Shown here one piece after another: positions 1-64,000 of a stretch of DNA of 64,000 nt (position 1 is its first letter; every line of letters starts with the position of its first letter). The translations under genes were made by a program, and so were the position numbers. The notes under the pieces were generated by a model, which worked only from the letters and a program-made list of their open reading frames with translations, did no database searches and had not been told where the DNA came from. Source of the stretch: Marsupella aquatica (taxonomy: Eukaryota > Plantae > Marchantiophyta); the NCBI GenBank assembly GCA_973895155.1, contig OZ316891.1, positions 5,489,708 to 5,553,707 of the forward strand. Reading direction: 5' to 3'.

Positions 1-224
1 TTTGGGCTCAACAAGCGGGCGCCATCCCGGCCGGTTCAGCCTCGGTATTCAAAATCGACGGTCACTATTTGCACTTGTGGAGTAAATCGACGCACATTGT
101 TCATTCATATACTCTTCCTTTCCTCTGTTCATTCTTCGTGTGGTTAGTGTACAATGTTCTGTTCTGTGTGTTTGTGACTTTCCCTGCCGTCGAGTCTAAG
201 TGTTTCCTTTGAGTGCTCTGCAGA

Positions 225-2082
225 ATGGCTGAGATTAGCAAATCTCAAGGCCAAAACTTTGCGTCTGCAGAGTTGAAGCAGCTCTGCTGCTCTTGGATGC
301 ACATATCTCAAGATCCAATTGTCGGGGCTGGACAGAGAAACCTGACTTTTTGGGATCGTGTAGCAGCACAATACAATGAGCATCGACCTTGAGGCATGCA
401 AGAGAGAGGCTCCAGATCCTTGGAGAGCAAATGGGGTGAAGTAAAGCACGATGTCGCTAAATTCTTTGGTGCATTTACCAATGTTGTGGACCTTCGTTTG
501 TCAGGATCAAACCAGGAGGACACCTTGCAGAAAGCCAAGGAACTTTACGTAAAGAAGCATCCGAAGGGAAAAGAATTCGCTTTCATTGAGTGTTGGTACC
601 TGCTCAAAGAGTGCCCTCGATTTTCAAATACAGTCGACGATATGGCATCCAAGGGGAAGGGGAAGCAGAAGGGGAAGAAGGCAGGATAGAGGGAGAATGC
701 GCTGCCAAGCCCTCATACTCCTGAAGAAGTCAACAAACAGCCAAGCAATGTGGACCGAGGGTGAGTACACAAAAGATGGAAGCAATAGTGTCAATCACCG
801 ACCACTTGGCAATGAGGCTGCCAAGAAACTAAAAGCCGAGGAGTGTGCCTTCAGAATTGCAGCGTATGCACAACGTGACATGGCCGCCAGCAACGCAAAG
901 AGATTGAAAATTATGGAGGAACAAAACTTCCAGAACTTGTTTAGCTTAAGAGCAGCAGATGTTGACGAGGAATGCCAAGAATTTTTTAAGATGCAGAGAG
1001 CACCTCGGGGGTCTCACTCCGTGAAAATCTCATATCACGTGCGACGAAGTATAGGGTCCGTTAATTGGGTTTCTCGGAAGACTTAAGAAGATTTGTGTAA
1101 GAACAATAGGGCCAACTTTATATGTTGGACAACTTGTAAGAATAATAGGGATATTAATATTTTTGACTTTGTAGATGGAAGGCATACAAAGAAGTTAGGG
1201 GGTCTTTGTGTCGGACTATATAAAGTACACGTGTCACTATGTCATTGGTACACGTGGCACACATAACATTCCCAATATATTTTCCTAATTTTTCTAATAT
1301 GTTAACATGGCAAGAATTTGAGAATGATCTGGTTTTATGTGGACTCACGTTTAGGGTTTGACCGGGATTAAGTTTGAAATTTTTCTGTTTAACATGTCGT
1401 TTACCTCAATTGGCCCTTGTCAGTCTCCTCCTGTGTCGTTTCCCTCCACTATCCCTTTGGCCCCACCCGCTCTTTGCCTCAATAGAGTCTCTTTTGTTTG
1501 TACCTTGCAGCAAATGGTCTAAACAGGGTCTAAACTAGTTGTGCTCCTGCTTGGAGTGAAGGTCGGATCGAGCGAGAGTGTGCATTGAAATGATCAAAGT
1601 TTAAGGTCGACAAAGGTGCAAGCACTGTTGCAGGGCGTGCCATGTCTGACATACGACTTCACAAGGTACTGACATAGACTTATCTTTTCTTTCTAGGCAT
1701 TTTTTATTGATATGTGACACTTTACTTCACAAATTATAGGGGCAATACAATTTGGATTTTAGACTCTTAGAAGAAAGAAAGAGGGAGGAAAAAAAATTCA
1801 ACTTAATAAGTATGGGGGTCTAGGCATGAAAACGTCGCAGGTGATGGGGGGGTCCTCCATATAGTGAGACCCCCGAGGAGAGCACGAGAGCTAGAGAAGT
1901 TCAAGAGAAGACTTGTCATGGAGGAAGATGATGTTTCGATTTCCAATAGACGACCTGATTGTCCCCCACACGAGCCAGCACCTACATGCAATTTTGTCAA
2001 AAACAATGCAGGAGCAAGAATCGACCAAGAGTCTCTCGCCGCAAACACTGACGTTCCTCAGGCGAATGCCACTGACCAATAG
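225..2082 (+). pseudogene. Harbinger Myb/SANT-like DNA-binding (NAM-associated) protein, disrupted
   Basis: ATG 225: MAEISKSQGQNFASAELKQLCCSWMHISQDPIVGAGQRNLTFWDRVAAQYNEH...SLESKW...FAFIECWYLLKECPRF...RPLGNEAAK. Stops at 390-392 and 687-689, one frameshift near 750, and the 1004-1877 insertion. Removing the insert restores MQRA-RELEKFKRRL. Confidence 0.85.
1004..1877. mobile_element. Non-autonomous TIR element (MITE-like) with 15-bp TIR and 8-bp TSD
   Basis: TIRs CTCGGGGGTCTCACT (1004-1018) and AGTGAGACCCCCGAG (1863-1877). Direct repeat GAGAGCAC at 996-1003 and 1878-1885. No recognisable coding sequence inside. Confidence 0.9.
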
Positions 2083-2333
2083 TTGATTTCTCGAGTCTTT
2101 CTTTGATTAGGGAATCAGACATTGATCTGAAAAATTGTTCATTCATTAATTCTCATTTCTTTCCATTTGTTTTAGCTTTTTTTCCTTTCTCTAGTACTGT
2201 AGTTGGAAAACTGGTCGGGAGTTAGATGGCCAGCTCTGGTTGGTTATTTCTCCAGGGGAAGCAGCAAGAGCGCGCAGTAGACAATGGACAACTGGATACA
2301 TTGTTATGAATGTTGGTCAAAATCACTCAATGT

Positions 2334-3686
2334 TCACTCAAAATTGTTCACGTAATGAAAGTCATGCCCTCTACCTTTCAGAGCCCACAAATGGTCTACT
2401 AGGTCATTTCGAAGCATAAAATGGACTGAAGTGTCTTCAATAATGCCAGTGACAGCTAAGTATTGCTTCCAATCTGTCGTAGATAGCCTCCTTCCTTCAC
2501 TGGACTGCCTCGAACGTCTTGATCCCTGATCCCATTCTTCTGGTAACTGCTCCAATCTCTCATCTTGGACAATCATATTATGTAATATGACACATGCCAG
2601 GCCTATGTCTTTGATTGTTTGAACGTCATGAATCCTTGCAGGGTTTCTAATAATTGCAAACCTGGCCTGCAAAACACCGAAGGCACGCTCCACATCTTTC
2701 CGTGCTCCCTCTTGGCATTTTGAAAACCACTTTCGTGCCTAACCCTGTGGAAGGAGAATAGTTGGAACAAAAATTGACCAATCAGGATATATGGAATCTG
2801 TTAAAAGGAAGTACCTGTCATATTTTCTACCGTTCACTGTGAATCCCATCTCATGAGCTTCGCTTCTAAGAAAATTGTTCACAAGTGGAGATCTATCTAA
2901 TACATTGATATCATTGTTGGCTCCTGGCAGACCAAAGTAGGCGTGCCAGATCCATAATGACTGGTCAGCAATTGCCTCCAGGACAATCGATTTTTCTCCA
3001 TCTTTATTGATAAAAAATCCCTACCAAGCAACAGGGCAATTTTTCCACAAATAATTCATGCAATCCAAGGAGGCGAACATTCCAGGAAAACCCCTATCCT
3101 CATTAATTTTGAGCTGCGTCTCCATGTCCTCTCTAGTTGGCCGCCTGAGGTATTCTCCCTCAAAAACTGCTCGAATGGCCCTAACAAATCTTTTCAGAGA
3201 CTCCATAGCCGTGGTTTCCCCAATCCGACAATATTCGTCTACTGCATCAACCGAAACTCCAAGAGAGAGCATTTGAAGAGCAGCTGTCATCTTTTGGATG
3301 GGAGACAAACCAAGAACGTTGGCAGCATCACGTTTTTGCAAAAAATACGTGTCATACTCACAAACAGCATTGTGAATTTTCCAGAAAAGATGTTTCCTCA
3401 TCCTGAACCTCCTTCTGAATTTTACGTCATTGTACACTGGCTGCTCATGGAAGTAGTCTTTCCAAATTCTTTCATGCCCTTCTTGTCTCTCCCGATCAAC
3501 ATTGGCAGCCTTGCCTGGCCTAGAGCCACCTCGTTTACGAATTCTATGGCTACTATAGTAATCCATCAGAGACATTGGCCCACAGAGTGTCACAGTCTCC
3601 CACCGTAGTTGTTCCTGCTCCATTTCGGTTAGCTCAACTCGCATTTGCATCTGCAGTTTTCGACGCCATTCTGCTAGTGAATTCAT
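2334..3686 (-). pseudogene. PIF/Harbinger DDE transposase (plant transposon protein type) with two in-frame stops
   Basis: Motifs FRRRFRM, GFPGMFASLDCM..WKNCPVAW, LWIWHAYFGLPGANNDINVL, LTDSIYPDW, QEGARKDVERAFGVLQARF, CVILHNMIV. In-frame TAG at 3021-3023 and 2739-2741, otherwise a single frame. Confidence 0.92.
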
Positions 3687-4531
3687 TCCAAAGTTCTACC
3701 CTAGTAAAGCTGGTTGGATGTCTACAAAGCAAGTAACTATGAAGTGAAGAGAACAACGAACTGTCGTCGGCCAGGCACCAAATTGGAATGGAAAGGAATG
3801 AACGAAAAGAGGGAAACAGCGATGGATATCCATGAATCCTTACATTGACTGCGTAAACCGTGGCAATAGAAAGCACTATGAGCAAGGAAAGCTGGCCGCA
3901 AAGTCTGGTCCTACAAGAGATGCTAGCAGAAACCGTGGGGATAGACAGACTCTGTCGTGATAGATATATCACGGGTCAAATTATCGGGCCAGTTTAGACC
4001 AAACTGACCCGATAGTTCAAACCGGGCTTGTTTTCCGGCCCACTTTATAGGGGTCGGGTGGGGGGCACCTCCGGAGTGAATGGTGGACAGACGGCCCGGC
4101 CCTCCCCAGGCCCTGAAAAAAACCCCAATACAGGCCCGCAAATGGCGCGACCAGTGGGGATGCCCTAAGTAGCCTGCATATTACAAGGGTAGCAAAGAGT
4201 AAACCAAAATGATCAAGAAAAATATGATGTAAGCCCACACACAATCCTTATAATCCCAAATGTTTTGCTTAGATGGGATTCCTAAGCTTCCATGGGATCA
4301 AACCGTGGATTTAAAGTACAATTAACTGACATACTTAGAAGATAATCTTTAGAACCTATCCAAGTTTAAATAGAAGATTATATGGGGTTCCCATCCCAAC
4401 TTATGAATCAGAAAAAAGTGAAGTGAACAAACCAGGAAATAAGTTGAATTTTTTTAATTTTAACATTAAAAAATGTATAAAATCTTGAGATGAGAAATGT
4501 TTTTAATCGTCATGCCTGCAATTTAAACCCT

Positions 4532-4912
4532 AAAGAAATGCACTATCTTCTGCTATGGAACTCTTGTCAGACAGCGATGTTACACATTTGAGGACATCAA
4601 TGTCACACTAGACTTAGTTATGATATTGGATGTGAACCATTAGCACATCACACCATCGAAAAGAAATGCAGTATCTTCTGCTATGGAACTCTTGTCAAAC
4701 AGCGATGTCACACATTTGAGGACATCAATGTCACACTAGACTTAGTTATGATATTGGATGTGAACCAGTAGCACATCACACCATCCAAAAGAAATGCACT
4801 ATCTTCTGCTATGGAACTCTTGTCAAAGTGATGTCACACATCTGAGGACATCAATGTCACACTATACTTAGTTATCATACGATGTGGTGGACCATTAGCA
4901 AATCACCATCAA
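4532..4912. repeat. Tandem repeat, 128-bp unit x3
   Basis: AAAGAAATGCA(C/G)TATCTTCTGCTATGGAACTCTTGTCA... starts at 4532, 4660 and 4788. Confidence 0.95.
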
Positions 4913-7870
4913 AGTGTAGATCTCTTATTCTTTCCTCTTTCTAGGTTTTTGGGGTTTGCCTTTGTACTTCTTTAGGGTTGGTGTTTGTCCTCTTTGGACC
5001 TCTCTGTGGCCCTGTTTAGTCACTTTTGGTGACATCTCAATAGAATTGTCCTGCGTGTTATTTAGACCCCTAATTAGCGTCCTATCTCATGCCAAGGACT
5101 GATGTCACACATTTGAGGGCACAACCCATCCAGTCAGTTCTTCATGGAGTGATATTCCCTAAGTGATGCTGCGGATCCAAACCCCAAAATAATATTCCAG
5201 ATGAGAGCATGGATATTCTACAGTCCACAAACACAACCAGTCTAGTTTGGATCATGTAGAGACCTAATGAAGCCGTCTGGAGACCAAAAACTAGTTCCCA
5301 TACAGAATATGCCTAAAATGCTGCAAAACGATGTCAGCAATTGCTGGCTGTTTGTTTTTTCGCTTGGAATGGGTGACGTTCTGTTCATAAATGAAGGCCC
5401 AATATGGAGCAATTCTTGTGGCTCCCAAAAGTGGAATCATTTAAGCCAACAGAGTCCCTCTGTCTTATTGGTCTCACGGGCTAACAACTTCCCAAATCTT
5501 ATCCAAATCAAGAGAAATTGCTTCAGTATGTGGGAACTGTGGATAACCAAGACAGTAAACTTGTTTGAGACTCCATTCTTCAAAAATCTACAGGTGTGAT
5601 TTTGTGAGGGAGTTGGACTGGTGAATGCCCTCAAGGGTCTAGGCTGAGAGGAGGAGGGAAAATAATATGGGACTCATCTAACAGGTAATTAAAAAAATTC
5701 ATAATTTAGGGGAAGCCATAAGATTTTCCTGATCTTAATGACATCCGTCAGATCTTCACAGTTCTGGCCAATCCAACTGCATTTTGACAAATTTTATATA
5801 ATTTCCCCCGAATTTTTCTTTCTATAGTTCGCCAGTGTTGAAAGGTAATATTTTGGCGAATATTCGTTCACAGAAAACCTCACTGCTCTATAGTCTATGA
5901 GCACTTTCATCAGTAACAATTCTCCTTAGTTTGACATAATTGACCTGGGAACCCTATAATAATTGTGGGCTTTATGCTGATTGGCTTGCGGACTGGTGGT
6001 ACTGAATCTTGTGGTGGACAGGTGGAGTAAAAGAAGTTGGAAACCAACTGCTTCCCAAAAAAGCACCCAAGAACGACGAGCATAAATAAGCAGAGGCTGG
6101 GAAGCCATTTGGGGATTGCGTGGTCTCGATCCAATTCTCTGTGATCGAGGTGACTTCCTAGCCCTTAATGGGGACTAGCGAATAGATAACTAAAGTAAAG
6201 GCCTACAAAATCCGCTTGGAATTTCATAATGAAATATTCTTGGTGCCAAGTTGGGCAATCCAACATTGGTGGACCTGAAACAATCAATTTTTGTTGTTTG
6301 TCTTTTTTGGAGGTTCTTTTTCTGGAGGTTCTTTTTCTGGAGGCTGGAGCCCACCAAATCACATTCACTGGCCTGAATGGACTTTGTGGTCCCAAGGAGA
6401 CCAAGATATGCTGGAAGCCTGGAACCATACCTTGGCCTTCTTCTTTCCAGGGTTTTGGGGTTGGCATTTACCTTACTCTTCCGAGTTGGGTGTTATCCCT
6501 GGTCCTCTTTTACTTTTACTCATTGTACGTCGTGTGGCCCTTTTTTTAATGAACTGGTCCTTTTTCCGGTAAATTGTAATGTAGGCGGAATTAATGTTGC
6601 ATTTCTTTTCTTTATGCCGAGTAGATTGATCGATCCTCCATGTTCGAACTCTTTACTATTTTGTATGTCGGAGGGCTCTTGGCATCGAAGGGTTTGGAAG
6701 ATGGACGGTTTTACAAGCATGGATCTGAAATCCAGCTGGTCGTAGTTAGAGATTTGTCTCTTTTATCAACTTTGTGTTGGGACGAGTGATTGACATGGGT
6801 CAAATCGGGTGCCTCCAAGACCATTTATCACTGTAGCCAATTTGTAGATCTATAGTAAGCAAGTTGAGCAAATGGGACCTTCTAGCCAATAAAGACGTTG
6901 GGCATTTGCTTTTGTGAAACTTGGTCATTTCTACGAGATGCTACTTTTTCCAGCATAATTATGCCCAAATTTTTATTTATGGCAGCTCAGATTCGATTAG
7001 CTTTGAGCATACACCCTTCAGAAATTGGAATATTTAGGATACGATCCTCCAACACCCATACAGTTCTCCAAGTTCACAACATGGTCTCCTTGTCCAGTGT
7101 AGGTGTTCTAATCTCTTGTAGGTGAAAGATGTACCTTGGCCATAGTGCAGTTGGTCCAGAACTAGAGTGAGGTTCTAGGATTGTCAGCTGCCTAGTAAGC
7201 CTATACCTTTGAAACTGGGACCAGAACTACTTTGTTCAAGTGACTCTCCAGTCTGCCTTTGAGAATACTCAGAGAGCATTGTTTGTGTCATACATAATTA
7301 TGAAATTACGAGGGTGTGGCATGGGAAACAATCCACCACCCTTCGATCATGGTCACAAGCAGTACCGTGAGTGTCTCAATGGAAACCTAATTTTTAGTCG
7401 ATGTGTTTGACTTTATTGTTCATCATTTTCTATTCATGATTTTCTCTGAGTACTCTTGAGTGCTAAAGTACTGATTCATGGACAATCAAAGAGAGACCCT
7501 GAGTGTTTTTGCCTGATTTTCAATGTGAACTTTCACCGGGGGTCTCATTTTCCCAGGAAGAACAAAGAGCCAAAAAGGTTGAGAGTCTCCCATTGTGACA
7601 GTGAAACTAATAGGAGGCCAAAGTGGGCAATCAATTGAAAAGTCCCGTTAAGAGCAAGAGTTAACTGCATAAGAAGGTCACCAAGAAGAATTTGTCTGCA
7701 GGCCCTAAAACCAACAATTTTGTTCCTTGAGGCATTGACTAGTTGAACTCCTTCACAAAGTAGATTAAGACAAGCTCCCTTGCACCATGCAAGCAGCCAG
7801 GTGCCCAAGTGCCCAGACAAGAAGGTATAGACGAAGGATTGCAGCAAAATTGAGAAAAATGATATGTGTA

Positions 7871-8295
7871 GCTTTATTTTTTAGTGGCCAAATTCCACCT
7901 CACTGAAAAGTGTTCTTCACTCTTTGCTTAAATTGGCCACGTTTTTGGTCTTCCAGTAGCCAGCTTCACACCTAACCAAGACCCCATTATCCAGAACCTG
8001 ATGGTCATCCGTAAATCTAGGGAGGTTTAAAGATTAAAAAAAAACCTGCTAGTTTCCACCTTACTGAAAAGTCTTGGCCAAATTTTCTGTGGTCCGTTAG
8101 CCAGTTCCTACCTACCCCACATACCCCATTAAACCAGAATATGACACTCATCCTAAAATCTAGTGAAATCAAATGGTCAAAAAATAATCTAAGAAAATTA
8201 AATAAGGAATATTGTTAACATTTTCTCCTACGCTTCCCCACGGTGACATTCGCCACCCTGGTCAAAAGGGGAAAAACCCCTGAAAAACATTACCC
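7871..8295. repeat. Dispersed degenerate repeat family, copy 1 (probable non-autonomous TE or TE end)
   Basis: Shares TTTTTAGTGG..AAATTCC, CCCCATTA..CAGAA..GTCATCC.TAAAT and GGAAT..(A/G)CAT.TTCTCC..GGTGACAT blocks with 11080-11875 and 21341-21630. Confidence 0.55.
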
Positions 8296-11079
8296 CGGAC
8301 CGAGACCAAGGAGAGTAGAGAAAGTGAGAAAGATGACGTGTGGTTGTGCACCGGTGAGACCCTCACTCAGGAAGCCGCGGCGCGAGGTCCGGTCCGGTAC
8401 GGGTAATCCCCAGCCGCCATCGGGCCACTGCTGCCGTCTGATTCACCGGATATACCACCGCGCTCCGCCGGATACTTCCCCGCCCCCTCGGATATGCTCT
8501 CATCCCAACCGTCCCCAGCCCCACGCGTCGCTCGCTCTGCCTTTCGAACCTTTCGACGAGTCCACAGCCACATGGGCCAGATCCGCCTCCACGACACTCA
8601 GACAGTTAGTTAGGTACTGCTGCCACTATCTCTAGGCCAATCATGAGACTGCAAGATCTGCCACACAAAGAATACTAGGTATTTCCTGGATGTGCTCCCA
8701 TATTCACGAATACAGATTTGTAGCACTACGATGTTGATTATGGAATGTTTTGTACTGGGATGTGGATTGTCGTGGTCCCTCTGTCTACGGACACATGGGT
8801 CAGCCCTCTGTGACATGTAAAGTTGATGCTGTACATCAGCAGGGCTCTTATCGTCATTGAAGAGAAATCCACGTTAGCTTCTGAAATGGGCGGCGTACAT
8901 GACTGGAGACACGCATGCATTCCCTTTACAGTCCGGATCCTGTAATATTGTAAGTCAGTCAGCAACCCCACGAGGAAACGCAGTACAGACCCCTATAAGT
9001 TTACAATCCATTACTGCAAACCTTGGATAATTACAAGGTGTCTCGTTATTCCCTTTCTCCCACCATTTTGCACTTTGGGGCTGCACTAAAAGACAAATAT
9101 ATAAATGTTCTCCACCTACAGTTATCGATAGTGCAAGTCATTTTGATATAAAGTAAAATTTGCACTTATGGGTAGGGAAGGGATATACAAGTTAGGAAGG
9201 GTAACAAGAGTGACTATTGCCCTCGACTTCGGAGACATTGCCCCCTTTGCAAAGAGGGGGTGGGGGTGAAAGCAGAGGCGAATAGAGGAAGAAATACTCA
9301 AATGCAGACTATTCATCTGTGAGATAAATAGATTATAGAGAATGGAATGACAGAAAACTGGAACCCTATTTTGGACAACCGTATATTTCTGATTTAGGAA
9401 TTAGTTCACTTCAAATATTACAACAGAAATGTGATACCTTTCTCTAGATTCTTCAGATGAAAGGTTACAAATGCCAAGACTCTACATGAACGTTACAAGC
9501 TAAACTACGTTTCATCATCTTCCTAAATCTTATCATCCAACTTGCAGTGCTGTACGCCTCACAAGAAGACTAAGGACACAGGGAAAAATTGACTTGAAGG
9601 AAGAATTTACTGACCCAGACTACAGTTCCAGAATGATAGAATGATAGAAGTTCCCTCTTTGCAATCAGAGACAACATATTGATTGACTTGTGTGAACATG
9701 GTGTTTTGTTGGCATTCTCAAGAGAGAATAATAGGAGCATACCATGCATGTCTTGGTCAAATTCTGTGTGCATGGAGGGGGAAACAAACACGAGTATGAG
9801 ACGGAAAAGGAGGACTGAATGAGGAGAACTGGCAGATTCAACTTACAGTATCTGAAGTGAGTCATTCACTGGGTTTAACCTGACCCAACTATTCTTTTCA
9901 CTCAATCATGCATGCTCACTACGTGTCTTAAGAGTGGTCCTGATACTGTATGTACGCAAACTCACCATACAACGTGGGGGAGGTTGTTTTGGGAGATTTG
10001 CCAAGTACATGCAAGAACAAAGCACATGGAATTGCTTCCCATGAAGGGGAAGTATGGGGAACTTCATCAAGAGTTTTGTTCTTTTACGATTTCTGGACTT
10101 AATTAAAGAGAACGAGAAGAATCACAATGAGTGTGGGAGGGTGGTGGGTTCTACTGGCCACGGTATTACTAAGATTCTGTGGCTCAAATCAATTTCATAA
10201 CTGTTTGTTTTGTCTCGAAAGCATCCTTCCAATTTTTAATATTTTTCAGACTTAAAACTAATGGCCTGCAAGGCAGTACACCATTTTCAGTAGAAATTGA
10301 GCCGAGCTACTGTAGTTCTTTCATGTGAGTAATAAGCCCCTACCAAGGTCGAGTATCAGCAGGGAGAAGGTAGAGTGAGAGTGAGGTGAGGTGAGAGTCT
10401 CCATTCTAAAGCAAAGAGAATCTGCTGAAAATTTGGCAAAATCCAAATTAATTCAGTTTAGTCATATTTGGCAAGATCCAACTTCAGTTGAGTTCTATGA
10501 TACTCGGGACATATTCGGCTTCCCTTGCAGAAACCCCCACCAAAACAGCTAATTAAAATTCCATGCATTTCAACCTTCCCCCACCCCCTCCCCCAATCCC
10601 GTCTCACTAAACGAAAGCTACTGCTCCTACATTAGGGTGGCCTTACAAGAAGAGGAGAGGGGGCACTTTTGAATTTTTTTCCACCTAAGAAACTTGGGAG
10701 CCACTTCTTTTCTAAACATAGAGTCTACACCAAAAAGCTTGAAATTCAATATATGCAAATCCCTTGGTTGAAGGCGCCAAAGTTTGGAAACTTTTGAACC
10801 ACATCTAGAGGCAATCTAAAATTCTACAGTCAATAAATAAGCACTCCACATTTGCTTTTAGTTGGGTCCATTGCTTGCCATGTAGGACCAGCAAAGACAA
10901 TATATGAATGGTCCCAGGGTTCTTGTAAAGTGAACTGCACTGTAGGTAATTTCACTCACTATACGTCTAGATGTAATCTTAAAGGGTATAAAAAGAAACA
11001 CCGGGCCACCTTTGTTTGTAAAGCAACCCTTAGACTGGCGGCTCCTCTGGGCCGCAGACCAAGTGATCGACTGTGGACC

Positions 11080-11875
11080 AGCAATTTTTTGTGGCAAAAT
11101 ATTGCTAGATTCCACCTCTAAAAGGCCTCTGTAGCTTTTGATAAAAATTGACTAGGTTTTATATTTTCCATTAGCAAGTTTCCCACCTCACCACACACCC
11201 CATTAACGCCAATCTAACTGCCCTTCTTAAATCAATGGATATCTCACAGTCAAAAAGTACTCTACCCCACTGGTTAAAATCTTGCAGCCAGTTTTAAATC
11301 TATGGGGATCTGACAGTCAACAAGTAATCTGCTCCTCCCCACCAAGGTGACATTAGCCCATCTCCCACCTCACAACAATATTTTTTGTAGTGGCAAGAAT
11401 TAAGCCTCCTCTCCAACTAATTTTTGCCATTTTTGGCAATACATTATAGGTTTTCCATGTCCTATTAGCCCAAAAACTCTTACCATCATACTCAAATCTA
11501 GGATATCTAATGGTCTCAAATAATTCAGGAACATTACATACAGAATATCCCTAGCATCTTATCCTATACATAGGCTCACGCTAGCCACACTGGCAAAGAA
11601 GGAAAAACCTTAAAATTACACTGCCTCACTACTATACACCCATCAGCCAGAACCAGAATCCGACAGTGAGGCAAATTAGATATGGAATGTTTTTAGCATC
11701 TTCTCCACCCCACGAGGTGACATGGCGAAAAAGGAAAAAAAAAAACCCTTACGCTGCTGCTGGGTTGGGGGCAGTCCTAATAAAAGAGCAGGCACTATTT
11801 TGGGGCTAATTCCTTACAGTACAGTAGATAAGGAATAGTTCTAGCATATTTTCCTCCTTTCAAGGTGACATTCCG
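11080..11875. repeat. Dispersed degenerate repeat family, clustered partial copies
   Basis: Blocks AAATCTAGGATATCTAATGGTC (~11494) and GGAAT..TAGCATCTTCTCC..GGTGACAT (~11684, ~11832) resemble 8155-8250 and 21485-21600. Confidence 0.5.
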
Positions 11876-13936
11876 AAAAATTTGAAAAGAACCTACGCTG
11901 CTGGAGGCTCTGGGTTGGGGGCGGTGGCGGTTCGAATCAAAGAACAGGCCCTACTGTTCCGGCGTTTTGGGTCGCCCTCCGCCGTGAGATGGATTGTGTC
12001 GTCTTCCGTCAGTCACTCGTCGGTCGCCTGTCACTCAGTCGTCGTCCCCTTTGTCGCCTTCTTCGGGGGCTGTCCTTAGTCGTCGGGGGCTGTCCTTAGA
12101 TAGGGGCCCTGTGCAAGGCGAAGCCAATCGGAGCTCTCGAAAGCGCATCTCGCGGAGGAATGTACTCTGGGATCCGTTTTGCTGCTCTCTCTCTGGTGGT
12201 GCCCTTTTGCGGTGTTGAAGCTCCCACTCTCCCAGAGAGCGATGTCGGATGGTGAATAAATTCGCCTGAATGAGATCGATCGACAGGTTGATTTTGAGTC
12301 AACAATTCTCGAACTTCGGGGGGTGTGGACCCTCTTGGACTTGCGGCAATCGACCTGTGCCGCAGAAGACGAAGAGGCGGAGTTTTATTGATTTAGTAGT
12401 AGTGGTTTTGGAGTTCGCTACGCAACTCATCTTGTATCCGAGGAGCAGGAGCAGCAGACGACGAAGTCACTGACCGAAGAAGCGTATTGCGCACGAGGGG
12501 AGGACTGGAGGAGCAGTCGCTGACGAGATCAGAGCAGACTGGACACGACTTGCACGGAGGGGAGGACTGGAGAGAGATTGTTTGATCATTGCATCGAAAT
12601 TGAATCGAGGAGGCTGTCGTTCGATTCGGTTCGGTTTGGTTTGCTCGAATGCATTGCTTGCCTGAAGAGGGAGAGGAGCGGCGGCTTCTGGAATTTCTTT
12701 TGTGGGCCGTGGTGGAAGACGAAGGAACGAGTGCCGAGCAGGCCCTGGGAAAGAGCCGCAGGCCGTGTGAAGGAAGGCAGGAAGGAAGTATTATTGCTCG
12801 GGGTGGAAGGGTGCGGCGAGGGAGAAGGGAATGGAGGAGGGTAATGCGAGCCGCAGCGAGGGTTGGTTAGCGTGATTGGGTGCGCACCACGACGAGTGAG
12901 TGAGGACGGTGGCAGTGGGTTCTGTTTCTTTGTTGCTTTGAGCTGACAAATTTCCTACGTTTTGACAGTCCTTGGAAAAGAGACTTTGTTTCCGGAAACT
13001 TCCCTAGAAGGCGGGCGAAACAAATTACTGGTTTCGTTTTTCGGGAGATACGCGTTTCGATTTCCCGTGCGCTGTTCCCCCCTTTCCGATCGTGTCTTTC
13101 TTCTCCTCGACTTCGCCTGGTTTTCATTCATTTGAAGGAGGGTTTGGAGATTCTGTGAATGCCGTGAGGTCTTCAGCCCGGGTTTGCGACCTTAACCGGT
13201 GGAGGAAAACCAATTGAGTAGTTCTTCATGCTGTAGGCGTCGAGGGTGGCGATTGTGACAGAGGTAGAGCTTGGTGAAAGTTGTGAGGAGCCTGTGGTCT
13301 AGTCCTCTTACTCTAGTGCAAACACTTATTCATTTGAAGGCTTGAGGGAGAGAACAGCCATCAATTGCGTGAAGGGTACAGTTTTTTTCTCTTCCAGGGA
13401 CTGTGCATTGCGGAAGGTGAGGGAAGGGGAGGGGAGGAATGGGAGTACTTGCTCTTGGAGTTTGAAGGTTGTTGGATTAGAGGAGGAAGAGGAAAACCAG
13501 GCATTGTGGGTGACCCGTCGCTTTATCGAGTCCGTCCCGTTTCGTCACTCTTTAGTGTCGTTAAATTTGGGCAGACAATCCTCGGTTTCGATCTGGTCGT
13601 TGGCGAACCGAGCTAGGCCCAACCTTACATCTCAAGAGAGGAAATTGGGACTCGTCTTCGTTGACTTAGGTGAGGACCGTTATCTGGCGGAGTCCTGACA
13701 TGTATGTGTTTTGAACGTTTCGCTTAGTTTCTAATGATTTGTACAGTTTTGGGGAATTTGGTTTTTGCGTGTCAAGGATGTCATAGGTGAGAGGTTCAAA
13801 AGAGTGTAATCAAGTGAGTACCATTGGGAGTTCAAATCTGATCATGCGGGCAATGTAAGGTTTTGAGTTTAGTGATGATGAAGAAAGCCTGTTCGTGGCT
13901 CTAACAAATTCGAACAATGTTTCTAATGCAGGTGTC

Positions 13937-16900
13937 ATGGAGGGCGGTACTGTACAGTTTCTTGTCTTCCTTTTGATCATCATCCTCATCAAGGAGAGTT
14001 GGGGTGCCAATGCTGTGAGTTTGGATGTTTATCCTCGGTCCATGAGCAAGTCTGGAGACACCGTGACAGTATCTTGGGCAGGTGTCACAGCTCCGTCAGA
14101 ACTGGACTTTCTTGGGATATACACTCCTCCAGACTCGGAACATGAGAATTTCATTGGCTGGATAGCGCTTTCCTCGTCTCAAGGATGGGAGTCGGGGTCG
14201 GGCACTGTGGACATTCCTTTGGTGAACATGAGGACGCCGTATCAGTTTCGCTTGTTTGGTGGAAAAGCAATCAAGAATGTGAGCGAATCGACACCCGTGG
14301 ATGAGGATGGAGATCCAATTCCAACAACAGACGCCTTCCTGACTTCGAGTGTCACCATTCAATTCACAAACTATAACGAGCCTACTCAAATTCATCTCGC
14401 TCTGACTGCGAACGCCATGGAGATGAGGGTCATGTTTGTAACTAGGGACGCAATTCAGAGCCTTGTCAAATATGGAGATGAAAGCTCACGTCTGAACTCG
14501 GTGTCCAGGGCATCAGCTGAGACATATCGTCAGGCGCACATGTGTGACTCCCCTGCAAATTCTCCTCATGGCTGGAGAGACCCAGGCATTATCCACGATG
14601 CAGTCATGGAGAAGCTTGCTCCAGGAAAACGCTACTTTTATCAGGTTGGTCTTGGGATCTTGCGCTACCTCTTGACGCCATCCCTTTACTCCAGAGATCT
14701 CTCTTCACATCTATCCTGGACGAAGTGAACGGTTTACGAACCACAAACTCAGTGAGCAGCAATGCCTTTGCCCGTTGTCTCGATCTTTTTGGGGTCGATG
14801 CAAGTAGGGCTTGTACGAATAGCCTGTAGTAGAAAACCTACGAGTAGAACATCGATCGAATAGTTCTCTGCAACGAGGTGTAAGATAATGACTACGAATG
14901 TCTATTAATTGCTCTGGTAAACGATTATGACTCGGCTGCAAGTGGGGCCGGTCGTGCGTTTGCATTTTTGACTCGAGGAGCTGATGTCTCATCTGCTCAG
15001 AATTTCTTAGTTGGTCCGCCATTGTCAGTCAACATTCAGGTGGCGAGCTATGTACATTTCTAATCCCATGGCCAGATTGGGTTCCCGGGATTGCAAATTT
15101 AATTCGTTCCCTTCATTCCTCCATAAGCAGCCTTGTTGATGGGCTCGGTAATATTTTGGAGTACTTGGCGTATGCTGTCGATTGTCTGTCTGAAAGTTCC
15201 GGCAAGGGCTGGTTCCTACAGCGAAGTATGGTGATTGCAATGTTTGGTGTGGATGCAATATCGCGTTTGATGTATCACCTTGCGTCTTCTCGTGGAAGAA
15301 GAACGTCCAGCTGACTGGTGTCTTTCAGTTACTCCACACCTCACTTCACAAATTCCTGCAGTCGGTGTGTTCTTGAATGTACTGAGTTCAATCATACCTT
15401 CTTTTTGGAAGTGGGAGCTCTACAAAATACCGCAAAAGCCAGCTCATTGGTTTTTGTCAAAGTTACTCTCCAGCTTACTTGAGATTTCTGCGCTTTGTTC
15501 GTGGATATAAAGAGTTCATCTACGCCTTTCTTCCGATAGTAGTAAGGACCGGTGTGAAGTGGTGTACAAATAGCCACCATCTTACTTTCCTTCAGGTTGG
15601 TCAGTGTTCTTTCCCAGTCGAGTCTTAGTCTTCTTCTCGGTTTGGCGGATCGGGGAATAACTCTCCCTCACACACAACACACTATCTCTGTCTGGCTGTC
15701 TGTCTGTCTCTCGTCCTCACATACAGACTGATTTTCCTTCGGCTCCTGGAGAGCTAATTGTTCACCTATAGGTGTTATGCAGTTGATGCTGCGATCGTAT
15801 TTGTTAACTAATGGTTGTTTCCCTCTTTCTGGCCAGGTTGGCAGCGAACAAGGAGGATGGAGTGATGTTTACAGTTTTGTGCTCCCAGATGCATTCGCTG
15901 ACGAAACAGATGCACTGCTTTTCGGAGACATGGGAACGACTGCCCCTTACAAAACCTTCTTGTGGCTGCAAGCCGAAAGTGAACGGACTCTGTACTGGTT
16001 GCAAAGAGATATTCAAGAGCTTGGGGACAAGGCGGTCTTCATATCTCACATAGGGGATATAAGCTACGCAAGGGGGTACGAATGGTTGTGGGATGAGTTT
16101 TTTCATCGGATTCAACCTGTGGCCTCACAAGTTGCTTATCATGTTTGTATTGGTAATCATGAATACGACTGGCCCTTGCAGCCGTGGAAACCAGACTTCG
16201 CAAGTTATGGTACTGATGGCGGTGGTGAGTGTGGTGTGCCATACAGCTTGAAATTTCACATGCCTGGCAACTCTTCCTTGGCAACAGGGAACTCTGCCCC
16301 TGCAACCCGCAACCTGTACTACTCTCTTTCAGTTGGGGTGGTTCATTTCTTGTACTTTTCGACGGAAACCAATTTCTTATCAGGCAGTGAGCAGCATACT
16401 TTTATTGAGGAGGACCTGAGGAATGTAGATAGAGGAAGAACTCCGTTTGTCGTTGTCCTTGGTCACCGACCCATGTACACCACCGATATGGACAAGGGCT
16501 CAACATTCTTGTTCAAGGTTAAGATGATTGAGAATCTTGAGCCATTGTTTCTCAAGTACAATGTGAACCTAGTACTTTGGGGTCATGTGCACAAGTATGA
16601 GCGTACTTGTGCCATCCAAAACTTCACGTGTCCGGACACAAACTCCTCAACTACTTCGCCTCAGCCACCGGTGCATGTTGTTATTGGCATGGGAGGACAA
16701 GACTGGCAACCTTCATGGGAGCCTCGAGGAAGCCATCCAGAAGACCCAATCTTTCCCCAGCCCATGTGGTCTCTTTATCGAAGTTCTGAGCTTGGATACG
16801 TGAGACTCCATGCGACAAGATCGTTATTAACTTTGTCATACATCGGTAACCATGATGGACAAATTCATGATGTTCTGGAGGTCCACTCAAATCACGAGTC

Positions 16901-17087
16901 CTCCTGTGTCTCTTGTCGTGAAAGCAGGTGGCAGTGGTATGTGTGTTTCGCGTTGTTTGCATTCGGTGTGGCTATTTTAGCTGCTACCATCAAGACCTGC
17001 CTTGCTAGGCGGCTGTCTCGATTGCAGCATGCTGTGCCGCTGAAAACTGCCTTTACTGAACTGAGAAGTTATGATGCCACTTTGTAA
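13937..17087 (+). CDS. Purple acid phosphatase, PAP2/PAP9-like (signal peptide, metallophosphoesterase, C-terminal TM helix)
   Basis: Exons 13937-14644 and 15837-17087 (GT-AG, phase 0, RYFYQ|VGSEQ). All five PAP metal-ligand motifs present: GDMG, GDISY, GNHE, VLGH, GHVH. Hydrophobic N-terminus and C-terminal [21 protein letters not shown]. Confidence 0.95.
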
Positions 17088-19978
17088 GATAGTTTGTGGC
17101 TGGCTGCAAAAACAAGGCTCTTGTTTCCCAATTCGTTTCGGGGTAGGGAATAACAGGCAGTCCCGCATATTGCGGTGGAGGGGCACCAGTCTCCTTCGAG
17201 CTGCTACGGGTCGCTAGGACTCCATTGTATATACTGAGGATGTAAACTACTGTTGAGGCACGGGGATGAAGGGAATAGGAGGGGATCATTGTCCTCACAA
17301 TTGCAACCGGTTTGACAGGGATATTGAACCGACTTGAAGATAGTCCATTTCCATGCGACGTTGGACCTCGTAAGACTGCAACATTACGCCTGGTCTTACT
17401 TAAGATCCTCGCAAATTTTACTAACATCCATGTTTCCGAAATCTGGAAGGAGTGGATTAAGGGTTTTCCTTATCGAGCCAGTTTTGCAATTTGGAACAGC
17501 TACCAATTGAGTAGTGAACCATATCTGTACATACGACACGTTCCTTACAGCACATCACAAGAAAAGACACCCTTTTGGTAGGCTTTCAGTTTCAAGGCAT
17601 TGCTTTCGACTCTTACATCTGAGCATTGTGTTATCTCAAGAAAACCGCATGCTGGCAATTATTACGCAAACAAGATTGTATTCTTTGCCTGATTTTTTTT
17701 ATGGCATGCACTTTCTGCCAATTCTGCCTGATCCAACATTTGGTGAAGTGTCGTCTAGCCGATGGGCATCTTGATCCTACATTTTTTGAAACGGCCAAAA
17801 TGTATTTACTTGTTCTCCATTGTTATTTTGTTTGTAGTGCATGATGGAAACTAGATGGCAGCACAGGTCTTTTCGATCACTGTTTCGATCAGCATCCGAG
17901 GAGTTGACCTCCCTTCCGGATTGGTCAATGGATCCCGGAATCGCTTGACAGGGGAGCCAGACTATGATAATGCCTGTCGTTCGGACTCCAGGTCAGACAA
18001 GTGAATCTTGCCCAGACTTCCCTCTTTTGCACATTCACGGATACGGTTTTTTTCGAACTTCTTTTAATGGCAGAGACCTGAGTATGGAAAAAGGGTGAGA
18101 AAATCTATCCGTAGCACCACACATCATTTTAGAAACACAATCACTGTTGGGGGCTACTGTTTAACCTAGGCCAGTGACTTATCACGATTCACGTTATACA
18201 ATCAAATTGAAAGTTGATATTGGAATGTTCTTCAGGGTCTTGAGAGTTCTGGTAGGAGAAGCGTATTTTTCGGTGCCGTTAATCATGGTAGGTCTTCTAT
18301 ACGTTGGTCTGGACCCATACAATCAAACTGTAAGATGGGTAGTGGGAACTCCTCGAGTCGGTGTTGAGAATCTAAGCTTATCACTGGGTGCTGTAAAGCA
18401 TGGAAAGTCTTATTCCTCGTGCTCTGGACCCATCAATAGTATTGAGTGACCTTTCTGTAAAAGCTTGAGTTTTCTTTCTTACCCTTTCATTTCCAGTTTT
18501 ACATCACAGGTAAATGGACTTGTCTGTCGCATCAACGTAACTGGTATTGAGGACCTACCCACTGATTTTCGACATCAAGCTCTGAAGTATCGGGCTTCTT
18601 GTGCGAATTTATATATCTTGTCTACAGAAGCCTCTTCAATTTGCATTATGATGATTTGAATTACTCCTTGATGCTCCAAATTCATGTCATGGAAGCCTGA
18701 ACCCGTTGCTGACATGAAGGCAAAACTCCTCTAAAGAGTAAGCAGACACATCGCTATTCGTTGCGGAGTGCTCTGGAAGCTAGGACATGCACAAAGTGTA
18801 CTTCCATGACCATTGTTGGCATCTTAGGGACCCCAGTGCATCAAACACAATGGAACTCTACTATAATCTATTCAAAAATAGGAAAGCCAATTTCCACAAT
18901 TAAGGCTTGTTAGTGACGACTGCAAACTCTGGCTTAAGAGAAGATATGAAACTACCAACTAGTCAAACAGCACGTAGAGAAAGTGTTAAAATCACTAAAC
19001 CTGGAGCTAATCAGCACACAGAACAAGATCCTAAATCATCACCAACAAACAATATTGTCGGTCTAGTCAGCGGAAGAGTGCACCGGAACACAAGTACGCG
19101 TTTCCACAGCAGTCTAGTGAATACTCTGGCTGAGACTCTAGAACCACAGGCTGCAAAGCGAATTGGTATGTTCAGTATGTGTTGCAAATTGTTGTATCTA
19201 ACTAGCTTTCCACATAGAGAGGCAATCTCAATAAGAGGATTATGCCCAAAACTTAGCGTCTATCAAATCTTACTCCCATTCACATCTCTTAGTGTCGTCA
19301 TTTGGGACCATGCATCTCATGAATCTCCCGACTCGGATTCATTGTCAACGGAATCTCCAAACTGTTAGACTAAATAATGTTTGATTTTTGGCTCTGCGTG
19401 TATGCGGCCCAAAAAGACGGAATAGCAACTCCTAACTCCGAAATCCAAACTGGCATGATCATCGAGGAAGACAAACTGAAGATATACCACTAGAAATTGC
19501 ATTAGCCCTGTGAAGGAACTCATCAAACAATCTCTCTCTTTTGGCCAATACACCCTGGCAGATGAGAGAACAATCGGGACCACACAGTGAAATCTTCAAG
19601 AGAAAATCCTTTTAACATTCTAACGGCAAGACAATCTATCCGTGTTAAGCCAATTCAGGGAAAATTTCACGTCCTTACAAGAGAGGAGCAAGAGGATGGC
19701 ATACAAACCACTTTGAACACTGAAGCAGCTGACAATTGCTGACCCCTGTTCTTAAGAGATAGGTAAATTTCAGCACTGACGAAGGTTCCCAAATCAGAAT
19801 TTGAGCATAAAGAGGGAGAGTTTGATCAGATATAAACTTTATTGATCTTTACAATTACAACTTGCTCCTGGCAATACGCTTCTTCGCTCTAGCTGGTCAT
19901 GCTGCGGTAGGGCTAACATAGACAGCATTCAGCTCATTCTTGGCAAAATTTCATGCACATACATGGACAACGGCCAGC

Positions 19979-20884
19979 TCATGCCGCCAACACTTTCGCT
20001 TCCCAGCCCTTGACCACAAAAGCTTCTTCGGCTTTAGTCTTTACAAAACTTTCACGTGAAAACAGAGCCTCAATGTAGCTATGCAGGTGGGTCAAATCTG
20101 TAGGAATTGACCACTTCTTGTAATATCCCAAGGCGATCTTGAGGTGGTATAGTTTCGGTGCCAGTCCAAGGTCCAAGGCAGAAATCTTCTCTCCGTTCAG
20201 ATACGGACCATGATCCTTCAAGTATGCGTCTAGTGCTTTGAGCTCCTCCACGAGAGCCTGCTCTTTGCCATCACTGGGATCCTTGCTGACCAAGAATTGC
20301 ACAAATGCCCCAAAAAGCTTGCCTCCAACTGGGGCTGGAGGAGCTGCAAGAGTTGGCTCAGGAAACTTCTTCTCCAGAAGTTCTGTGATCACATCCGAGT
20401 CAGCAACCCACTTCCCCTCGTCCTTGATCACCGGAACCTTCCCTTCCGGATTGGCTTCCAAGAACCAGGCCGGCTTGTTAGAGGTGTCAATGTACTTCGC
20501 TTCATATGGGACACCCTTCTCCTCCAATGTCAGCAGCACCCTCTGAGAAAATGGGCAATCCCCCAGTTGATCCGGGTGCCCAGTAGCCGCCTTCACGAGG
20601 ACCTCCACAGGAGCAGCCATGGAAACCACTTCGTTCTTCCTCCCTCCCACGACCCTCGAAGAGCTCTTCCGAGCTGAAACCCGGATCGACAAACCCCACA
20701 CAGAAGACGACGAAGGGGACACCGACAGCCTTGAGTTGGTAAATCCCGAAGACACAGCAATCGGAGGAGTGGCAAGAAGATTGGAGGAAGGCACCCACAA
20801 ACGCTGCTTGGCCAAAGACGAGTGGAGATTTCGCACAGCACCCACAGTAGCAGCAGATGACGAGACCTGCTGGAGCACCCGCAT
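19979..20884 (-). CDS. DHAR: Dehydroascorbate reductase (GST DHAR class) with N-terminal transit-peptide-like extension; single coding exon
   Basis: Uninterrupted 301-aa ORF: VEVLVKAATGHPDQLGDCPFSQRVLLTLEEK, KPAWFLEANPEGKVPVI, WVADSDVI, DLGLAPKLYHL, VVKGWEAKV. Ser/Arg-rich N-terminal ~88 aa. Confidence 0.97.
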   Translation of the reverse strand: MRVLQQVSSSAATVGAVRNLHSSLAKQRLWVPSSNLLATPPIAVSSGFTNSRLSVSPSSSSVWGLSIRVSARKSSSRVVGGRKNEVVSMAAPVEVLVKAATGHPDQLGDCPFSQRVLLTLEEKGVPYEAKYIDTSNKPAWFLEANPEGKVPVIKDEGKWVADSDVITELLEKKFPEPTLAAPPAPVGGKLFGAFVQFLVSKDPSDGKEQALVEELKALDAYLKDHGPYLNGEKISALDLGLAPKLYHLKIALGYYKKWSIPTDLTHLHSYIEALFSRESFVKTKAEEAFVVKGWEAKVLAA

Positions 20885-21340
20885 CTCTTCTCTCTCTCTC
20901 TGTGTCTATTCTCTTATTCGAGAAAGTGAACTAGCACTGCTAATCGTCTGTACTGCACGATTGTTATGCTTGAGCACGAGTTCTACAGTAGGATTGTGTG
21001 AGCATCCGAGGCCAAGGCCAGACAGAGATCTGTACAATTCATTTGCAGTAAGGAAATTTTGGTGGAGTGTTCCCTGTAATGAATGTCAGTGAGCTGACAA
21101 CAAGTCCTTTGCATCTTTGTCCAAGTTCAAGCAAGCTTGTCCACATACAGTGCACAGACTACTGGCTATGGCTGCGGTGATCCGCTCTGTGTGTGGTACG
21201 ACTATGATCCTGTAGGTATCAATTATGATTTTTGCCTTGAACTTCGATTATTATATAATAATACGTTCGTACGGCCCAACAGACGTAATGATATCTTGGT
21301 CATAACCACGTCAGAAGACGGGGAAGACCGGTATCAGACC

Positions 21341-21630
21341 AGCTTTTTTTTAGTGGAGAAAATTCCCCGAATTACACCTCCCCAAACATCTTTCGGGTCA
21401 CTTTTGGCTAAAATTAGCCAGTGTTTCACCTAATCATTAGCCCCATTAGTCAGAAACTAATAGTCATCCTTAAATATACCTTATAATATAGGCATATCTA
21501 ATGGTCAACCTTAAATATAGGGATATCTGACGAACAGGAACGTAATTGAAAGGGAAATTTTTTGAGCATCTTCTCCTTCACATAGTTTACATTGGCCACA
21601 GTGGCTACAAAAGTAAGATCCTTAAAAAAT
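21341..21630. repeat. Dispersed degenerate repeat family, copy upstream of DHAR
   Basis: Colinear similarity to 7871-8295 (GCTTT..TTTTTAGTGG..AAATTCC; CCCCATTA..CAGAA; GTCATCC.TAAAT; AGCATCTTCTCC). Confidence 0.55.
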
Positions 21631-21779
21631 AGGATGATAATCAGACCCCAAACCAGACAAATGACCCATACTCCGTGACCAGACAAATGACCAATACCTC
21701 CTGACGAGACCTAATGCTGGTTGCAGTGAGACTGACTGCAGGCTATGTTTGAGACCCGTTGTTAATGAGCAAGATTGTT

Positions 21780-21924
21780 GTACTCTACCGTAGTATGCCA
21801 ACCCCCTTTGTGGGCCACCCATACAATATACTTGATTAACCCAGGTGCTGGACCCCCTTTGTGGGCCACTCATGTTGTATGACTTTTTGGATGTAATTCA
21901 ATGAGTTTTTTCAAGGCAAAAAAA
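21780..21924 (+). mobile_element. Probable non-LTR retroelement 3' end fragment with A-tail
   Basis: Ends GGGCCAC..TTGTATG..AATTCAA..TTCAAGGCAAAAAAA, matching the 3' end of the TSD-flanked insert at 47541-47839 (minus strand). 5' boundary uncertain. Confidence 0.55.
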
Positions 21925-22704
21925 GAAGCTTGTTGTACTATGTATATATTATAGCACTGTTACAAGGCATTATTAAGATGAGATATTAAGTTCAACTTTT
22001 GAGAAGCTATTAGTACCCAGAATACTCTGGTAACAGGTCCTTATACGCTAAATTAAAGGCCTGTAGGGTTTCTATATGTACTGATAAAACATCAAAGTAT
22101 TTTCATATTTGAGCTGATCAAAATCTTGGATGTGCATTCTTCTCTAGAAATGCCCTGAAAATTACAAAGAGAAAAATTACAAAAGGAAAAACAGGGAAAA
22201 TCAAAAACCAAGTTTGTGCAAACATTTGTTAACAAGGAAGATTACTCTAGTATGCCGATCAAAACCAAGCTGCAAACTTAGTTAGAGGGTTCCCTCACCA
22301 GTGAATAAACAAAGTTACACGCTTAGTTTCTGTTAAAGAAATTAAACAAATTGCTTTAGAGCTTTTGCTTTGGGAGAAAAATGTCTGTAATCTTTTGGAA
22401 GTGGACATATCATAGTCGTCCCACTGAAATAATTCCAAGGTCCTAGGATTTGTTATGTATCCAAAAAGTAGGGTTACCATGTGCTCCAACCATATATAAT
22501 TGCAATGGACAGGGGACATTCCACAATATCCATGATCTTATAGCATGATCAACTGCACTAGTTTGCAAAGTCGGTTGTTAAAAGTAAGAAGTCCAAATAT
22601 TTCTGAGCTACATCACTACTGTTGTCAGCAAGCCATGGCTATGAAAAAAACCTGCCGCACAACAGTTTGGGTCCCATTAACTGCACATCAAAATATGACA
22701 TATC

Positions 22705-22835
22705 CAGAGTATGCCATAGCTCTATACCATGATAAACTCCCATTATTTTCTTTAAATCACTGAGTGCAGAGTACGACATAGCTCCATACCATGATAAACC
22801 CCCATTTTTTTTCTTTAATTCAGTGAGTGCACACA
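22705..22835. repeat. Tandem duplication, 62-bp unit x2
   Basis: CAGAGTA..CATAGCTC.ATACCATGATAAAC.CCCATT at 22705 and 22767. Confidence 0.85.
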
Positions 22836-23185
22836 GTATATTATCACATTTTGATGTGTGATTAGCAAACAAAACTTTGTTTGTGGCATGCAAAACACGT
22901 ACCTCCAATTAGCCCGGGGATATGAGGGTTGGTCCCTTTGGAAAGGTAAATCTCTTGGTATTGAACTGTCAAGTCAGCCATGAGCGTACCAGATATATTA
23001 AATTCTTGCTTAGACAGAAGAGATATGGATCTACTCCTCTTGCCGTAGCAATTATTTGGATTTAGGTGTCTCAACATAGGTCAAGAGTAGTTCTGTCATA
23101 TCTATATACAATACAATTGGTGTGTAGCATCTTGTAGAGGTAGACTTTGTACAATGGCTCTATTTGGATCGACAATGCCTCAGTT

Positions 23186-25178
23186 TCATATATCATTGTT
23201 GATTTCGTAATCATCTATCTGAAGGTTCGTTCCAAGCTGCTCGATGTTCCCTGCCGTCCTCCTGCTAACAAAGTATCCGTAATTGTAGCGATTATATTTG
23301 GGAAGTTCGCCATCATGCAGCAACTCTGGCACTGGATAAATGTCTGTGGTTGGGGTAGGACCTAGAAAAAGGGGAAACGAGAATCGCGCTTTGTTCTCGT
23401 TCACCACCACTTGGTGCTCAATACTACGATACCTCTTGTTGGTCCAGACCTGCACGCATGCAAACAACACCACAGCTCAATAGTTACCGAGGTGCAGAAA
23501 CATTCACAAAATTTTTGCTATTGTATATGAGATTGCAGGCTTGACAATCTATACACTGCCGGTTGCTTTGAGGTGAAGAAAAATTCACAAAATGTAGTCC
23601 GGTTATGAGATTGTAAGCTTTGCAATCTCCACACTGAGGATGCTGTTTGCTTCGACATCGAAGAAAAATTCACAAAACTTTTGCTATTATGCCATTGTAA
23701 GCTTTGCAATCTCTACACGACGCCAAAGAGATTTAATGGAATCAACAAACATTTACATGTGTTCTAGTAACATTGTAAGTTTATAACTTAGTTTTCTACA
23801 GTTCGCAGGATGCAAGCTATGTCGCACAAATTTAGATATATACTGTAGGAGCGGTGTTTTGTTCCCAATGTCCAATACAAATGCTGTATGTTATTTTAAG
23901 CACCTAGAATTTTCTGCAAGCCCAAACTGCTGCACGATAACTTGGAAGGAACAGCCAAGTAGCTAGGGAGGAAGAGCATACCTGAAACAAATCACCGAGG
24001 TTGATGACGAAGGCATCTCGCCTGGGTTTCACCCCAATCCAGTCCCCGTTCTTGCTGCGGACCTGAAGCCCTCCCGTCTCGTCCTGAACCAATACTGTCA
24101 GAGCACTGCCATCTCTGTGCCTACTTACTCCAAGAGCGAGACCTGGGATTGGGCACGGTGGGTAGTAGTTCAGTCGGATTGCTCCACTGTTGTGCGGTTC
24201 GAAGTACGGTACGAAATGGTCCTCAGGTAGGCCTAGGCTCCGAGTGATCAGTTTCAACAGCTTGAATGCCAGGCCTTCCGTTGCCTTGGAATACTCCTCA
24301 CAAGCTTCCCTGCAACAAGAATGGGTATGGGTCATTAGAATCTTTTAGAATCCAAAGAGATGCCTGCTGATACGAGAATGGAAGCCGTTTCATACATTAA
24401 GAGTTTTACGAGTGCTTGACATTATAACTTGTCATACAATGGGTCATTTCTGTTGATCGACTTCTATAACTTACTGCAAGAATCTGAAAATTGATTTGAC
24501 TTGAAAAATCTTGAAAGCGCAGCCAGAGAACGGTTTAAAAGAGTGGCATTCTCGTCGTGATCGAACAGAATAATAGTCCTAAGTTTAGGACCATACACAC
24601 TTAGGACACAGATCCACTCCTTACCGAAATCCTTCAGGTTTCTGAGGCCACTGATTCTGCAAGTTGTACTTAGTAGTGTAGACAGAATCCGAATCATGCG
24701 GTGGTCTGAGTTTGAAGTCGAACACCTCCTTCCAGTCTCGATGTTCCTTGGTGTACTCCTGATGAAAGTAGCCAGTTGGTTGAGTCTTGGTTCGAGTGAT
24801 CGTTTTCTTCTCCTCGAGAGGCAGCAAGAAGAACGCCAGCGCTTCCTTCTCTAGGGTGTCCACGATGCTCAGAGGCACACCGTGGTTGATGACTTGGAAA
24901 AAACCCCAATGCTTGGCCGCACTTCCAATCTGATCCACCACCTTCCGTGTCCCCACTTCGTCGCCGTTAAGAATGGGCTGCAGGTCTATCAAGGGAATTT
25001 GCTCTTCGGTCGACTCGAAGAACTCATCGTGCTTGGTTTTGGGCCGGAATTCTGGGTCAAGCACAAACTCTGGGTCTGTCGGGTCGAGTACTGCTCGATC
25101 AATTTTCAGTTTCTCGAAGGTACGGTCCAGCTCTGGGTGGGCGTTAGCTGCAGTGTCCACTTTGCCTTCGAGTCCCAT
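23186..25178 (-). CDS. 2-oxoglutarate/Fe(II)-dependent dioxygenase (DOXC class, At3g19000/At3g19010-like), copy A
   Basis: Exons 25178-24625, 24309-23982, 23449-23186 (GT-AG). WGFFQVINHG, RDWKEVFD, IRLNYYPPCP, HRD (HxD), distal His in SIEHQV, RFS (RxS). Confidence 0.95.
23500..23720. repeat. Degenerate ~80-85-bp tandem repeat x3 in intron 2 of dioxygenase A
   Basis: ATTCACAAAA...ATTG(C/T)A(G/A)GCTT..CAATCT..ACAC recurs at about 23502, 23583 and 23668. Confidence 0.7.
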
Positions 25179-27971
25179 CGTTTTAGTCGCTCTCCCTACG
25201 AGACGAAATGCAGCTCAACTGTGGATGTCGTGAAGCCCAGGGAGTACTCAGGGAGCAATCTTGTTTTCAAACAGCGATGCTGCAAAAGCCAAATTCAGGC
25301 AACGGCAGGACATTAGAAGGATTCAAACCAAGGAATTTGCACGTGCTAATTAACTCCGGGTGACAGGCTCCCTCACATCGTCTTGGAAAGGACATTGTCA
25401 AGAAATGATCCCTTTCCCTCAGAGCTTGATGTGTTATCAACCTAAGAAATATTGTACTTCATTTGAACCCAATCTAATAGATCAAACCTCGTGATCGACC
25501 TAATTTATGGTGAGGCACCCAATTTAACTACCATGAAGGTCACAATATAGTTGCTTGCTCAATTCTCCTCATAGCAGCCAGGTGCATATATTTACGTCAC
25601 TCACGAACAACAGAATGTGATTGCGGCAGTAATTTTGTAACAAAGTGTCCAGGCAAGACTACCACAGCAAAAGTGATTGAGAAATTCAGGTAAAGTGCCT
25701 CGTGGTATATATTGTGACAGCAGTCCAACTGGCGCAAGACACTCCACTTGATTTCAAGATGGACTGTCACACTGACCGGATTTTCTATCAACTGAATATT
25801 GTTATCACAACACAATCAAAAGCTCGAGACCAAGAGCAGCTAGGGAACGAAATGGGGATTCCTTTCAAATTCACATCTTTCATAAGGTATTTAATTGCTG
25901 GTCGAGAACAAATGATACCTCGCGCCCTGAAGGACAGAATCTTATTATAGGTATAAGTCCAGCTCAGTAAGCGAGCTTTCCGTATGAGCAACTCAAGCAG
26001 AGTATTTAACGCCTTCGGAAGAATGGAGTCTGACCATCAATTTACCACAGCTGCCGCTCTTCTGGATGAGCTTTATCGCCCGCTGTATCCAGGCTGTTAC
26101 CCAGAACAGAGGATTGCTTGGAAAGCTGAGAGTCCCAACTCGGATTGAAAGACACCAACTATGTAAGGCCAGACAATAATCCACCGACCAAACTCACCGA
26201 TCCGCATTAAGCATCCGATTCTATGACTTTAGATTCCACAGAAGCGACCGTTGTAAATCAAACCACGGCAGCGCCAACAAAGAGGCATGCACAATGAATC
26301 CGATTGAAACTATGAATTGTAAACTTAGCACCCAATTATATGTTCGAGACTGCTACTTCCCCTATCCTTGATCCTCGAATGCAATAGCTATTTACAAATT
26401 TATGGAGACAGTGCAAATAGTACCGATCCTCCGTCATCACAGAGTAGTGAGAACACTCCCCTGCTATCAATCGTCAGGTCATCGGGACAACCTCACAGAG
26501 GGGGAGATTATTTTTGCAAAGGGGTGGTGGGTCTCACCCCTCACTAAAATCTAACCATGCATGCATCTCGACCAGAACTGGGCCAGGTGCATCGCATATG
26601 TGGTCCCAGCTGCATCCGGAAAGTTCAGCATAGGGGCAACTCGCCTGAGTGCCCGAAACATGAAGGTGAGCTTCCTGTCAACTCTGCTCCCTTCGCTTTC
26701 CACCGAATTTCACGGGGCCAATCAAAACTCGTGTCACTCTCGTGCGGCTTGTCATAGTAAACTTTTGACAGGACACTCTTCTTCTGGCTGGCTCCTCGCT
26801 GATCCGTGTGGGGTAGGTTCATTCATTCTACCAAATCTATGTGCAGCAGATTGTGAACTTTGGTCATGTGCAGTGGATGAATCTACGGTCTTGAACTGCC
26901 CCGGAAAGTGGCGCATGCATCTGGTGCCTTCGATCTTGGCAATAGTTCGAGAGTCTTATCTCGTGGGATCGTTTCACCGTTTTGAGATGCCATGAGTCAA
27001 CAGTACTTTTTCCGGTCGTCAAAACTCATTTTTATTCATGTAGCACAAGGGAGAATAGAATATAGTAAACAGTACTTCTTGAGGACCTGAGCTGATTGAA
27101 TGAATTAGGGGAGATTGAATCCGTCTGATGAGTGCCTAAAAAGGTGTGAAGGAGAGTATATCTGAGGATCAGTCTGTCCCACGGGATGGGTCACGGAAGA
27201 CTGTGAACTCTGCCTTATTGGATTGGTACGAGTCTGTGAAATAAAACTCCTGGGCGAGCCGCCGAAGAAAAGATGTCACGGTGGTCTGACAATTCCGAGG
27301 TCGTGTAGGCAGGAGCTGGACTGGGAATTAGCCTTGGGGATGGTTTCAGGGACGACACTGAATCCACACGATTCTGTTCTGCAGCTTGGCTAACTCTGGA
27401 GGAATGGGGAAGGAAAGGAATCGTGGACCACAGTGAACTTCCAGATCGATTACGTCCGTGTGCGCAGAGGAGAAAGCAGTCACGAGGCCGCTTGCCTTAG
27501 GTACGGGAAGCTAACTGAGATCTGTTCCCGGAGAAAATGTGAGCGCAGAATATCCAACCCCTGGATCGAACTTGAAAAATATCTTTCGCCCGAATAGTTG
27601 AGATTCCTGTCCTTTATTTTACAAGCAGAGGAAGTTGGTCTAGTGGTCCAGGATACATTTCTAGCTTGCGAGAGATTTTATAGGAAACGACTTCAAACTC
27701 CTTCAACGTTTGGAACTGTGCTGCGAGGGGTAAGCAGGGTGGAGGGCACAAATTGTGGAAGAAATTCCCCTGTATCTGGTCCACACATTGAGTACTCTTT
27801 CTAACTGTTGGTTTTCGGGAATCTGAAATGTGCAGTTGGCTCCGACAGTAATCCCGGTTTCAAATATCCCGAGGGATTTGCAAATTTTGAGCATTACTCT
27901 GGGTGGGAAGATAGAGGTTCTTATCCCTTTCCTCACTTTGGACAGGGCCTGAACGAAGAGTTTCTTGTACT

Positions 27972-29834
27972 ATGGGGCTAGAAGATCCGATCGTAGAGTC
28001 TTTGGACAATCTAAATATCGGCTCTGCTTCAGATTTCGACGCAAAGGATCCTGCGTTTGTCGTCGAACCGGAGTTTCGACCTAAAACGAAGCACAACGAG
28101 TTTCTAGAGGCCCTAGACGATCAAATCCCTATTATAGATCTCTCAGCTATCGATGGAGAGAATCCAGAAGGTTTGAGACAAGTAGTAAAGGAGATAGGGG
28201 AAGCAGCTGCGAATTGGGGTTTCTTTCAGGTTGTGAATCATGGGGTACCCGTGAGCCTGATTGATACATTAGAGAAAGAAGCCATAGCATTTTTCTCACT
28301 GCCACTTGAGGAAAAAAACAAAAGTATCCGTAGTATAGAGAAACCTTTAGGGTACTATCATCAGGAGCTGACGAAGAATCATAGAGACTGGAAGGAGGTG
28401 TTTGATTACGTAACCAAAGAGTTTGTCTCCGTCTCAAGTTCTGATGGCACTGAAGTACACATGTTGAAGAGCCAGTGGCCAGAAAAACCTGCAGGCCTAC
28501 GGTACTTTTCCTTACTCGCAATGATTTTCATCTTTGGTCTGCTCTTGAGTAGCAATGTAAAGTGCACTGATGCCAAAGTCTGATTTGTACTCTTTACGTT
28601 TGCATGTAAATTTGCTGAACTTGATTGCAGAATGTTATGTGGACACGCTTAATAGTCATTGGATTGACTGATCTCCGCTTCTGTTCGATGCTTTGTGAGC
28701 TTTTACGAGACCTTGGTTACTCAGTGTGTCCTGCTTACATTTTCTTAGGAGTCTCTAGGACAAAACCTTGCCAACTCTACCCCTATTTGTTTATTGGAAA
28801 ATATTTCTTGCGATCCTTTTTGGAATGAAATTGAGGAAGTGGAAGAATTACGCCCGGTAAGTTCCATGGTATTTGAGTTATTCATCTTGGTGCTTGACAT
28901 ACTCCTTGGGTTCCTTTTCATTCATTGCAGAGATGCCTGTGAAAAATACGCAAAAGCAGTGGAGAAACTGGGTTTTGAGCTCTTGGGTCTTCTCTCACAG
29001 AGCCTTGGCTTACCAGCAGAGCACTTTCTCAAGCACTTTAGTAACCACACTGCGGCTATCCGCCTCAACTACTACCCACCTTGCCCGATCCCCAATCTAG
29101 CTCTAGGAGTTAACAGGCACAGGGACCCGGGAGCCCTAACTGTTCTTGTGCAAGATGACACGGGAGGTCTTCAAGTGAGACGCAGGGATGGAGAATGGAT
29201 CGGGGTGAAGCCCAGGAGGGATGCGTTTGTCATCAACGTGGGAGACATGTTTCAAGTAAGTTGCACTTGTTCCCCGTCTTCGTATACTGTGGACGTGCCT
29301 TTTAACAATGTACAAATTAACTGCAATGGATCAATTCGCTATACAAGAGGGTTTCCTCATCAATCTATTACAGGACGCTATAGTTTGAGATGAACTTGTA
29401 TAGATGATATCTTCTTCATCGAGCCCGTCTTGGGGATAAATGAGTTTTGTCTGTGGATTGCGTTTTTCATCATAATTGTAGAGTTGTCGTTCAAGTGTAC
29501 ATATTGCCGGTTCCAGAGAGATTGATTAAGGTGGCGGGGGACTCATGCTTTTGTACTCAACTTTTTGTGTCAGGTATGGACCAACGACAAGTTTCGTAGC
29601 ATCGAGCACCAAGCGGTAGTGAATGAAAGTAAGCCGCGTCTGTCATTTCCACTGTTCCTCAACCCCAATTACGACACAGATGTCGCTCCAGTGCCTGAGT
29701 TATTGGATGATAGTCATCCTCCCCGATATTCAAAATACAACTTTGGCTATTTCATAAAGAAAAGGACTGATGGGAACTATAAGCAAGATGGAAAAAATAT
29801 CCAGATAGATGACTTTGCCATCAACCGCGACTGA
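27972..29834 (+). CDS. 2-oxoglutarate/Fe(II)-dependent dioxygenase (DOXC class, At3g19000/At3g19010-like), copy B
   Basis: Exons 27972-28501, 28931-29255, 29574-29834, with the same intron positions as copy A. WGFFQVVNHG, GYYHQELTKNHRDWKEVFD, HRDPGALTVL, SIEHQA, RLS. Confidence 0.95.
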
Positions 29835-32682
29835 TACCCAGGCATTCAACTCCATTGTGCTCATATCATGTGACCGCTTATGCTGTGTAGAGTCTGAACA
29901 GGATACTCTGTTACTTGTCAAAATCTTGCCTTTGTACATGTCTCTGTAAGGAGTTACGGTCCTCTCTTAAAACATTCGTAGACAAAGGTGACTGTTAAAG
30001 GGTCGCAATGCAGGCTCTCATATCTGTAGATGAAATTGATTGTTAAGATTATGACGTTCAGACTGCAATGTCAATAGACACTCATGGTAGCAGCATCTGC
30101 TCAGGAAGGCTTTTCTGTGGTCTCTCTGTGGGCGATTTGTTCTACCTTTGTATAATATTACTGTTGAAGTTCAGCTTGATAAGTCAATTTTATCTCTCAA
30201 TTGTTCCTCTATTGTTTCTCCTTTCCACTGGCTACGAACATGGTCTCATTGCCCCTTCTGTTTCGATCCAAAAGAGACTCATTGTGCTTTTTGCAGTTTG
30301 TTTCCATGACATATGAAAGATTACATGGATATGATAGAAGAGAACTTGGATTATAGCATGCTCACCCTAGGACTTACTTCAGTCCTTGGTGTTGTACCAA
30401 TCAAAACAGGATTATTTTCTATCTTAATGAACTATTACTAAAAGAAATATTTTCAAGAAACCACTATATTTATTGTGGTCATGCGAATTGTCAACTGAGG
30501 GGGACAGTGGAAAATCAATAGCGCAATTAGTGAAGCTCATATTTTATTTCTCTATCAGGGGAGATGTGAACTCTGGAATAGTTGTTTGAACTGTTGTAGC
30601 TTCAAATCGCAGAATAACCTAAGGAAGTAACAGCTGTCCTCAGTGTTGAGAGCTTTCTGTTCGGACTGTGATTAGTTTTCGATCAAGACACGAGCACATT
30701 CACAAGCGACCTCTCCCCCAACAAAAATAGAAAGTAGGGCGAGACTCATTCTGTTCAATATTCCAAAGCTCAACCTATTACAAGGAGCTCAACGTTATGG
30801 ACCTTTCAGTTGGCAGATCAGTACTATTTCTCCCATAAGGACTAGTAACTTCTACATGAAGTTCTTAGACCCAACTGCGAGTTGGGTCCTCGGAAATGCG
30901 GCCATTAAGAGACAGCGAAATCTTAGGAAATAAAAGATAAGTCTGTTCTTATGAGGTGCAACGTGGCCAGTGGGCTTGGCAACTCGTCTGCGTTTTTGTC
31001 GGTTTCACAGCATGGGTTATACAGGGTACAGTTTGCAGGGTCTCGTTTTGGGGTTCCCTGGACCTCCAAATATCGACACTACCGAACGAGATGCTCTTCT
31101 GTTCTTCCAAGGCAAGAAAGTCGACGAACTGACAGTGCAGTGTTCAATCTTGAAAAAATATTTCAATCTACACAAGAAATCAGTCCATCACCTGCGCGGG
31201 ATTGCCAGTTTATGTGTGCAAGTTGTCGTCAGTACGAATTTTGCCTCCCTATGGATCATTAATCGATTCCCTACTGCTTTGCATGCGTCTGGAGAGGATA
31301 CTAGCAAGATCACCGCTGGAGTATAGACCACCTGAAAGGCTATAATAGTGAGGGAGTTGCGAAAGAGATCTCTCAACTCGGCGTTACCATCCTTTCACAT
31401 CGACGTCCACTCCATGCAAGTATGATCTGTGGTTCACTTAGGCAGGGCAGAGCTTACAGTATGGTTTGTTCCTTCGAGCAGTTGGATTTCTTTGTAATTG
31501 ATTCCTTGCAAGTCAATATCAGACAGCAGCCGTTGAGAATTCTTAATCTACAACTCATAATATCTCAGACAACCTGCCAAAATGTAGCACTTTCAAAATG
31601 TGTTACTTTCTTCAGCACAAACGAGCGACACATACAATTAAAATGTTTCCTACTTTGGCACTCGTCCTCTGTGAGGTGCAAGGTGTGAGGTCGGTAGCAC
31701 TAGCTCGTCCTCTCTTTCCTGCACATCCACGAATTGCACTCGCCCTCTCTTTCCTGCACATCCACGAATGCTGCCGATCATCAGTGTTGGGTCTAACCTC
31801 ACGCAGCGGTACTACTAAATTTCTTACAGCGCAGTTGGTGTCGCCATCGATCCTATTCTTGTCCAGAAACGCAGCAGGACTACTTCTCATATAGCACACT
31901 TCGCCTCCCCATGGATCCTTGTCATTAGTAATTCTCAATGCCTCTAATCTGCAGCTATCTGAACGTTTAAAGATTGTCATTCTCCTCTGGCATTATACAA
32001 CTTTCTTTCTTACTTGAAAATTTTAGTATTTCTTTCACCGAGTACCATCACAGTTTAGCAAGGAGCATTTCTTGCAACGAACAAAAGCTCCACAAGGGCT
32101 GGAAAAAGGATAGGTTAATTTGTGCATTTGCCACTGCCTTCCATTTGAGAAGCTCGTTTTCTGTGTCCTGCAAGTCCAGTACGGTTTGTTTTGGGTGGAG
32201 TCCAAACAATAGTCCCTTTAGCAGCAAAAATGCTTCAAACATGAAGCGCTAATTCTTACTTCAAGTACCATCCTGTAAATTAAGCTGCACTCCTTCAGCT
32301 AAACATCAATATCTTAACCCTAAATTCTAAACCTATAGACCCTCCTCCATATGCACCATCAATTACAAACATTTGCACTACCTGCAAATGTCATTCTATC
32401 TTCATGTGTGCGGGTCAAACCCTAGAACATGCGAACGGAGCAAACTAGAAGTTGGTCAAGCCAATGCCAGTCCCTCATGAACACACACACATTGTCAATA
32501 AGTAATAATGAAGTCTACGATTTATGTAGGTTTGGTGATTCATTTTCCCCCCTCATTCACATGTTTTTTTTTCTTATGCATTGTTCCTACAGAAAATTGC
32601 ACTTTCAGTTGTCTTTCCTCATTCACATGTTTATTTTCTGTGATGCACTATACAGGTTGTTTCATTTGCAACAATTTGAAAA

Positions 32683-34029
32683 ATGGTTCTTTCCAATGAG
32701 GAATGGGAAATCATTTGTTCAACAATTCTCATGTTCCAGCAAGTGGTCTTGCAGCAGATGCACTTGTCAGCTCTAGTTGCTACCTATTTCATAAAACACA
32801 GACGGGTGTCGGGTGGAGTGCACGGTACATTGTTTGCAAACGTGTTTCTACTATGTCAGATGATTCAGCTTGCCCACAGAGATCATCGCCTTCTGTCTCA
32901 AAATTATATTGAGCCAAGATCAAAAGAATGGAGTGGGTGGTACCTTATGCATGTCATCGAAGACGATCCAGTTCGCTTCAAGAATTTGTTTCGGGTGTCA
33001 CCTGCAACGTTCCAGTACATTTGTGACCTGGTTCGAAGAGACATGACTACACAACCCCCACCTGGCCTACGCAATTTGACCAACAAGACATTGTTGATTG
33101 AGCGACAAGGTGCCACAGCATTGCGTAGATTTGCCAGTGGGTGTTTGTTGTTAACACTCTCTAAGATATTTGGGGTTTCACTCCCATGTGTTTCTAATGT
33201 GATTTGGCGATTTGTGAAGGCATTAATTGTGAGCGCACGAGGGAGACATTTGATTTGGCCAGAAGGTGAGGCCATGGCACAGGTAAAAGAAGAGTTTCGC
33301 CAATTGCAAAGGTTTCCAAATTTCTGCAGTGCAATTGACGTCACTCATTTTCAAGTGAAGTTACTCCTGGGATGAGTTCCATTGATTATTGTGACTACAG
33401 GCATGGTCAGAGCAGTTCCATGCAAGCTGTTTGTGATAGCTGACTTTGATTTTTAGATGTGTTTGCAGGATGGCCTGGTAACATTCAAGACTCTCACCTT
33501 CTAAGAGTGTCGGGTTTTTATAATGATGTTGTGCAGTGCCACACAAAACTCTCGGCCCGGCATTTATGGCTCCAACTGGATTCACTACAGGGGAGTACAT
33601 TATTGGTGATGCTGGTTACCCTGTTTATCCTTGGTTGCTAACCCTTTTCCTGGGGCGAGAGAGCATACCCAGAAGAATGAATTCAACTACAAGCTTAGCT
33701 CAACCAGGATGTGCGTGGAGCGTGCTTTAGGTCAATTTAAGAATAGTTGGAGATTCATTTCTCGTAAAATGTTTCGACCACATCCTTATCGACTAGCTCA
33801 CTATATTACTAGTGTGTGTATTCTTCATAACATTCGTATTGACTGTGGAGATGTATATGACCCTGCATGAGGTTAGATCCAAACCCGCCCTATGAACCTG
33901 GAGGTCCTCCAACTACATGTCAGAATTATCATAATGGGCGTAGTTATCGTATTGCGATGATGGACCATTTGTTGCTTGAGCGAGAGTGGGAGCAGCAATG
34001 TTGTGCTGCTCACAGACATAGCACATAGT
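32683..34029 (+). pseudogene. PIF/Harbinger (HARBI1-like) DDE transposase, frameshifted
   Basis: FKNLFRVSPATFQYICDLV, ALRRFASG..LSKIFGVS, FPNFCSAIDVTHF, FAGWPGNIQDS, IIGDAGYP, FNYKLSSTRMCVERALGQFKNSWR, CILHN spread over several frames. Confidence 0.9.
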
Positions 34030-34110
34030 GATCATAACATCTTCTAGAGTATTTGGCATTATACAACGGGTTATACAAATAAAGTTCAAAATATATAATT
34101 ATATGTGTAA

Positions 34111-35708
34111 TGTTGTACATTAGTTAGAAATGATGGAAATTTTATAAATTTTAAACTTTTTCTAACTCAAGGTACAATCTAGTTACCTTTTGTAGCAATT
34201 TAGATCAACTGAACACTTTACCTAATGTTATGCTTCATCGGAGGCTATTCTATATTGGACAAGGATCGCGAATATAAATCCTTGCTCTTTACATGCTACC
34301 AAGAAAGAAGACTGGACATCATTGGAGAAGCAATGCAGACTAGAAGATTCAAGAACCGGCCTCATTGGCCTATTTAGTTAAATAGCTATCATGGTCAGAA
34401 AAGTCTCATACTTTTTCAGGAGGTAGTAGTTGCGTAGTAGAATTATCCCTGCAAGTTTCATCTCAAACCGACATGTGGTTTGAAAGTTAGAATTAATTTA
34501 GTTTTGCTGTTTTTTGCATAGCCGCGACTTCGCCGACGCTTTGTGAAGCGTCCCTTGTATTTTTGGACGCTTTGAAAAGCGTCCACCCAAGACCACGACG
34601 CTTTCTGAAACGTCCACCACCCAACCAGTTGTACTCCGATGCTCTGCAATCCACATGAGGAGCGACGCCCACAGAAGAGTCTGCTACCCCGAAGGTGACC
34701 TCGACACTGTGACGCCCACTGAAGCGTCCCGCCCGGAGCCCAGAAAATGGACGCTGCGACCAAAACCTCGAAATTCAGCCGACGCTTTCTGAAGCGTCCA
34801 TAAAAGTCCTTTGTAATTTTGGACGTTTTCTGAAGCGTCCACTATGTTCCCGACACTTAGAAAAATTTTCAGTTTTTGCAATTTTATAACACCGTGCCCC
34901 TTTTACCGATTTATTTGAGGCACTTAGAGATCTCAGAAAAGTCTGAAACTTTACCAGCATAGAGACTATATGTAGTAGAGTACCCTAGAAAAGTTTCAAC
35001 TCATTCCGACTCTTAGTTTAGAAGTCAAAATTAGATTAAAATCACTGTTTATTAGTTTTACCGCAAACACCGACGCTTTGCAAAGCGTCCGCTCAAACCT
35101 CGACGCTTTCTGAAGCGTCCCCTGCATTTTTGACACTTTCAGCAGTGTCCATTCACTTTTCAAGGATGACCGTCATTAAGTTTATTCAAGACCCTTTAGA
35201 TATGAAAGGGCATGTCCTTTCAGTATCTCAGTCTCCTTGGGTTCCTGCTAGCCTATATGAAGTAGAATTTGTGTCATTTTCAAGTGTGAAGAAATAAAGT
35301 AGTGCTTGTGGCATGTGCTGCAGCACTGGAATCACCTTTGCTTGCAAATACAAAGGAATTCTTCTCCCTTCCTTGGTCTGAATGATTGAGAGTTTAGATC
35401 ATTGAAGTAAAATTACTTGTATGAAGTTGAATCTCAGAAGTATGAGGGAATAGATTCCTTAAGTGGTGACAACCCATCTTCTTGAGTTCTTGATGCATAG
35501 TTTTTGGCGTGACATTGCTTGTGCATGGGATGCAAAGATTGTTACTCACCAATTACCTGTGACTTCAATTTGATCATGATGGTGTTTATTATTCGTGACT
35601 CAGAGTACCGACTGGATATCGAAGTGATTGATTACTAGTTTCTTCTGAGTACCTTTGGAAGGAAAAGTTGAGACGTGTTGACGGCATTTTAGTAATCATC
35701 CTAGTACA
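34111..35708. mobile_element. Possible solo LTR carrying GACGCTT-N4-AAGCGTC palindromes
   Basis: TG...CA ends with only a 4-bp flanking match (GTAA). Non-coding. Contains an LTR-type GAAACTTT...AAAGTTTCAACTCATTCC segment and nine short palindromes. Boundaries tentative. Confidence 0.35.
34535..35149. repeat. Nine copies of an 18-bp interrupted palindrome GACGCTT-N4-AAGCGTC
   Basis: Copies at 34535, 34566, 34597, 34711, 34781, 34822, 35072, 35102 and 35132 (some degenerate). Confidence 0.9.
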
Positions 35709-36180
35709 GTAATCCATTCCAAAAATGTTCTTACGGATATACCACCAAAATCACATCAAATGAAGTATTGATGAGAAGTTACCTTGGTGTTTTCCAGACT
35801 CCCTCATCATACCTCAAGATTTCATTGTGTTTTGTTATTTGTTTCCATTTTATTAATTGCATTTACAATGTTAAGCAAACATTCAAATCTATGCCTTGCT
35901 GAGCAATCATAGTAAAAGGCTCAAACCTGTGTTTTTTGTGACCTTAGTCATTCATAAGTGTTAAACGATAGAAAATCATTCATTTCTTGTTCTTCCATGG
36001 GATCGAATACCGAGTTTTGGGCATTAAATGCTGATTTATGTCCTTAATGCAATACTACAATATGTATATGTGTTTCAAAGTGTTAGCATGGTTTTCTTTT
36101 TTGGTTTCATGTAATTGTGCATTCAATGCACTTCATATCATAGAGTACTTGCTTTTGTACACAAACTAAGTAGGTGTACT

Positions 36181-36754
36181 CTACTCCGAAGGCCGCAAAG
36201 AACTTGCAACCTTCTCTTTGAAGACATCAGTCCAACGTGCCATCTGCTCGGCTGTCGTTTTTGCTGCAGTGGTAATTGTTGTGGCCAAAATAACTCCTTC
36301 CTGCTCTTGAATTTTACACTCATGCTCTCGGATCTCAAAATCACGCTGGGCCATTTCAGCACAAGTGTTGGCCATGCTTTTGAAAGTGTCTGTTTGCCGC
36401 TCCCAGACTTGGCTACCTTCCTGTGACAGGGCCCCAAACCCGGTAGTAACTTAGTGATAACTTATAATTGCATATATAAGTAGAAAGACAAGTAGGTGTA
36501 GCAAAAGTGTTTGGATTTTTAATTTTTTTTAGTTTTTGTTAGTTCTAATAAATTGATGCGACAACCGGAGGCCAGAGTTGAGAGGGATGTTGGGCGGAGA
36601 TGGATGACAATGGAGCCATTGAGGGGGTACAAGGAGGCCAAAAGGCAGCCCAAGGACTTGGAGGCCAAGGTGTGGGCATCTTGGAGGGGTGCGGGCTGGT
36701 CGGAGGCTCCACGTAAGGCGCAAAACGGGAAGAATGACCAAAATATAGAAACAT
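36181..36754 (-). pseudogene. Fragmentary spliced ORF (Pro-rich exon plus coiled-coil exon); possible C-terminus of the Harbinger-2 partner protein
   Basis: HSSRFAPY..PWPPSPW exon and MANTCAEMAQRDFEIREHECKIQEQE exon, convergent with the 32683-34029 transposase. No Myb domain visible. Confidence 0.35.
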
Positions 36755-36886
36755 TGAAACTTAAAACAGACGTTGTTGCGCTAGTACTATTCCAAACATG
36801 GTCATGTTTGGATTCATTTTGAAGCCCTCAATGAGCCCCATGCAAAATTGAGGTTCTCTAGTTGATTTTAGGTCTATATCAAACAG

Positions 36887-38406
36887 TGACATCTCAAGGG
36901 AACTCAACGCCTGTAAAACGGTAAACTAGACAATCTTGGAGTAGGGATGGTGGGAGGGCCCTTAGAAGGAAGGGACTCCCACAATTTCCCTTCCTCAATC
37001 CGTAGTTTCCCACAATTTTCCTTCCCCATTCCATAGGAGGGCACTCCGTAGAAGAACACATTCGTAGAAAGGGCCCCCACACTTTCTTCCTCCCCTTTTT
37101 CTCTATTCTCACTTATGAGGTTCCCACCCATTCCTAAACCCTAAACCCTATTGTGCTTGCTTTCAACATGTGTATGGACCTTGGTTGTACGAACATCAGT
37201 TTTTTGGCCATCTCAAAATCAGGAGTCTACGGGCTTTTTGGAAAGAGCTCGCCGAGCTGAATCCAACAATGTGTCACACGACCAAAATGGAGCTAAGACG
37301 AGGGAGATCCAACAGATCACGTTTTTCGAGAATACGGGGGTTTTGAGGCCGTACGCACGTCCGTACTACAGGAGGTCCCGACTTTGCAAGGGAAAGAGGA
37401 GGTAACAGCACATACGGGGAACCATGATCCGTGTTTTGCAAAGTCGGGGCCCCCTGGTGTTGTATGGACGAAATAGAGGGAGACGGTGCCCCGTAAAACC
37501 TTAAATGATCATATCTCGGCCGTTTGACCTCCGTTTTGTGCACCGTTTACGGAGCCGTGATCAGGAAGAGGAGGGGCTCCTCAGATATGTTTTCAGAAGT
37601 GGATTCTGAGAAAATTTTACTTTCGACAATTGTAGGGGACCTCTCCTTTTATGGCGGACCGGTGGTGGCGATCAAGAGGATTGAGACTCGTAGGTAGGGT
37701 AATAATATAGGATAGGAAATGGTGGACTCAAGTGAGTCCTTGTTTAGCGGAGTGGTATTCACTCCAGATGAGAGTGATGGGGAGGCCAACTCATGGGGCT
37801 CAAGCCATGGTACCGTGAGTCATGAGGAAGACTAGGGTGGTCGTACGGACTTGGTCGTACGACCTTTTGATTTTGAAACTTTTTGAAAGTGAGCACTCAA
37901 GGGCTTGTTGGAAAGAGCTCGCGGAGCTGATTCCAACAAGAGGCGGCGCTCCTCAAACGGAGCCAGGATGAGAAAGTTAGAGCCCCGCGAAGTTGATCGG
38001 TACGGGATACTAAAATGACCATAACTTGGTCGTCCGATGTCCGTTTTGGGAGCGGTTTGAGAATTCATGATCAAGAGGAGCAAGGCTACCCAGGGATGTG
38101 CTCAGAGGTGCAATCAGAGTGACACCAAGTTTTGGCAATTGTGGGGTCCCTTGTATTTTTGCGGTTTACGGAGTGATTTTGTAGGGCACCGTCAAAGGCA
38201 CCATCGGCCCCTTGGTTAGGTAGAGTTTAGGGGTATGTGTATGCCGCATAGCGCTAGGTTTTAGTTGACATTTATCTGTTGGTGATAGGATTTTAGGCGG
38301 CACCGCTAGGAGAAAGTGGTGGCATCCAAGTGCCATTGGGTGTTTGGGTGTGTGGGGTTAAGTGGTATTTAGGGGGAGAGCCCCGGAGTAGTGTGGGGGG
38401 AATTCA
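36887..38406. mobile_element. LTR-like or TE-terminal non-coding segment with internal duplication
   Basis: Two copies of GGAAAGAGCTCGC.GAGCTGA.TCCAAC (~37240, ~37910) and of AAATGA.CATA.CT.GG.CGT..TCCGTTTTG (~37503, ~38012). TG..CA ends but no TSD found. Confidence 0.4.
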
Positions 38407-38463
38407 CTTTTAAGTTAGAAGGGAAGGATAGCGGATAGCATTAAACATAGTGACGGACCAAAC

Positions 38464-38844
38464 GAGAAGTGTGACCACGGCGTATCCTGTTTGGGATTCA
38501 ATCTTAAAAAATCCAGTTTTGGCATGACAAAACATAAGAAAATGAGGTTGGATGCGAAGTGGGGTATCCCACTTTGCATTCATCGTCTGAATCCAAACCT
38601 CTCGGTTGGAAAAGGCAGGAAATTCAAGGTTGAATATGAAGTGGGATACCGCATATCTCACTTCGGATTCATTAGTGAATCCCATTAATTTCATAATCGA
38701 AATATAGAAACTTCAGTGTTGAATGCGAAGTGGGATACCCGGTATCCCATTTGGTATTCAACCTATGAATATCAATAAGGTTCGGTCTGAAAGGCAAAGG
38801 TTGAATGCAAAGTGGGATACCGCGTATCCCATTGGGTATTGAGT
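38464..38844. repeat. Palindrome array A: 5 copies of ~45-bp hairpin (GTTGAATGCGAAGTGGGATAC-N3-GTATCCCAYTTNGYATTCAAC)
   Basis: Copies at 38464 (degenerate), 38547 (central deletion), 38629, 38718 and 38800. Followed by splice acceptor TTTTTTGCAG at 38901. Confidence 0.9.
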
Positions 38845-39000
38845 TGCAATAGTTTCTCTGCAATGACAAAAGATATCTTATTGATTGGGAGTTTTTTGCA
38901 GGCTAGGTTCAGAGCAGCACCAACAGAATCCCGTCACTTTTGAGTGACAGACTTATAAAGCTTTAGCTTTCTTGGAGACCTACATTTTCCAGTGAGTTCA

Positions 39001-39327
39001 ATGACGGTCCATACTCAAAACCAAGATAAACGTGCTCGTCTATTGTATAAGAGATTAGTTGAACTCAAAGTGCTTCCTCCTGGATTAGGAGCGGTTTGGA
39101 TGGAAGGCGTAGATCCTCAAGATAGTTTGAATCCGCTCCGAATTGAGTTTTGCAAAAAGAATGAGCAAGGAGTTCCAATTCGGTCAAGGATTTGTTTGAG
39201 TGGTTGTCTGCACCCCGTTGATTCTTCTTGTAATTATTGTCGTGATGATCGTAACAAGTATCATCGATTGGCATACTTGTGTTGTCAGATTTGGAACGAG
39301 GATCCTTGGGTTAACTCTTCCCATTGA
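39001..39327 (+). CDS. Small Cys-rich orphan ORF inside the ParB-MTase block
   Basis: Open 108-codon frame, MTVHTQ...ICLSGCLHPVDSSCNYC...LCCQIW, downstream of the acceptor at 38901. No family recognised. Confidence 0.35.
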   Translation: MTVHTQNQDKRARLLYKRLVELKVLPPGLGAVWMEGVDPQDSLNPLRIEFCKKNEQGVPIRSRICLSGCLHPVDSSCNYCRDDRNKYHRLAYLCCQIWNEDPWVNSSH

Positions 39328-39520
39328 ATCTTCTTGATTCTTGTTGTTGAGTTTCGTTGAGCATTTTTGGCTCACAAATATTTTGCCAATATGTTTTTCT
39401 TTTGATCAAAGAAATAAAAGAATTCTTTTGATCCCTGTTTTGTAGGTTCCTCAGAAAGAGATCTTCTCCATTTTCTTTACTACTCTAGGTATTCCTTTCT
39501 TCTTGTTAAACTGGTTTGGA

Positions 39521-40075
39521 ATGGCCGTCCCTGAGAATCTAATCTTTGCGAGGTTAGTGACCGTATTTGAGAAAGAGAAGAAGAAACAAATTGAGCAGAA
39601 ACATCGACAAACTAAATCCGGACTACTTTTGGATGGACTTCCTGATGAGATTGTTGAAACTTGCATATGGCCCATTTTGAAAGTGTCTTGCATTGAGGAC
39701 AAATTTGATTCATCCAAGATCTCAACTGAAGAAAGACTTGGACGATTAAAAAAAATGGTTTGGCTTGGATCCACTTCAAAGAAATGAAACCAGCTTGTAG
39801 TTTGTACACGAGTATGGGGTCTCCTTTGACTTGCACGAAGCCAGTTTGAGGGATTAAATGAAATGCTTGCTAGCATTCCCCATGGAGACACACTTCAGAA
39901 TGTTCATCTCGCAATTTTTTTTAGGATGGAAACTCCGAATCTTCCCCCAATTGATTTCCTTGGTTTATTTTTGACATCAGAACTAAGTCAATTTCAAGAG
40001 GACTGGCTCAATCTAGAGAAAGATCTGCAAGCCAGATTAGTGGAAATATATGGACAAACTTTAGGGTTAGCTTGA
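39521..40075 (+). pseudogene. F-box-like protein, with in-frame stops
   Basis: LLLDGLPDEIVETCIWPIL ... WLGSTSKK*NQLV fits the F-box pattern LPxE..I..L...VxKxW..L (W replaced by TGA at 39785). Frame continues to 40075 through one more stop. Confidence 0.6.
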
Positions 40076-40377
40076 TTCCCGTTCTTTCAATCATGTTTAG
40101 GTCTGCTCCTCTTGAGCTCCTTGTAAAACTATTTTTCATGAATTGATTTACTATCTTTCGTGGCATTTCGTACCAAACTCATTTACTATCTCGTTGCCAA
40201 TTGAATTCGTACAAGGGTATCCCATATCGGATTGCACCTATAACAAATTTTGCCATATTTCCAACTATTTTCCAAGACTCTTTGGTGCGACTATTTGCCA
40301 CGACTATTTGCTTCGACCTTGCCGCGACTATTTCCCGCGACTAATCTCAGGAGTTAGCCTTGTTCAGGAGGAGAAAG

Positions 40378-40385
40378 TATAAATA
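40378..40385 (+). promoter_or_regulatory. TATA box
   Basis: TATAAATA about 30 bp before a CTCATT initiator-like site, preceded by repeated CGACTATTT motifs (40262-40345) and followed by donor AG|GTGAGA at 40503. Confidence 0.55.
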
Positions 40386-40546
40386 AGAGTGCCCTCCTCA
40401 AAAAGTTACGCTCATTTCTCCTCACTCGCGGTACCTCTATAACTTGCTGAATCCCCAATCTCCATAGATATTCGTATTCACTCGGACACATTCCATTAAC
40501 AGGTGAGAATCATGTAGTCTCCTCAATTTTTGGATCAAACTAGTAG

Positions 40547-40948
40547 GATGAATCCGAAGTGGGATACGCGGTATCCCACTTCGCATTCACTTAGGCCAAA
40601 TTCGCTTTTGAGATTAAAAACGCATGGAGAATCAAGGTTGAATGCGAAGCGAGATACCGTGTATCCCGCTTCGCATTCAACATGAAAATCTCAAGAGTTT
40701 TCTGAATCCTCAACGCGATAAAGGGGTGAATCCGATGTGGGATATGCGGTATCCCGCTTAGCATTCAACACCCAAATCTCAAGATTTCTGAACAAAAGAG
40801 ACGGATAGGAGCGATTGGATACTAAGTGGGATACCGTGTATCTCACTTGGTATTCAACATAGTGATCTTAGGCGTTTCAAAGAAAATAGGCAAAAAGTGA
40901 AACATTGAATGCGAGATGGGATACCGCGTATCCCATCTCGCATTCATA
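40547..40948. repeat. Palindrome array B: 5 copies of 45-bp hairpin at 88-90-bp period, inside a 5'-UTR intron (40503-41027)
   Basis: Copies at 40547, 40637, 40725, 40814 and 40904, with 43-45-bp divergent spacers. Paired substitutions in both arms of copies 2 and 5. Confidence 0.95.
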
Positions 40949-41028
40949 TATACTATTATGGTCTTGTTGCCTTTGACCTCGATCATATTAGGCTTGAAAT
41001 TCTTACATATGGTTTTCTTTTCTTCAGG

Positions 41029-41613
41029 ATGTCGAACAAGTCAAATGCTTCTGGTTCCACGGACTCTTTCCGGCAAGCCATCATTGATGAAATCTGGAAA
41101 AAGGATCTCTATGTGGAGGAGAAATTCCTCAGGAACATGTGGTAGTTGCATGATGCTCATGAGCTTGATCTTCATAGAGCGTATGCTGGCCCAGCCTTAT
41201 GGTTGATTGTTGTGAAGGGTAAGGAGCATTGCCACCAAGGGTTGGTGATTGACACGGCCGAGGCAGACATTGTAGACTCGAAAACACAAAAATTGAAAAT
41301 GGTGCCAATGTTTCTTTGCATTGGTCTTGACAAGACCTTTTCTGTGTTGGTCCTAAACTATGAAAAACTTGATCGAGTCTCGATGAATATATTTCCAGAT
41401 GATTCGATTACCAAGCTTGTGGCGGAGGCACCTGATGTAGATTCATTTTCGTACTGGTGCTTGAGTTATGTCTTCACATCTTGGAAGGTGGTGCGGGACT
41501 TCACCAAAATTATGTATCGTTCAGTGGTAGGGGAAGACTTTAAGCGTTGTCGTGATTTTCTCTTAAGTTATAAAAAATTGTTTGTTTTAATATGCTATAG
41601 ATTATATAAGTAA
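41029..41613 (+). pseudogene. Orphan ~194-aa protein with one in-frame stop
   Basis: ATG immediately after acceptor TCTTCAG|G (41027). MSNKSNASG...RNMW*LHDAHE...YRLYK in a single frame. Family not recognised. Confidence 0.5.
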
Positions 41614-41680
41614 TTTAGTAGTTAGATTATTAAATTTAAACTTTATTAAACTTTTTTAGCTATATTAACGGACTATAGAA

Positions 41681-41925
41681 GTTCCACCAATGCATGTGAG
41701 TAGTTCCACCAACTACAATAATATTCACCAACGCATAGTGGTTCTACCAACGCACAGTAGGTCCACCAGCGCATAGTAGTTCTACCAACGCACAGTAGGT
41801 CCACCAGCGCATAGTAGTTCCACCAGCACATAGTAGTTCTACCAACGCATAGTAGGTCCACCAACGCATAGTAGTTCCACCAACGCATGGTAGTTCCACC
41901 TACTAAAAGTAGTTTCACCAACTAT
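41681..41925. repeat. Minisatellite, 19-bp unit (CCACCAACGCATAGTAGTT), about 12 copies
   Basis: Directly visible tandem array; explains the repetitive antisense ORF 41673-41921. Confidence 0.95.
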
Positions 41926-42017
41926 GAATAGTACTAGCACACTCTTAGGTATTAGATGTTTGACACTTGGCCTTCATCCAAGTGCTTGGGCTTGATCCAT
42001 GCCCTCTTGGTGTGCAC

Positions 42018-42025
42018 TATAAATA
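42018..42025 (+). promoter_or_regulatory. TATA box upstream of the ParB-MTase-Ulp1 gene
   Basis: TATAAATA followed about 30 bp later by CCTCATT, the same layout as the 40378 promoter. Confidence 0.5.
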
Positions 42026-42242
42026 AAGTGGTGAGGGCACTCTCCCCTCATTCCGCAGTGTTTATCATTCAAGGTTGTGAAGCTCTTTTGTGCCTTGAAC
42101 ATAGTAGTGGGGCGTCCTTTGGCCCGGATAGCAAAGGAATGAGTGGTAGATTTATATATGGGACCTTAGGGAATAAGGTTTCTTTGGGAATATAGGGGTG
42201 GGGCGTCCTTTGGCCCGGATAGCGAAGGAATAGAAGAGCCAT

Positions 42243-45200
42243 CATGAATCCAGGAGAGAGAGTTATCCCTGATCTTCCCCTTCGTAATCCATTTTTGATT
42301 AGAGTCCATCTTTTAGACAAACCATCTATGAGGCAACATCTAACCTATCATTTTGGAGCTTAGTTTGCAACTGCTGTTATGGTTTCTAACGAGCCAATAA
42401 TATACCCAGTGGTGTCGTACCGAGAGGAGTGGGAGTGCATCATCTTTGTCTTTTATTGAAGTCATGGATTTGAATAGGAGTCCGAATGATATTCCTGTTT
42501 CATTTTCTCTTGGAGATATTAGGATCATATGTCGTAAGAAAACTAATTTTCGTGATGTGTTGGTCCGCAAGTATGGTGAAATAGGGTTTAACAGTATTTT
42601 AGTTTCACCTGAACCTTTCTTAATACCCACTACCCTTGTTACTAGAATTATCATTTTGATTTTAGTGTAGAACTTATAAGCATGCAAGGTTAACTTCAAA
42701 AGAGCCAACATGCTCTTGCCAGAAAACACGGTCACCCGGACAGCGTCCAGAGAGAACTCCATTGAAGTTGAAGATACACAGGCCAACTAATCCCTCTGGG
42801 ACGGTGGAGGATTCCCAGACAACAACAACAAAAGAGAAGGCAGTCTCCGAGCCGACAAAGAGGAAGAAAGCGCAAGATATCTCTGGTGGAAAATCTAGTG
42901 AACATTTCGGTGCAACTGTCTCAAAAGATGCTGCCAAAAAAAAGATGAAGTTGGATCGATGAGAAATCCGAAAGAGAGTAGTGTCTGCGCCTGCGAGTGT
43001 TGTGTCAACAGCTCCACCTTTGCCTTTGAGATTGGTAGGTGAGATTCCTCCAACTTCTCAAGGTGGGCCATCGATCACATCCAAGGGGAAGGGTCCAATG
43101 ATTGTTGAGAGGAAAGAAGATTTGACGAATAAACTGACTACGGCCCTGCAACGTGAAAAGACGTTGGTTGTAAGGGAAGAAGTGTCTCGCTTAATGGAGA
43201 CAAAAAGAGTTCAGAAGACCACCGTCATTCTGAAAACAACAAACCTCCTGTTGGTCAATGACATGAATGATCAGAACTCCACGTTGGTTCGGACTGTTGA
43301 TCGTTTGCACGTGGAGAATATCAAAACTTTGATGAAGTTGAATCCAACAAATTTCACTACGCCATTTGTGTTGTTTGTTATTCCGGAAGATTGTCCATCG
43401 GTTAAAGATTGGGACCCGGCCAAGGCATCAACCTGGAGATATTGGGTAATTGGGGGTAATCATGGAGCTCGAGCTAAAAGAGAACTGTTTGAGGCTTATA
43501 TGGTCGAGAAATCTTCAATGAACTTCAAGCATGGGTCTATGTAGGGCTTACAAGGGACGATGTTCAAAAACTCAGTATTCAACACAATATTGACCAGGAG
43601 TATCAAAAAAAGATGAACAATATTGATCAAATCCGAACAATGCATAAGGTCTTCCTTGCTCGAGGCATGCAAAACACAAAAGAGACTCGAGAGGCCTGAG
43701 CGTCGGAGGTATGTTTTGATGGCTTCATTCCAAGGGTTGGAAAAACACTGAAGAAGCACGAACCTCTTTTTCAGATATCATTTAGATCTGGAAAAGTTTG
43801 GAACCTCCAAGACCATCTCTTTGACATGTGGAATAGATTCGAGATAAAGGGGCAGAACAAACAAAAATCCCCGGTGAAGATACTGAAAAAAGGGAAGCGA
43901 AAGGCCACGCCCGTCGTGAAACCTTTGAACAAGCTAGCAAGGGGGCTCGCTTTGACGCCTTGGAGAGCGATCCAAGGGATTGAGCAGGACAGATTTTTGG
44001 AATCCCTTCTTCTTCGAGTCAAGGATCGAATGATCAGTCTTGAGCAGATGGCAAAAGAGGCTGAAAGTTACAAGAAGCTTGTGAAGATCAGTAAACTCTT
44101 TGTACAATTGTCTGGCCAACCAGATTGGACAACCTATAAATAAATGTTTCCAAAGGAGACGTAGTTTTCAGAGCTTGAAAGATGGAGCGGCAAACTCTCA
44201 GATGTGGTAAGTTATTCAAACGTGCGTTTCGAAGGTTGAATACCGAATGGGATATACGTATCCCATTTGGGATTCAACCCTCATTTTTGGCTCATTCATG
44301 TTCTTTCTTTGAGTTTCCTTCCTGGGTTTTGGTTGTCTTAGCGTTGTTTCTTTGATTTTCCTTGGTTTGAATCTGAAGGGGGATACGGCGTATCCCATTT
44401 GGGATTCAACTCTGGATTTCTATTTTGTCTTTGAGTTTCTTCGGGTGAAATCCGAAATGGGATACCGCATATCCCTTTCGGGATTCAAGCTAGAGTTTTG
44501 GAGGTTACGAGCGTGATTCTCCAGGTTTGTTTTGCGGAATACCTAATGGGATACTCGGTATCCCTCTTGGTATTCAATGCATAGTTTTATCATTGTAACT
44601 TAGGTGTCCTTTTGTTTTGTAGTTGAAAGCCTTCTCAAAGAAGAAGAATAAAACGGATGTCGGAAATGATTTTGAGGAGACTCTAGAGGAGGAGCTCAGT
44701 TTGGATGTTATCCCCCCTGGTTTTAAGAATATAGTTCAAGAAGCTATTGAGACTGCTCAGGCGGAATCAAGCGACCACCGTTGGAAAAATTATGATGGAA
44801 ATTTCATCAACTATACTCTCCACTGTGAAGATGTTTGCGCGCTTGATAGGTTCTTGGAGAAACGGCCTTACACACTTACAATCGCAGACATTCCTTATGG
44901 ATTCAATGCCGCCGGCTCCGAGAATGATGAAATTCCATTTTCGGAGACAGATATTATTGATATGGTCAAATGTTTTGCCAAGGTGACAACTTCACCAATG
45001 TGGAGGTTTGTTGTTATTCATTCTCTGCAACAAAGTGTCTCCGTTTTGAATGCTTTGGGAAAGACATGCAATGTTGGAGTTGAGGCAGGAATTTGGGAGA
45101 AGCCAAATGTACATGCACGTACACCCCTCCGGGAACAGGCTAGCTTGGGCGTTTGAGAACTGGTCCATCGGGTACTATAATGAAGGTGGTATCAGGTCTA

Positions 45201-46754
45201 GGGAAATGTATAATTTTGAGCATGATGAGAAAAGAATCAGCATCATCAAGGTACCTTGTGTTACCAAGAAATGTGTAACACCATTAGGGAAGTAGTGAAT
45301 CTGTATCAGAAGCCGATAGCCCTCGCAGACTAGTTTATCAAACATTTTAGTGAAGAAGGAGATTGGATTGTTGATTTATGTGCCGGAAGTGGGTCTACTT
45401 CGTGTGGGGCTTTGTTGGCAAAGCGACATGTGACAGCCATAGAGTTGAGTGCTCAACAAATAGACTGTATCTAGACTTGATTAGTCACGTTGGATGAATC
45501 ATGGGACTTGAATGAGGAAGCAATTGAGGAGGGTATAGGGCCGATGAGTTTGAGATACAACCACCAATTGGTGGTATGACGAGCACTCTCACCACCAGAA
45601 CTTGCATCATTACAACTGCGGCCGAGAATGATGATGATGTTGATGAGGAGGAGGAGGGGGAAGAGGAAGCAGAAGCTCCACCACTAGATCTTGGCTCATT
45701 CCTTGAGGTGTAGAGATTACTTTGAGATAGTTTGTCGCAAATGAGATTGCCCAAATTGTATATGAACTTCCGGAAATATTGAAAGAGATTTATATGTTCT
45801 TATGTGACAATAATGTCCTTGCAGGATCCATCAAAGGAGGTTATTGAATTGAAATGTGTTCTTCATAGATTTATGCACAATCCTTCTATTGGTCATCTTC
45901 TCAATCAAGAAACACTGGAACAACTTGAACCCGACCAATATTTGGGTGACAAAATTATAGAATTTTACCCAGAGTCCCAAATTGAAGAACATGGAGATCT
46001 TGCTCCAATGGTAAACACATTATCCTCATTTTTTTATCCTTGGATGGTTTCAAGGATTGAAATAGAACCAACACATGAATCTTTAGCAGAATCTATACTG
46101 AAAATGCCAGGTTATTACAAGCCTCCATTTTCCAAGATTCAGGTTATTTTTATGCCAATTCACATGAGTGGGCATTGGAGTTTGGTTTTCATATGTTTGG
46201 ATAGATCTCAATCTTTGATCCAAATGTATCATCTAGACTCACTTGCTGGTCTGCATGAAACTCGTCTAATCGAATCAGCATTGAAAAGATGAAGACTTAA
46301 CTTTATCTTCTACTATTTATTTTTTATATGAGATTATTTATTCATGTGATTATAAATGTCACTGACTAAGGAATTATTTTCAATGACTTGCAGATATTTC
46401 ACAATAGAATGAGAACTATTTTTTGGAAAAGTGTCATTGGGTGTTATGGAGATGTGGAATCCAAAGGTATGTGATTTGTTTCATTTAAAAAAAAAAAATT
46501 AGTTGGAAAATACATTTATGAATCGTACTAAAATACAACATGTTTTTTATCAAGTGCCCCAACAACCAAATACCATAGATTGTGGTTTATTTGTCCTACA
46601 CAACATGGATGAAATTAGAGTTCAATGGAGTAATTTAAAATATATATTCGTAGAGTCTTTATTAACAAAAGATTGGTACAACCTCACACAAGCATGTCAC
46701 CTGAGAAAGGTGATAAGAGATAGAGTTATCAAATTAATGCATGTATCTACATAA
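42243..46754 (+). pseudogene. Spliced multidomain gene: ParB/Srx-like domain + beta-class DNA N6A/N4C methyltransferase + acidic linker + Ulp1/C48 SUMO protease (decayed)
   Basis: ParB-like: LVRTVDRLHVENIK..PFVLFV..YWVIGGNHGARA (GGNH 43452-43463)..AWVYVGLTRDDVQKLSIQHN. Phase-0 intron 44207-44622. MTase: LTIADIPYG (44887-44898), IWEKPN, NLYQKPIAL (45307), SEEGDWIVDLCAGSGST..RHVTAIEL (45373-45393). Phase-0 intron 45708-45824. Ulp1: FMPIHMSGHWSLV (H 46173), HLDSL, VPQQPNTIDCGLFV (C 46581). Several stops and frameshifts; 5' start uncertain. Confidence 0.8.
44235..44578. repeat. Palindrome array C: 4 copies inside the intron joining the ParB-like and MTase exons
   Basis: Copies at 44235, 44366, 44445 and 44534. 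Spacers are T-rich, suggesting inversion relative to the A-rich spacers of arrays A and B. Confidence 0.92.
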
Positions 46755-47540
46755 TTTAATTAATAAATGAAACTCAATCTTCTGAAGATATAGAACCTCG
46801 CTCTAAAATAGCAGCCTCTATAATCTCTATAATTCATGATGTTTCGTAATTAGAGTGCAAAGTAATCTCAATTTGAGTTTGTTATTTAGAGCTTAAAGCT
46901 CTTGGCTATGGCTTATGTCACATTTGTGTGGGTTCTGTGGGGTATGTGGGACCGTTTAGCTTGTTGAATCATTCTCTCATCCCAATAAATTTTTCAACAA
47001 TCATTTTTTGTACATTTGTATTTTTGGTTTCATGGTATACTGTGTTTTGTTTTGATTTTTGCACCCTAGCAAGAGTACAATCTGATTGGATCTATGGGTC
47101 CAGAGGGGCAGTAGAGTCTTTGGTCATTGAAACTCCTTCTTTGGTCATTGAAATTGCTTGTTGTTCAACATTGAACTCTAGTCTGTTTGGAAAGCCCTGA
47201 ACGAGTCAAAAAATTTTATTGAATCATCTTGTGATTATATGTTATCCAACTGTAATGGTTGTGGATCACTCAATGGATCAATATTGTACTCTTCGTCCTC
47301 ATCCTCATCCTCGATATAATCACTTTCAACTCCTACAAAAAAAATAACTATAATTAAATGAGATGATTTTTAATTATAATCATTATTCAAACATCATGAC
47401 TAAGTTGTTTTCTTTGTATTCAACGACTTTAGGTATTTGACAAGTGTGAATCGTGGTTTGTTCTATATTATGTCTCAAATATTTCACAAAACAAACAAGT
47501 TTGGGTTGTACTACTCTTTATGAGTAAGTATTTCTAACTT

Positions 47541-47839
47541 TTTTTGCCCTGAAAGATCTTTTTGAATTCCATTCACAAAGACAACATACAAATAGGTGGC
47601 CCCAAGGGCATCAACCAAAGGTCAGAAGTGCAAAAAGGTCGTGTGAGCCGGCACCAGGAGAGACGCAAAGCCTTTCAAGAGAAAGACAGCTAAACAAGAA
47701 ATTTAACTACCGCAGCGGGAGTAGCACACTCCATGAGACTGGCTAGTGCTAAGGTTCCGGCAAGGTTCCCTTCAATGGATCCGTGATAAACTTACTTTAC
47801 TATCGGTCTAACTGTAGTGAAGCATCTAATCCTATGGAA
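47541..47839 (-). mobile_element. Short non-LTR retroelement insertion (5'-truncated LINE or SINE) with TSD
   Basis: 15-bp direct repeat AAGTATTTCTAACTT at 47526-47540 and 47840-47854. Minus strand ends ...TTTCAGGGCAAAAAAA. Confidence 0.8.
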
Positions 47840-49763
47840 AAGTATTTCTAACTTTGCACCATGATACATTTTAAATATTTAATTTCAAAAATTAGACTTT
47901 GTTTAAGTTCTTGTTCAAACCATGGTTCATGGTTATTTAAATATTCTTATCAATCAATCACTTGATCTTAATCATTTCTATCATTCAATTCAAAACTTTA
48001 TGAATCAAGATTTAGGGTAGTATTATTCAAAAGTCATTCAAAACTCAAGTTTGTAAAAAAGGATAGATGTATTAACCTCCGAGTGGACCAGTTGATACAT
48101 CAATAGGTATTTTGTAGACTTTGTCATCTGACTTGAGAATCTTATCCAATCCATATTTTTTGATTACACGAGTAATACTACTATCACCAAGGTGGAGGGT
48201 ATCTTTGCAAAGCTCAATAATATCCTCTCTCATGTTCTTCTTGGCCAAATTATACTTTATTAATCTGGAAATGTTTTTTACTAAAATACTTCGCAGTTCA
48301 CACGGTGCTTCTTCAAGCTGATCAAGATTAGATTGGGTTGTCAAAGAAAAGAACTGTGTCAAGCTTTCGTGGATTGATTCGTTACAATATGCACGTACTC
48401 AAGTTCCCAATTTCTGCAAAACAATCAGAGTTTTAGTACATGCTTTGAATTGCAATAAATTGGATATATTAAATACACTTTTGAGGTTTTGGGTTTAGAA
48501 AAATACATACCAAAACAGAGTCAAAAAGTTGTTGGTCAAATTTTTGTGGTAATTTTCTCTGCTTCACATTCTTGATTGAATGACACCTTGAAGAATGCAT
48601 GTCACAAAAAGACAATTTGCATGATAAACTGTTAATGCCGAAGATGATGATTTAGATTTTGTCTGGTACTGTGTAATGAACGCAACATAATTTGGGTGAG
48701 CCAAAATGGAACTCATCACCAAAAAAATGTCGATTGCGTTTGAAATGACTACCACAACATGAGATGATTTTGACCCAATGACTACTGCAGCATCAAAAAA
48801 TACTTCATATGTCTTTTGTGTCATGGATACTCCAGTCATCATGGTGGCATCCAAGAATATGAATGTTGTCATGAAAAGAATATGAAATTGAAAAAAAATT
48901 CAATTTTTTTAACATCTTGTATAGTTTCATCCATAAGTTGAAAGTGGAATCTGTCATGTTCAAAATGAAAGGTCCAAGTTCACCTAGTCGGTACTTCTCA
49001 TCTTTGGCCCAAGGAATGACAATCATTGCTGCTTTCATAAAATCTTGTATAAAGACAAGTAAATCATTAAATAAGTATAAACCATGGTTCACACTAATTT
49101 ACTTTCACAATATATTGCATCAAAACAAATGAACAAAACTTTAGATTTTAGAGATTATGATTCATACCCTCCATTTTGAATCTTTGGTGCTGTTTGTTTT
49201 TTAGGGAGGATACTCATAACTTTTCTAAATATCCCTAACCTGCCTTGCAATGAGGAAAATTTGAGATTCATCCATGCTGTGTGATGAACATGATTTAATG
49301 TCTTAGATACTAGTCTCATCATCACCAAGTTCCCAGCCAAATTGTAAGGTGCCCAAAATATGACTACATCGATTGTAAAATATTTTTCGTGAATCTCTGG
49401 AGCCACTGGTTCATTATTCGAAAGTAACCGATAGGCTATAACAGTGTGCTGGCCACCAATTATCCAAAAATGATAATTGTCAATTTGATCAAGGATAGGT
49501 GGATTGTTGAGCATAGATGACGATCGCAACGGCAAGCCCATGAACCATCCAACGCACAATAGTCGACACAAGAGATACGTGGTTCACCTCCTTGAGACTA
49601 CATCCACAGGAACACACAAGAGAGCTTTACTGAACTCTAAGCCCGTCGACTATACCGAGTCTCCATAGTGTAAGCTCTCCCTATCTCTCAAGTGGCTCCA
49701 TAACAATGAGCCTTGGTTCTACCTCTCCAAGCACACGTGCCTCTTATGATATAGTGTGCAACT

Positions 49764-49848
49764 TAGTTGTACCTAATCATATAGTTGTACCTAACCACGT
49801 AGTTATACCAACCCACGTTGTTGTACCAACCACGTCATACCTAACCTA
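49764..49848. repeat. Short ~18-bp tandem repeat (TAGTTGTACCTAACCACG-like), 4-5 copies
   Basis: Directly visible in sequence. Confidence 0.75.
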
Positions 49849-52800
49849 GACATAAGAATAAATACCCAACATGGATGTGTCAGTGGAGTTCCAACATAGC
49901 CAACCTCATTGCTCCTACTCTCGGCCCAAAACACTTGGATCAGGAAACAAACCCGCTTCTCAAAGTTTACCAACGATTAAAATTTCATCGAGTTTGCAAG
50001 ATCTCTTGAGTAATCAGGATCATGACCTCTATATTTTACAACATTGGGTGTAATGTGACATTTTGAATTTTTAATATTAAAAACTTTACTATCAAAGATG
50101 TTTGCTTTCTTATAAGCACCATTGAAGCTCTTGCAAAGATCTCCTATGTTTTCTCCAATGATCAATTTTGGAAGTTTTCTTGTCTCAAACTTGGATTGTT
50201 TCTCTAGTTCCTCCTTCTTCCCAACATGAAATGTTTCTGTAAAAATGCATTTACCCCATTCCAAGATGGATAACACAAAACTCTCAATGGTTGTGCCGTT
50301 TGTGAGTATAGAAACTTTTGGGAAAGTGAGATTCCAAATGACTGAAAATGCCTATGGTGAGAAATTGCAATTGGCTTCCATGTATGTATGGCTAAACATC
50401 CCAAACATCTCTCTAGAAAAACAATAACAATGAGACCTCCTTTAGAGTGAGACCCTCGAGTAGTGCTCAAGTAGTAGACTTCTTTAAGTGAAGTATTTTT
50501 GGAGAATAGGTGGCATACACTCAGAGAAAAGAGACGATGGGTGCAAGTGAATGAATGTATGACATGTTTTAAAGGCATTGGGTTAGAACAATTTTAGTAT
50601 TGCTCCTTGGTTATATCATTTTATTGCAAACCCAAGGTCTACTCATGAAGCCTAAGGTCTTGCATGTTATTAGGAAAACTATAGCAATGCTCCAATTCTA
50701 ACATCAATATTTTTGCAAAAATAAATTAAACACCTGGAAGAAAATAAATTTACACACCGGAGTTCTTTGTGGTCAAATATATGCTACCTGGTTTTTTATG
50801 AGAATCAGATAACATATAAAAAAAGCGCACATCACCTATTCTATAGAATAAATTAGCACTTGGGTAACTTCCAAAATATTTTATAATTCTTGATTTGAGA
50901 ACCCTGCAAGAAAAAAAGTGAACAACCTTTCTAGAAAATAAAGATGGATTTTAGAACGTTGTGTTTTTTGTAAGTGTTAAAAATCCATGTGACAGCCTTG
51001 CATTAAGTGTCCATTACATTGTTGAATATGTTTTTCACTATTGTTTGTTACTAAACATCAAGAAATTAAAAAACTCATGATTATACCAGCAATGCACATT
51101 TTGTACTTGCCTTTCTTTTCATCCCCATGAAATATTGTAGTGGTACATGGTATGGACGAAGGATGCCGATATGCTAATTTGTAGATATTCTTGTATTATC
51201 ATCGTATAGTCGTACGATCGTGGTACGGTTGTACAGACATATCGAATCCAAAATGTCACCAAAATCAAAATTCCGTCACTAAAAAATTGTCAAATACTAA
51301 AGTATTTTTAATTCCTCATCCAGAGTCCAAATAAAAAAACCAACAATACTTTTTCAGCCTAGAATTATGAGAAGAATCTAAATATGTAATCTATTGCCAA
51401 TTCTATTAAACTCAAATTCTAGACTTTAAAGTTTTGAAGTGAATAAAATGCGAGATAAAGTGAATTTAGAGTTGACGAATGTATGATACACTTTATTAAT
51501 GGATTGAAAAACATAAAGCACAAACATAGATACTGTCCAACGAAAAAAACTGACCATTGCATATGTAATTGACAAAAACTCTAAGCAATTATCATCTCTA
51601 CTCTCTACGAGCAAGTAATCAATCAGTATCATATCCGAGTTTGCAGGAATCAAGAGGAAGAGAATCTCATCGTCTTTCTTTGTAGTGTGCTTCAGTAGTC
51701 TCTTGCCACACCACTTTGTAATCTGCAAAATTACAAAGGATGCAATAGAAGGGCATTAAAAGAAAAATTAAAAACTTTGAGAAGTGAATAAGACAAGGAA
51801 AGAAGCTCTCCCCTTAGTACCTGAGATTTTTAGTCCACGTTGGAATGGATAGTCTTTAATCTTGGGGCCCCTTCTTAGGACAGACAGTCATTGATAGTGG
51901 GGCGATAATCTAGTCATTAAGGCAAGGTGTCGGAATAGAATCGTGAGGAGGGGAAAATTGAAGAAAAATAAAGAAACAGAAGGAACATTAGGAACATCGA
52001 GAAAACAAGGAACATAAACAAGCGAATGCGGCATGATTGAAACAATTCAGAGATATTTTCAGTGGCCATTGGTAGTTTTTGAGTCCAGACCTAAGGTGAT
52101 AGTTTCATGTTCTAATAGTCCACCTCGCTGATATAGAGGCGATTAAGGATGCAGGGCAGGTTGAGAGCTTCTGCTTAGCTTTAGTTTGGAATTGCAATTG
52201 TCTGGCTACGAATCCTCATCCACAGAGAGTTGTCCACGTCGGATGTCCTCACAGATATGACACTGGTCAGATGTGTGCAAGATCATTCGAAGTTGGGTCG
52301 CGCTATAGTAGCAATTGTATGCCACCTAATTAGTAAAAATTATCGTCAAATAATTGATTATAATTCTTAAGTCATTTTTTGGCAAAAAATATTACAATGT
52401 GACTGTATTGCGCTAATTCAAACTCAACACCGCAACGTTTATGAAAAATATTTTGTATGTTGTTTGAAAGATCATCTCCTTTGCACATTCTTTCCATGTT
52501 AAGAAAATCATAAATCTAGGTATAAGATCCCAAATTCATCTCCCCATGAAATTTTTGCAATATCAGTTTACATATGTATAACCATACTAAAATACAAAAG
52601 TGATAGAATTTGAAAAGAGAACATTGAGTTTCACTGATAGACTAAAATTTTGGGGGTTTCACTTCCATAGAATTGACACATCACGTGCGACAAAACACAA
52701 ATTGAATAATTTTATTAGTTTTGAGGAAAAACTTATAGAATTTTATATTTTAGGGTATTATGAATCTAATTTGTAATCTAGCTTGTAAAAAATTTAGAGT

Positions 52801-53787
52801 TATTTAAATCAAAATTTGAAAATTTGAAAATTTTATAGGATTAAAAAAACCTTAGTTTTTATATTTTAATGGATGTAGGGCTTAAAGACGTCACAAGTGA
52901 TAAGGACGTCTATGTAATGAGACCCTAAAACCAAAATTAATTCATTTTGTGATAAGATTGATAGAATATCATCTTTTCATTATACCAAAAGAAATCTATT
53001 TTCCTCATGGTAGTTCTTAGAAGAAAGTTTTTGTATTCTTCTCTTTGTGTTGAAAAATCTATAGTACAATGAATAAAAAATTAAATTCTTCTAATTTTGA
53101 AACAAATAACCATCCAATTTTAAAGTGCATCAGTGTTGAAAATGATATCATTTGATAAATGATGTCCAGATCATCTTTGAATAGAACATGTGCTTAATTA
53201 GGTCTTTCATGTTTTTGGAATATTTTTGTTTGGTTTATCATTCATAAAAGAATAATATAACTCATAAATATTGACATCATGTTAAATTATAGCATTACCC
53301 TTCAAATGATTGTCCAACCAACGAGTCATTAAATCAAGTAAAACATCTTTATCCAAAATAGTATAATCTTCTTGAATGTATAATAGATATCATTTACTAT
53401 ATGATTGAATAAAAAGTAATGTATTCTTTTCTTATTGAACACACTTTTTTATTATCATTTATTGGTGTAATATTTGCCTTTGAAAAAGTAATGTAGTGTT
53501 GAAAGGTATATATAATCCATAATTTATATATACTTACAAAGATTTTTACATGTGATAATGACATTTGTGGATAAAAATTGTGATAAAAATTATTTGTAAC
53601 AACAAATTGATGAAAAAATTAAATTTATTTATTTTATTGATATTTTTGGGTAGCATCTAGCGCTAGCAAAAAACTATCTTTGGATATTAGGTTGGCTTTT
53701 ACATCAAGGGACCAGAATAGGTAATTTTCTCCCCCCCAATGGTTAAGGAGAGAAAGTTTAGTTTCTCTATTGTAAGTTACTATGATT

Positions 53788-53852
53788 CTAGGGTTAGGGT
53801 TAGGTCTAGGTTTTAGAGTTAAGATTAAGATTATGGTTAAGTTTAGGTCTAA
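53788..53852. repeat. Degenerate TTAGGG-like 6-mer array
   Basis: CTAGGGTTAGGGTTAGGTCTAGGTTTTAGAGTTAAGATTAAGATTATGGTTAAGTTTAGG. Confidence 0.6.
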
Positions 53853-56844
53853 CGTATATGATAATGTATTCAAGGAAATAAAATGGTTTTGTTTAATGTT
53901 GATGATTAGTTTTATGTGTTCTTGGTTAAGGATAGTTATGAGTTTTGTGAGCTTTCGGGAAATTAATGTATGAATTTTGTCTTTTCGTATTTGATTTTAA
54001 GGTTTTTTTATTAAGATAAGATTTCTTTTTGTTAACTCTAAATGTGGTTAGGTTAATGAAGTTTTTTAAAAACTTTATTTTTAGATTTTTTTTCTTCAAT
54101 CAATGATAGGTTTAGAAAAAATGAAATTTATGATAAATTTATGATTAGGTTTTATTGCGATTCTTGGTTAAGTGCGCGGATTCCTTTGTAAAAAAAATGT
54201 GTCTTTGTTATATGGGTTGCGGTTATGAAGGGTGTTCAGTTATGTGTATTTTCCTTGGTTAAGTATACATTTTTCTTTATCTCTAGATATTTCTTTGACA
54301 AATTTTGCACTTAAGAAGGATTTTGCACTTAGTGCTACTCGAGGTTTTCTTGACTTTTTGCTTGTGATGTTGAGTAATTTGTTTGTGACTGATTCTCTGT
54401 GCTCTTGTTCCCCTTGTTCCAATGCATTTTTTTTGGTCTCCACTTTTACCTCGTTTCCTTGGACTGGTTTCTTTCAATCTTCAATAGAGTTGTAAGTATC
54501 ATCTCCTTGATATTTGCAGCTTTCCTCAATCTCACGTTCCCTTCATTTTCAAAAATAAAGGCCTTCTTTGTTGTTTTGTGCTCGTGCATCAATTATTCCC
54601 TTTTTTCATGGCTTCACTGCTGCGTCGGTGATTATTGTGTTGTCTTCTCATGAGGTTTCCATCCCTCAAATTTTCTTCAATTCTTTTTGCTATCTGGTTA
54701 TGAGTCTCTTTGTAAGGTCGGGCTTCTCTATTGAGTCCTAATGCATCATTTGTTCTCTGTAGGATGTGATGTCGGCCCTTTCAGATCTTCCCTTGATTGA
54801 ATTTTTTTTATTATGCTCTGCTTTTATTCAATCAGGTCTCTTTGATAGGATTAATCGACTTTAACCCAAGCCTTATTTTGTAGAAACATTTGCACACACA
54901 TTCAATCTACAAATCGCTTTCTTGTCTTTCCTTTTTGTCAATTTTTTTTTCTGCTATGGCTGGCCTATTTGTGATTTGGAGTCAATGTGCAATGACTGAG
55001 GTCTGCAATTTTGATTTGGCCGTGTGTTCCGGGCCACTCTCGTGTTTTAATTCACGCTATTTCTCTGTGTTTGGTGTTTTTTTCTCAGTTCTTGGCATCG
55101 GTAAATTGCTTTCTTTTGTGTGGGTGAGACTCTATTAATCAATTCATTGTTATTACAAGATTTGTTGCACAGGTTCACCTGGTTTCTTTATTGTTTAACT
55201 CTTATTCTGGTCGTGAGGGGTCAATGCAATCTATTGATTGCAATTTGCAAATCGTTCTTTCTGTGTTTTTACCCTCTAATTTGTGCTTTAGGTCTCTACT
55301 ATCTTCATTGCTTTATGCTTTCTTCTTCCCTAGTGGTTTAGGTTTTTCATCTAATTGTAGTATCCGTTGTCAATCCGCCATAGTTTTTTTTTCTTTTTGA
55401 TCCCTAAAAGTGTTAGATTTCAAGGGATACCATAGGGAGGTGAGAGTGGTAATAGGAAGTTTCAACCGTGTTGACTCCTTGGTGTCTTTATATATGTGTA
55501 TGGGATAAAGTATTATCCTATGGATACATTTTATCTCCATTGGGTTATTAGATAACTAGACTAGTATGTCTTACCTTATGGTACCTTACAACCTAATATC
55601 ATATTTCATATATCATATGATACCATATCATGATAAGGTCTATTTTATTTCCAAATTTAATAGTTATGATATGTCATCCAATATTAATGAGTGAGTGTGT
55701 GAACATCCTGTCCAATCGTGTACAAAGATTTCTCATTTTTCAAAATTGACCATATGGTTTCAATCTCATAGAATATAGTATTATTGTTAAATATTGATTG
55801 GCATGAATAAGGCACTTGTGCAATAGGCACAACCCATGGGTTCTATTGCTTGGGGCCAAGCCTTTCATAAGGTCTCCCCCTCAAGTTATCATATATTTTT
55901 CTTTTCTGCTTGAATATATGTAGTAGGCATCCATTTGCTTCCATGTGCAATAGGCATAGAGATTTTATGTGCAGTAGGCACCCTAAAGAAAACATCTCCC
56001 CCTGAATTTATGAAATTGATTGGACAATTCTTACGTGGAGAAATTTCCAGTGTTTTTCGTTCTTATATCTTTCCTTCCCCTTTCATGATATGTTTGTTCC
56101 TTAAATCAATTTTGGCATTGCATGAAATGTCATGGTGGGTAAATCGGGTATTTATAAGATTTTTGGGCATATGAAATAGTGTGATTTCTATTATAAAAAA
56201 TATTTATTTTCCTTCTCTAGTTAATATCGTTCTTTATGAGAAGAAATCATTGTGTATTAACATGCAGTAGTTGAGGAGGAACTCCCCTTTGGCTTCTTTG
56301 GTCTTCTGTGTGGCCTCCTTAAGTTTTTTTTTAAGTACTTCTTGTCTGGTCCCTCTCTCAATGCGTCGAATGCAGTCTTTGTGAAATTAATCTGCTCTTT
56401 GTGTCCATTCCACTCCTGATTTTCAGATGGTACTCATTCTCTTTGCAAAACTTGCTTCTCTCTTGCCTTGGGGAATTCTTTGTTGTGCTAGGATTGATGG
56501 GTTATGGTGTTTGTTCTCTTCTAAAAAATTTCTAGAATGCATTTCTTCTGTAGGGTATTGAATCTTCTAGATTTAATTTAAATTCTATTCAATTTTGCTC
56601 GTTCTCTTCTCTCCATTGATCTGTAAATATGAACGCCAATAACTCCTTCTCTATTGTTGTGCTTATGATCAATGGTGAATGTGGACAACCCCAACGTTCT
56701 ATCCAAAACATCACAAATTACCTACAATCTTTGTCGACTAGTCGAGATGATTTCTAGAATGCAAAATATCACACTCTAAATTCCTCAAATAAATTCCATT
56801 CCAAATGAGAAAATAATAAGTGAGCCCCTCATAAGTTTTGATGC

Positions 56845-57027
56845 CTCAAATCTTTAATTGTTAAATTTCTTCAATCCTTCAATCGTTTGATCAATGAATT
56901 TCTCAAATCCTTAATTGTTAAATTTCTTCAATCCTTCAATCGTTCGATCAATGAATTTTTCAAATCCTTAATTGTTAAATTCTTCAATCCTTCAATCGTT
57001 CAATCAATGATTTCTCAAATCCTTCAA
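56845..57027. repeat. Tandem repeat, 57-bp unit x3
   Basis: (C/T)TCAAATC(C/T)TTAATTGTTAAATTTCTTCAATCCTTCAATCGTT... at 56845, 56902 and 56959. Confidence 0.92.
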
Positions 57028-60000
57028 AGTATCTTCTATTGTGCGATTTTTATTTTTAATTCAAAATTATGGTGAGAATTATAATCAGCTTGGAATCTAT
57101 AAGCATTCAATGTAAATTTGGCCTTTCTCCCAAAGAAAATTGCTATGGGTTTTGATGTGCTCTCCGCTATCCATGTTTGTCCATTCCTTGTTTGTCTCTC
57201 ACCTCTATGTTAGCTTATCGCTCTAGCTGTGAGGTATGTCTGTTTTGCAAGGAACTTTATGGTTTAGACAATTGTCTTGGACAGGTTGGAGAGGCATAGT
57301 GGGTTAATCTCACCAATAACCAGGTCCGCTTCCAACTTGTTTTTCTCTCTACATTTCTGCATACCCCATGAGCCTATAAATTCATTATCTCGTTGTCTCT
57401 AGTTGCCTTGCTATTTTGGAAATCTTCTTCATTCCCGCATGTTTTTCCAGTCATTCATCATCTTGCCAATTACGACAAAAATCAATTCCAATGCAAGGGA
57501 AATCTTTTTTGCATTTGGTGTATTCCTGTCGATAGGTTTCCACATAGATTAAAACATGGCACTCAATTCCAAAGATGTATTTAATGGAATTTCTAGCAAT
57601 GAGTCATGGATTTTGTGAATGTCTCATTTTTCTTTGTCCTTCATTTCTTCGTCCTTCATCTAGGCCCACACAAGATTGCTAAATCTCTTAGTCATTGCTT
57701 CATTCAATTTCTCATAGCTACTATATAGAGCATTGTTGTCCAAAGTGCAAATGGATGCTAACTTTTGGATATTGTTGCCAATAAGCAGACTATGGCCCTC
57801 GCCCTGACAATTTCTTTTTGCATTTCAGGGTTGACCTCCATTAAAACAAGTCTATGAGGTTGGAGGCCTGAACACAATTCGGGCTTGTTTCCAAATTGTG
57901 TCGATTGTACTTATCTTATTCATGGCAGAGCTTGCTCCCAAGTATCATAGTGCCAATTTCATTTTTACGCATTTTGTACGTGCAAGCTCTAGAAGTCCTT
58001 TGGTGTAAGAGCCCAGTCATGGGGGCCATTTGTGCTCCCATCTATTGGATGACCATGATGCACAACCTAAAAGCCGGACAGGTAGCGTTCAATTTAGCAA
58101 ATTTTATCAAGGAAGGGGCTCTTGTGGATTAGTCATGCGTTATCAATGGTCCATGCATCTAGGTGAGATTCCAAGAAGGGCATATTTGATCCTTGCTCAT
58201 GTGGAGCTTGCACACAACTTACTATTGAACTTGCATAAAATGATTTTCACTCGTACGGATGCAGCAGTGAGCATTGATATTGCAATTGAAGTAATGGGGG
58301 TTAAGCAGGGTAGATATGGTTGGCTGGGGGGCTTCATGGACACTCTGGAGAAATATGCTTATAGTTGCACAATTGTATTCCTCACTTTACTAGTGAAGGT
58401 TGCTACTGTATATCCCGTCTGAAGGCTCAAGTCAAATCCACCATGTCAATGCAGGACTTGCAACCCAAGCTAGATAAAATCTATGGTGATCAAGAGTGTA
58501 TCCAAATTGAGACAACACAAATTTACAAACAAGCCGGTGTACAACCTCTTGCAGGATACTTTCCCACATTAATTAGCAACCCTTCCAATCTGGACTGGTT
58601 CAAATTGGAACGGATTATATTACTACCCAAAAAATGTCTCTTGATTACTCATTATAATTCTGATATTTGTTTTCATCAATCCCACAGATGTATATTTTAC
58701 ATTTGAATCTAGGTATGTGTTCATTATATTGTTAAGAGATACAGAGTAGGTTACATCAATTTATGATTAGGTTGACGTCCTTGGTCATCGTCTCTAGCAT
58801 CAATAGCCGGGTGAATAGCTCATTAGTCAGGATCTGGGTCAAGATAGTCACGTGATTCACAACAACAGACAACTATTTTATTTCAAAATAATTAAGTTGG
58901 TTGTCCACCAGCCAATAAACTATTGCTTCTATTACCACCCAGCCAACGCAATGTGGAGTTTTTAATTTTCAAGATGGATATATATACCATTTGGTCAATT
59001 CTCATTTTGTCTTCTCTCCCGCTGGTGCGAGCCATGGGTAATAAGATTCCATCCAATGACATGATATGAGATGGTTCCCATTTTGTAGCTTCTGGGCATT
59101 GTCTTTGTAGAATTCAATTGCAAGTAATATACATGTATATATAATTCCTATTTCTCGTAATGGACTTACTAAAGTGCATGTTGGACTTCCAGCTGTGCTT
59201 CTAATGAAGTAACATTGTCTGTGGGGATGGACTAGTGATAGGAGCCTCAAATTGTTCCAAGAAACCATCAATTGCATGAATTAAGGTGATTCAAGTCTGA
59301 GTGCACAATGTATGTCGAATACATTAAATGTGTTGACAACACTTGAAGACTTGCCTTGGCTGATACCTTGCGTAAATTATCAAATAGGATTTAGGCCCAC
59401 TGTGCTTTGGAAGAACCATTGTTTCCCGTGCACGGTAATATCCTGTGACGAGACTGCACATTAAACTTTGTCCAGGAAGGTTGTCTTGTTTGTTGTTGCG
59501 TGATTATGGCCTGTTTTCTCCAATTGCACTATGCATCAATTTTGAAAAAGGAAACAAGGTCAAGCTTATGTAAAAATGTCTAAAACATGTGTTTCATATT
59601 AAGTTGATCACAGATTACGTGGGACTCATGTCAGGATGATCAAAACATTATAGTAGGTCGATCAAGGAAGTAAATTATGTAGTGTCACGCAACAAAACTA
59701 TATAACAAGCTATATAGCAAAACTCAATTTACTCATGCACCCTGTTGTGGATGACAGCTAGCAGAGACATCAACTATAATCATATTTTGGTTGTTGTTAT
59801 GGATGATTGATAGCAAAGAGATCTAGTATATTAATCATATTTTTGTTGTTGCTGTTGTAGTTGGTGATGCTTTAGAGACTACCATCATCAGTGCATGCAA
59901 TATTGTTTTCCAGGGTAGCCAACTTAGTCTTGTACTTAGCAAATATGTCATTGAGTGAATAATGGCAGGGTTGTAGACTTAGGGCTTAGGTCAATCCATT

Positions 60001-60914
60001 TCTTTTTTTATTGATAAATTTTCATAAATATAAGTTTTCCTCTGATATAATCAGATGTCTTTCTAGTTGAAGGGTTTCTTACACTCCCTTGTTATTACTC
60101 CTTTGTTTATAGTAGTCAAAGAGTTTCTTCCATTATTTTGGTAGAAGTTAGAGTAGGTGAAGTGTTTCTTTCTATCCTTGGTTATTTGAAAAAATTCTCA
60201 ATTAATAGAAATTTAAAGCATTTCCTGGAAAACATTAATCTATTAATCACATCGAACTGTTTTCTTTGTTTTGTCTCAAACAAGAATAGTCAAATTTGGT
60301 TCGTCTTGCATAAGTAACCATTCTTGTTTGTGACCAATAGGGTTGATGTGTCTACACATGAATTGAAGGATTTTGAAAGGAGCTTCCCATTGGGTCCTTA
60401 ATTACTCCATTGCCACCTTTTTCATTGCTGGTAAAGCAAAGTAACCTTAGTTTGAAATGATCCAACAGTCAACATCCTGCCTTTCATCGTCAGATGGTGT
60501 TCATCATTCTCAACTTAACCTCAACACCCCAAACCACCCTTGACCAGGGGAGATGTGGGAGTGGGACAGCCAACCAGGTGGGGGCAGAGAGTGTTTTGGT
60601 AGGAACAAAGTTAGTGAGAGACCCAATCTAATGTCCAAGGGTTGGAAGGCGTGTTGCAATGAGGATAGAGAACATGGATGACCATATGATGGTGAAACCT
60701 GGCCAAATGTCAGCCGTTGGATTGTTTCAAGCTAACTAGAGTGACACTGTTTGTTCAAGTGAAGAAAAAGATGAGAATTCATAATTAAACTAAAAAAAGT
60801 GTAAAAGTATGCATTGTTTATTTCAACAGAGACTAAAAGGTATTTGCTCAATGTACCTCCCAGATTAAAAGAGCTACTTTAATTGATGGGACCAGTGAGG
60901 TTTCGGGGTACGTG

Positions 60915-61076
60915 CCTTGAAGTGCATTTAAGGTCTATTAATGGTCTGGATCACTCAGGTCCCATCAACTCATCAAGTGCCTTTAAGTGCATTTAAGGTC
61001 TATTAATGGTCTGGAAGGTCCCATCAAGTGCATTTAAGGCCTATTAAAGCTCTGAATCACTCAGGTCCCATCAAGT
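60915..61076. repeat. Degenerate local repeats upstream of PIMT
   Basis: AAGTGCATTTAAGG(T/C)CTATTAA x3 and AGGTCCCATCAA x3. Confidence 0.75.
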
Positions 61077-61896
61077 AACACTTTTCCTTTTGGGTCTTTT
61101 GCCCGAGATCATGTCTCCCGGATAGGTGCCCTTTGTTTTTGGCACTTTAATATATATTTTGGGAGGTCCATCAAGCAAAGGCCTTGTTCACAAGGAAGAG
61201 TGTGGCAATGCACTAAATCTCAGAACCCCCAAAAAAGCAAACGTGTCATTTTCCCTTGGCGCCCCTTCATGTTTCATATCTCTCATTATCTATCATTCCA
61301 TTTCTCTGCAATTGTGAAGCGATCCGAATTTATTATTCCGCCCCTCACAATTCGCGACAAGGCGTTTGGCGTTTGTGGGCGATGTGTCTGCTGCCTCTCT
61401 CTGTCCCGAGAGGGAGCTTTGACGACCTCGTCATGATGGAGAAGCTCGCCATCCCGTTCTCCTCCTCGCCTTCCGCATTTCTGGGATTTCTCTGCGCTCA
61501 CGGAATTGGAAACCCTCCTCCCTTGGCGTCGTTGTTGTGATGAGAAGAAGGCTTCAGATTCCTCAGCAACGTCCCGAATCGACTCCTGACTTGACTTGCG
61601 CAGGAAGAGCAAGTGGAAGAGGAAGGGCGAACTGGCAAACTGGCAAACCAACTTTTTCCGTTGTTCCGCATCACTTGATTGATGCGAACGATCGTCGTTG
61701 CACTTTCCTGCGCTCTGTGCCTGAATCTCGTGAATCTGCAACCGATTGCGTGTTGAACAGGGATTTACGCCTTCTACGAGAGGAGAGGAGAGGCGAGGCG
61801 AGAAGGATTATCTGTTCTGCTCTGCTCTCGCCGTTGGCACTGGCTCTGGGCGGTGGTGGTGGTTGCTCGCGAGCAGAGGAGGGAAAGAGGGATGAG

Positions 61897-63567
61897 ATGA
61901 GCTGGAGGTGTCATGGCAAGAACTATGCGGAGCTTATATCCAATCTCCAGAGTGAGTAATTTGGTTTCCTCTCGATCTTATATCCATTCTCCGTCGAGAT
62001 GAATGAATGATTTCATCGTTTTCTCCATCTCTGACGATCTCTTTGATGATGAATATGCGGTCCTCGATCTCATTCCTCCTGTTTGGTCTCGTCGTTTGCC
62101 TTCACTGAGGACTGTGATACCGCATTTTCTCCTCCGTCGATCCAATTCGAGGACCTTATTAAATTTCCAGTCGGTTGGGGACGACACGCTATTCAATTGC
62201 GGCTCTGAACCTTTCGTTAAATTACTAACTCTTGGTGCGCTGGAATTGTTTTGTCTAGCCGTCAATGTCCCAATTGTCGTTATTCAGAGTCGTCTAAATG
62301 TCGGCACAACTGTCTTGCTTTCTTTCCCATTTCACCCGATTTGGGCCACGGGTATTATTAACCTTGACGCAAAGGCCACAATACTTGAAACTAAGAAACC
62401 GTGCGAAATAGCTTCCTCTCTGCCCGAAGGAATTTAGCCCTTAGATCCGACTAACATGAGAATTGTGTGCTATGCATTCAATTGTTGTTCCCCCACGCAA
62501 TTAGCAATTTATATGATTTTTCTGGGGACTTGAGTTTCCTGAAGGAGAGTTTGGGCTGCACATGACTGGGGTCTCAATGGATGACGCTACCATGGTTACT
62601 GGATGCAAAGGGTTTCTGCGGAAGCTTAACAAAGGGCATTTATAATAGAAGTTTCAGGAGAGCTATAACATAGGCACAATGTAGGATTGTGCTACAAGGA
62701 TGCATGGGATTGACGTAAAGACTAATATTTTGTTCGTACTGTGATAGAGCATAAAATTCTCCAATCACCTGAGGTGATAGCAGCCATGTCCAAGATTGAC
62801 CGAGCACACTATGTGCCTGATGGGGCTGCTCCATATGACGATGCTCCCCAGAGTATAGGTATGTATTTCATCTACAGGTTGTTAACCTAAGAGGGAACAG
62901 GGTATCTTAATGTTTTGAAAGTAACGTGAGAGGCCCTGCAGCAAGCCCTATCCAGGTTATTCTTGCGTTGGGCGATTTTGTTGGGCAATTGTATTACTCT
63001 CTAAGAGTACGCTGCATCCAGGCTGAAATTTCTTACTTTGGATTCCCACCCTAAGTCCACTGGTCGCGGCCTTCAATGTTACGTTATTGATGATCAATGT
63101 CCGACGTCTTGCAGGATATGGAGCAACCATCTCAGCACCTCACATGGTACGTTACTAACAATGAGCGTCTTTGCTACGTACTTTTGCGAGCCACATTCCT
63201 ATTATAGTAATCTATATTGACAATCTGAACTGAGCAAAGATTTGTTTTAGGATGTGATAGTTCCAAGATGTAATGTCTGTACAGAGAAGATCTGCATTCT
63301 CGTTCATTCTGACCAGAAAAGCACTTATATGCCCACTAAGGTGCCAGCCATCCTGGGCTCTACATTTTAAGCCTGCAACTTCCCTTCCCGTCACGTTGAC
63401 GATCATTAACTCAACTCGAGCACTCATTAAGATCTGGTTCATTTTAATGGGTTGGGTGACAGCATGGTTACTGCCTCTCCTTACTTGCGGATAACCTGAA
63501 GCCAGGAATGCATGTGCTTGACGTTGGTTCTGGATCCGGCTACTTGACTGCCGTTTTCGCACTTATG
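61897..63567 (+). CDS. PIMT: Protein-L-isoaspartate O-methyltransferase, first four exons (continues past window end)
   Basis: Exons 61897-61951, 62748-62858, 63115-63146, 63463-63567 splice to [101 protein letters not shown]. Confidence 0.95.
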
Positions 63568-64000
63568 GTATGAATTCTACCCTGTAATTCCATGCACTTG
63601 AACTTTGGATCGTGCCTTTCCGAGGACAAGAGCATGAAGTTTCCTTTGACTAAAAAGAGAGGAAAGTTCTTGCAATGCTGCGCTTGTGGTAGCCAGATGG
63701 CCACGGATACAAGGAAGAGGGAAAGACAGGGAAAAATTTATGATGTCATTTTCATGTCAAGTTATTCGCAAAATTTCCTTAAAATGTCTTAACCCGAAGA
63801 AGTTGTTTAAGATTTACGAGTACATCCGGGATACAATTTTTTTATGAAAGGGTTTTAAATCCTTGCTCTATTCTTGGAAGGGTGTGCTTCAATCTTGTCA
63901 TGTTCTTTTTCATTCTTCTATTTACAAAGATCAGTGACAATATGGTGCAGCTATGGATGTTACTTGTGTCTTCAGCATGAGAAATTGTGTTAATAAGTTC

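Follow-up and report, generated by a model that had tools for sequence, protein, structure and literature searches.

The locus examined here raises the question of whether a block of several decayed genes in a land plant is one large mobile element and, if so, what such an element would do with its cargo. The window, a stretch of 64,000 nucleotides from Marsupella aquatica (GCA_973895155.1 OZ316891.1:5489708-5553707), was originally predicted to hold at 36887..53650 a single large mobile element with DNA-modifying and SUMO-protease cargo. In our analysis, ~38480-50300 belongs to a repeated family, of which it is a broken copy. The family is probably one of giant cut-and-paste DNA transposons, with the transposase and the ends missing here. 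The protein of its main gene, a ParB-amino-methyltransferase, would likely bind 39-41-bp palindromes in the element's introns and methylate the element's DNA.

The extent of the block was analyzed using contigs of four runs (X1-X4) from two studies, one of which may be the window's own source, and depth is given as summed depth over contigs relative to a single-copy baseline, which is not a copy number. The block is repeated in the genome, and the repeated core, from ~38480 to 50300-50770, is smaller and simpler than 36887..53650. Depth was raised without a break across ~38480-50300 in 4/4 runs, and the 14 core bins (38820-41475 and 42804-49443) reached 2.8-26, 3.8-38, 21-74 and 59-209 times the baseline in X1, X2, X3 and X4, respectively. 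Thousands of contigs, most of them 80-99% alike, make up this depth, which points to the diverged copies of an interspersed repeat. Most of 50772-54091 lay at single-copy depth (50772-52099 and 52764-54091 in all four runs). The prediction of a single element carrying such cargo therefore stands for ~38480-50300, but not for the outer ends. Of the two flanks described as transposon-like, the left one is indeed an abundant non-coding repeat, but a different one, and the right one is mostly single-copy. At its left edge the element seems to be cut at ~38480, where the first palindrome array opens with a half copy. Neither a contig spanning the whole block nor an empty site for it was found among the contigs of X1-X4. 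A scan of 31000-39000 against 46800-61000 gave no convincing terminal inverted repeat (TIR) or target-site duplication (TSD), and its 11 12-of-14 TIR pairs were at chance level, none of them at paired depth boundaries. As far as tested, the block lacks a transposase, TIR and TSD, as had been stated. Rfam gave no match in 30000-64000, and the Pfam coverage of 53.7-61 kb comprises three ORFs only.

To the left, a decayed PIF/Harbinger transposase (32680..33870, plus strand; DDE_Tnp_4, 40.9 bits at 33610-33867; repeated from ~32690) is a neighbour outside the ParB element. Tail-to-tail with it lies the 3' end of its partner gene (36181..36421, minus strand), which we infer to be Myb-like; this ORF had no Pfam match. 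A solo-LTR-like insertion of 1.95 kb (34106..36059, TG...CA, 5-bp duplication ATATG) sits in the Harbinger element; contigs join 34090 to 36065 across its site in 3/4 runs, and 33735-34039 and 36068-36385 occur together in a single contig, which joins the partner gene to the transposase end. The truncated ORF at 36181-36754, noticed beside the left flank, is indeed cut off by the flank repeat, and can now be named as this partner gene 3' end. The repeat itself (36422..38470) is separate, very abundant, non-coding and LTR-like, starts with TGTG and had no Pfam match in six frames; bins over 35500-38155 reached 113-1412 times the baseline, and a loose contig end lies at 38476 in X4, the limits of the repeat being approximate.

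Two further insertions lie within the core. A solo-LTR-like insertion of 1.19 kb (41548..42742, TG...CA, duplication GCGT/AGCGT, 112-652 times the baseline) interrupts the ParB-methyltransferase gene, and its empty form is seen as a joint from 41544 to 42745 in X3 and X4. It carries a 19-bp minisatellite and a second TATA box. A solo LTR of 367 bp (49505..49871, TG...CA, 5-bp duplication TGGAT, empty form joining 49499 to 49872 in X3) lies inside a convergent gene and includes an 18-bp minisatellite (49764-49833); the bin over it reached 3000-6965 times the baseline. Scans for TG...CA with a duplication give dozens of chance pairs, and only the three insertions with contig joints were kept. 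The minisatellites, and the one of two similar promoters that lies at 42018, were taken for features of the element and belong to these insertions instead. The window copy is dead and was hit afterwards by LTR-type insertions.

Four of the neighbours or inserts are truly independent repeats, no contig spans the block, and relatives were found for neither the Cys-rich nor the F-box-like ORF described below; all this would suit an accidental accumulation of repeats and pseudogenes that are unrelated and never formed one unit. Such an accumulation is nevertheless improbable, given the unbroken core depth, one palindrome family in three introns from 38481 to 44576, and a gene order (N-terminal domain, ParB, methyltransferase) that is conserved in the related loci L002 and L005. 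The evidence for a single unit also includes contig joints between methyltransferase and Ulp1, and relatives with DUF7869.

The main gene lies on the plus strand and begins with a TATA box, a short leader exon and a 5'-UTR intron (40503-41027), together at 40378..41028. Its N-terminal domain (41029..41547) shows homology to the L002 exon that precedes ParB (E 3.9e-6), aligns with both L002 and L005, and is in phase with 42747. What had been read as a 194-aa orphan gene is this domain, split off by the 41548-42742 insertion, so that the orphan and the ParB-methyltransferase are one gene and the count of five separate genes does not hold. The structural model of the domain is weak (pLDDT 56.5, three sequences) and gave no Foldseek match at E 0.001; its best VIA match, a SANTA domain (Z 5.8, rmsd 3.0, 75 aligned), is below a trustworthy level. 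A linker and ParB/Noc-like N-terminal and helical (HTH-like) domains follow, broken, at 42747..44206, and the ParB-like region 43100-44206 has 34 relatives; relatives of the ParB part were named from Riccia, Adiantum and Diphasiastrum. In a 14-row tree of the ParB C-half the window groups with P0010 and P0013; L002-L005 are close by, and the Riccia pair is distant. The tree carries long-branch warnings and was not used for origin.

The fold was confirmed on a predicted model of the intact ParB exon of L005 (pLDDT 79.8), in which a helical DNA-binding domain comes after the ParB/Srx fold; it matched Noc at Foldseek E 4e-5, and its best nine matches were all Noc or ParB. The HTH_ParB profile scored 19.9 bits on L005, under its cut-off of 22.6, and a PDB sequence search with the ParB profile gave no match. 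The model aligns with bacterial ParB/Noc (PDB 7nfu, 7ol9, 6sdk) over ~280 columns covering the N-terminal and helical domains, and palindromic sites arranged in arrays are likewise shared with bacterial parS/NBS. The differences are an identity of 12-15%, a TM-score of 0.2-0.35 by query, the absence of a ParA, and sites of ~40 bp that are bipartite in the window, whereas bacterial parS sites are 16 bp. Moreover, GGNH stands at the place of the arginine patch of CTP-binding ParB, so that a sliding clamp stays putative for this protein.

A phase-0 intron (44207..44622), at the same position in 6/6 related loci, leads to a circularly permuted (beta-order) amino-methyltransferase with the motifs DIPY ... 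QKP ... DLCAGSG and an acidic tail, broken, at 44623..45713 (PF01555 at 45292-45543, 37.1 bits, cut-off 26.7). Among 907 candidates we found 8 relatives at 43-59% identity, and the alignment had no relative in GTDB genomes. A PDB sequence search with its profile gave weak matches only, at E 0.04-0.05 to M.RsrI and to an N4C methylase, both ranking below a spurious nanobody row. In N4C enzymes an S opens the strand-4 motif (PMC4738411, accessible part). This S is absent here: DIPY or DVPY was found in the window, in 8/8 relatives and in L006. Because D rather than S opens the catalytic motif, the predicted mark is N6-methyladenine, that is, the motif favours N6-adenine over N4-cytosine methylation. 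The gene carries 8 stops and 3 frame changes, and its splice sites and decay agree with the original prediction, as do the ParB fold (in the intact relative), the N6/N4-methyltransferase and the Ulp1 domain.

The predicted sharing of palindrome arrays was also borne out: 36887-53650 holds 16 palindromes, where 20 dinucleotide shuffles gave 0-3, and 13/16 belong to one family with a length of 39-41 bp. They form three arrays, confined to introns in the window: array 1 at 38481..38842 (half copy at 38481; copies at 38546, 38632, 38721 and 38803), array 2 at 40549-40946 (five copies, 5'-UTR intron) and array 3 at 44237-44576 (four copies, phase-0 intron). Over 12 copies, 7/19 pairs never vary and the spacer often fails to pair, a pattern as in a protein-read site. 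It is rather unlikely that the palindromes are instead transposase-binding repeats or hairpins, either RNA stems of introns or DNA cruciforms whose symmetry is maintained by copying between the arms. Several copies do have matching changes on both arms, the covariation score of 0.181 (0.135 +/- 0.019 in shuffles) was reached by only 4/500 shuffles, and in relatives arrays also occur between the methyltransferase and the transposase gene; yet 5-25% of unconstrained alignments attain the same shuffle level, the number of pairs does not stand out (81/500 shuffles), the core letters are invariant, and the arrays are not limited to the vicinity of ends but lie within internal introns beside the ParB gene.

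The reading as ParB sites can be followed in six related metagenome loci (L001-L006), which all share the layout of ParB exon, intron and methyltransferase exon; they come from one data set and offer only three palindrome classes. Palindrome arrays were found in the ParB/methyltransferase intron of 5/6 loci, L006 having the intron without them. The three cores are mutually exclusive, with similar outer AAT/ATT arms: the core of the window occurs 12 times there and in none of the related loci, that of L001-L004 occurs 5-14 times per locus and in neither the window nor L005, and that of L005 occurs 17 times in L005 and nowhere else. The putative recognition-helix residues differ among the three classes, a number that allows no statistics.

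Beyond the methyltransferase, Ulp1/C48 SUMO-protease exons lie on the plus strand at 45825..46754 (Pfam matches at 45783-46751, 38.5 and 24.2 bits, cut-off 20.7; H-D-Q-C residues readable). They are possibly spliced in frame to the methyltransferase through 45708-45824, or form a separate gene; in other copies, contig joints from 45714 to 45921 (X2) and from 45728 to 45794 (X3) link the methyltransferase end to Ulp1. A convergent, heavily decayed spliced gene follows on the minus strand at 46800..52330 (approximate limits), at single-copy depth beyond 50772. Its exon with the motif IIGGQH (49158-49504) had been called a second ParB-like gene, but the likeness stays at motif level (22 columns, hhalign 48.6%); the upstream part did not align, and a longer relative of this exon was not found. 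A reading of 48567-48899 as a dead methyltransferase failed. GC and CpG content change at 45716, from 41-44% GC and CpG o/e 0.66-0.75 to 32-34% and 0.29-0.39, and because the half with Ulp1 and the convergent gene is poorer in both and free of palindromes, it may have a separate origin. At the other end, a repeated Cys-rich ORF of 108 codons (39001..39327, plus strand, behind a splice acceptor at 38901) had no relative and no Atlas match. A decayed ORF (39446..40075, plus strand) carries LPDEIV...IWP...SKK, which we take to be F-box-like; the proposed F-box effector comes down to this motif resemblance, since no Pfam family matched either of two read-through pieces, even with E allowed up to 10.

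The related loci also provide a candidate transposase. A convergent DUF7869 gene in L001 (87.5 bits, E 1e-24) is common to L004 and L005, so that it lies opposite the methyltransferase in 3/6 relatives, ending 320-370 bases past the methyltransferase stop with no Ulp1 there; the L002 and L003 sequences break off no more than 360 bases from that stop, and L006 had no match. By its GHTHxDIDxxFS motif we take DUF7869 to be a Sola1-type transposase core. The literature covered, which takes in a minority of subscription papers, made no mention of DUF7869 or PF25273. The methyltransferase part of the window is 55% identical to P0002, which is itself 89% identical to L001. Directly after the methyltransferase, where the relatives have palindromes and the transposase, Ulp1 and a further gene lie in the window, and neither tblastn nor phmmer matched the 411-aa DUF7869 piece of L001 to the window; a longer relative of that piece was not found. 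Six frames of 46801-53702 gave no Pfam match and no transposase. For the Sola superfamily, a DDD transposase, a 4-bp TSD and a TIR of 11-1124 bp are described (PMC10741241, accessible part); no DDD transposase was found in the window copy.

Ulp1 cargo also occurs in MULEs and Zisupton. The same self-binding cassette could belong in this family to a different superfamily, such as Zisupton/KDZ, Plavaka/EnSpm or MULE; alternatively, the block could be a hybrid of a ParB-methyltransferase element and an unrelated Ulp1-bearing one. The composition step at 45716 and the position of Ulp1, which follows the methyltransferase in the window but not in L001, L004 or L005, fit this, and accessory genes are known on Plavaka, Mutator, Zisupton and Fanzor elements of red algae (10.1101/2025.02.11.637652, accessible part). 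We give this alternative a minor but real share, since the nearest relatives with known context carry DUF7869, other copies link the methyltransferase to Ulp1, and no Zisupton/KDZ, Plavaka/EnSpm or MULE transposase was found either. An endogenised DNA virus, as also suggested originally, is a very unlikely source: phages and giant viruses often have ParB and methyltransferase folds, but the ORFs and frames scanned held no viral hallmark gene, no viral-contig relative was found for the methyltransferase alignment, a ParB relative or a DUF7869 protein, viral structural matches were at only 8-15% identity, spliceosomal introns are present, and the relatives adjoin a DUF7869 gene.

A giant DNA transposon thus remains the preferred reading, and its closest known counterpart is Sola1-1_Ec32 of Ectocarpus, with a 1104-aa ParB-methyltransferase (N4C/N6A) opposite its transposase, where nested insertions and transposase-less giant elements are reported to be common (PMC12477816, accessible part, which mentions no palindrome arrays); the likeness is by description, not by sequence comparison. 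Shared features are the union of both domains in one gene, diverged interspersed copies and, in L001, L004 and L005, the convergent layout with the transposase candidate; by contrast, the window copy is from a land plant rather than a brown alga, has no transposase, TIR or TSD, and carries Ulp1 and further ORFs. In Bostrychia, Plavaka (EnSpm) elements carry PAG1-3, with tandem inverted repeats at PAG2/PAG3, and accessory genes move between superfamilies (10.1101/2025.02.11.637652, accessible part). Those elements have two separate genes, one joining the methylase with SET and one joining ParB with a 2OG oxygenase, unlike the single gene followed by Ulp1 in the window, and no transposase class is known to be shared; SET, 2OG oxygenase and EnSpm/Plavaka had no match among the ORFs and frames scanned in the window. 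MpDN4MT1a/b of Marchantia, likewise a land plant, are also prokaryote-type amino-methyltransferases whose motifs follow the beta-class order, but are host sperm genes with TSPPY (4mC) instead of DIPY, and the accessible part of 10.1101/2021.02.12.428880 does not describe them as transposon cargo or ParB-fused; this distinction, too, is by description rather than sequence comparison.

We propose that DUF7869 would serve as a Sola1-type transposase for the window's family too, that the ParB helical domain would read the palindrome as a dimer, like ParB on parS, and that the methyltransferase would then mark the element's own DNA with N6-methyladenine. This mark, together with removal of SUMO by Ulp1, may sustain expression of the element or license it to transpose. 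The 'anti-silencing toolkit' of the original prediction would be of this kind, and has been put forward in earlier publications for algal elements of such design; the land-plant host, the added Ulp1 and the switching of palindromes between families are new here, and the literature covered, again with few subscription papers, held no report of ParB-methylase cargo in land plants. With a dead window copy and a basic design already published, the surprise is limited. In algal transposons, ParB-methylase cargo was proposed as self-marking, and the window and its relatives extend this design to land plants, while the availability of three protein families that differ in the palindrome of their shared intron opens the self-binding idea to swap tests. 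More tentatively, non-seed land plants may host giant transposons with a private self-recognition of bacterial style, in which a family-own intronic palindrome, a matching ParB reader, N6-methyladenine on the element's own DNA and, here, a fused SUMO protease would provide a family-specific way round host silencing. Whether plant DNA carries adenine methylation is disputed; the ParB-methyltransferase offers a candidate for the enzyme and, on the more tentative view, such elements would be a candidate source of 6mA.

The exon starting at the ATG at 41029, which the original prediction had set apart as a 194-aa orphan gene, comprises 173 codons whose phase matches that of 42747 across an insert. 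It matches the exon located 5' of ParB in L002 (E 3.9e-6), one of six metagenome loci (L001-L006) encoding relatives of the ParB-methyltransferase gene of the window, and can also be aligned with L002 and L005; it is therefore the start of that gene. A linker leads on from it to a ParB-like region, for which 34 relatives were found; next come an intron (44207-44622) and the methyltransferase (8 relatives), which matches PF01555 above the cut-off and carries DIPY, QKP and DLCAGSG in permuted order. The gene has accumulated 8 stops and 3 frame changes. A confident fold prediction was obtained for the ParB exon of an intact relative, and its nine best PDB matches were all Noc or ParB. Relatives of the ParB part could be named to species in 5 of the 20 examined, namely Riccia sorocarpa, Adiantum nelumboides and Diphasiastrum complanatum, and distantly abalones. 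A cluster of such relatives (P0043) from four abalone species comprises a 543-548-aa protein that combines the ParB-like region with a weak Tudor match at the C-terminus, and the conservation of this protein suggests a domesticated gene. Regarding the target, the D in place of S at the catalytic motif favours N6-adenine, since according to an excerpt of PMC4738411 the motif of N4C enzymes begins with S, whereas the Marchantia enzymes are 4mC enzymes.

The shared palindrome arrays were borne out. A sequence-blind scan of the originally proposed interval (36887-53650) found 16 palindromes, compared with 0-3 in 20 shuffles; 13 of them form one family (39-41 bp) in three arrays, every one intronic or directly 5' of an acceptor. 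The relatives are encoded in 6 of the 109 metagenome stretches examined (one data set). All six loci keep the intron between ParB and the methyltransferase, which is filled with palindromes in five, and further arrays lie 5' of the start codon and 3' of the stop where the contigs extend that far. The palindrome cores fall into three exclusive classes (the window; L001-L004; L005), none of which occurs in L006, the most distant locus. The outer AAT/ATT arms recur across the classes, in 10 and 12 of 12 copies in the window and in 11 and 13 of 14 in L002, and on one side only in L005. The asymmetric L005 repeat (L005:62-4864) reads CCGATC-N4-CATCGG, with a mostly single-sided outer arm, and occurs in both orientations; the symmetric classes differ in this respect. 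Among 12 aligned window copies, 7 of 19 pairs are invariant, pairing is poorest in the spacer and any covariation is mild. The invariant pairs and the poorly pairing spacer would fit protein-read sites better than hairpins.

Ulp1 lies downstream of the methyltransferase, and contigs from other copies join the two at the DNA level. A fusion is possible through a phase-0 splice (45708-45824); the donor is weak and the methyltransferase frame also stops at 45711, where the relatives stop. The predicted F-box gene resembles the motif, but no Pfam match was found for its ORF, and no relative of the Cys-rich ORF was found. The second, convergent ParB-like gene shows a 22-column ParB-motif match and nothing beyond it.

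Several features of the original prediction are supplied by nested inserts. Contig joints revealed forms without 41545-42744 (X3, X4) and without 49500-49871 (X3) in public sequencing runs; these two inserts have TG...CA termini and short duplications. The promoters and minisatellites are present, but the second TATAAATA and the 19-bp minisatellite belong to the first insert and the 18-bp minisatellite to the second. A third insert (34106-36059) interrupts a Harbinger, and one contig connects the transposase end (DDE_Tnp_4) with 36068-36385. The ORF noted as truncated on the left is indeed cut off, but is therefore the tail-to-tail partner gene of this Harbinger; a two-ORF structure is described for such elements in part of PMC10741241. 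A second, unrelated Harbinger-type element lies at 224-4168, where a minus-strand transposase gene (2400-3689 matches Plant_tran with 267.8 bits) is arranged tail-to-tail with a decayed partner gene (~224-1000). A separate, highly abundant non-coding repeat occupies ~36422-38470, and the first member of the palindrome family, a half copy, follows directly at 38481.

Repetition was gauged by placing contigs of four runs from two studies (X1-X4; X1 or X2 is possibly the window's own source) on 35500-55400 and 31500-39400. The baseline (bins 50772-52099 and 52764-54091) agrees with 31500-32555 in X2-X4, and bin depths are summed contig depths that do not equal copy number. On this scale the core, represented by 14 bins (38820-41475 and 42804-49443), reaches 2.8-26 times the baseline in X1, 3.8-38 in X2, 21-74 in X3 and 59-209 in X4, with 113-1412 times at 35500-38155, 112-652 at 41476-42803 and 3000-6965 at 49444-50107. 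A 4135-base contig from another copy matches 48935-50275 and diverges beyond; the right end of the repeated core therefore lies between 50275 and 50771, and not at 53650. Single-copy contigs (X1-X3) break at 52657-52681, and bin 52100-52763 (29-90 times the baseline) holds a short repeat of high abundance; it may represent one end of a transposon, for which no left counterpart was matched. The window has A/T against G/C in other X1 contigs at 391 of 954 listed places and the reverse at 222, as expected for a decaying methylated copy.

The window is plant nuclear DNA, probably of a non-seed plant, bearing spliced host genes, by translation presumably a purple acid phosphatase, a dehydroascorbate reductase, two 2-oxoglutarate dioxygenases and PIMT. 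The dioxygenase paralogues (23979-25180 and 27980-29833, in opposite orientation) are 73% alike over 215 compared bases. The intronless 301-codon ORF at 19979-20884, which we take to be a plastid-targeted dehydroascorbate reductase, had no identical sequence in the protein collection. An Oxa1/YidC-type fragment (58009-58706; 60KD_IMP, 39.1 bits, cut-off 35) in otherwise non-coding surroundings is probably a pseudogene piece. Tandem repeats at 4532-4879 (128-base unit) and 56845-57024 (57-base unit), 94% alike, have no relation to the ParB element.

A candidate transposase was found in the relatives. A convergent gene of L001, which terminates 323 bases beyond the methyltransferase stop, matches DUF7869 (87.5 bits; Atlas in agreement), and its C-terminus occupies the same position in L004 and L005. 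The L001 gene carries GHTHxxIDQMFS, which we take to be the motif of Sola1 transposases; DUF7869 was not named in the literature searched. A stop lies within the conserved motif of this gene (3086-3088 region), so the L001 copy is also dead, with its methyltransferase exon open. The original statement that no TIR, TSD or transposase could be identified holds for the regions searched: no DUF7869 trace was found in the window, no other transposase in 46801-53702 and no convincing ends in a comparison of 31000-39000 with 46800-61000. The half with Ulp1 and the convergent gene differs in composition from the rest of the block. The block might accordingly be a hybrid, or its carrier might belong to another superfamily, which we regard as the less likely reading.

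The element is probably a decayed, truncated copy of a cargo-carrying giant transposon of an already known kind. The Ectocarpus Sola1-1_Ec32 has TIRs of 282 bp and a TSD of 4 bp, and a 1104-aa ParB-methyltransferase lies opposite its transposase (excerpt of PMC12477816). In Bostrychia, Plavaka elements combine arrays of inverted repeats with genes for a ParB protein and a methylase of the PF01555 family, and are proposed to modify their own DNA (portion of 10.1101/2025.02.11.637652). The host group, the Ulp1 and the family-specific intronic palindromes appear to be new. The ParB-methyltransferase would, with somewhat better than even probability, bind the palindromes of its own element and methylate the DNA of that element.

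Follow-up and report, generated by a model that had tools for sequence, protein, structure and literature searches.

Palindrome arrays of a Marsupella aquatica mobile element as candidate binding sites for its own ParB-like methyltransferase

The palindromes clustered in a decayed mobile element of Marsupella aquatica are best read, at a probability that we put at roughly 0.63, as double-stranded binding sites for the ParB-fold methyltransferase that the element itself encodes, the enzyme possibly writing 6mA in an anti-silencing role. The original prediction had offered parS-like or methylation sites for this protein as one of its readings; the lineage-specific dyads now found in homologous loci, together with models resembling ParB, Noc, KorB and N6-adenine methyltransferases, strongly favour it and make the palindromes candidate sites. 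The window is the whole 64-kb stretch of DNA that was analysed, and its features are collected in Table 1.

Table 1. Features of the element in the window
Feature	Position	Strand	Remarks
Array A	38460..38844	.	5 palindromic units: 38460-38502 with a decayed left arm, 38547-38584 with a collapsed centre, then from 38629, 38718 and 38800; the acceptor at 38900/38901 follows downstream
Decayed cargo ORFs	38959..40073	+	108-aa Cys-rich ORF and F-box-like ORF; multi-copy
Degenerate single unit	40200..40237	.	Centre collapsed; a TATA-like box follows at about 40379
Array B	40547..40948	.	5 units in the 5' leader of the ParB-methyltransferase gene, starting at 40547, 40637, 40725, 40814 and 40904
ParB-methyltransferase gene, N-terminal coding part	41029..41544	+	One stop
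1.2-kb insertion	41545..42744	.	19-bp tandem repeat; missing from other copies
ParB-like region	42745..44206	+	N-terminal domain with GGNHGARA; ParB-type DNA-binding-domain helix pair
Phase-0 intron	44207..44622	+	Holds array C; position conserved in L001-L005
Array C	44235..44578	.	4 units, starting at 44235 (2-nt centre), 44366, 44445 and 44534
Beta-class amino-methyltransferase exon	44623..45710	+	Motif IV DIPY, motif I DLCAGSG
Ulp1-type SUMO protease gene (cargo)	45783..46751	+	PF02902, E 1.4e-9 on 45783-46289
Second ParB-like gene fragment	48075..50593	-	WIIGGQH; heavily decayed; profile match E 0.006

Palindrome arrays in the window

The three arrays with their 14 copies, and the degenerate single copy between arrays A and B, were all found as predicted, and all 15 units sit in non-coding DNA. 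The core GGGATAC-N3-GTATCCC, with up to two mismatches, has 11 matches in the window compared to 0.14 expected, a figure reached in none of 100 shuffles of the window; all 11 lie inside arrays A-C, in agreement with the reported absence of the motif elsewhere in the window. The marked regularity claimed for array B is likewise present, with a period of 88-90 bp and spacers of 45, 43, 44 and 45 bp. The period of about 89 bp put forward for the arrays at large holds for array B but not beyond, since it is 82-89 bp in array A, 79-131 bp in array C and anything from 32 to 131 bp among the elements.

The palindromes are, as had been stated, better conserved than their spacers: mean pairwise identity is 0.74 among 11 palindromes, 0.49 among the spacers of array B and 0.42 among all eight spacers, shuffled spacers giving 0.39. 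With overall spacer identity so close to the shuffled value, and with a varying period, the arrays are not a plain tandem satellite; Tandem Repeats Finder did not report them. The excess of 0.49 over 0.39 within array B does point to tandem duplication, and the units may multiply locally in this way while the spacers drift.

Contigs from four DNA-type runs break precisely at palindrome edges, with unlike flanks beyond. In the DNA runs the spacers are far scarcer than the best units, whose summed depth amounts to about 6-14 times the coding-region depth and is near the 14-15 units per element, a weak hint given that depth is no copy number. With the motifs masked, the array regions have a CpG observed/expected ratio of 0.82. 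The ratio is lower in the flank (0.50, p=0.04) and in the element's remaining non-coding or decayed DNA (0.39, p=0.02), but the difference from the element's exons (0.60) is not significant (p=0.42). This CpG retention around the arrays hints at low 5mC.

The element and its relatives

The block in the window is a decayed, multi-copy plant mobile element whose ParB-methyltransferase gene is dead here. Its N-terminal coding part aligns pairwise with the N-terminal exon of L002 (23% identity over 161 aa, E 5e-9). The ParB-like region, 41-50% identical to L005, is broken by stops and one frameshift; the methyltransferase exon, also with stops and frameshifts, is 43-59% identical to eight intact homologs, and PF01555 is found on homologs of this exon. 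Copies lacking the 1.2-kb insertion exist, as the joint 41544-42745 is present in runs X3 and X5. The cargo ORFs have no Pfam or PHROG match, the F-box-like one presumably being such from its LPDEI motif; the catalytic-Cys exon of the Ulp1-type protease gene was read from its translation, and the second ParB-like fragment is interrupted from 49505 by a very high-copy insertion. With the gene dead, the arrays in the window would be either relics or sites on which intact copies act in trans.

Arrays B and C had been placed within introns. For array C this is supported, the intron having the same phase and the same protein position in all five close relatives (L001-L005), each of which carries arrays inside its counterpart. 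The intron around array B (40503-41027) is predicted from splice signals, and related copies differ at its donor; ending 1 nt short of the ATG, it would be a 5'-UTR intron. As a general trait the link of arrays to introns was not borne out: it is specific to the window copy, the arrays of distant relatives being intergenic.

Homologs were found in Chara, Riccia, Adiantum and Ginkgo. Only three sources supplied the homologous loci, and near-identical copies are numerous among L006-L022, so that the real sample size is five motif types. A dyad repeat of their own is present in 15 of 22 plant-like loci, and the other seven are truncated upstream, missing the DNA where their lineage keeps arrays. 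Four motif types were seen besides that of the window, with a common core GA(T/G)-N6/7-(A/C)TC, and the five types follow the protein lineages. The cores of the window, of L001-L004 and of L005 each occur only in their own loci, shuffled DNA giving 0-3 chance matches per 100 kb. A dyad of the same core geometry is kept in all five element lineages, whose proteins are as little as about 35% identical, and the GA adenine is retained in every core type. In the window and L001-L004 each half-site consists of conserved blocks AAT and GA(T/G), 13 bp apart around a variable middle. L005 has the two-block half-site on one side only, and its motif, with a 5-6 bp stem and an invariant asymmetric centre, occurs 13 times forward and eight times reversed.

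The location of the arrays varies among the relatives. Those of L001-L005, like those of the window, occupy the leader, 3' gap and introns of the ParB-methyltransferase gene; distant relatives carry theirs upstream of this gene or in the stretch separating divergent genes, and none is intronic. None of 56 copies scored in L001-L005 is exonic, where exons, some with estimated bounds, span about 62-81% of the loci.

The intact relatives appear to be DUF7869 terminal-inverted-repeat transposons, an identity missed in the original prediction. The transposase was found in four of the 22 relatives, whole in L020 and L021 and as C-terminal parts in L001 and L004, and one of these loci is an 8.6-kb element bounded by 35-bp terminal inverted repeats. 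In lineage C the 35-bp repeats go with five different right flanks. Termini of the relatives start (AA)CACG, resembling the CAC-type ends of Spm/CACTA elements. Neither a DUF7869 transposase in the 64-kb window nor terminal inverted repeats for its block were found, so this identity of the window block rests on the relatives.

A predicted ParB-fold adenine methyltransferase

The element in the window encodes a predicted ParB-fold protein fused to a beta-class amino-methyltransferase that carries the motif DIPY and is probably of adenine type. A model of the ParB exon of the relative P0023 (pLDDT 85) was compared using Foldseek: at E<0.001 only Noc and ParB match (E 3e-5 to 4e-4), these being partial matches with TM-scores of 0.39-0.50 by target, and KorB is next at E 0.02. 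The family segment WRALQG..SLEQM aligns weakly with the DNA-binding domain of Spo0J (E 0.74), and L005 has a PF17762 match (E 9e-4). The family protein is predicted from such comparisons to contain ParB N-terminal and DNA-binding folds. The CTP-binding arginine patch of ParB is GxxRxxA. Where it would lie, an equivalence judged by eye, the family carries GG(N/S)HxxxA, and since the arginine motif is not kept a CTP clamp is doubtful. A ParA ATPase was found neither among the window ORFs nor among those of L021, a near-complete element, and the ORFs scanned showed no Pfam family of VANC/TnpA type. The top language-model look-alike of the ParB-like exon is DUF3723 (score 0.95-0.96, with a recognition value below the reliable range), and Pfam DUF3723 gave no match on these ParB-like proteins.

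The methyltransferase is predicted to be of the N6-adenine beta-class type. The family profile scores N6-adenine beta-class enzymes at E 1e-15 to 5e-10, compared with 1e-4 for N4C enzymes. DIPY precedes YQKP and DLCxGxG, which is the order IV, TRD, X-I of the beta class, and the best fold matches are CcrM, M.BceJIV and M1.HpyAVI (E about 1e-11 to 1e-9). Across 20 rows motif IV is D(I/V/F/L)PY in 18, DPPY in one and DIPH in one, with SPPY in none.

Proposed mechanism and alternatives

We propose that the ParB-fold methyltransferase binds the dyads as a dimer, each subunit perhaps contacting the inner GGGATAC block and the outer AAT block 13 bp away. The bound enzyme would likely methylate adenine at the dyads, which would likely keep the promoters of the element out of host silencing. 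The purpose would be self-recognition and anti-silencing in the manner of VANC and TnpA.

The arrays might bind protein and yet be read by the DUF7869 transposase or another element or host factor, the ParB-methyltransferase being cargo with a different target. We consider this unlikely, if worth keeping in sight. The array of L020 and L021 has the transposase promoter on one side and the ParB-methyltransferase promoter on the other, and is 0.6-1 kb upstream of the transposase, which could therefore be the binder, and transposases and the transposase-derived TnpA are described in the available text as sequence-specific activators on clustered motifs (10.64898/2026.08.24.746577). Nevertheless, L021 has its arrays inside the element, at about 3.6 kb from its left end and 4.5 kb from its right, and lacks them at either terminus; the arrays that fill leader, introns and 3' gap in the window and in L001-L005 do so in the ParB-methyltransferase gene. 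Dyads, moreover, suit a dimer of ParB type; the motifs of VANC and TnpA are short and, as far as the sources available go, not palindromic. We infer that the ParB-methyltransferase rather than the transposase reads the motif.

It is improbable that the arrays are neutral by-products, in which a palindrome kept symmetric by template switching was amplified as a satellite or tiny foldback element favouring these introns. The spacer similarity in array B and the excess of units over spacers in the DNA runs would fit, but the abundance of units is roughly that expected from 14-15 per element copy, units are conserved while spacers diverge, the core geometry recurs in five lineages, and the L005 unit, though no long palindrome, is conserved.

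Slightly less probable again is a role of the units as RNA hairpins in introns or leaders, whether small-RNA precursors or splicing elements. Units in the window fold at -16 to -33 kcal/mol, the sense strand by 3.9 kcal/mol better (mean over 13 units), and G-U mismatches outnumber A-C in the window (20 vs 9, p=0.06) and in lineage C (45 vs 25, p=0.02, the copies not being independent). In the closest relatives, L001-L004, there is no such bias (27 vs 32). The paired arm changes noted originally in copies B2 and B5 are present, but the 11 both-arm changes in 12 copies of the window do not exceed the 7.8 +/- 2.4 obtained by random re-pairing of arms (p=0.13). Excess covariation was similarly not found within L001, L002, L004 or lineage C, L003 alone passing (5 copies, p=0.03); the signal from pooling L001-L004 (33 both-arm changes vs 22 shuffled, p=0.01) arises from differences between elements. 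Nine Rfam matches reached 20-27 bits against gathering scores of 73-200, so that no family is near threshold. The lack of covariation beyond shuffles and the one-sided motif of L005, present in both orientations, make RNA hairpins unlikely, and with the arrays of distant relatives intergenic the intron-derived hairpin RNAs first suggested find no support.

Least probable of all is that the ParB-methyltransferase limits its own expression as an operator-type repressor, by KorB-like autoregulation rather than anti-silencing: arrays do overlap leaders and the gap between divergent promoters, and KorB is among the fold matches, but they also lie in internal introns and 3' gaps, like the non-coding VANC targets described in the text available (PMC5735166), and the CpG retention hints at low 5mC. 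Such a repressor and the proposed anti-silencing enzyme have the binding step in common and differ in outcome alone.

Comparison with known systems

Anti-silencing by VANC of the Arabidopsis VANDAL Mutator-like elements is demonstrated (PMC5735166; PMC10398659); here it would be a parallel function. Both have an element-encoded accessory protein and lineage-specific motifs, in tandem repeats within intronic, intergenic or terminal non-coding DNA, that diverge fast between families. VANC motifs, however, are of 8-9 bp and in that text never termed palindromes (PMC5735166), compared with dyads of 25-45 bp here; the candidate reader is a ParB-fold amino-methyltransferase, and the transposase of the relatives is DUF7869, not MuDR. 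TnpA of Spm/CACTA elements is an HTH accessory protein that also reads family-specific clustered motifs (10.64898/2026.08.24.746577), but it is transposase-derived, binds at the ends of elements and has been reported from flowering plants only, whereas the present arrays are internal and their candidate reader is a protein of prokaryotic ParB/methyltransferase type. Confinement of motif clusters to non-coding DNA, seen in the window and L001-L005, and motifs that differ between families are shared with systems of the VANC/TnpA type, to whose proteins no homology was found among the ORFs scanned.

Two ParB copies bind palindromic parS with two-fold symmetry (PMC7383237), and bacterial ParB-parS, Noc-NBS and KorB resemble the present case in the predicted folds and in clustered palindromic sites that change with protein lineage (PMC7383237). 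The differences are a eukaryotic element, no ParA found, no arginine patch, longer two-block half-sites and a C-terminal methyltransferase fusion. DAM retrotransposons are likewise eukaryotic mobile elements with a prokaryote-type adenine methyltransferase proposed to favour their own activity; they have NPP-type DAM domains in DIRS and LTR retroelements, with ParB and palindromes unmentioned in the text available (10.64898/2026.05.21.726589), as opposed to a beta-class D-x-P-Y enzyme fused to ParB in streptophyte DNA transposons. Marchantia DN4MT1 and rotifer N4CMT are also prokaryote-derived beta-class amino-methyltransferases of multicellular eukaryotes, but are SPPY enzymes, 4mC writers and host genes, while this family is D-x-P-Y and in transposons (10.1101/2021.02.12.428880; PMC8885841). 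Fungal Starships have in DUF3723, the language-model look-alike, a conserved accessory gene of a eukaryotic mobile element; they use tyrosine recombinases, and neither methyltransferase fusion nor palindrome arrays are mentioned in the text available (10.1101/2021.12.13.472469).

Significance

A broader view, which we advance only tentatively and regard as doubtful, is that DNA transposons across streptophytes carry a repurposed ParB-parS module plus adenine methyltransferase that reads its own arrays and sets a 6mA self-mark resisting 5mC silencing. The plant self-activation systems VANC and TnpA recruit loss of 5mC, and all major multicellular lineages, streptophytes among them, are said to have lost 6mA (10.64898/2026.05.21.726589). 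No description of such a system was found in the literature covered, outside which lay most subscription journals, Repbase reports and preprint supplements. If true, the proposal would pair arrays of cognate sites with a prokaryotic-type writer and a ParB-like reader in non-flowering plants. It would name exact bases at which to seek true 6mA or 4mC in land plants, a group in which 6mA is contested, and would provide several natural protein-site pairs of differing specificity for studies of co-evolution and possibly for targeted methylation. It may also suggest what the ParB-like DUF3723 cargo does in fungal Starships.

Setting of the arrays in the window

The palindromic arrays very probably represent double-stranded protein-binding sites (a rough probability of 0.85), a reading for which loci related to the window element supply the key evidence. 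Within the window, the repeats lie where the original prediction placed them, in three arrays plus a degenerate single unit, and the motif is, as claimed, confined to the arrays: all 11 matches to the core GGGATAC-N3-GTATCCC, allowing at most two mismatches, are found inside them, compared with 0.14 expected. Searches with the exact window-type patterns gave 0 matches in metagenome contigs and 0 in viral contigs. The cores resemble what we take to be type IIS or type I restriction sites, a likeness that was given no evidential weight. Arrays B and C had been placed in introns; this holds for C, which fills an intron identical in position and phase in all five close relatives (5/5), while the intron around B is a prediction.

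The arrays form part of a decayed block, from ~38.4 to 50.6 kb, of which four DNA-type runs contain multiple copies. Its coding parts have a summed contig depth ~17-140 times as high as the right flank, as measured in the three runs covering the flank, a ratio which is not a copy number. The gene for the ParB-MTase (a ParB-fold protein fused to a beta-class amino-methyltransferase) is disrupted by a 1.2-kb insertion, at least eight stops and three frameshifts. The insertion contains a TATA-like box, a 44-bp direct repeat and, at 41675-41922, 12.9 tandem copies of a 19-bp repeat. A 13-bp tandem repeat, ACTATTTGCCACG, is present in 6.3 copies at 40264-40343, just 5' of the TATA-like box of the ParB-MTase gene. 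A very high-copy short insertion with varied AT-rich left flanks (49505 to ~49900) splits the second ParB-like gene, and in one run part of it is joined to position 38451.

Features of the window
Feature	Position	Strand	Details
Harbinger-like element (another)	~553-3695		
Decayed PIF/Harbinger-type transposase	32680-33870	+	PF13359, E 2e-10
Coiled-coil ORF	36184-36450	-	convergent to the Harbinger transposase
Array A	38460-38844		5 units; unit 1 left arm decayed, unit 2 centre collapsed
Degenerate single unit	40200-40237		
Array B	40547-40948		5 units
ParB-MTase gene	start 41029		shortly after array B
Insertion in ParB-MTase gene	41545-42744		1.2 kb; not in other copies
Array C	44235-44578		4 units
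F-box-like ORF	in decayed block		label presumed
Ulp1 protease	in decayed block		PF02902, E 1.4e-9
Second ParB-like fragment	in decayed block	opposite	

Outside the block, the decayed Harbinger transposase was considered as part of the ParB-MTase element and rejected, a search for terminal repeats in the window giving no support. A short way downstream of it is a second, unrelated palindrome array (34535-35150; nine copies of GACGCTTT-N2/3-AAGCGTC; CpG observed/expected 1.17), possibly the cognate sites of another element. A high-copy block at 36520-38330, with ~ten times the depth of the ParB-MTase element and a 39-bp direct repeat (37231, 37901), resembles an LTR fragment. A divergent host-gene pair, 23904-25316 (-) and 27915-29834 (+), is an inverted duplication, 73-82% alike, which we take to be 2-oxoglutarate dioxygenase-like; the window also encodes a dehydroascorbate-reductase-like protein. 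These host genes, whose names are our presumption, were read from translations and indicate a land plant as the source of the window.

Dyad repeats and transposon context of related loci

Alignment of the MTase yielded 25 loci, from which 22 plant-like loci (L001-L022) were retained and three (L023-L025; weak matches, 57% GC) excluded. Fifteen of the 22 have a dyad repeat of their own. The seven motif-less loci start inside the ParB ORF or at most ~200 bp 5' of it, and their lineages hold arrays 200-860 bp upstream of that ORF. Among the close relatives of the window element, L001-L004 share GAATnnnnggAGCGA(G/T)AC-N2-mirror (35 copies) and L005 has the one-sided AATacaggnnCCGATCc-aa-ACATCGG (21 copies, 13 forward and 8 reversed). 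More distantly, L008-L010, L012, L013 and L019-L021 have AACTCGATAC-N3-mirror, and L007 and L016 have CCGATGC-N3-mirror or a near variant of it. No cross-matching occurs among the cores of the window, L001-L004 and L005; the two distant types are similar enough to match each other at two mismatches. Common to all motif types is GA(T/G)-N6/7-(A/C)TC, and the three close lineages also have in common an AAT block 13 bp outside this shared core. The relatives derive from two record series, so that three sources supply the sample of five motif types.

The array period ranges among elements from 32 to >120 bp. Not one of the 56 copies in L001-L005 lies in an exon (some exon bounds being estimated), their places being leaders, introns and 3' gaps; in the distant group the arrays lie upstream of the gene only.

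Four relatives are associated with a DUF7869 transposase, which is whole (E 2e-53) in L020 and L021, where it diverges from the ParB-MTase with the array in between. L001 and L004 retain its C-terminal part, in convergent orientation. The L021 element, bounded by 35-bp terminal inverted repeats starting AACACG, is ~8.6 kb long, and the right end of this type was seen against five different flanks. Homologous transposases were named from Ceratopteris, Adiantum and Riccia; that of the relatives had no PDB sequence match, and neither the transposase nor terminal repeats were found in the window. Terminal repeats at L020:116-152, L021:8595-8629 and L015:4081-4088 begin AACACG, and three flanks read TTAA across the junction; the element end is therefore perhaps CACG, with a TTAA-like target.

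DNA or RNA role of the units

That the units act as RNA is mildly favoured in the window, where G-U pairs outnumber A-C pairs (20 vs 9, p=0.06) and where folding of the sense strand is on average the more stable by 3.9 kcal/mol. However, the corresponding counts in L001-L004 are 27 and 32, the L005 motif is one-sided and occurs in two orientations, the arrays of the distant group are intergenic, and the half-sites have two blocks of conserved sequence around a variable middle. Changes on both arms, which the original prediction had pointed out, number 11 in 12 window copies and do not exceed shuffles (p=0.13); an Rfam search gave no match near threshold. A plain satellite is rejected: as predicted, the palindromes are better conserved than the spacers (mean identity 0.74 among 11 in-register units against 0.42 for eight spacers, 0.49 within array B and 0.39 when shuffled), and Tandem Repeats Finder did not report the arrays in the window. 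The original prediction is confirmed as an observation, and its interpretation as parS-like or methylation sites or hairpin RNAs is supported in part.

A weak hint comes from sequencing contigs: in four of four runs the matches break off exactly where a palindrome ends, next to flanks that are unlike each other, and coverage of the best units exceeds that of the coding region ~6-14-fold, about the number of units per element. With motifs masked, CpG observed/expected around the arrays is 0.82 vs 0.39 in other non-coding element DNA (p=0.02); the difference from exons (0.60) is not significant (p=0.42).

The ParB-MTase protein

The MTase exon has eight intact homologs with 43-59% identity and a common acceptor start. 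A profile search returned 29 proteins at E <1e-30 and 155 at E <1e-10, with Chara braunii, Ginkgo biloba, Riccia sorocarpa and Adiantum nelumboides as named sources among the 19 matches looked up; a search with the MTase alignment recovered no relatives from viral contigs or prokaryotic genomes. Trees group the window proteins with L001-L005; their internal support is weak. One Chara braunii homolog (P0031, 1825 aa) is a single predicted protein with two tandem ParB-MTase units.

Both folds, ParB and beta-class MTase, are predicted from models. That of a single-ORF homolog (P0043, pLDDT 82) is closest to the beta-class N6-adenine enzymes CcrM, M.BceJIV and M1.HpyAVI, and the MTase profile scores N6A enzymes at E 1e-15 to 5e-10, as against 1e-4 for N4C enzymes. 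Motif IV of the family is D-x-P-Y, unlike the SPPY of N4C enzymes (PMC8885841). For the N-terminal half of a second homolog (P0023, pLDDT 85), seven PDB matches at E <0.001 are all Noc/ParB, with KorB next and partial overlap; the segment WRALQG..SLEQM aligns weakly to the Spo0J DNA-binding domain. GGNHxxxA stands in place of what we take to be the arginine patch in ParB proteins that bind CTP. At the ParB GHA-equivalent position (window 43700-44140 vs L001-L021), lineages with a 6-bp core gap have G-H/N and those with a 7-bp gap T-P, L-P, S-L or S-H, a pattern that follows the core gap although the window lies closer to the 6-bp-gap lineages; this anecdotal case makes the position a candidate specificity site.

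Comparison with known systems and proposed mechanism

Family-specific motif clusters in non-coding DNA are likewise described for VANDAL/VANC (PMC5735166, PMC10398659) and Spm TnpA (10.64898/2026.08.24.746577); the ParB-MTase elements differ from both in their long dyads, ParB-type reader and writer enzyme. Adenine MTases are known in mobile elements from DIRS and LTR retroelements, in a paper whose accessible text contains neither ParB nor palindrom (10.64898/2026.05.21.726589). Excerpts of a survey of eukaryotic N6A-MTases give ParB-HTH fusions for a chlorophyte and chytrid Dam family only (PMC4738411), and Marchantia DN4MT1 is an SPPY host enzyme (10.1101/2021.02.12.428880). Starship DUF3723 (10.1101/2021.12.13.472469) resembles the ParB-like exon in language-model features and is a lead only. 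We found no description of the ParB-MTase element family in the literature, and survey supplements or Repbase entries may list it.

By analogy with ParB, which binds parS as a symmetric pair (PMC7383237), the ParB-MTase most likely binds each dyad as a symmetric pair. Clustering of the dyads would provide avidity, and the fused MTase would add methyl groups to adenine at the invariant GA or close by, whereby the promoters of the element would stay usable. The arrays themselves, their lineage specificity and the transposon setting of the relatives are established; we infer that the ParB-MTase is probably the binder of the arrays, with a protective, anti-silencing role. The full scheme of a 6mA self-mark is rather doubtful.

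Follow-up and report, generated by a model that had tools for sequence, protein, structure and literature searches.

Whether multicellular eukaryotes have N6-methyladenine (6mA) is a matter of dispute, and major multicellular lineages are said to have lost the mark (10.64898/2026.05.21.726589). The same paper describes DIRS and LTR retrotransposons that carry adenine methyltransferases of prokaryotic type and for which a gain of 6mA is proposed; the word 'ParB' does not occur in it, and 'DNA transposon' occurs once, in a generic sense. MpDN4MT1 of Marchantia and N4CMT of rotifers are bacterial-derived, beta-class host enzymes for N4-methylcytosine (4mC), with a (T)SPPY motif and either no extra domain or a chromodomain (10.1101/2021.02.12.428880; PMC8885841). 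Phage ParB-Tls loci, in the available part of PMC4738411, have a ParB-type domain N-terminal to an amino-methyltransferase, and the eukaryotic clades tied to these loci there, found in haptophytes, chlorophytes, and chytrids, are unpermuted. VANDAL elements are Mutator-like, and their VANC protein removes 5-methylcytosine (5mC) and targets non-palindromic 9-mers, which occur repeatedly in introns and upstream regions and vary from one related element to another (PMC5735166; PMC13317346).

We analyzed a 64,000-nucleotide stretch of DNA from the liverwort Marsupella aquatica (the window), in which an earlier note had described a dead, intron-containing fusion of ParB-like, amino-methyltransferase, and SUMO protease (Ulp1) parts. 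By its sequence, the locus holds a damaged member of a multi-copy plant gene family; the gene encodes an N-terminal domain, a domain predicted to be ParB-like, and a beta-class amino-methyltransferase. Our preferred reading, to which we give a probability of about 0.58, is a dead copy of a transposon-carried ParB-methyltransferase gene; the encoded protein would recognize the palindromes of its element and likely write 6mA there. Two observations are new relative to the earlier note: each element type has its own 16-17-bp palindrome, nearly confined to non-coding DNA in the manner of parS sites or VANDAL targets, and a DUF7869 gene adjoins relatives of the gene.

The gene lies on the plus strand. 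Its start had been placed at an ATG at 42243; this candidate was rejected because it falls inside a 1.2-kb, solo-LTR-like insertion (41548-42742) with TG..CA ends, a 4-bp GCGT duplication, and a 19-bp tandem repeat inside. In 2 of 4 runs, contigs from siblings pass over the insertion (joint 41544-42745). The start lies instead near 41029, as judged by similarity to the first exons of two related loci (L001, 23% identity, E 3e-10; L003, E 9e-7), and the 5' part (41029-41547, one stop at 41143) encodes the N-terminal domain, whose family is unknown. The next part (42743-44206) begins with a low-complexity linker followed by a ParB-like N-domain and a helical/HTH region (about 43140-44206), as predicted from the L003 exon fold; it has stops at 42960, 43697, 44141, and 44162 and a frameshift near 43480-43500. 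Intron 1 (44207-44622; GTAAGT..TAG) has the claimed GT-AG ends and phase 0, its position is the same in 5 of 5 related loci, and one relative, P0043, reads continuously and in register across that position. The methyltransferase exon with its acidic tail (44623-45713) ends in a TAG at 45711-45713 and carries frameshifts near 45117, 45286, and 45548 and three in-domain stops. These in-frame stops and frameshifts, together with a stop and two damaged splice sites in the Ulp1 part, agree with the description of a dead copy. Neither intron 1 nor the proposed second intron was among the joints listed from the contigs of four runs; the kind of contig is unrecorded, so this has no bearing on splicing or expression.

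The claim of a ParB/Srx-like domain stood in part: the motifs VIGGNHGARA and YVGLTRDD..HN are present in the window and the predicted fold of a relative matches ParB/Noc, but no ParB family in Pfam matched the window pieces. Among 26 members of the family alignment, the Pfam ParB N-domain profile matched 0 and HTH_ParB matched 6, the best (E 7e-4) being below the cut-off. An AlphaFold model (pLDDT 73) was available for the exon of L003, which shares 40-50% identity with the window. Foldseek with this model gave 12 matches at E<=0.001, with low TM-scores (0.23-0.29 of the query); the best ten were all Noc/ParB (top E 2.8e-5), and sulfiredoxin and phage ParB-like proteins were also found. The family, with 23 relatives of the ParB exon, is thereby predicted to have a ParB/Srx fold and then an HTH region. 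The arginine patch of CTP-binding ParB proteins reads GERRxRA or GxxRxxA. In the family, this region reads GGNHGARA, GGGHxREA, or GGNHTR, and the absence from GGNHGARA of the arginines of GERRxRA, like the low TM-scores, counts against our preferred reading. A second ParB-like motif at 49182-49508 on the minus strand gave no match to the family profile (probability 2%) and was set aside.

The methyltransferase was indeed of bacterial type. Pfam N6_N4_Mtase (PF01555) matched in the C-terminal half only, at E 2e-8 (34.9 bits against a cut-off of 26.7), and an acidic tract and all three expected motifs are present: DIPY (ADIPYG at 44887), QKP (45307), and DLCAGSG (45373). Motif IV (DIPY) precedes motif I (DLCAGSG), which is the beta-class order. 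The exon has 17 open relatives at 37-66% identity. Motif IV was found in 84 of 166 proteins; it starts with D in 80 of these 84 and reads SPPY, the motif of the two known eukaryotic 4mC enzymes, in 0. From this aspartate, 6mA is predicted as the likely product. Enzymes with a D motif are able to make 4mC too. DIPY also differs from DPPY, which counts against the 6mA reading. An AlphaFold model of the methyltransferase was unusable (pLDDT 37), and PDB sequence searches reached E 0.03-0.2 at best, including weak matches to an N4C enzyme at E 0.03-0.07.

A 17-bp palindrome, not reported in the earlier note, has 12 copies in the window in three non-coding clusters. Cluster 1 (38628-38845) holds 3 core copies of GGGATAC-N3-GTATCCC, each in an imperfect palindrome of ~41 bp, spaced 82-89 bp apart, with weaker copies from 38481. 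Cluster 2 (40545-40950), directly 5' of the gene, holds 5 copies spaced 88-90 bp apart, and cluster 3 (44249-44564), inside intron 1, holds 4. With a fixed-gap pattern, 11 palindromes were counted in the window compared to a mean of 0.2 and a maximum of 3 in mononucleotide shuffles, and the copies are not independent because they are grouped in few clusters. None of the 12 lies in coding DNA, though coding DNA makes up ~67% of the element, and 1 of the 49 palindromes in five related loci lies within rough exon limits. Three types (16-17 bp), the total known, were found, one per element type and with no cross-matches; L001, L002, L004, and L005 represent one type from one assembly series. ParB-parS and Noc-NBS sites are 16-bp palindromes, and by analogy with these and with VANC targets, we infer that the ParB/HTH part binds the element's own palindromes. 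Alternatively, a transposase or some other protein of the element could bind the palindromes, the ParB-like part could be a nuclease/NTPase-type module, and the methyltransferase could be non-specific or merely DNA-binding. This scenario would account for the repeats that also lie in flanks between genes, and it fits the altered arginine patch, the sulfiredoxin and phage ParB-like proteins among the fold matches, and the description of DIRS-borne methyltransferases as probably inactive. However, the list of fold matches is headed by Noc/ParB proteins, which bind palindromes, and not by sulfiredoxin, and green plants retain motifs IV and I and QKP under purifying selection (15 of 15 pairs of relatives had saturated synonymous sites or dN/dS 0.05-0.10); we consider this scenario rather unlikely.

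The Ulp1/C48 protease (45825-46754, plus strand) is divided into three exons, 45825-46288, 46394-46466, and 46554-46754. The two introns between them (46289-46393 and 46467-46553) are additional to those of the earlier note, and each has one splice dinucleotide altered in this copy; a stop lies at 46410. The Ulp1 set was complete as claimed, with H, D, Q, and C at about 46173, 46236, 46563, and 46581 (read by eye) and a Peptidase_C48 match at E 7e-16. Its fusion to the ParB-methyltransferase gene is doubtful on the sequence. The proposed joining intron (45708-45824) has canonical phase-0 GT-AG ends and a strong TTGCAG acceptor, but its donor sits 3 nt ahead of the TAG at which relatives normally end, so it is only a possible intron, or else a spacer. 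A single transcript would give this sub-family a triple fusion that could couple DNA marking with SUMO removal from silencing factors. We hold this tentatively as the less probable arrangement. The gap from the TAG to the Ulp1 frame is ~100 nt, with scant space for a terminator and promoter, and tail, spacer, and Ulp1 stay together in four sibling contig records (about 80-90% identity, both organisms sampled), in which the spacer ends are kept and the middle has diverged; VANC-Ulp1 (KIU) genes in VANDAL elements are a precedent. In contrast, the TAG, 8 residues past the D-L motif, is the exact end of P0008, P0012, P0018, and P0061, and 12 of 14 distinct full-tail relatives (3 cluster duplicates excluded) end 8-12 residues from that motif. 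The donor, GTGTAG, is the weakest among the family donors, and there is an in-frame ATG at 45813. As an architecture of the whole family, the triple fusion was not supported: Ulp1 was found at 0 of 5 related loci (at 3 of them, a convergent gene follows 300-340 nt past the stop), Peptidase_C48 matched 0 of 47 longer proteins, and a weak search for longer fused forms returned 0 of 2438 candidates. Ulp1 is probably a later addition in this sub-family, as a separate frame or by an optional splice bypassing the ancestral stop.

Carriage by a DNA transposon is likely, judging from a DUF7869 neighbor in a relative, the copy number, and the repeat layout. The convergent neighbor of L002 matched DUF7869 in Pfam (E 1.7e-23); the 3' end of this gene also adjoins L005, and a short piece lies next to L003. 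We take DUF7869 to be probably a transposase from its motif resemblance; our literature search did not find it described as one. No transposase was found in the element of the window, and its frames had no Pfam match to Mutator transposase or VANC domains. Harbinger-like genes at about 2.3-3.7 kb and 32.7-33.9 kb lie outside the palindrome-bearing block and were rejected as its transposase. No terminal inverted repeats or target duplication were found between 37001-38700 and 46701-64000, and the copy is apparently truncated on the right, with loose ends at 46826 and 46969. A 1.6-kb stretch had 106-400 variant contigs per run, which reflects copy multiplicity and does not place the copies. Siblings lack several of this copy's lesions, consistent with the multi-copy family that had been predicted. 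Two plus-strand frames between palindrome clusters, one Cys-rich (38959-39327) and one with an F-box-looking stretch by eye (39446-40069), also have multi-copy contig cover and are likely cargo of the same element; a Pfam search gave no convincing match for either. Several small genes with palindrome arrays in between could also be a remnant of an endogenized DNA virus or Polinton-like element rather than of a cut-and-paste transposon. Phage methyltransferase clusters are the nearest feature matches, and four relatives from unannotated contigs (P0077, P0112, P0113, and P0118) have the ParB-methyltransferase fusion in a single uninterrupted frame. A viral origin is nonetheless very unlikely: spliceosomal introns are present, no capsid, polymerase, or packaging genes were noticed by eye in the window or five loci, and a scan of viral contigs returned distant phage methyltransferases only (22-35% identity) and none for the ParB exon.

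The family is older and wider than one element, with members in prasinophyte, charophyte, and land-plant genomes. ParB-like plus methyltransferase proteins were found in Chara, Ginkgo, Adiantum, and Riccia, and Cymbomonas has the methyltransferase; among 150 listed matches to the methyltransferase profile, 21 also matched the ParB-exon profile. The intron-containing ParB-methyltransferase fusion and the plant host of the earlier note were both supported. A quick tree was built from 54 domain-spanning rows, out of 176 searched and 2 added by hand, without L001-L003. In it, 26 land-plant rows form a group (SH-aLRT 95) that leaves out Cymbomonas and Chara, roughly in host order; it names no donor and proves no monophyly because only 7 rows are prokaryotic or phage and the rest were picked by a plant-built profile. 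Such an order could indicate an old green-plant host gene family that acts in germ-line methylation, comparable to Marchantia DN4MT1, and was here amplified passively in repeat-rich DNA. The number of divergent paralogues and broken copies, the occurrence of five different copies within one assembly series, the repeat arrays, and the DUF7869 linkage make this highly improbable, although domesticated copies may still exist. Phage-like relatives of the methyltransferase were found as proposed, but acquisition of a ready-made phage ParB-methyltransferase was not supported: 5 of the 5 nearest phage methyltransferases fetched were stand-alone. A scan of prokaryotic genomes gave 13 pattern matches and 0 relatives, and our literature search found no description of a ParB-methyltransferase family in plants.

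In the reading we prefer, a DNA transposon would carry the gene for the N-terminal, ParB-like, and methyltransferase domains, the ParB/HTH part would recognize the element's non-coding palindromes, and the fused enzyme would write 6mA on or around them, either as self-marking against host 5mC silencing or as a tag for the transposase. A more specific version seems unlikely, in which a ParB clamp loads at the element-specific 16-17-bp palindromes, slides, and drags the adenine methyltransferase, painting 6mA against 5mC silencing, with a sub-family helped by a spliced-on SUMO protease; if true, a ParB-parS system would operate in the eukaryotic nucleus, and land plants would have a source of sequence-specific 6mA. 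Charophytes, liverworts, ferns, and Ginkgo conserve a putative bacterial-type writer whose candidate target recurs many times in the non-coding DNA of the element, so that a search for 6mA or 4mC can be directed at a defined location and motif. The preferred reading, if true, would give plants a third way to make amino-methylated DNA, next to MT-A70 enzymes and MpDN4MT1, along with a possible new anti-silencing strategy of transposons, and naturally diverged protein-palindrome pairs usable for targeted epigenetic tools.

Compared to known systems, the plant family shares motif IV before I and QKP with prokaryotic and phage beta-class methyltransferases (PF01555; M.RsrI, PHROG 67/498), with PHROG 67 at E 3e-15 for a relative and DIPY in 5 of 5 phage relatives fetched. 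It differs in being eukaryotic, intron-containing, and fused to a ParB-like domain, HTH, and acidic tail, with no restriction partner seen and 22-35% identity to phage proteins. Phage ParB-methyltransferase fusions have the same domain order in the available part of PMC4738411; DIPY has 0 matches in the available part of its supplement, and no phage record matches both parts of the plant family. MpDN4MT1 and N4CMT are likewise bacterial-derived beta-class enzymes in eukaryotes, whereas the plant family has D-x-P-Y and a ParB-like domain, a separation drawn from their published descriptions. The DIRS/LTR elements that carry a DAM-class domain are retrotransposons. VANDAL/VANC and KAONASHI-Ulp1 resemble the plant family in how they work only, with element-specific short motifs in introns and upstream regions and Ulp1 cargo; VANC is not a methyltransferase and removes 5mC, and the plant motifs are palindromic. 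With bacterial ParB-parS and Noc-NBS, the plant family shares a predicted fold and clustered 16-17-bp palindromes; it differs in being eukaryotic, in its altered arginine patch and enzyme fusion, and in having no ParA.

Every motif named in the earlier note was present in the window. When stops were read through, 44623-45549 matched the methyltransferase domain N6_N4_Mtase (Pfam, E 2e-8) and 45825-46752 matched the SUMO protease domain Peptidase_C48 (Pfam, E 7e-16). The copy was dead, as had been stated: it carries one insertion and has at least 9 stops and four frameshifts as well as damage to two splice sites. The expectation of intact siblings was borne out insofar as contigs from four public sequencing runs lacked several lesions (45117, 45286, 45332, 45548, 46412). 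The gene start proposed at 42243 was placed outside the gene, because it falls in the insertion at 41548-42742, which is bounded by TG..CA, shows a 4-bp duplication and is skipped by siblings (absent from their contigs in two of the four runs). First exons of L001 and L003, two of five related metagenome loci (L001-L005), aligned with a frame beginning at 41029.

ParB-like/beta-class methyltransferase fusions with element-specific palindromes are a real green-plant family, apparently undescribed so far. In all 5 loci fetched, a phase-0 intron in the same position separates a ParB-side exon from a methyltransferase exon, and a related protein, P0043, spans the ParB/methyltransferase junction in exact register. 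Open relatives numbered 17 for the methyltransferase exon (37-66% identity) and 23 for the L003 ParB exon. A methyltransferase-profile search returned 1115 proteins at E<=0.001; at least 21 proteins among the 150 matches listed also matched the ParB-exon profile. For 15/15 pairs, dN/dS was 0.05-0.10 or synonymous sites were saturated. Nine of 20 relatives looked up had species names: Chara braunii (4), Adiantum nelumboides (2), Ginkgo biloba, Riccia sorocarpa and Cymbomonas tetramitiformis; the ParB profile gave no match to the protein from the last of these. A quick tree of 54 rows, all but 7 (prokaryote/phage) chosen by a plant-built profile, placed the window in a 17-row clade of environmental sequences (SH-aLRT 99) nested in a 26-row group that also included Ginkgo and Riccia (SH-aLRT 95); Chara and Cymbomonas lay outside. 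One Chara braunii model (P0065, 1825 aa) carried two tandem ParB-like + methyltransferase units and may be two neighbouring copies fused. No description of the family was found in the accessible text of the open literature on ParB, methyltransferase, plant lineages and transposons (including PMC4738411, PMC8885841, PMC13317346, PMC12344493, PMC5735166, the Marchantia preprint and a 2026 DAM preprint); subscription papers were outside this scope, and related enzymes from plants may appear in preprint supplements or in the Cell version of the Marchantia study.

The ParB-like assignment held for predicted fold but not for the Pfam ParB N-domain, which matched 0/26 family members. When the L003 exon was modelled with AlphaFold (pLDDT 73), the top ten structure matches were all Noc/ParB (best E 2.8e-5; TM 0.23-0.29), and phage partitioning proteins matched also. 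CTP-binding ParB has the motif GERR; the family has GGNHG/GGGH at this site, not GERR.

Two phase-0 GT-AG introns had been predicted, 44207-44622 and 45708-45824. The ends of both were correct and the first is the intron kept in all five loci, but the donor of the second is at the family's usual stop. This bears on whether Ulp1 is joined to the ParB-methyltransferase by an optional splice, which we consider rather doubtful. Siblings at or above ~80% identity retain Ulp1 just downstream, with conserved spacer ends, and VANC-Ulp1 genes offer a precedent (accessible part of PMC13317346). However, the donor lies one codon ahead of a TAG that falls where family members normally stop (D-L-G-S-F-L-E-V-stop in the window, D-L-N-E-M-L-L-G-stop and similar in relatives), and a convergent gene begins at most 300-340 nt downstream in L002, L003 and L005. 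Ulp1 was found in 0/5 loci, and C48 in 0/47 longer proteins (46 taken by length from the 150 matches listed, plus P0043). The triple fusion described in the earlier note is unproven. Two additional introns were found within the Ulp1 part.

Judged from its motifs, the methyltransferase would probably produce 6mA rather than 4mC, because motif IV began with aspartate in 80 of the 84 motifs found and was SPPY in none, whereas (T)SPPY is found in the published 4mC enzymes of eukaryotes (Marchantia, 10.1101/2021.02.12.428880; rotifer, PMC8885841; accessible text of both). Five phage methyltransferases found via shared patterns also have DIPY (22-35% identity) but are stand-alone, unlike the plant enzymes with their ParB-like domain. 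Atlas neighbours were for the most part viral clusters, and the methyltransferase likely came from a prokaryote or phage. Intron-free ParB-like + DPPY/DLPY methyltransferase frames on contigs outside the land-plant group (P0112, P0113, P0118, P0172) are candidates for a link to the prokaryotic source.

The window was plant nuclear DNA, present in public sequencing runs from two organisms, and contained a glutathione-transferase-family gene, genes for a purple acid phosphatase and two dioxygenases, and remnants of Harbinger-type transposases. The first (19982-20905, minus) has no introns, looks by eye like dehydroascorbate reductase and carries an N-terminal extension resembling a plastid transit peptide. 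The 2-oxoglutarate dioxygenase genes, a divergent pair, make up an inverted duplication (23900-29400). Two broken PIF/Harbinger-type transposase genes (2337-3695, minus; 32680-33870, plus) matched Plant_tran and DDE_Tnp_4; 7 copies of a dispersed repeat, GACGCTTT..AAGCGTC, on the right side of the Harbinger gene (34530-35132) are possibly its subterminal motifs. A very high-copy repeat block (36500-38400) lies directly left of the palindrome-bearing element and masks its left end. Inside the element, a Cys-rich frame and an F-box-looking frame (38959-40069; by eye, no Pfam match) are possible additional cargo. A degenerate multi-copy frame at 48000-50350 (minus) has a second ParB/Srx-looking motif, WIIGGQH, and did not match the family's profile; a short, very high-copy insertion that includes an 18-bp tandem repeat breaks this frame at ~49505-49870.

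In L002, a neighbour gene matched DUF7869 (E 1.7e-23), a domain for which a literature search gave no paper; its GHTH-D-IDQ-FS motif presumably resembles DDD transposases of Sola type. Neither a DUF7869 gene nor terminal repeats were found in the window copy, which seems truncated at its right side.

The window held 12 copies of GGGATAC-N2-3-GTATCCC, all within 38643-44564: two clusters are intergenic and a third lies in intron 1, with 0 copies in coding DNA. L001, L002, L004 and L005 held 29 copies of GCGA(G/T)AC-N2-GT(C/A)TCGC and L003 held 20 of CCGAT-N6-ATCGG, likewise in introns and spacers (1/49 inside rough exon limits). There were no cross-matches among the three types; S-S-G-A-K is common to their half-sites. 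Alongside the observed architecture, conservation and repeats, we propose a mechanism to which we assign a probability of roughly 0.6: the element's protein would bind its own palindromes via the ParB/HTH part and methylate adenine at or near them, which would keep the element active or mark it as self, and Ulp1 would contribute SUMO removal in the window's sub-family. parS and Noc sites are similar in length to the family's palindromes. The layout of these palindromes in the window and the metagenome loci is also like that of VANC targets, as described in the accessible text of PMC5735166.
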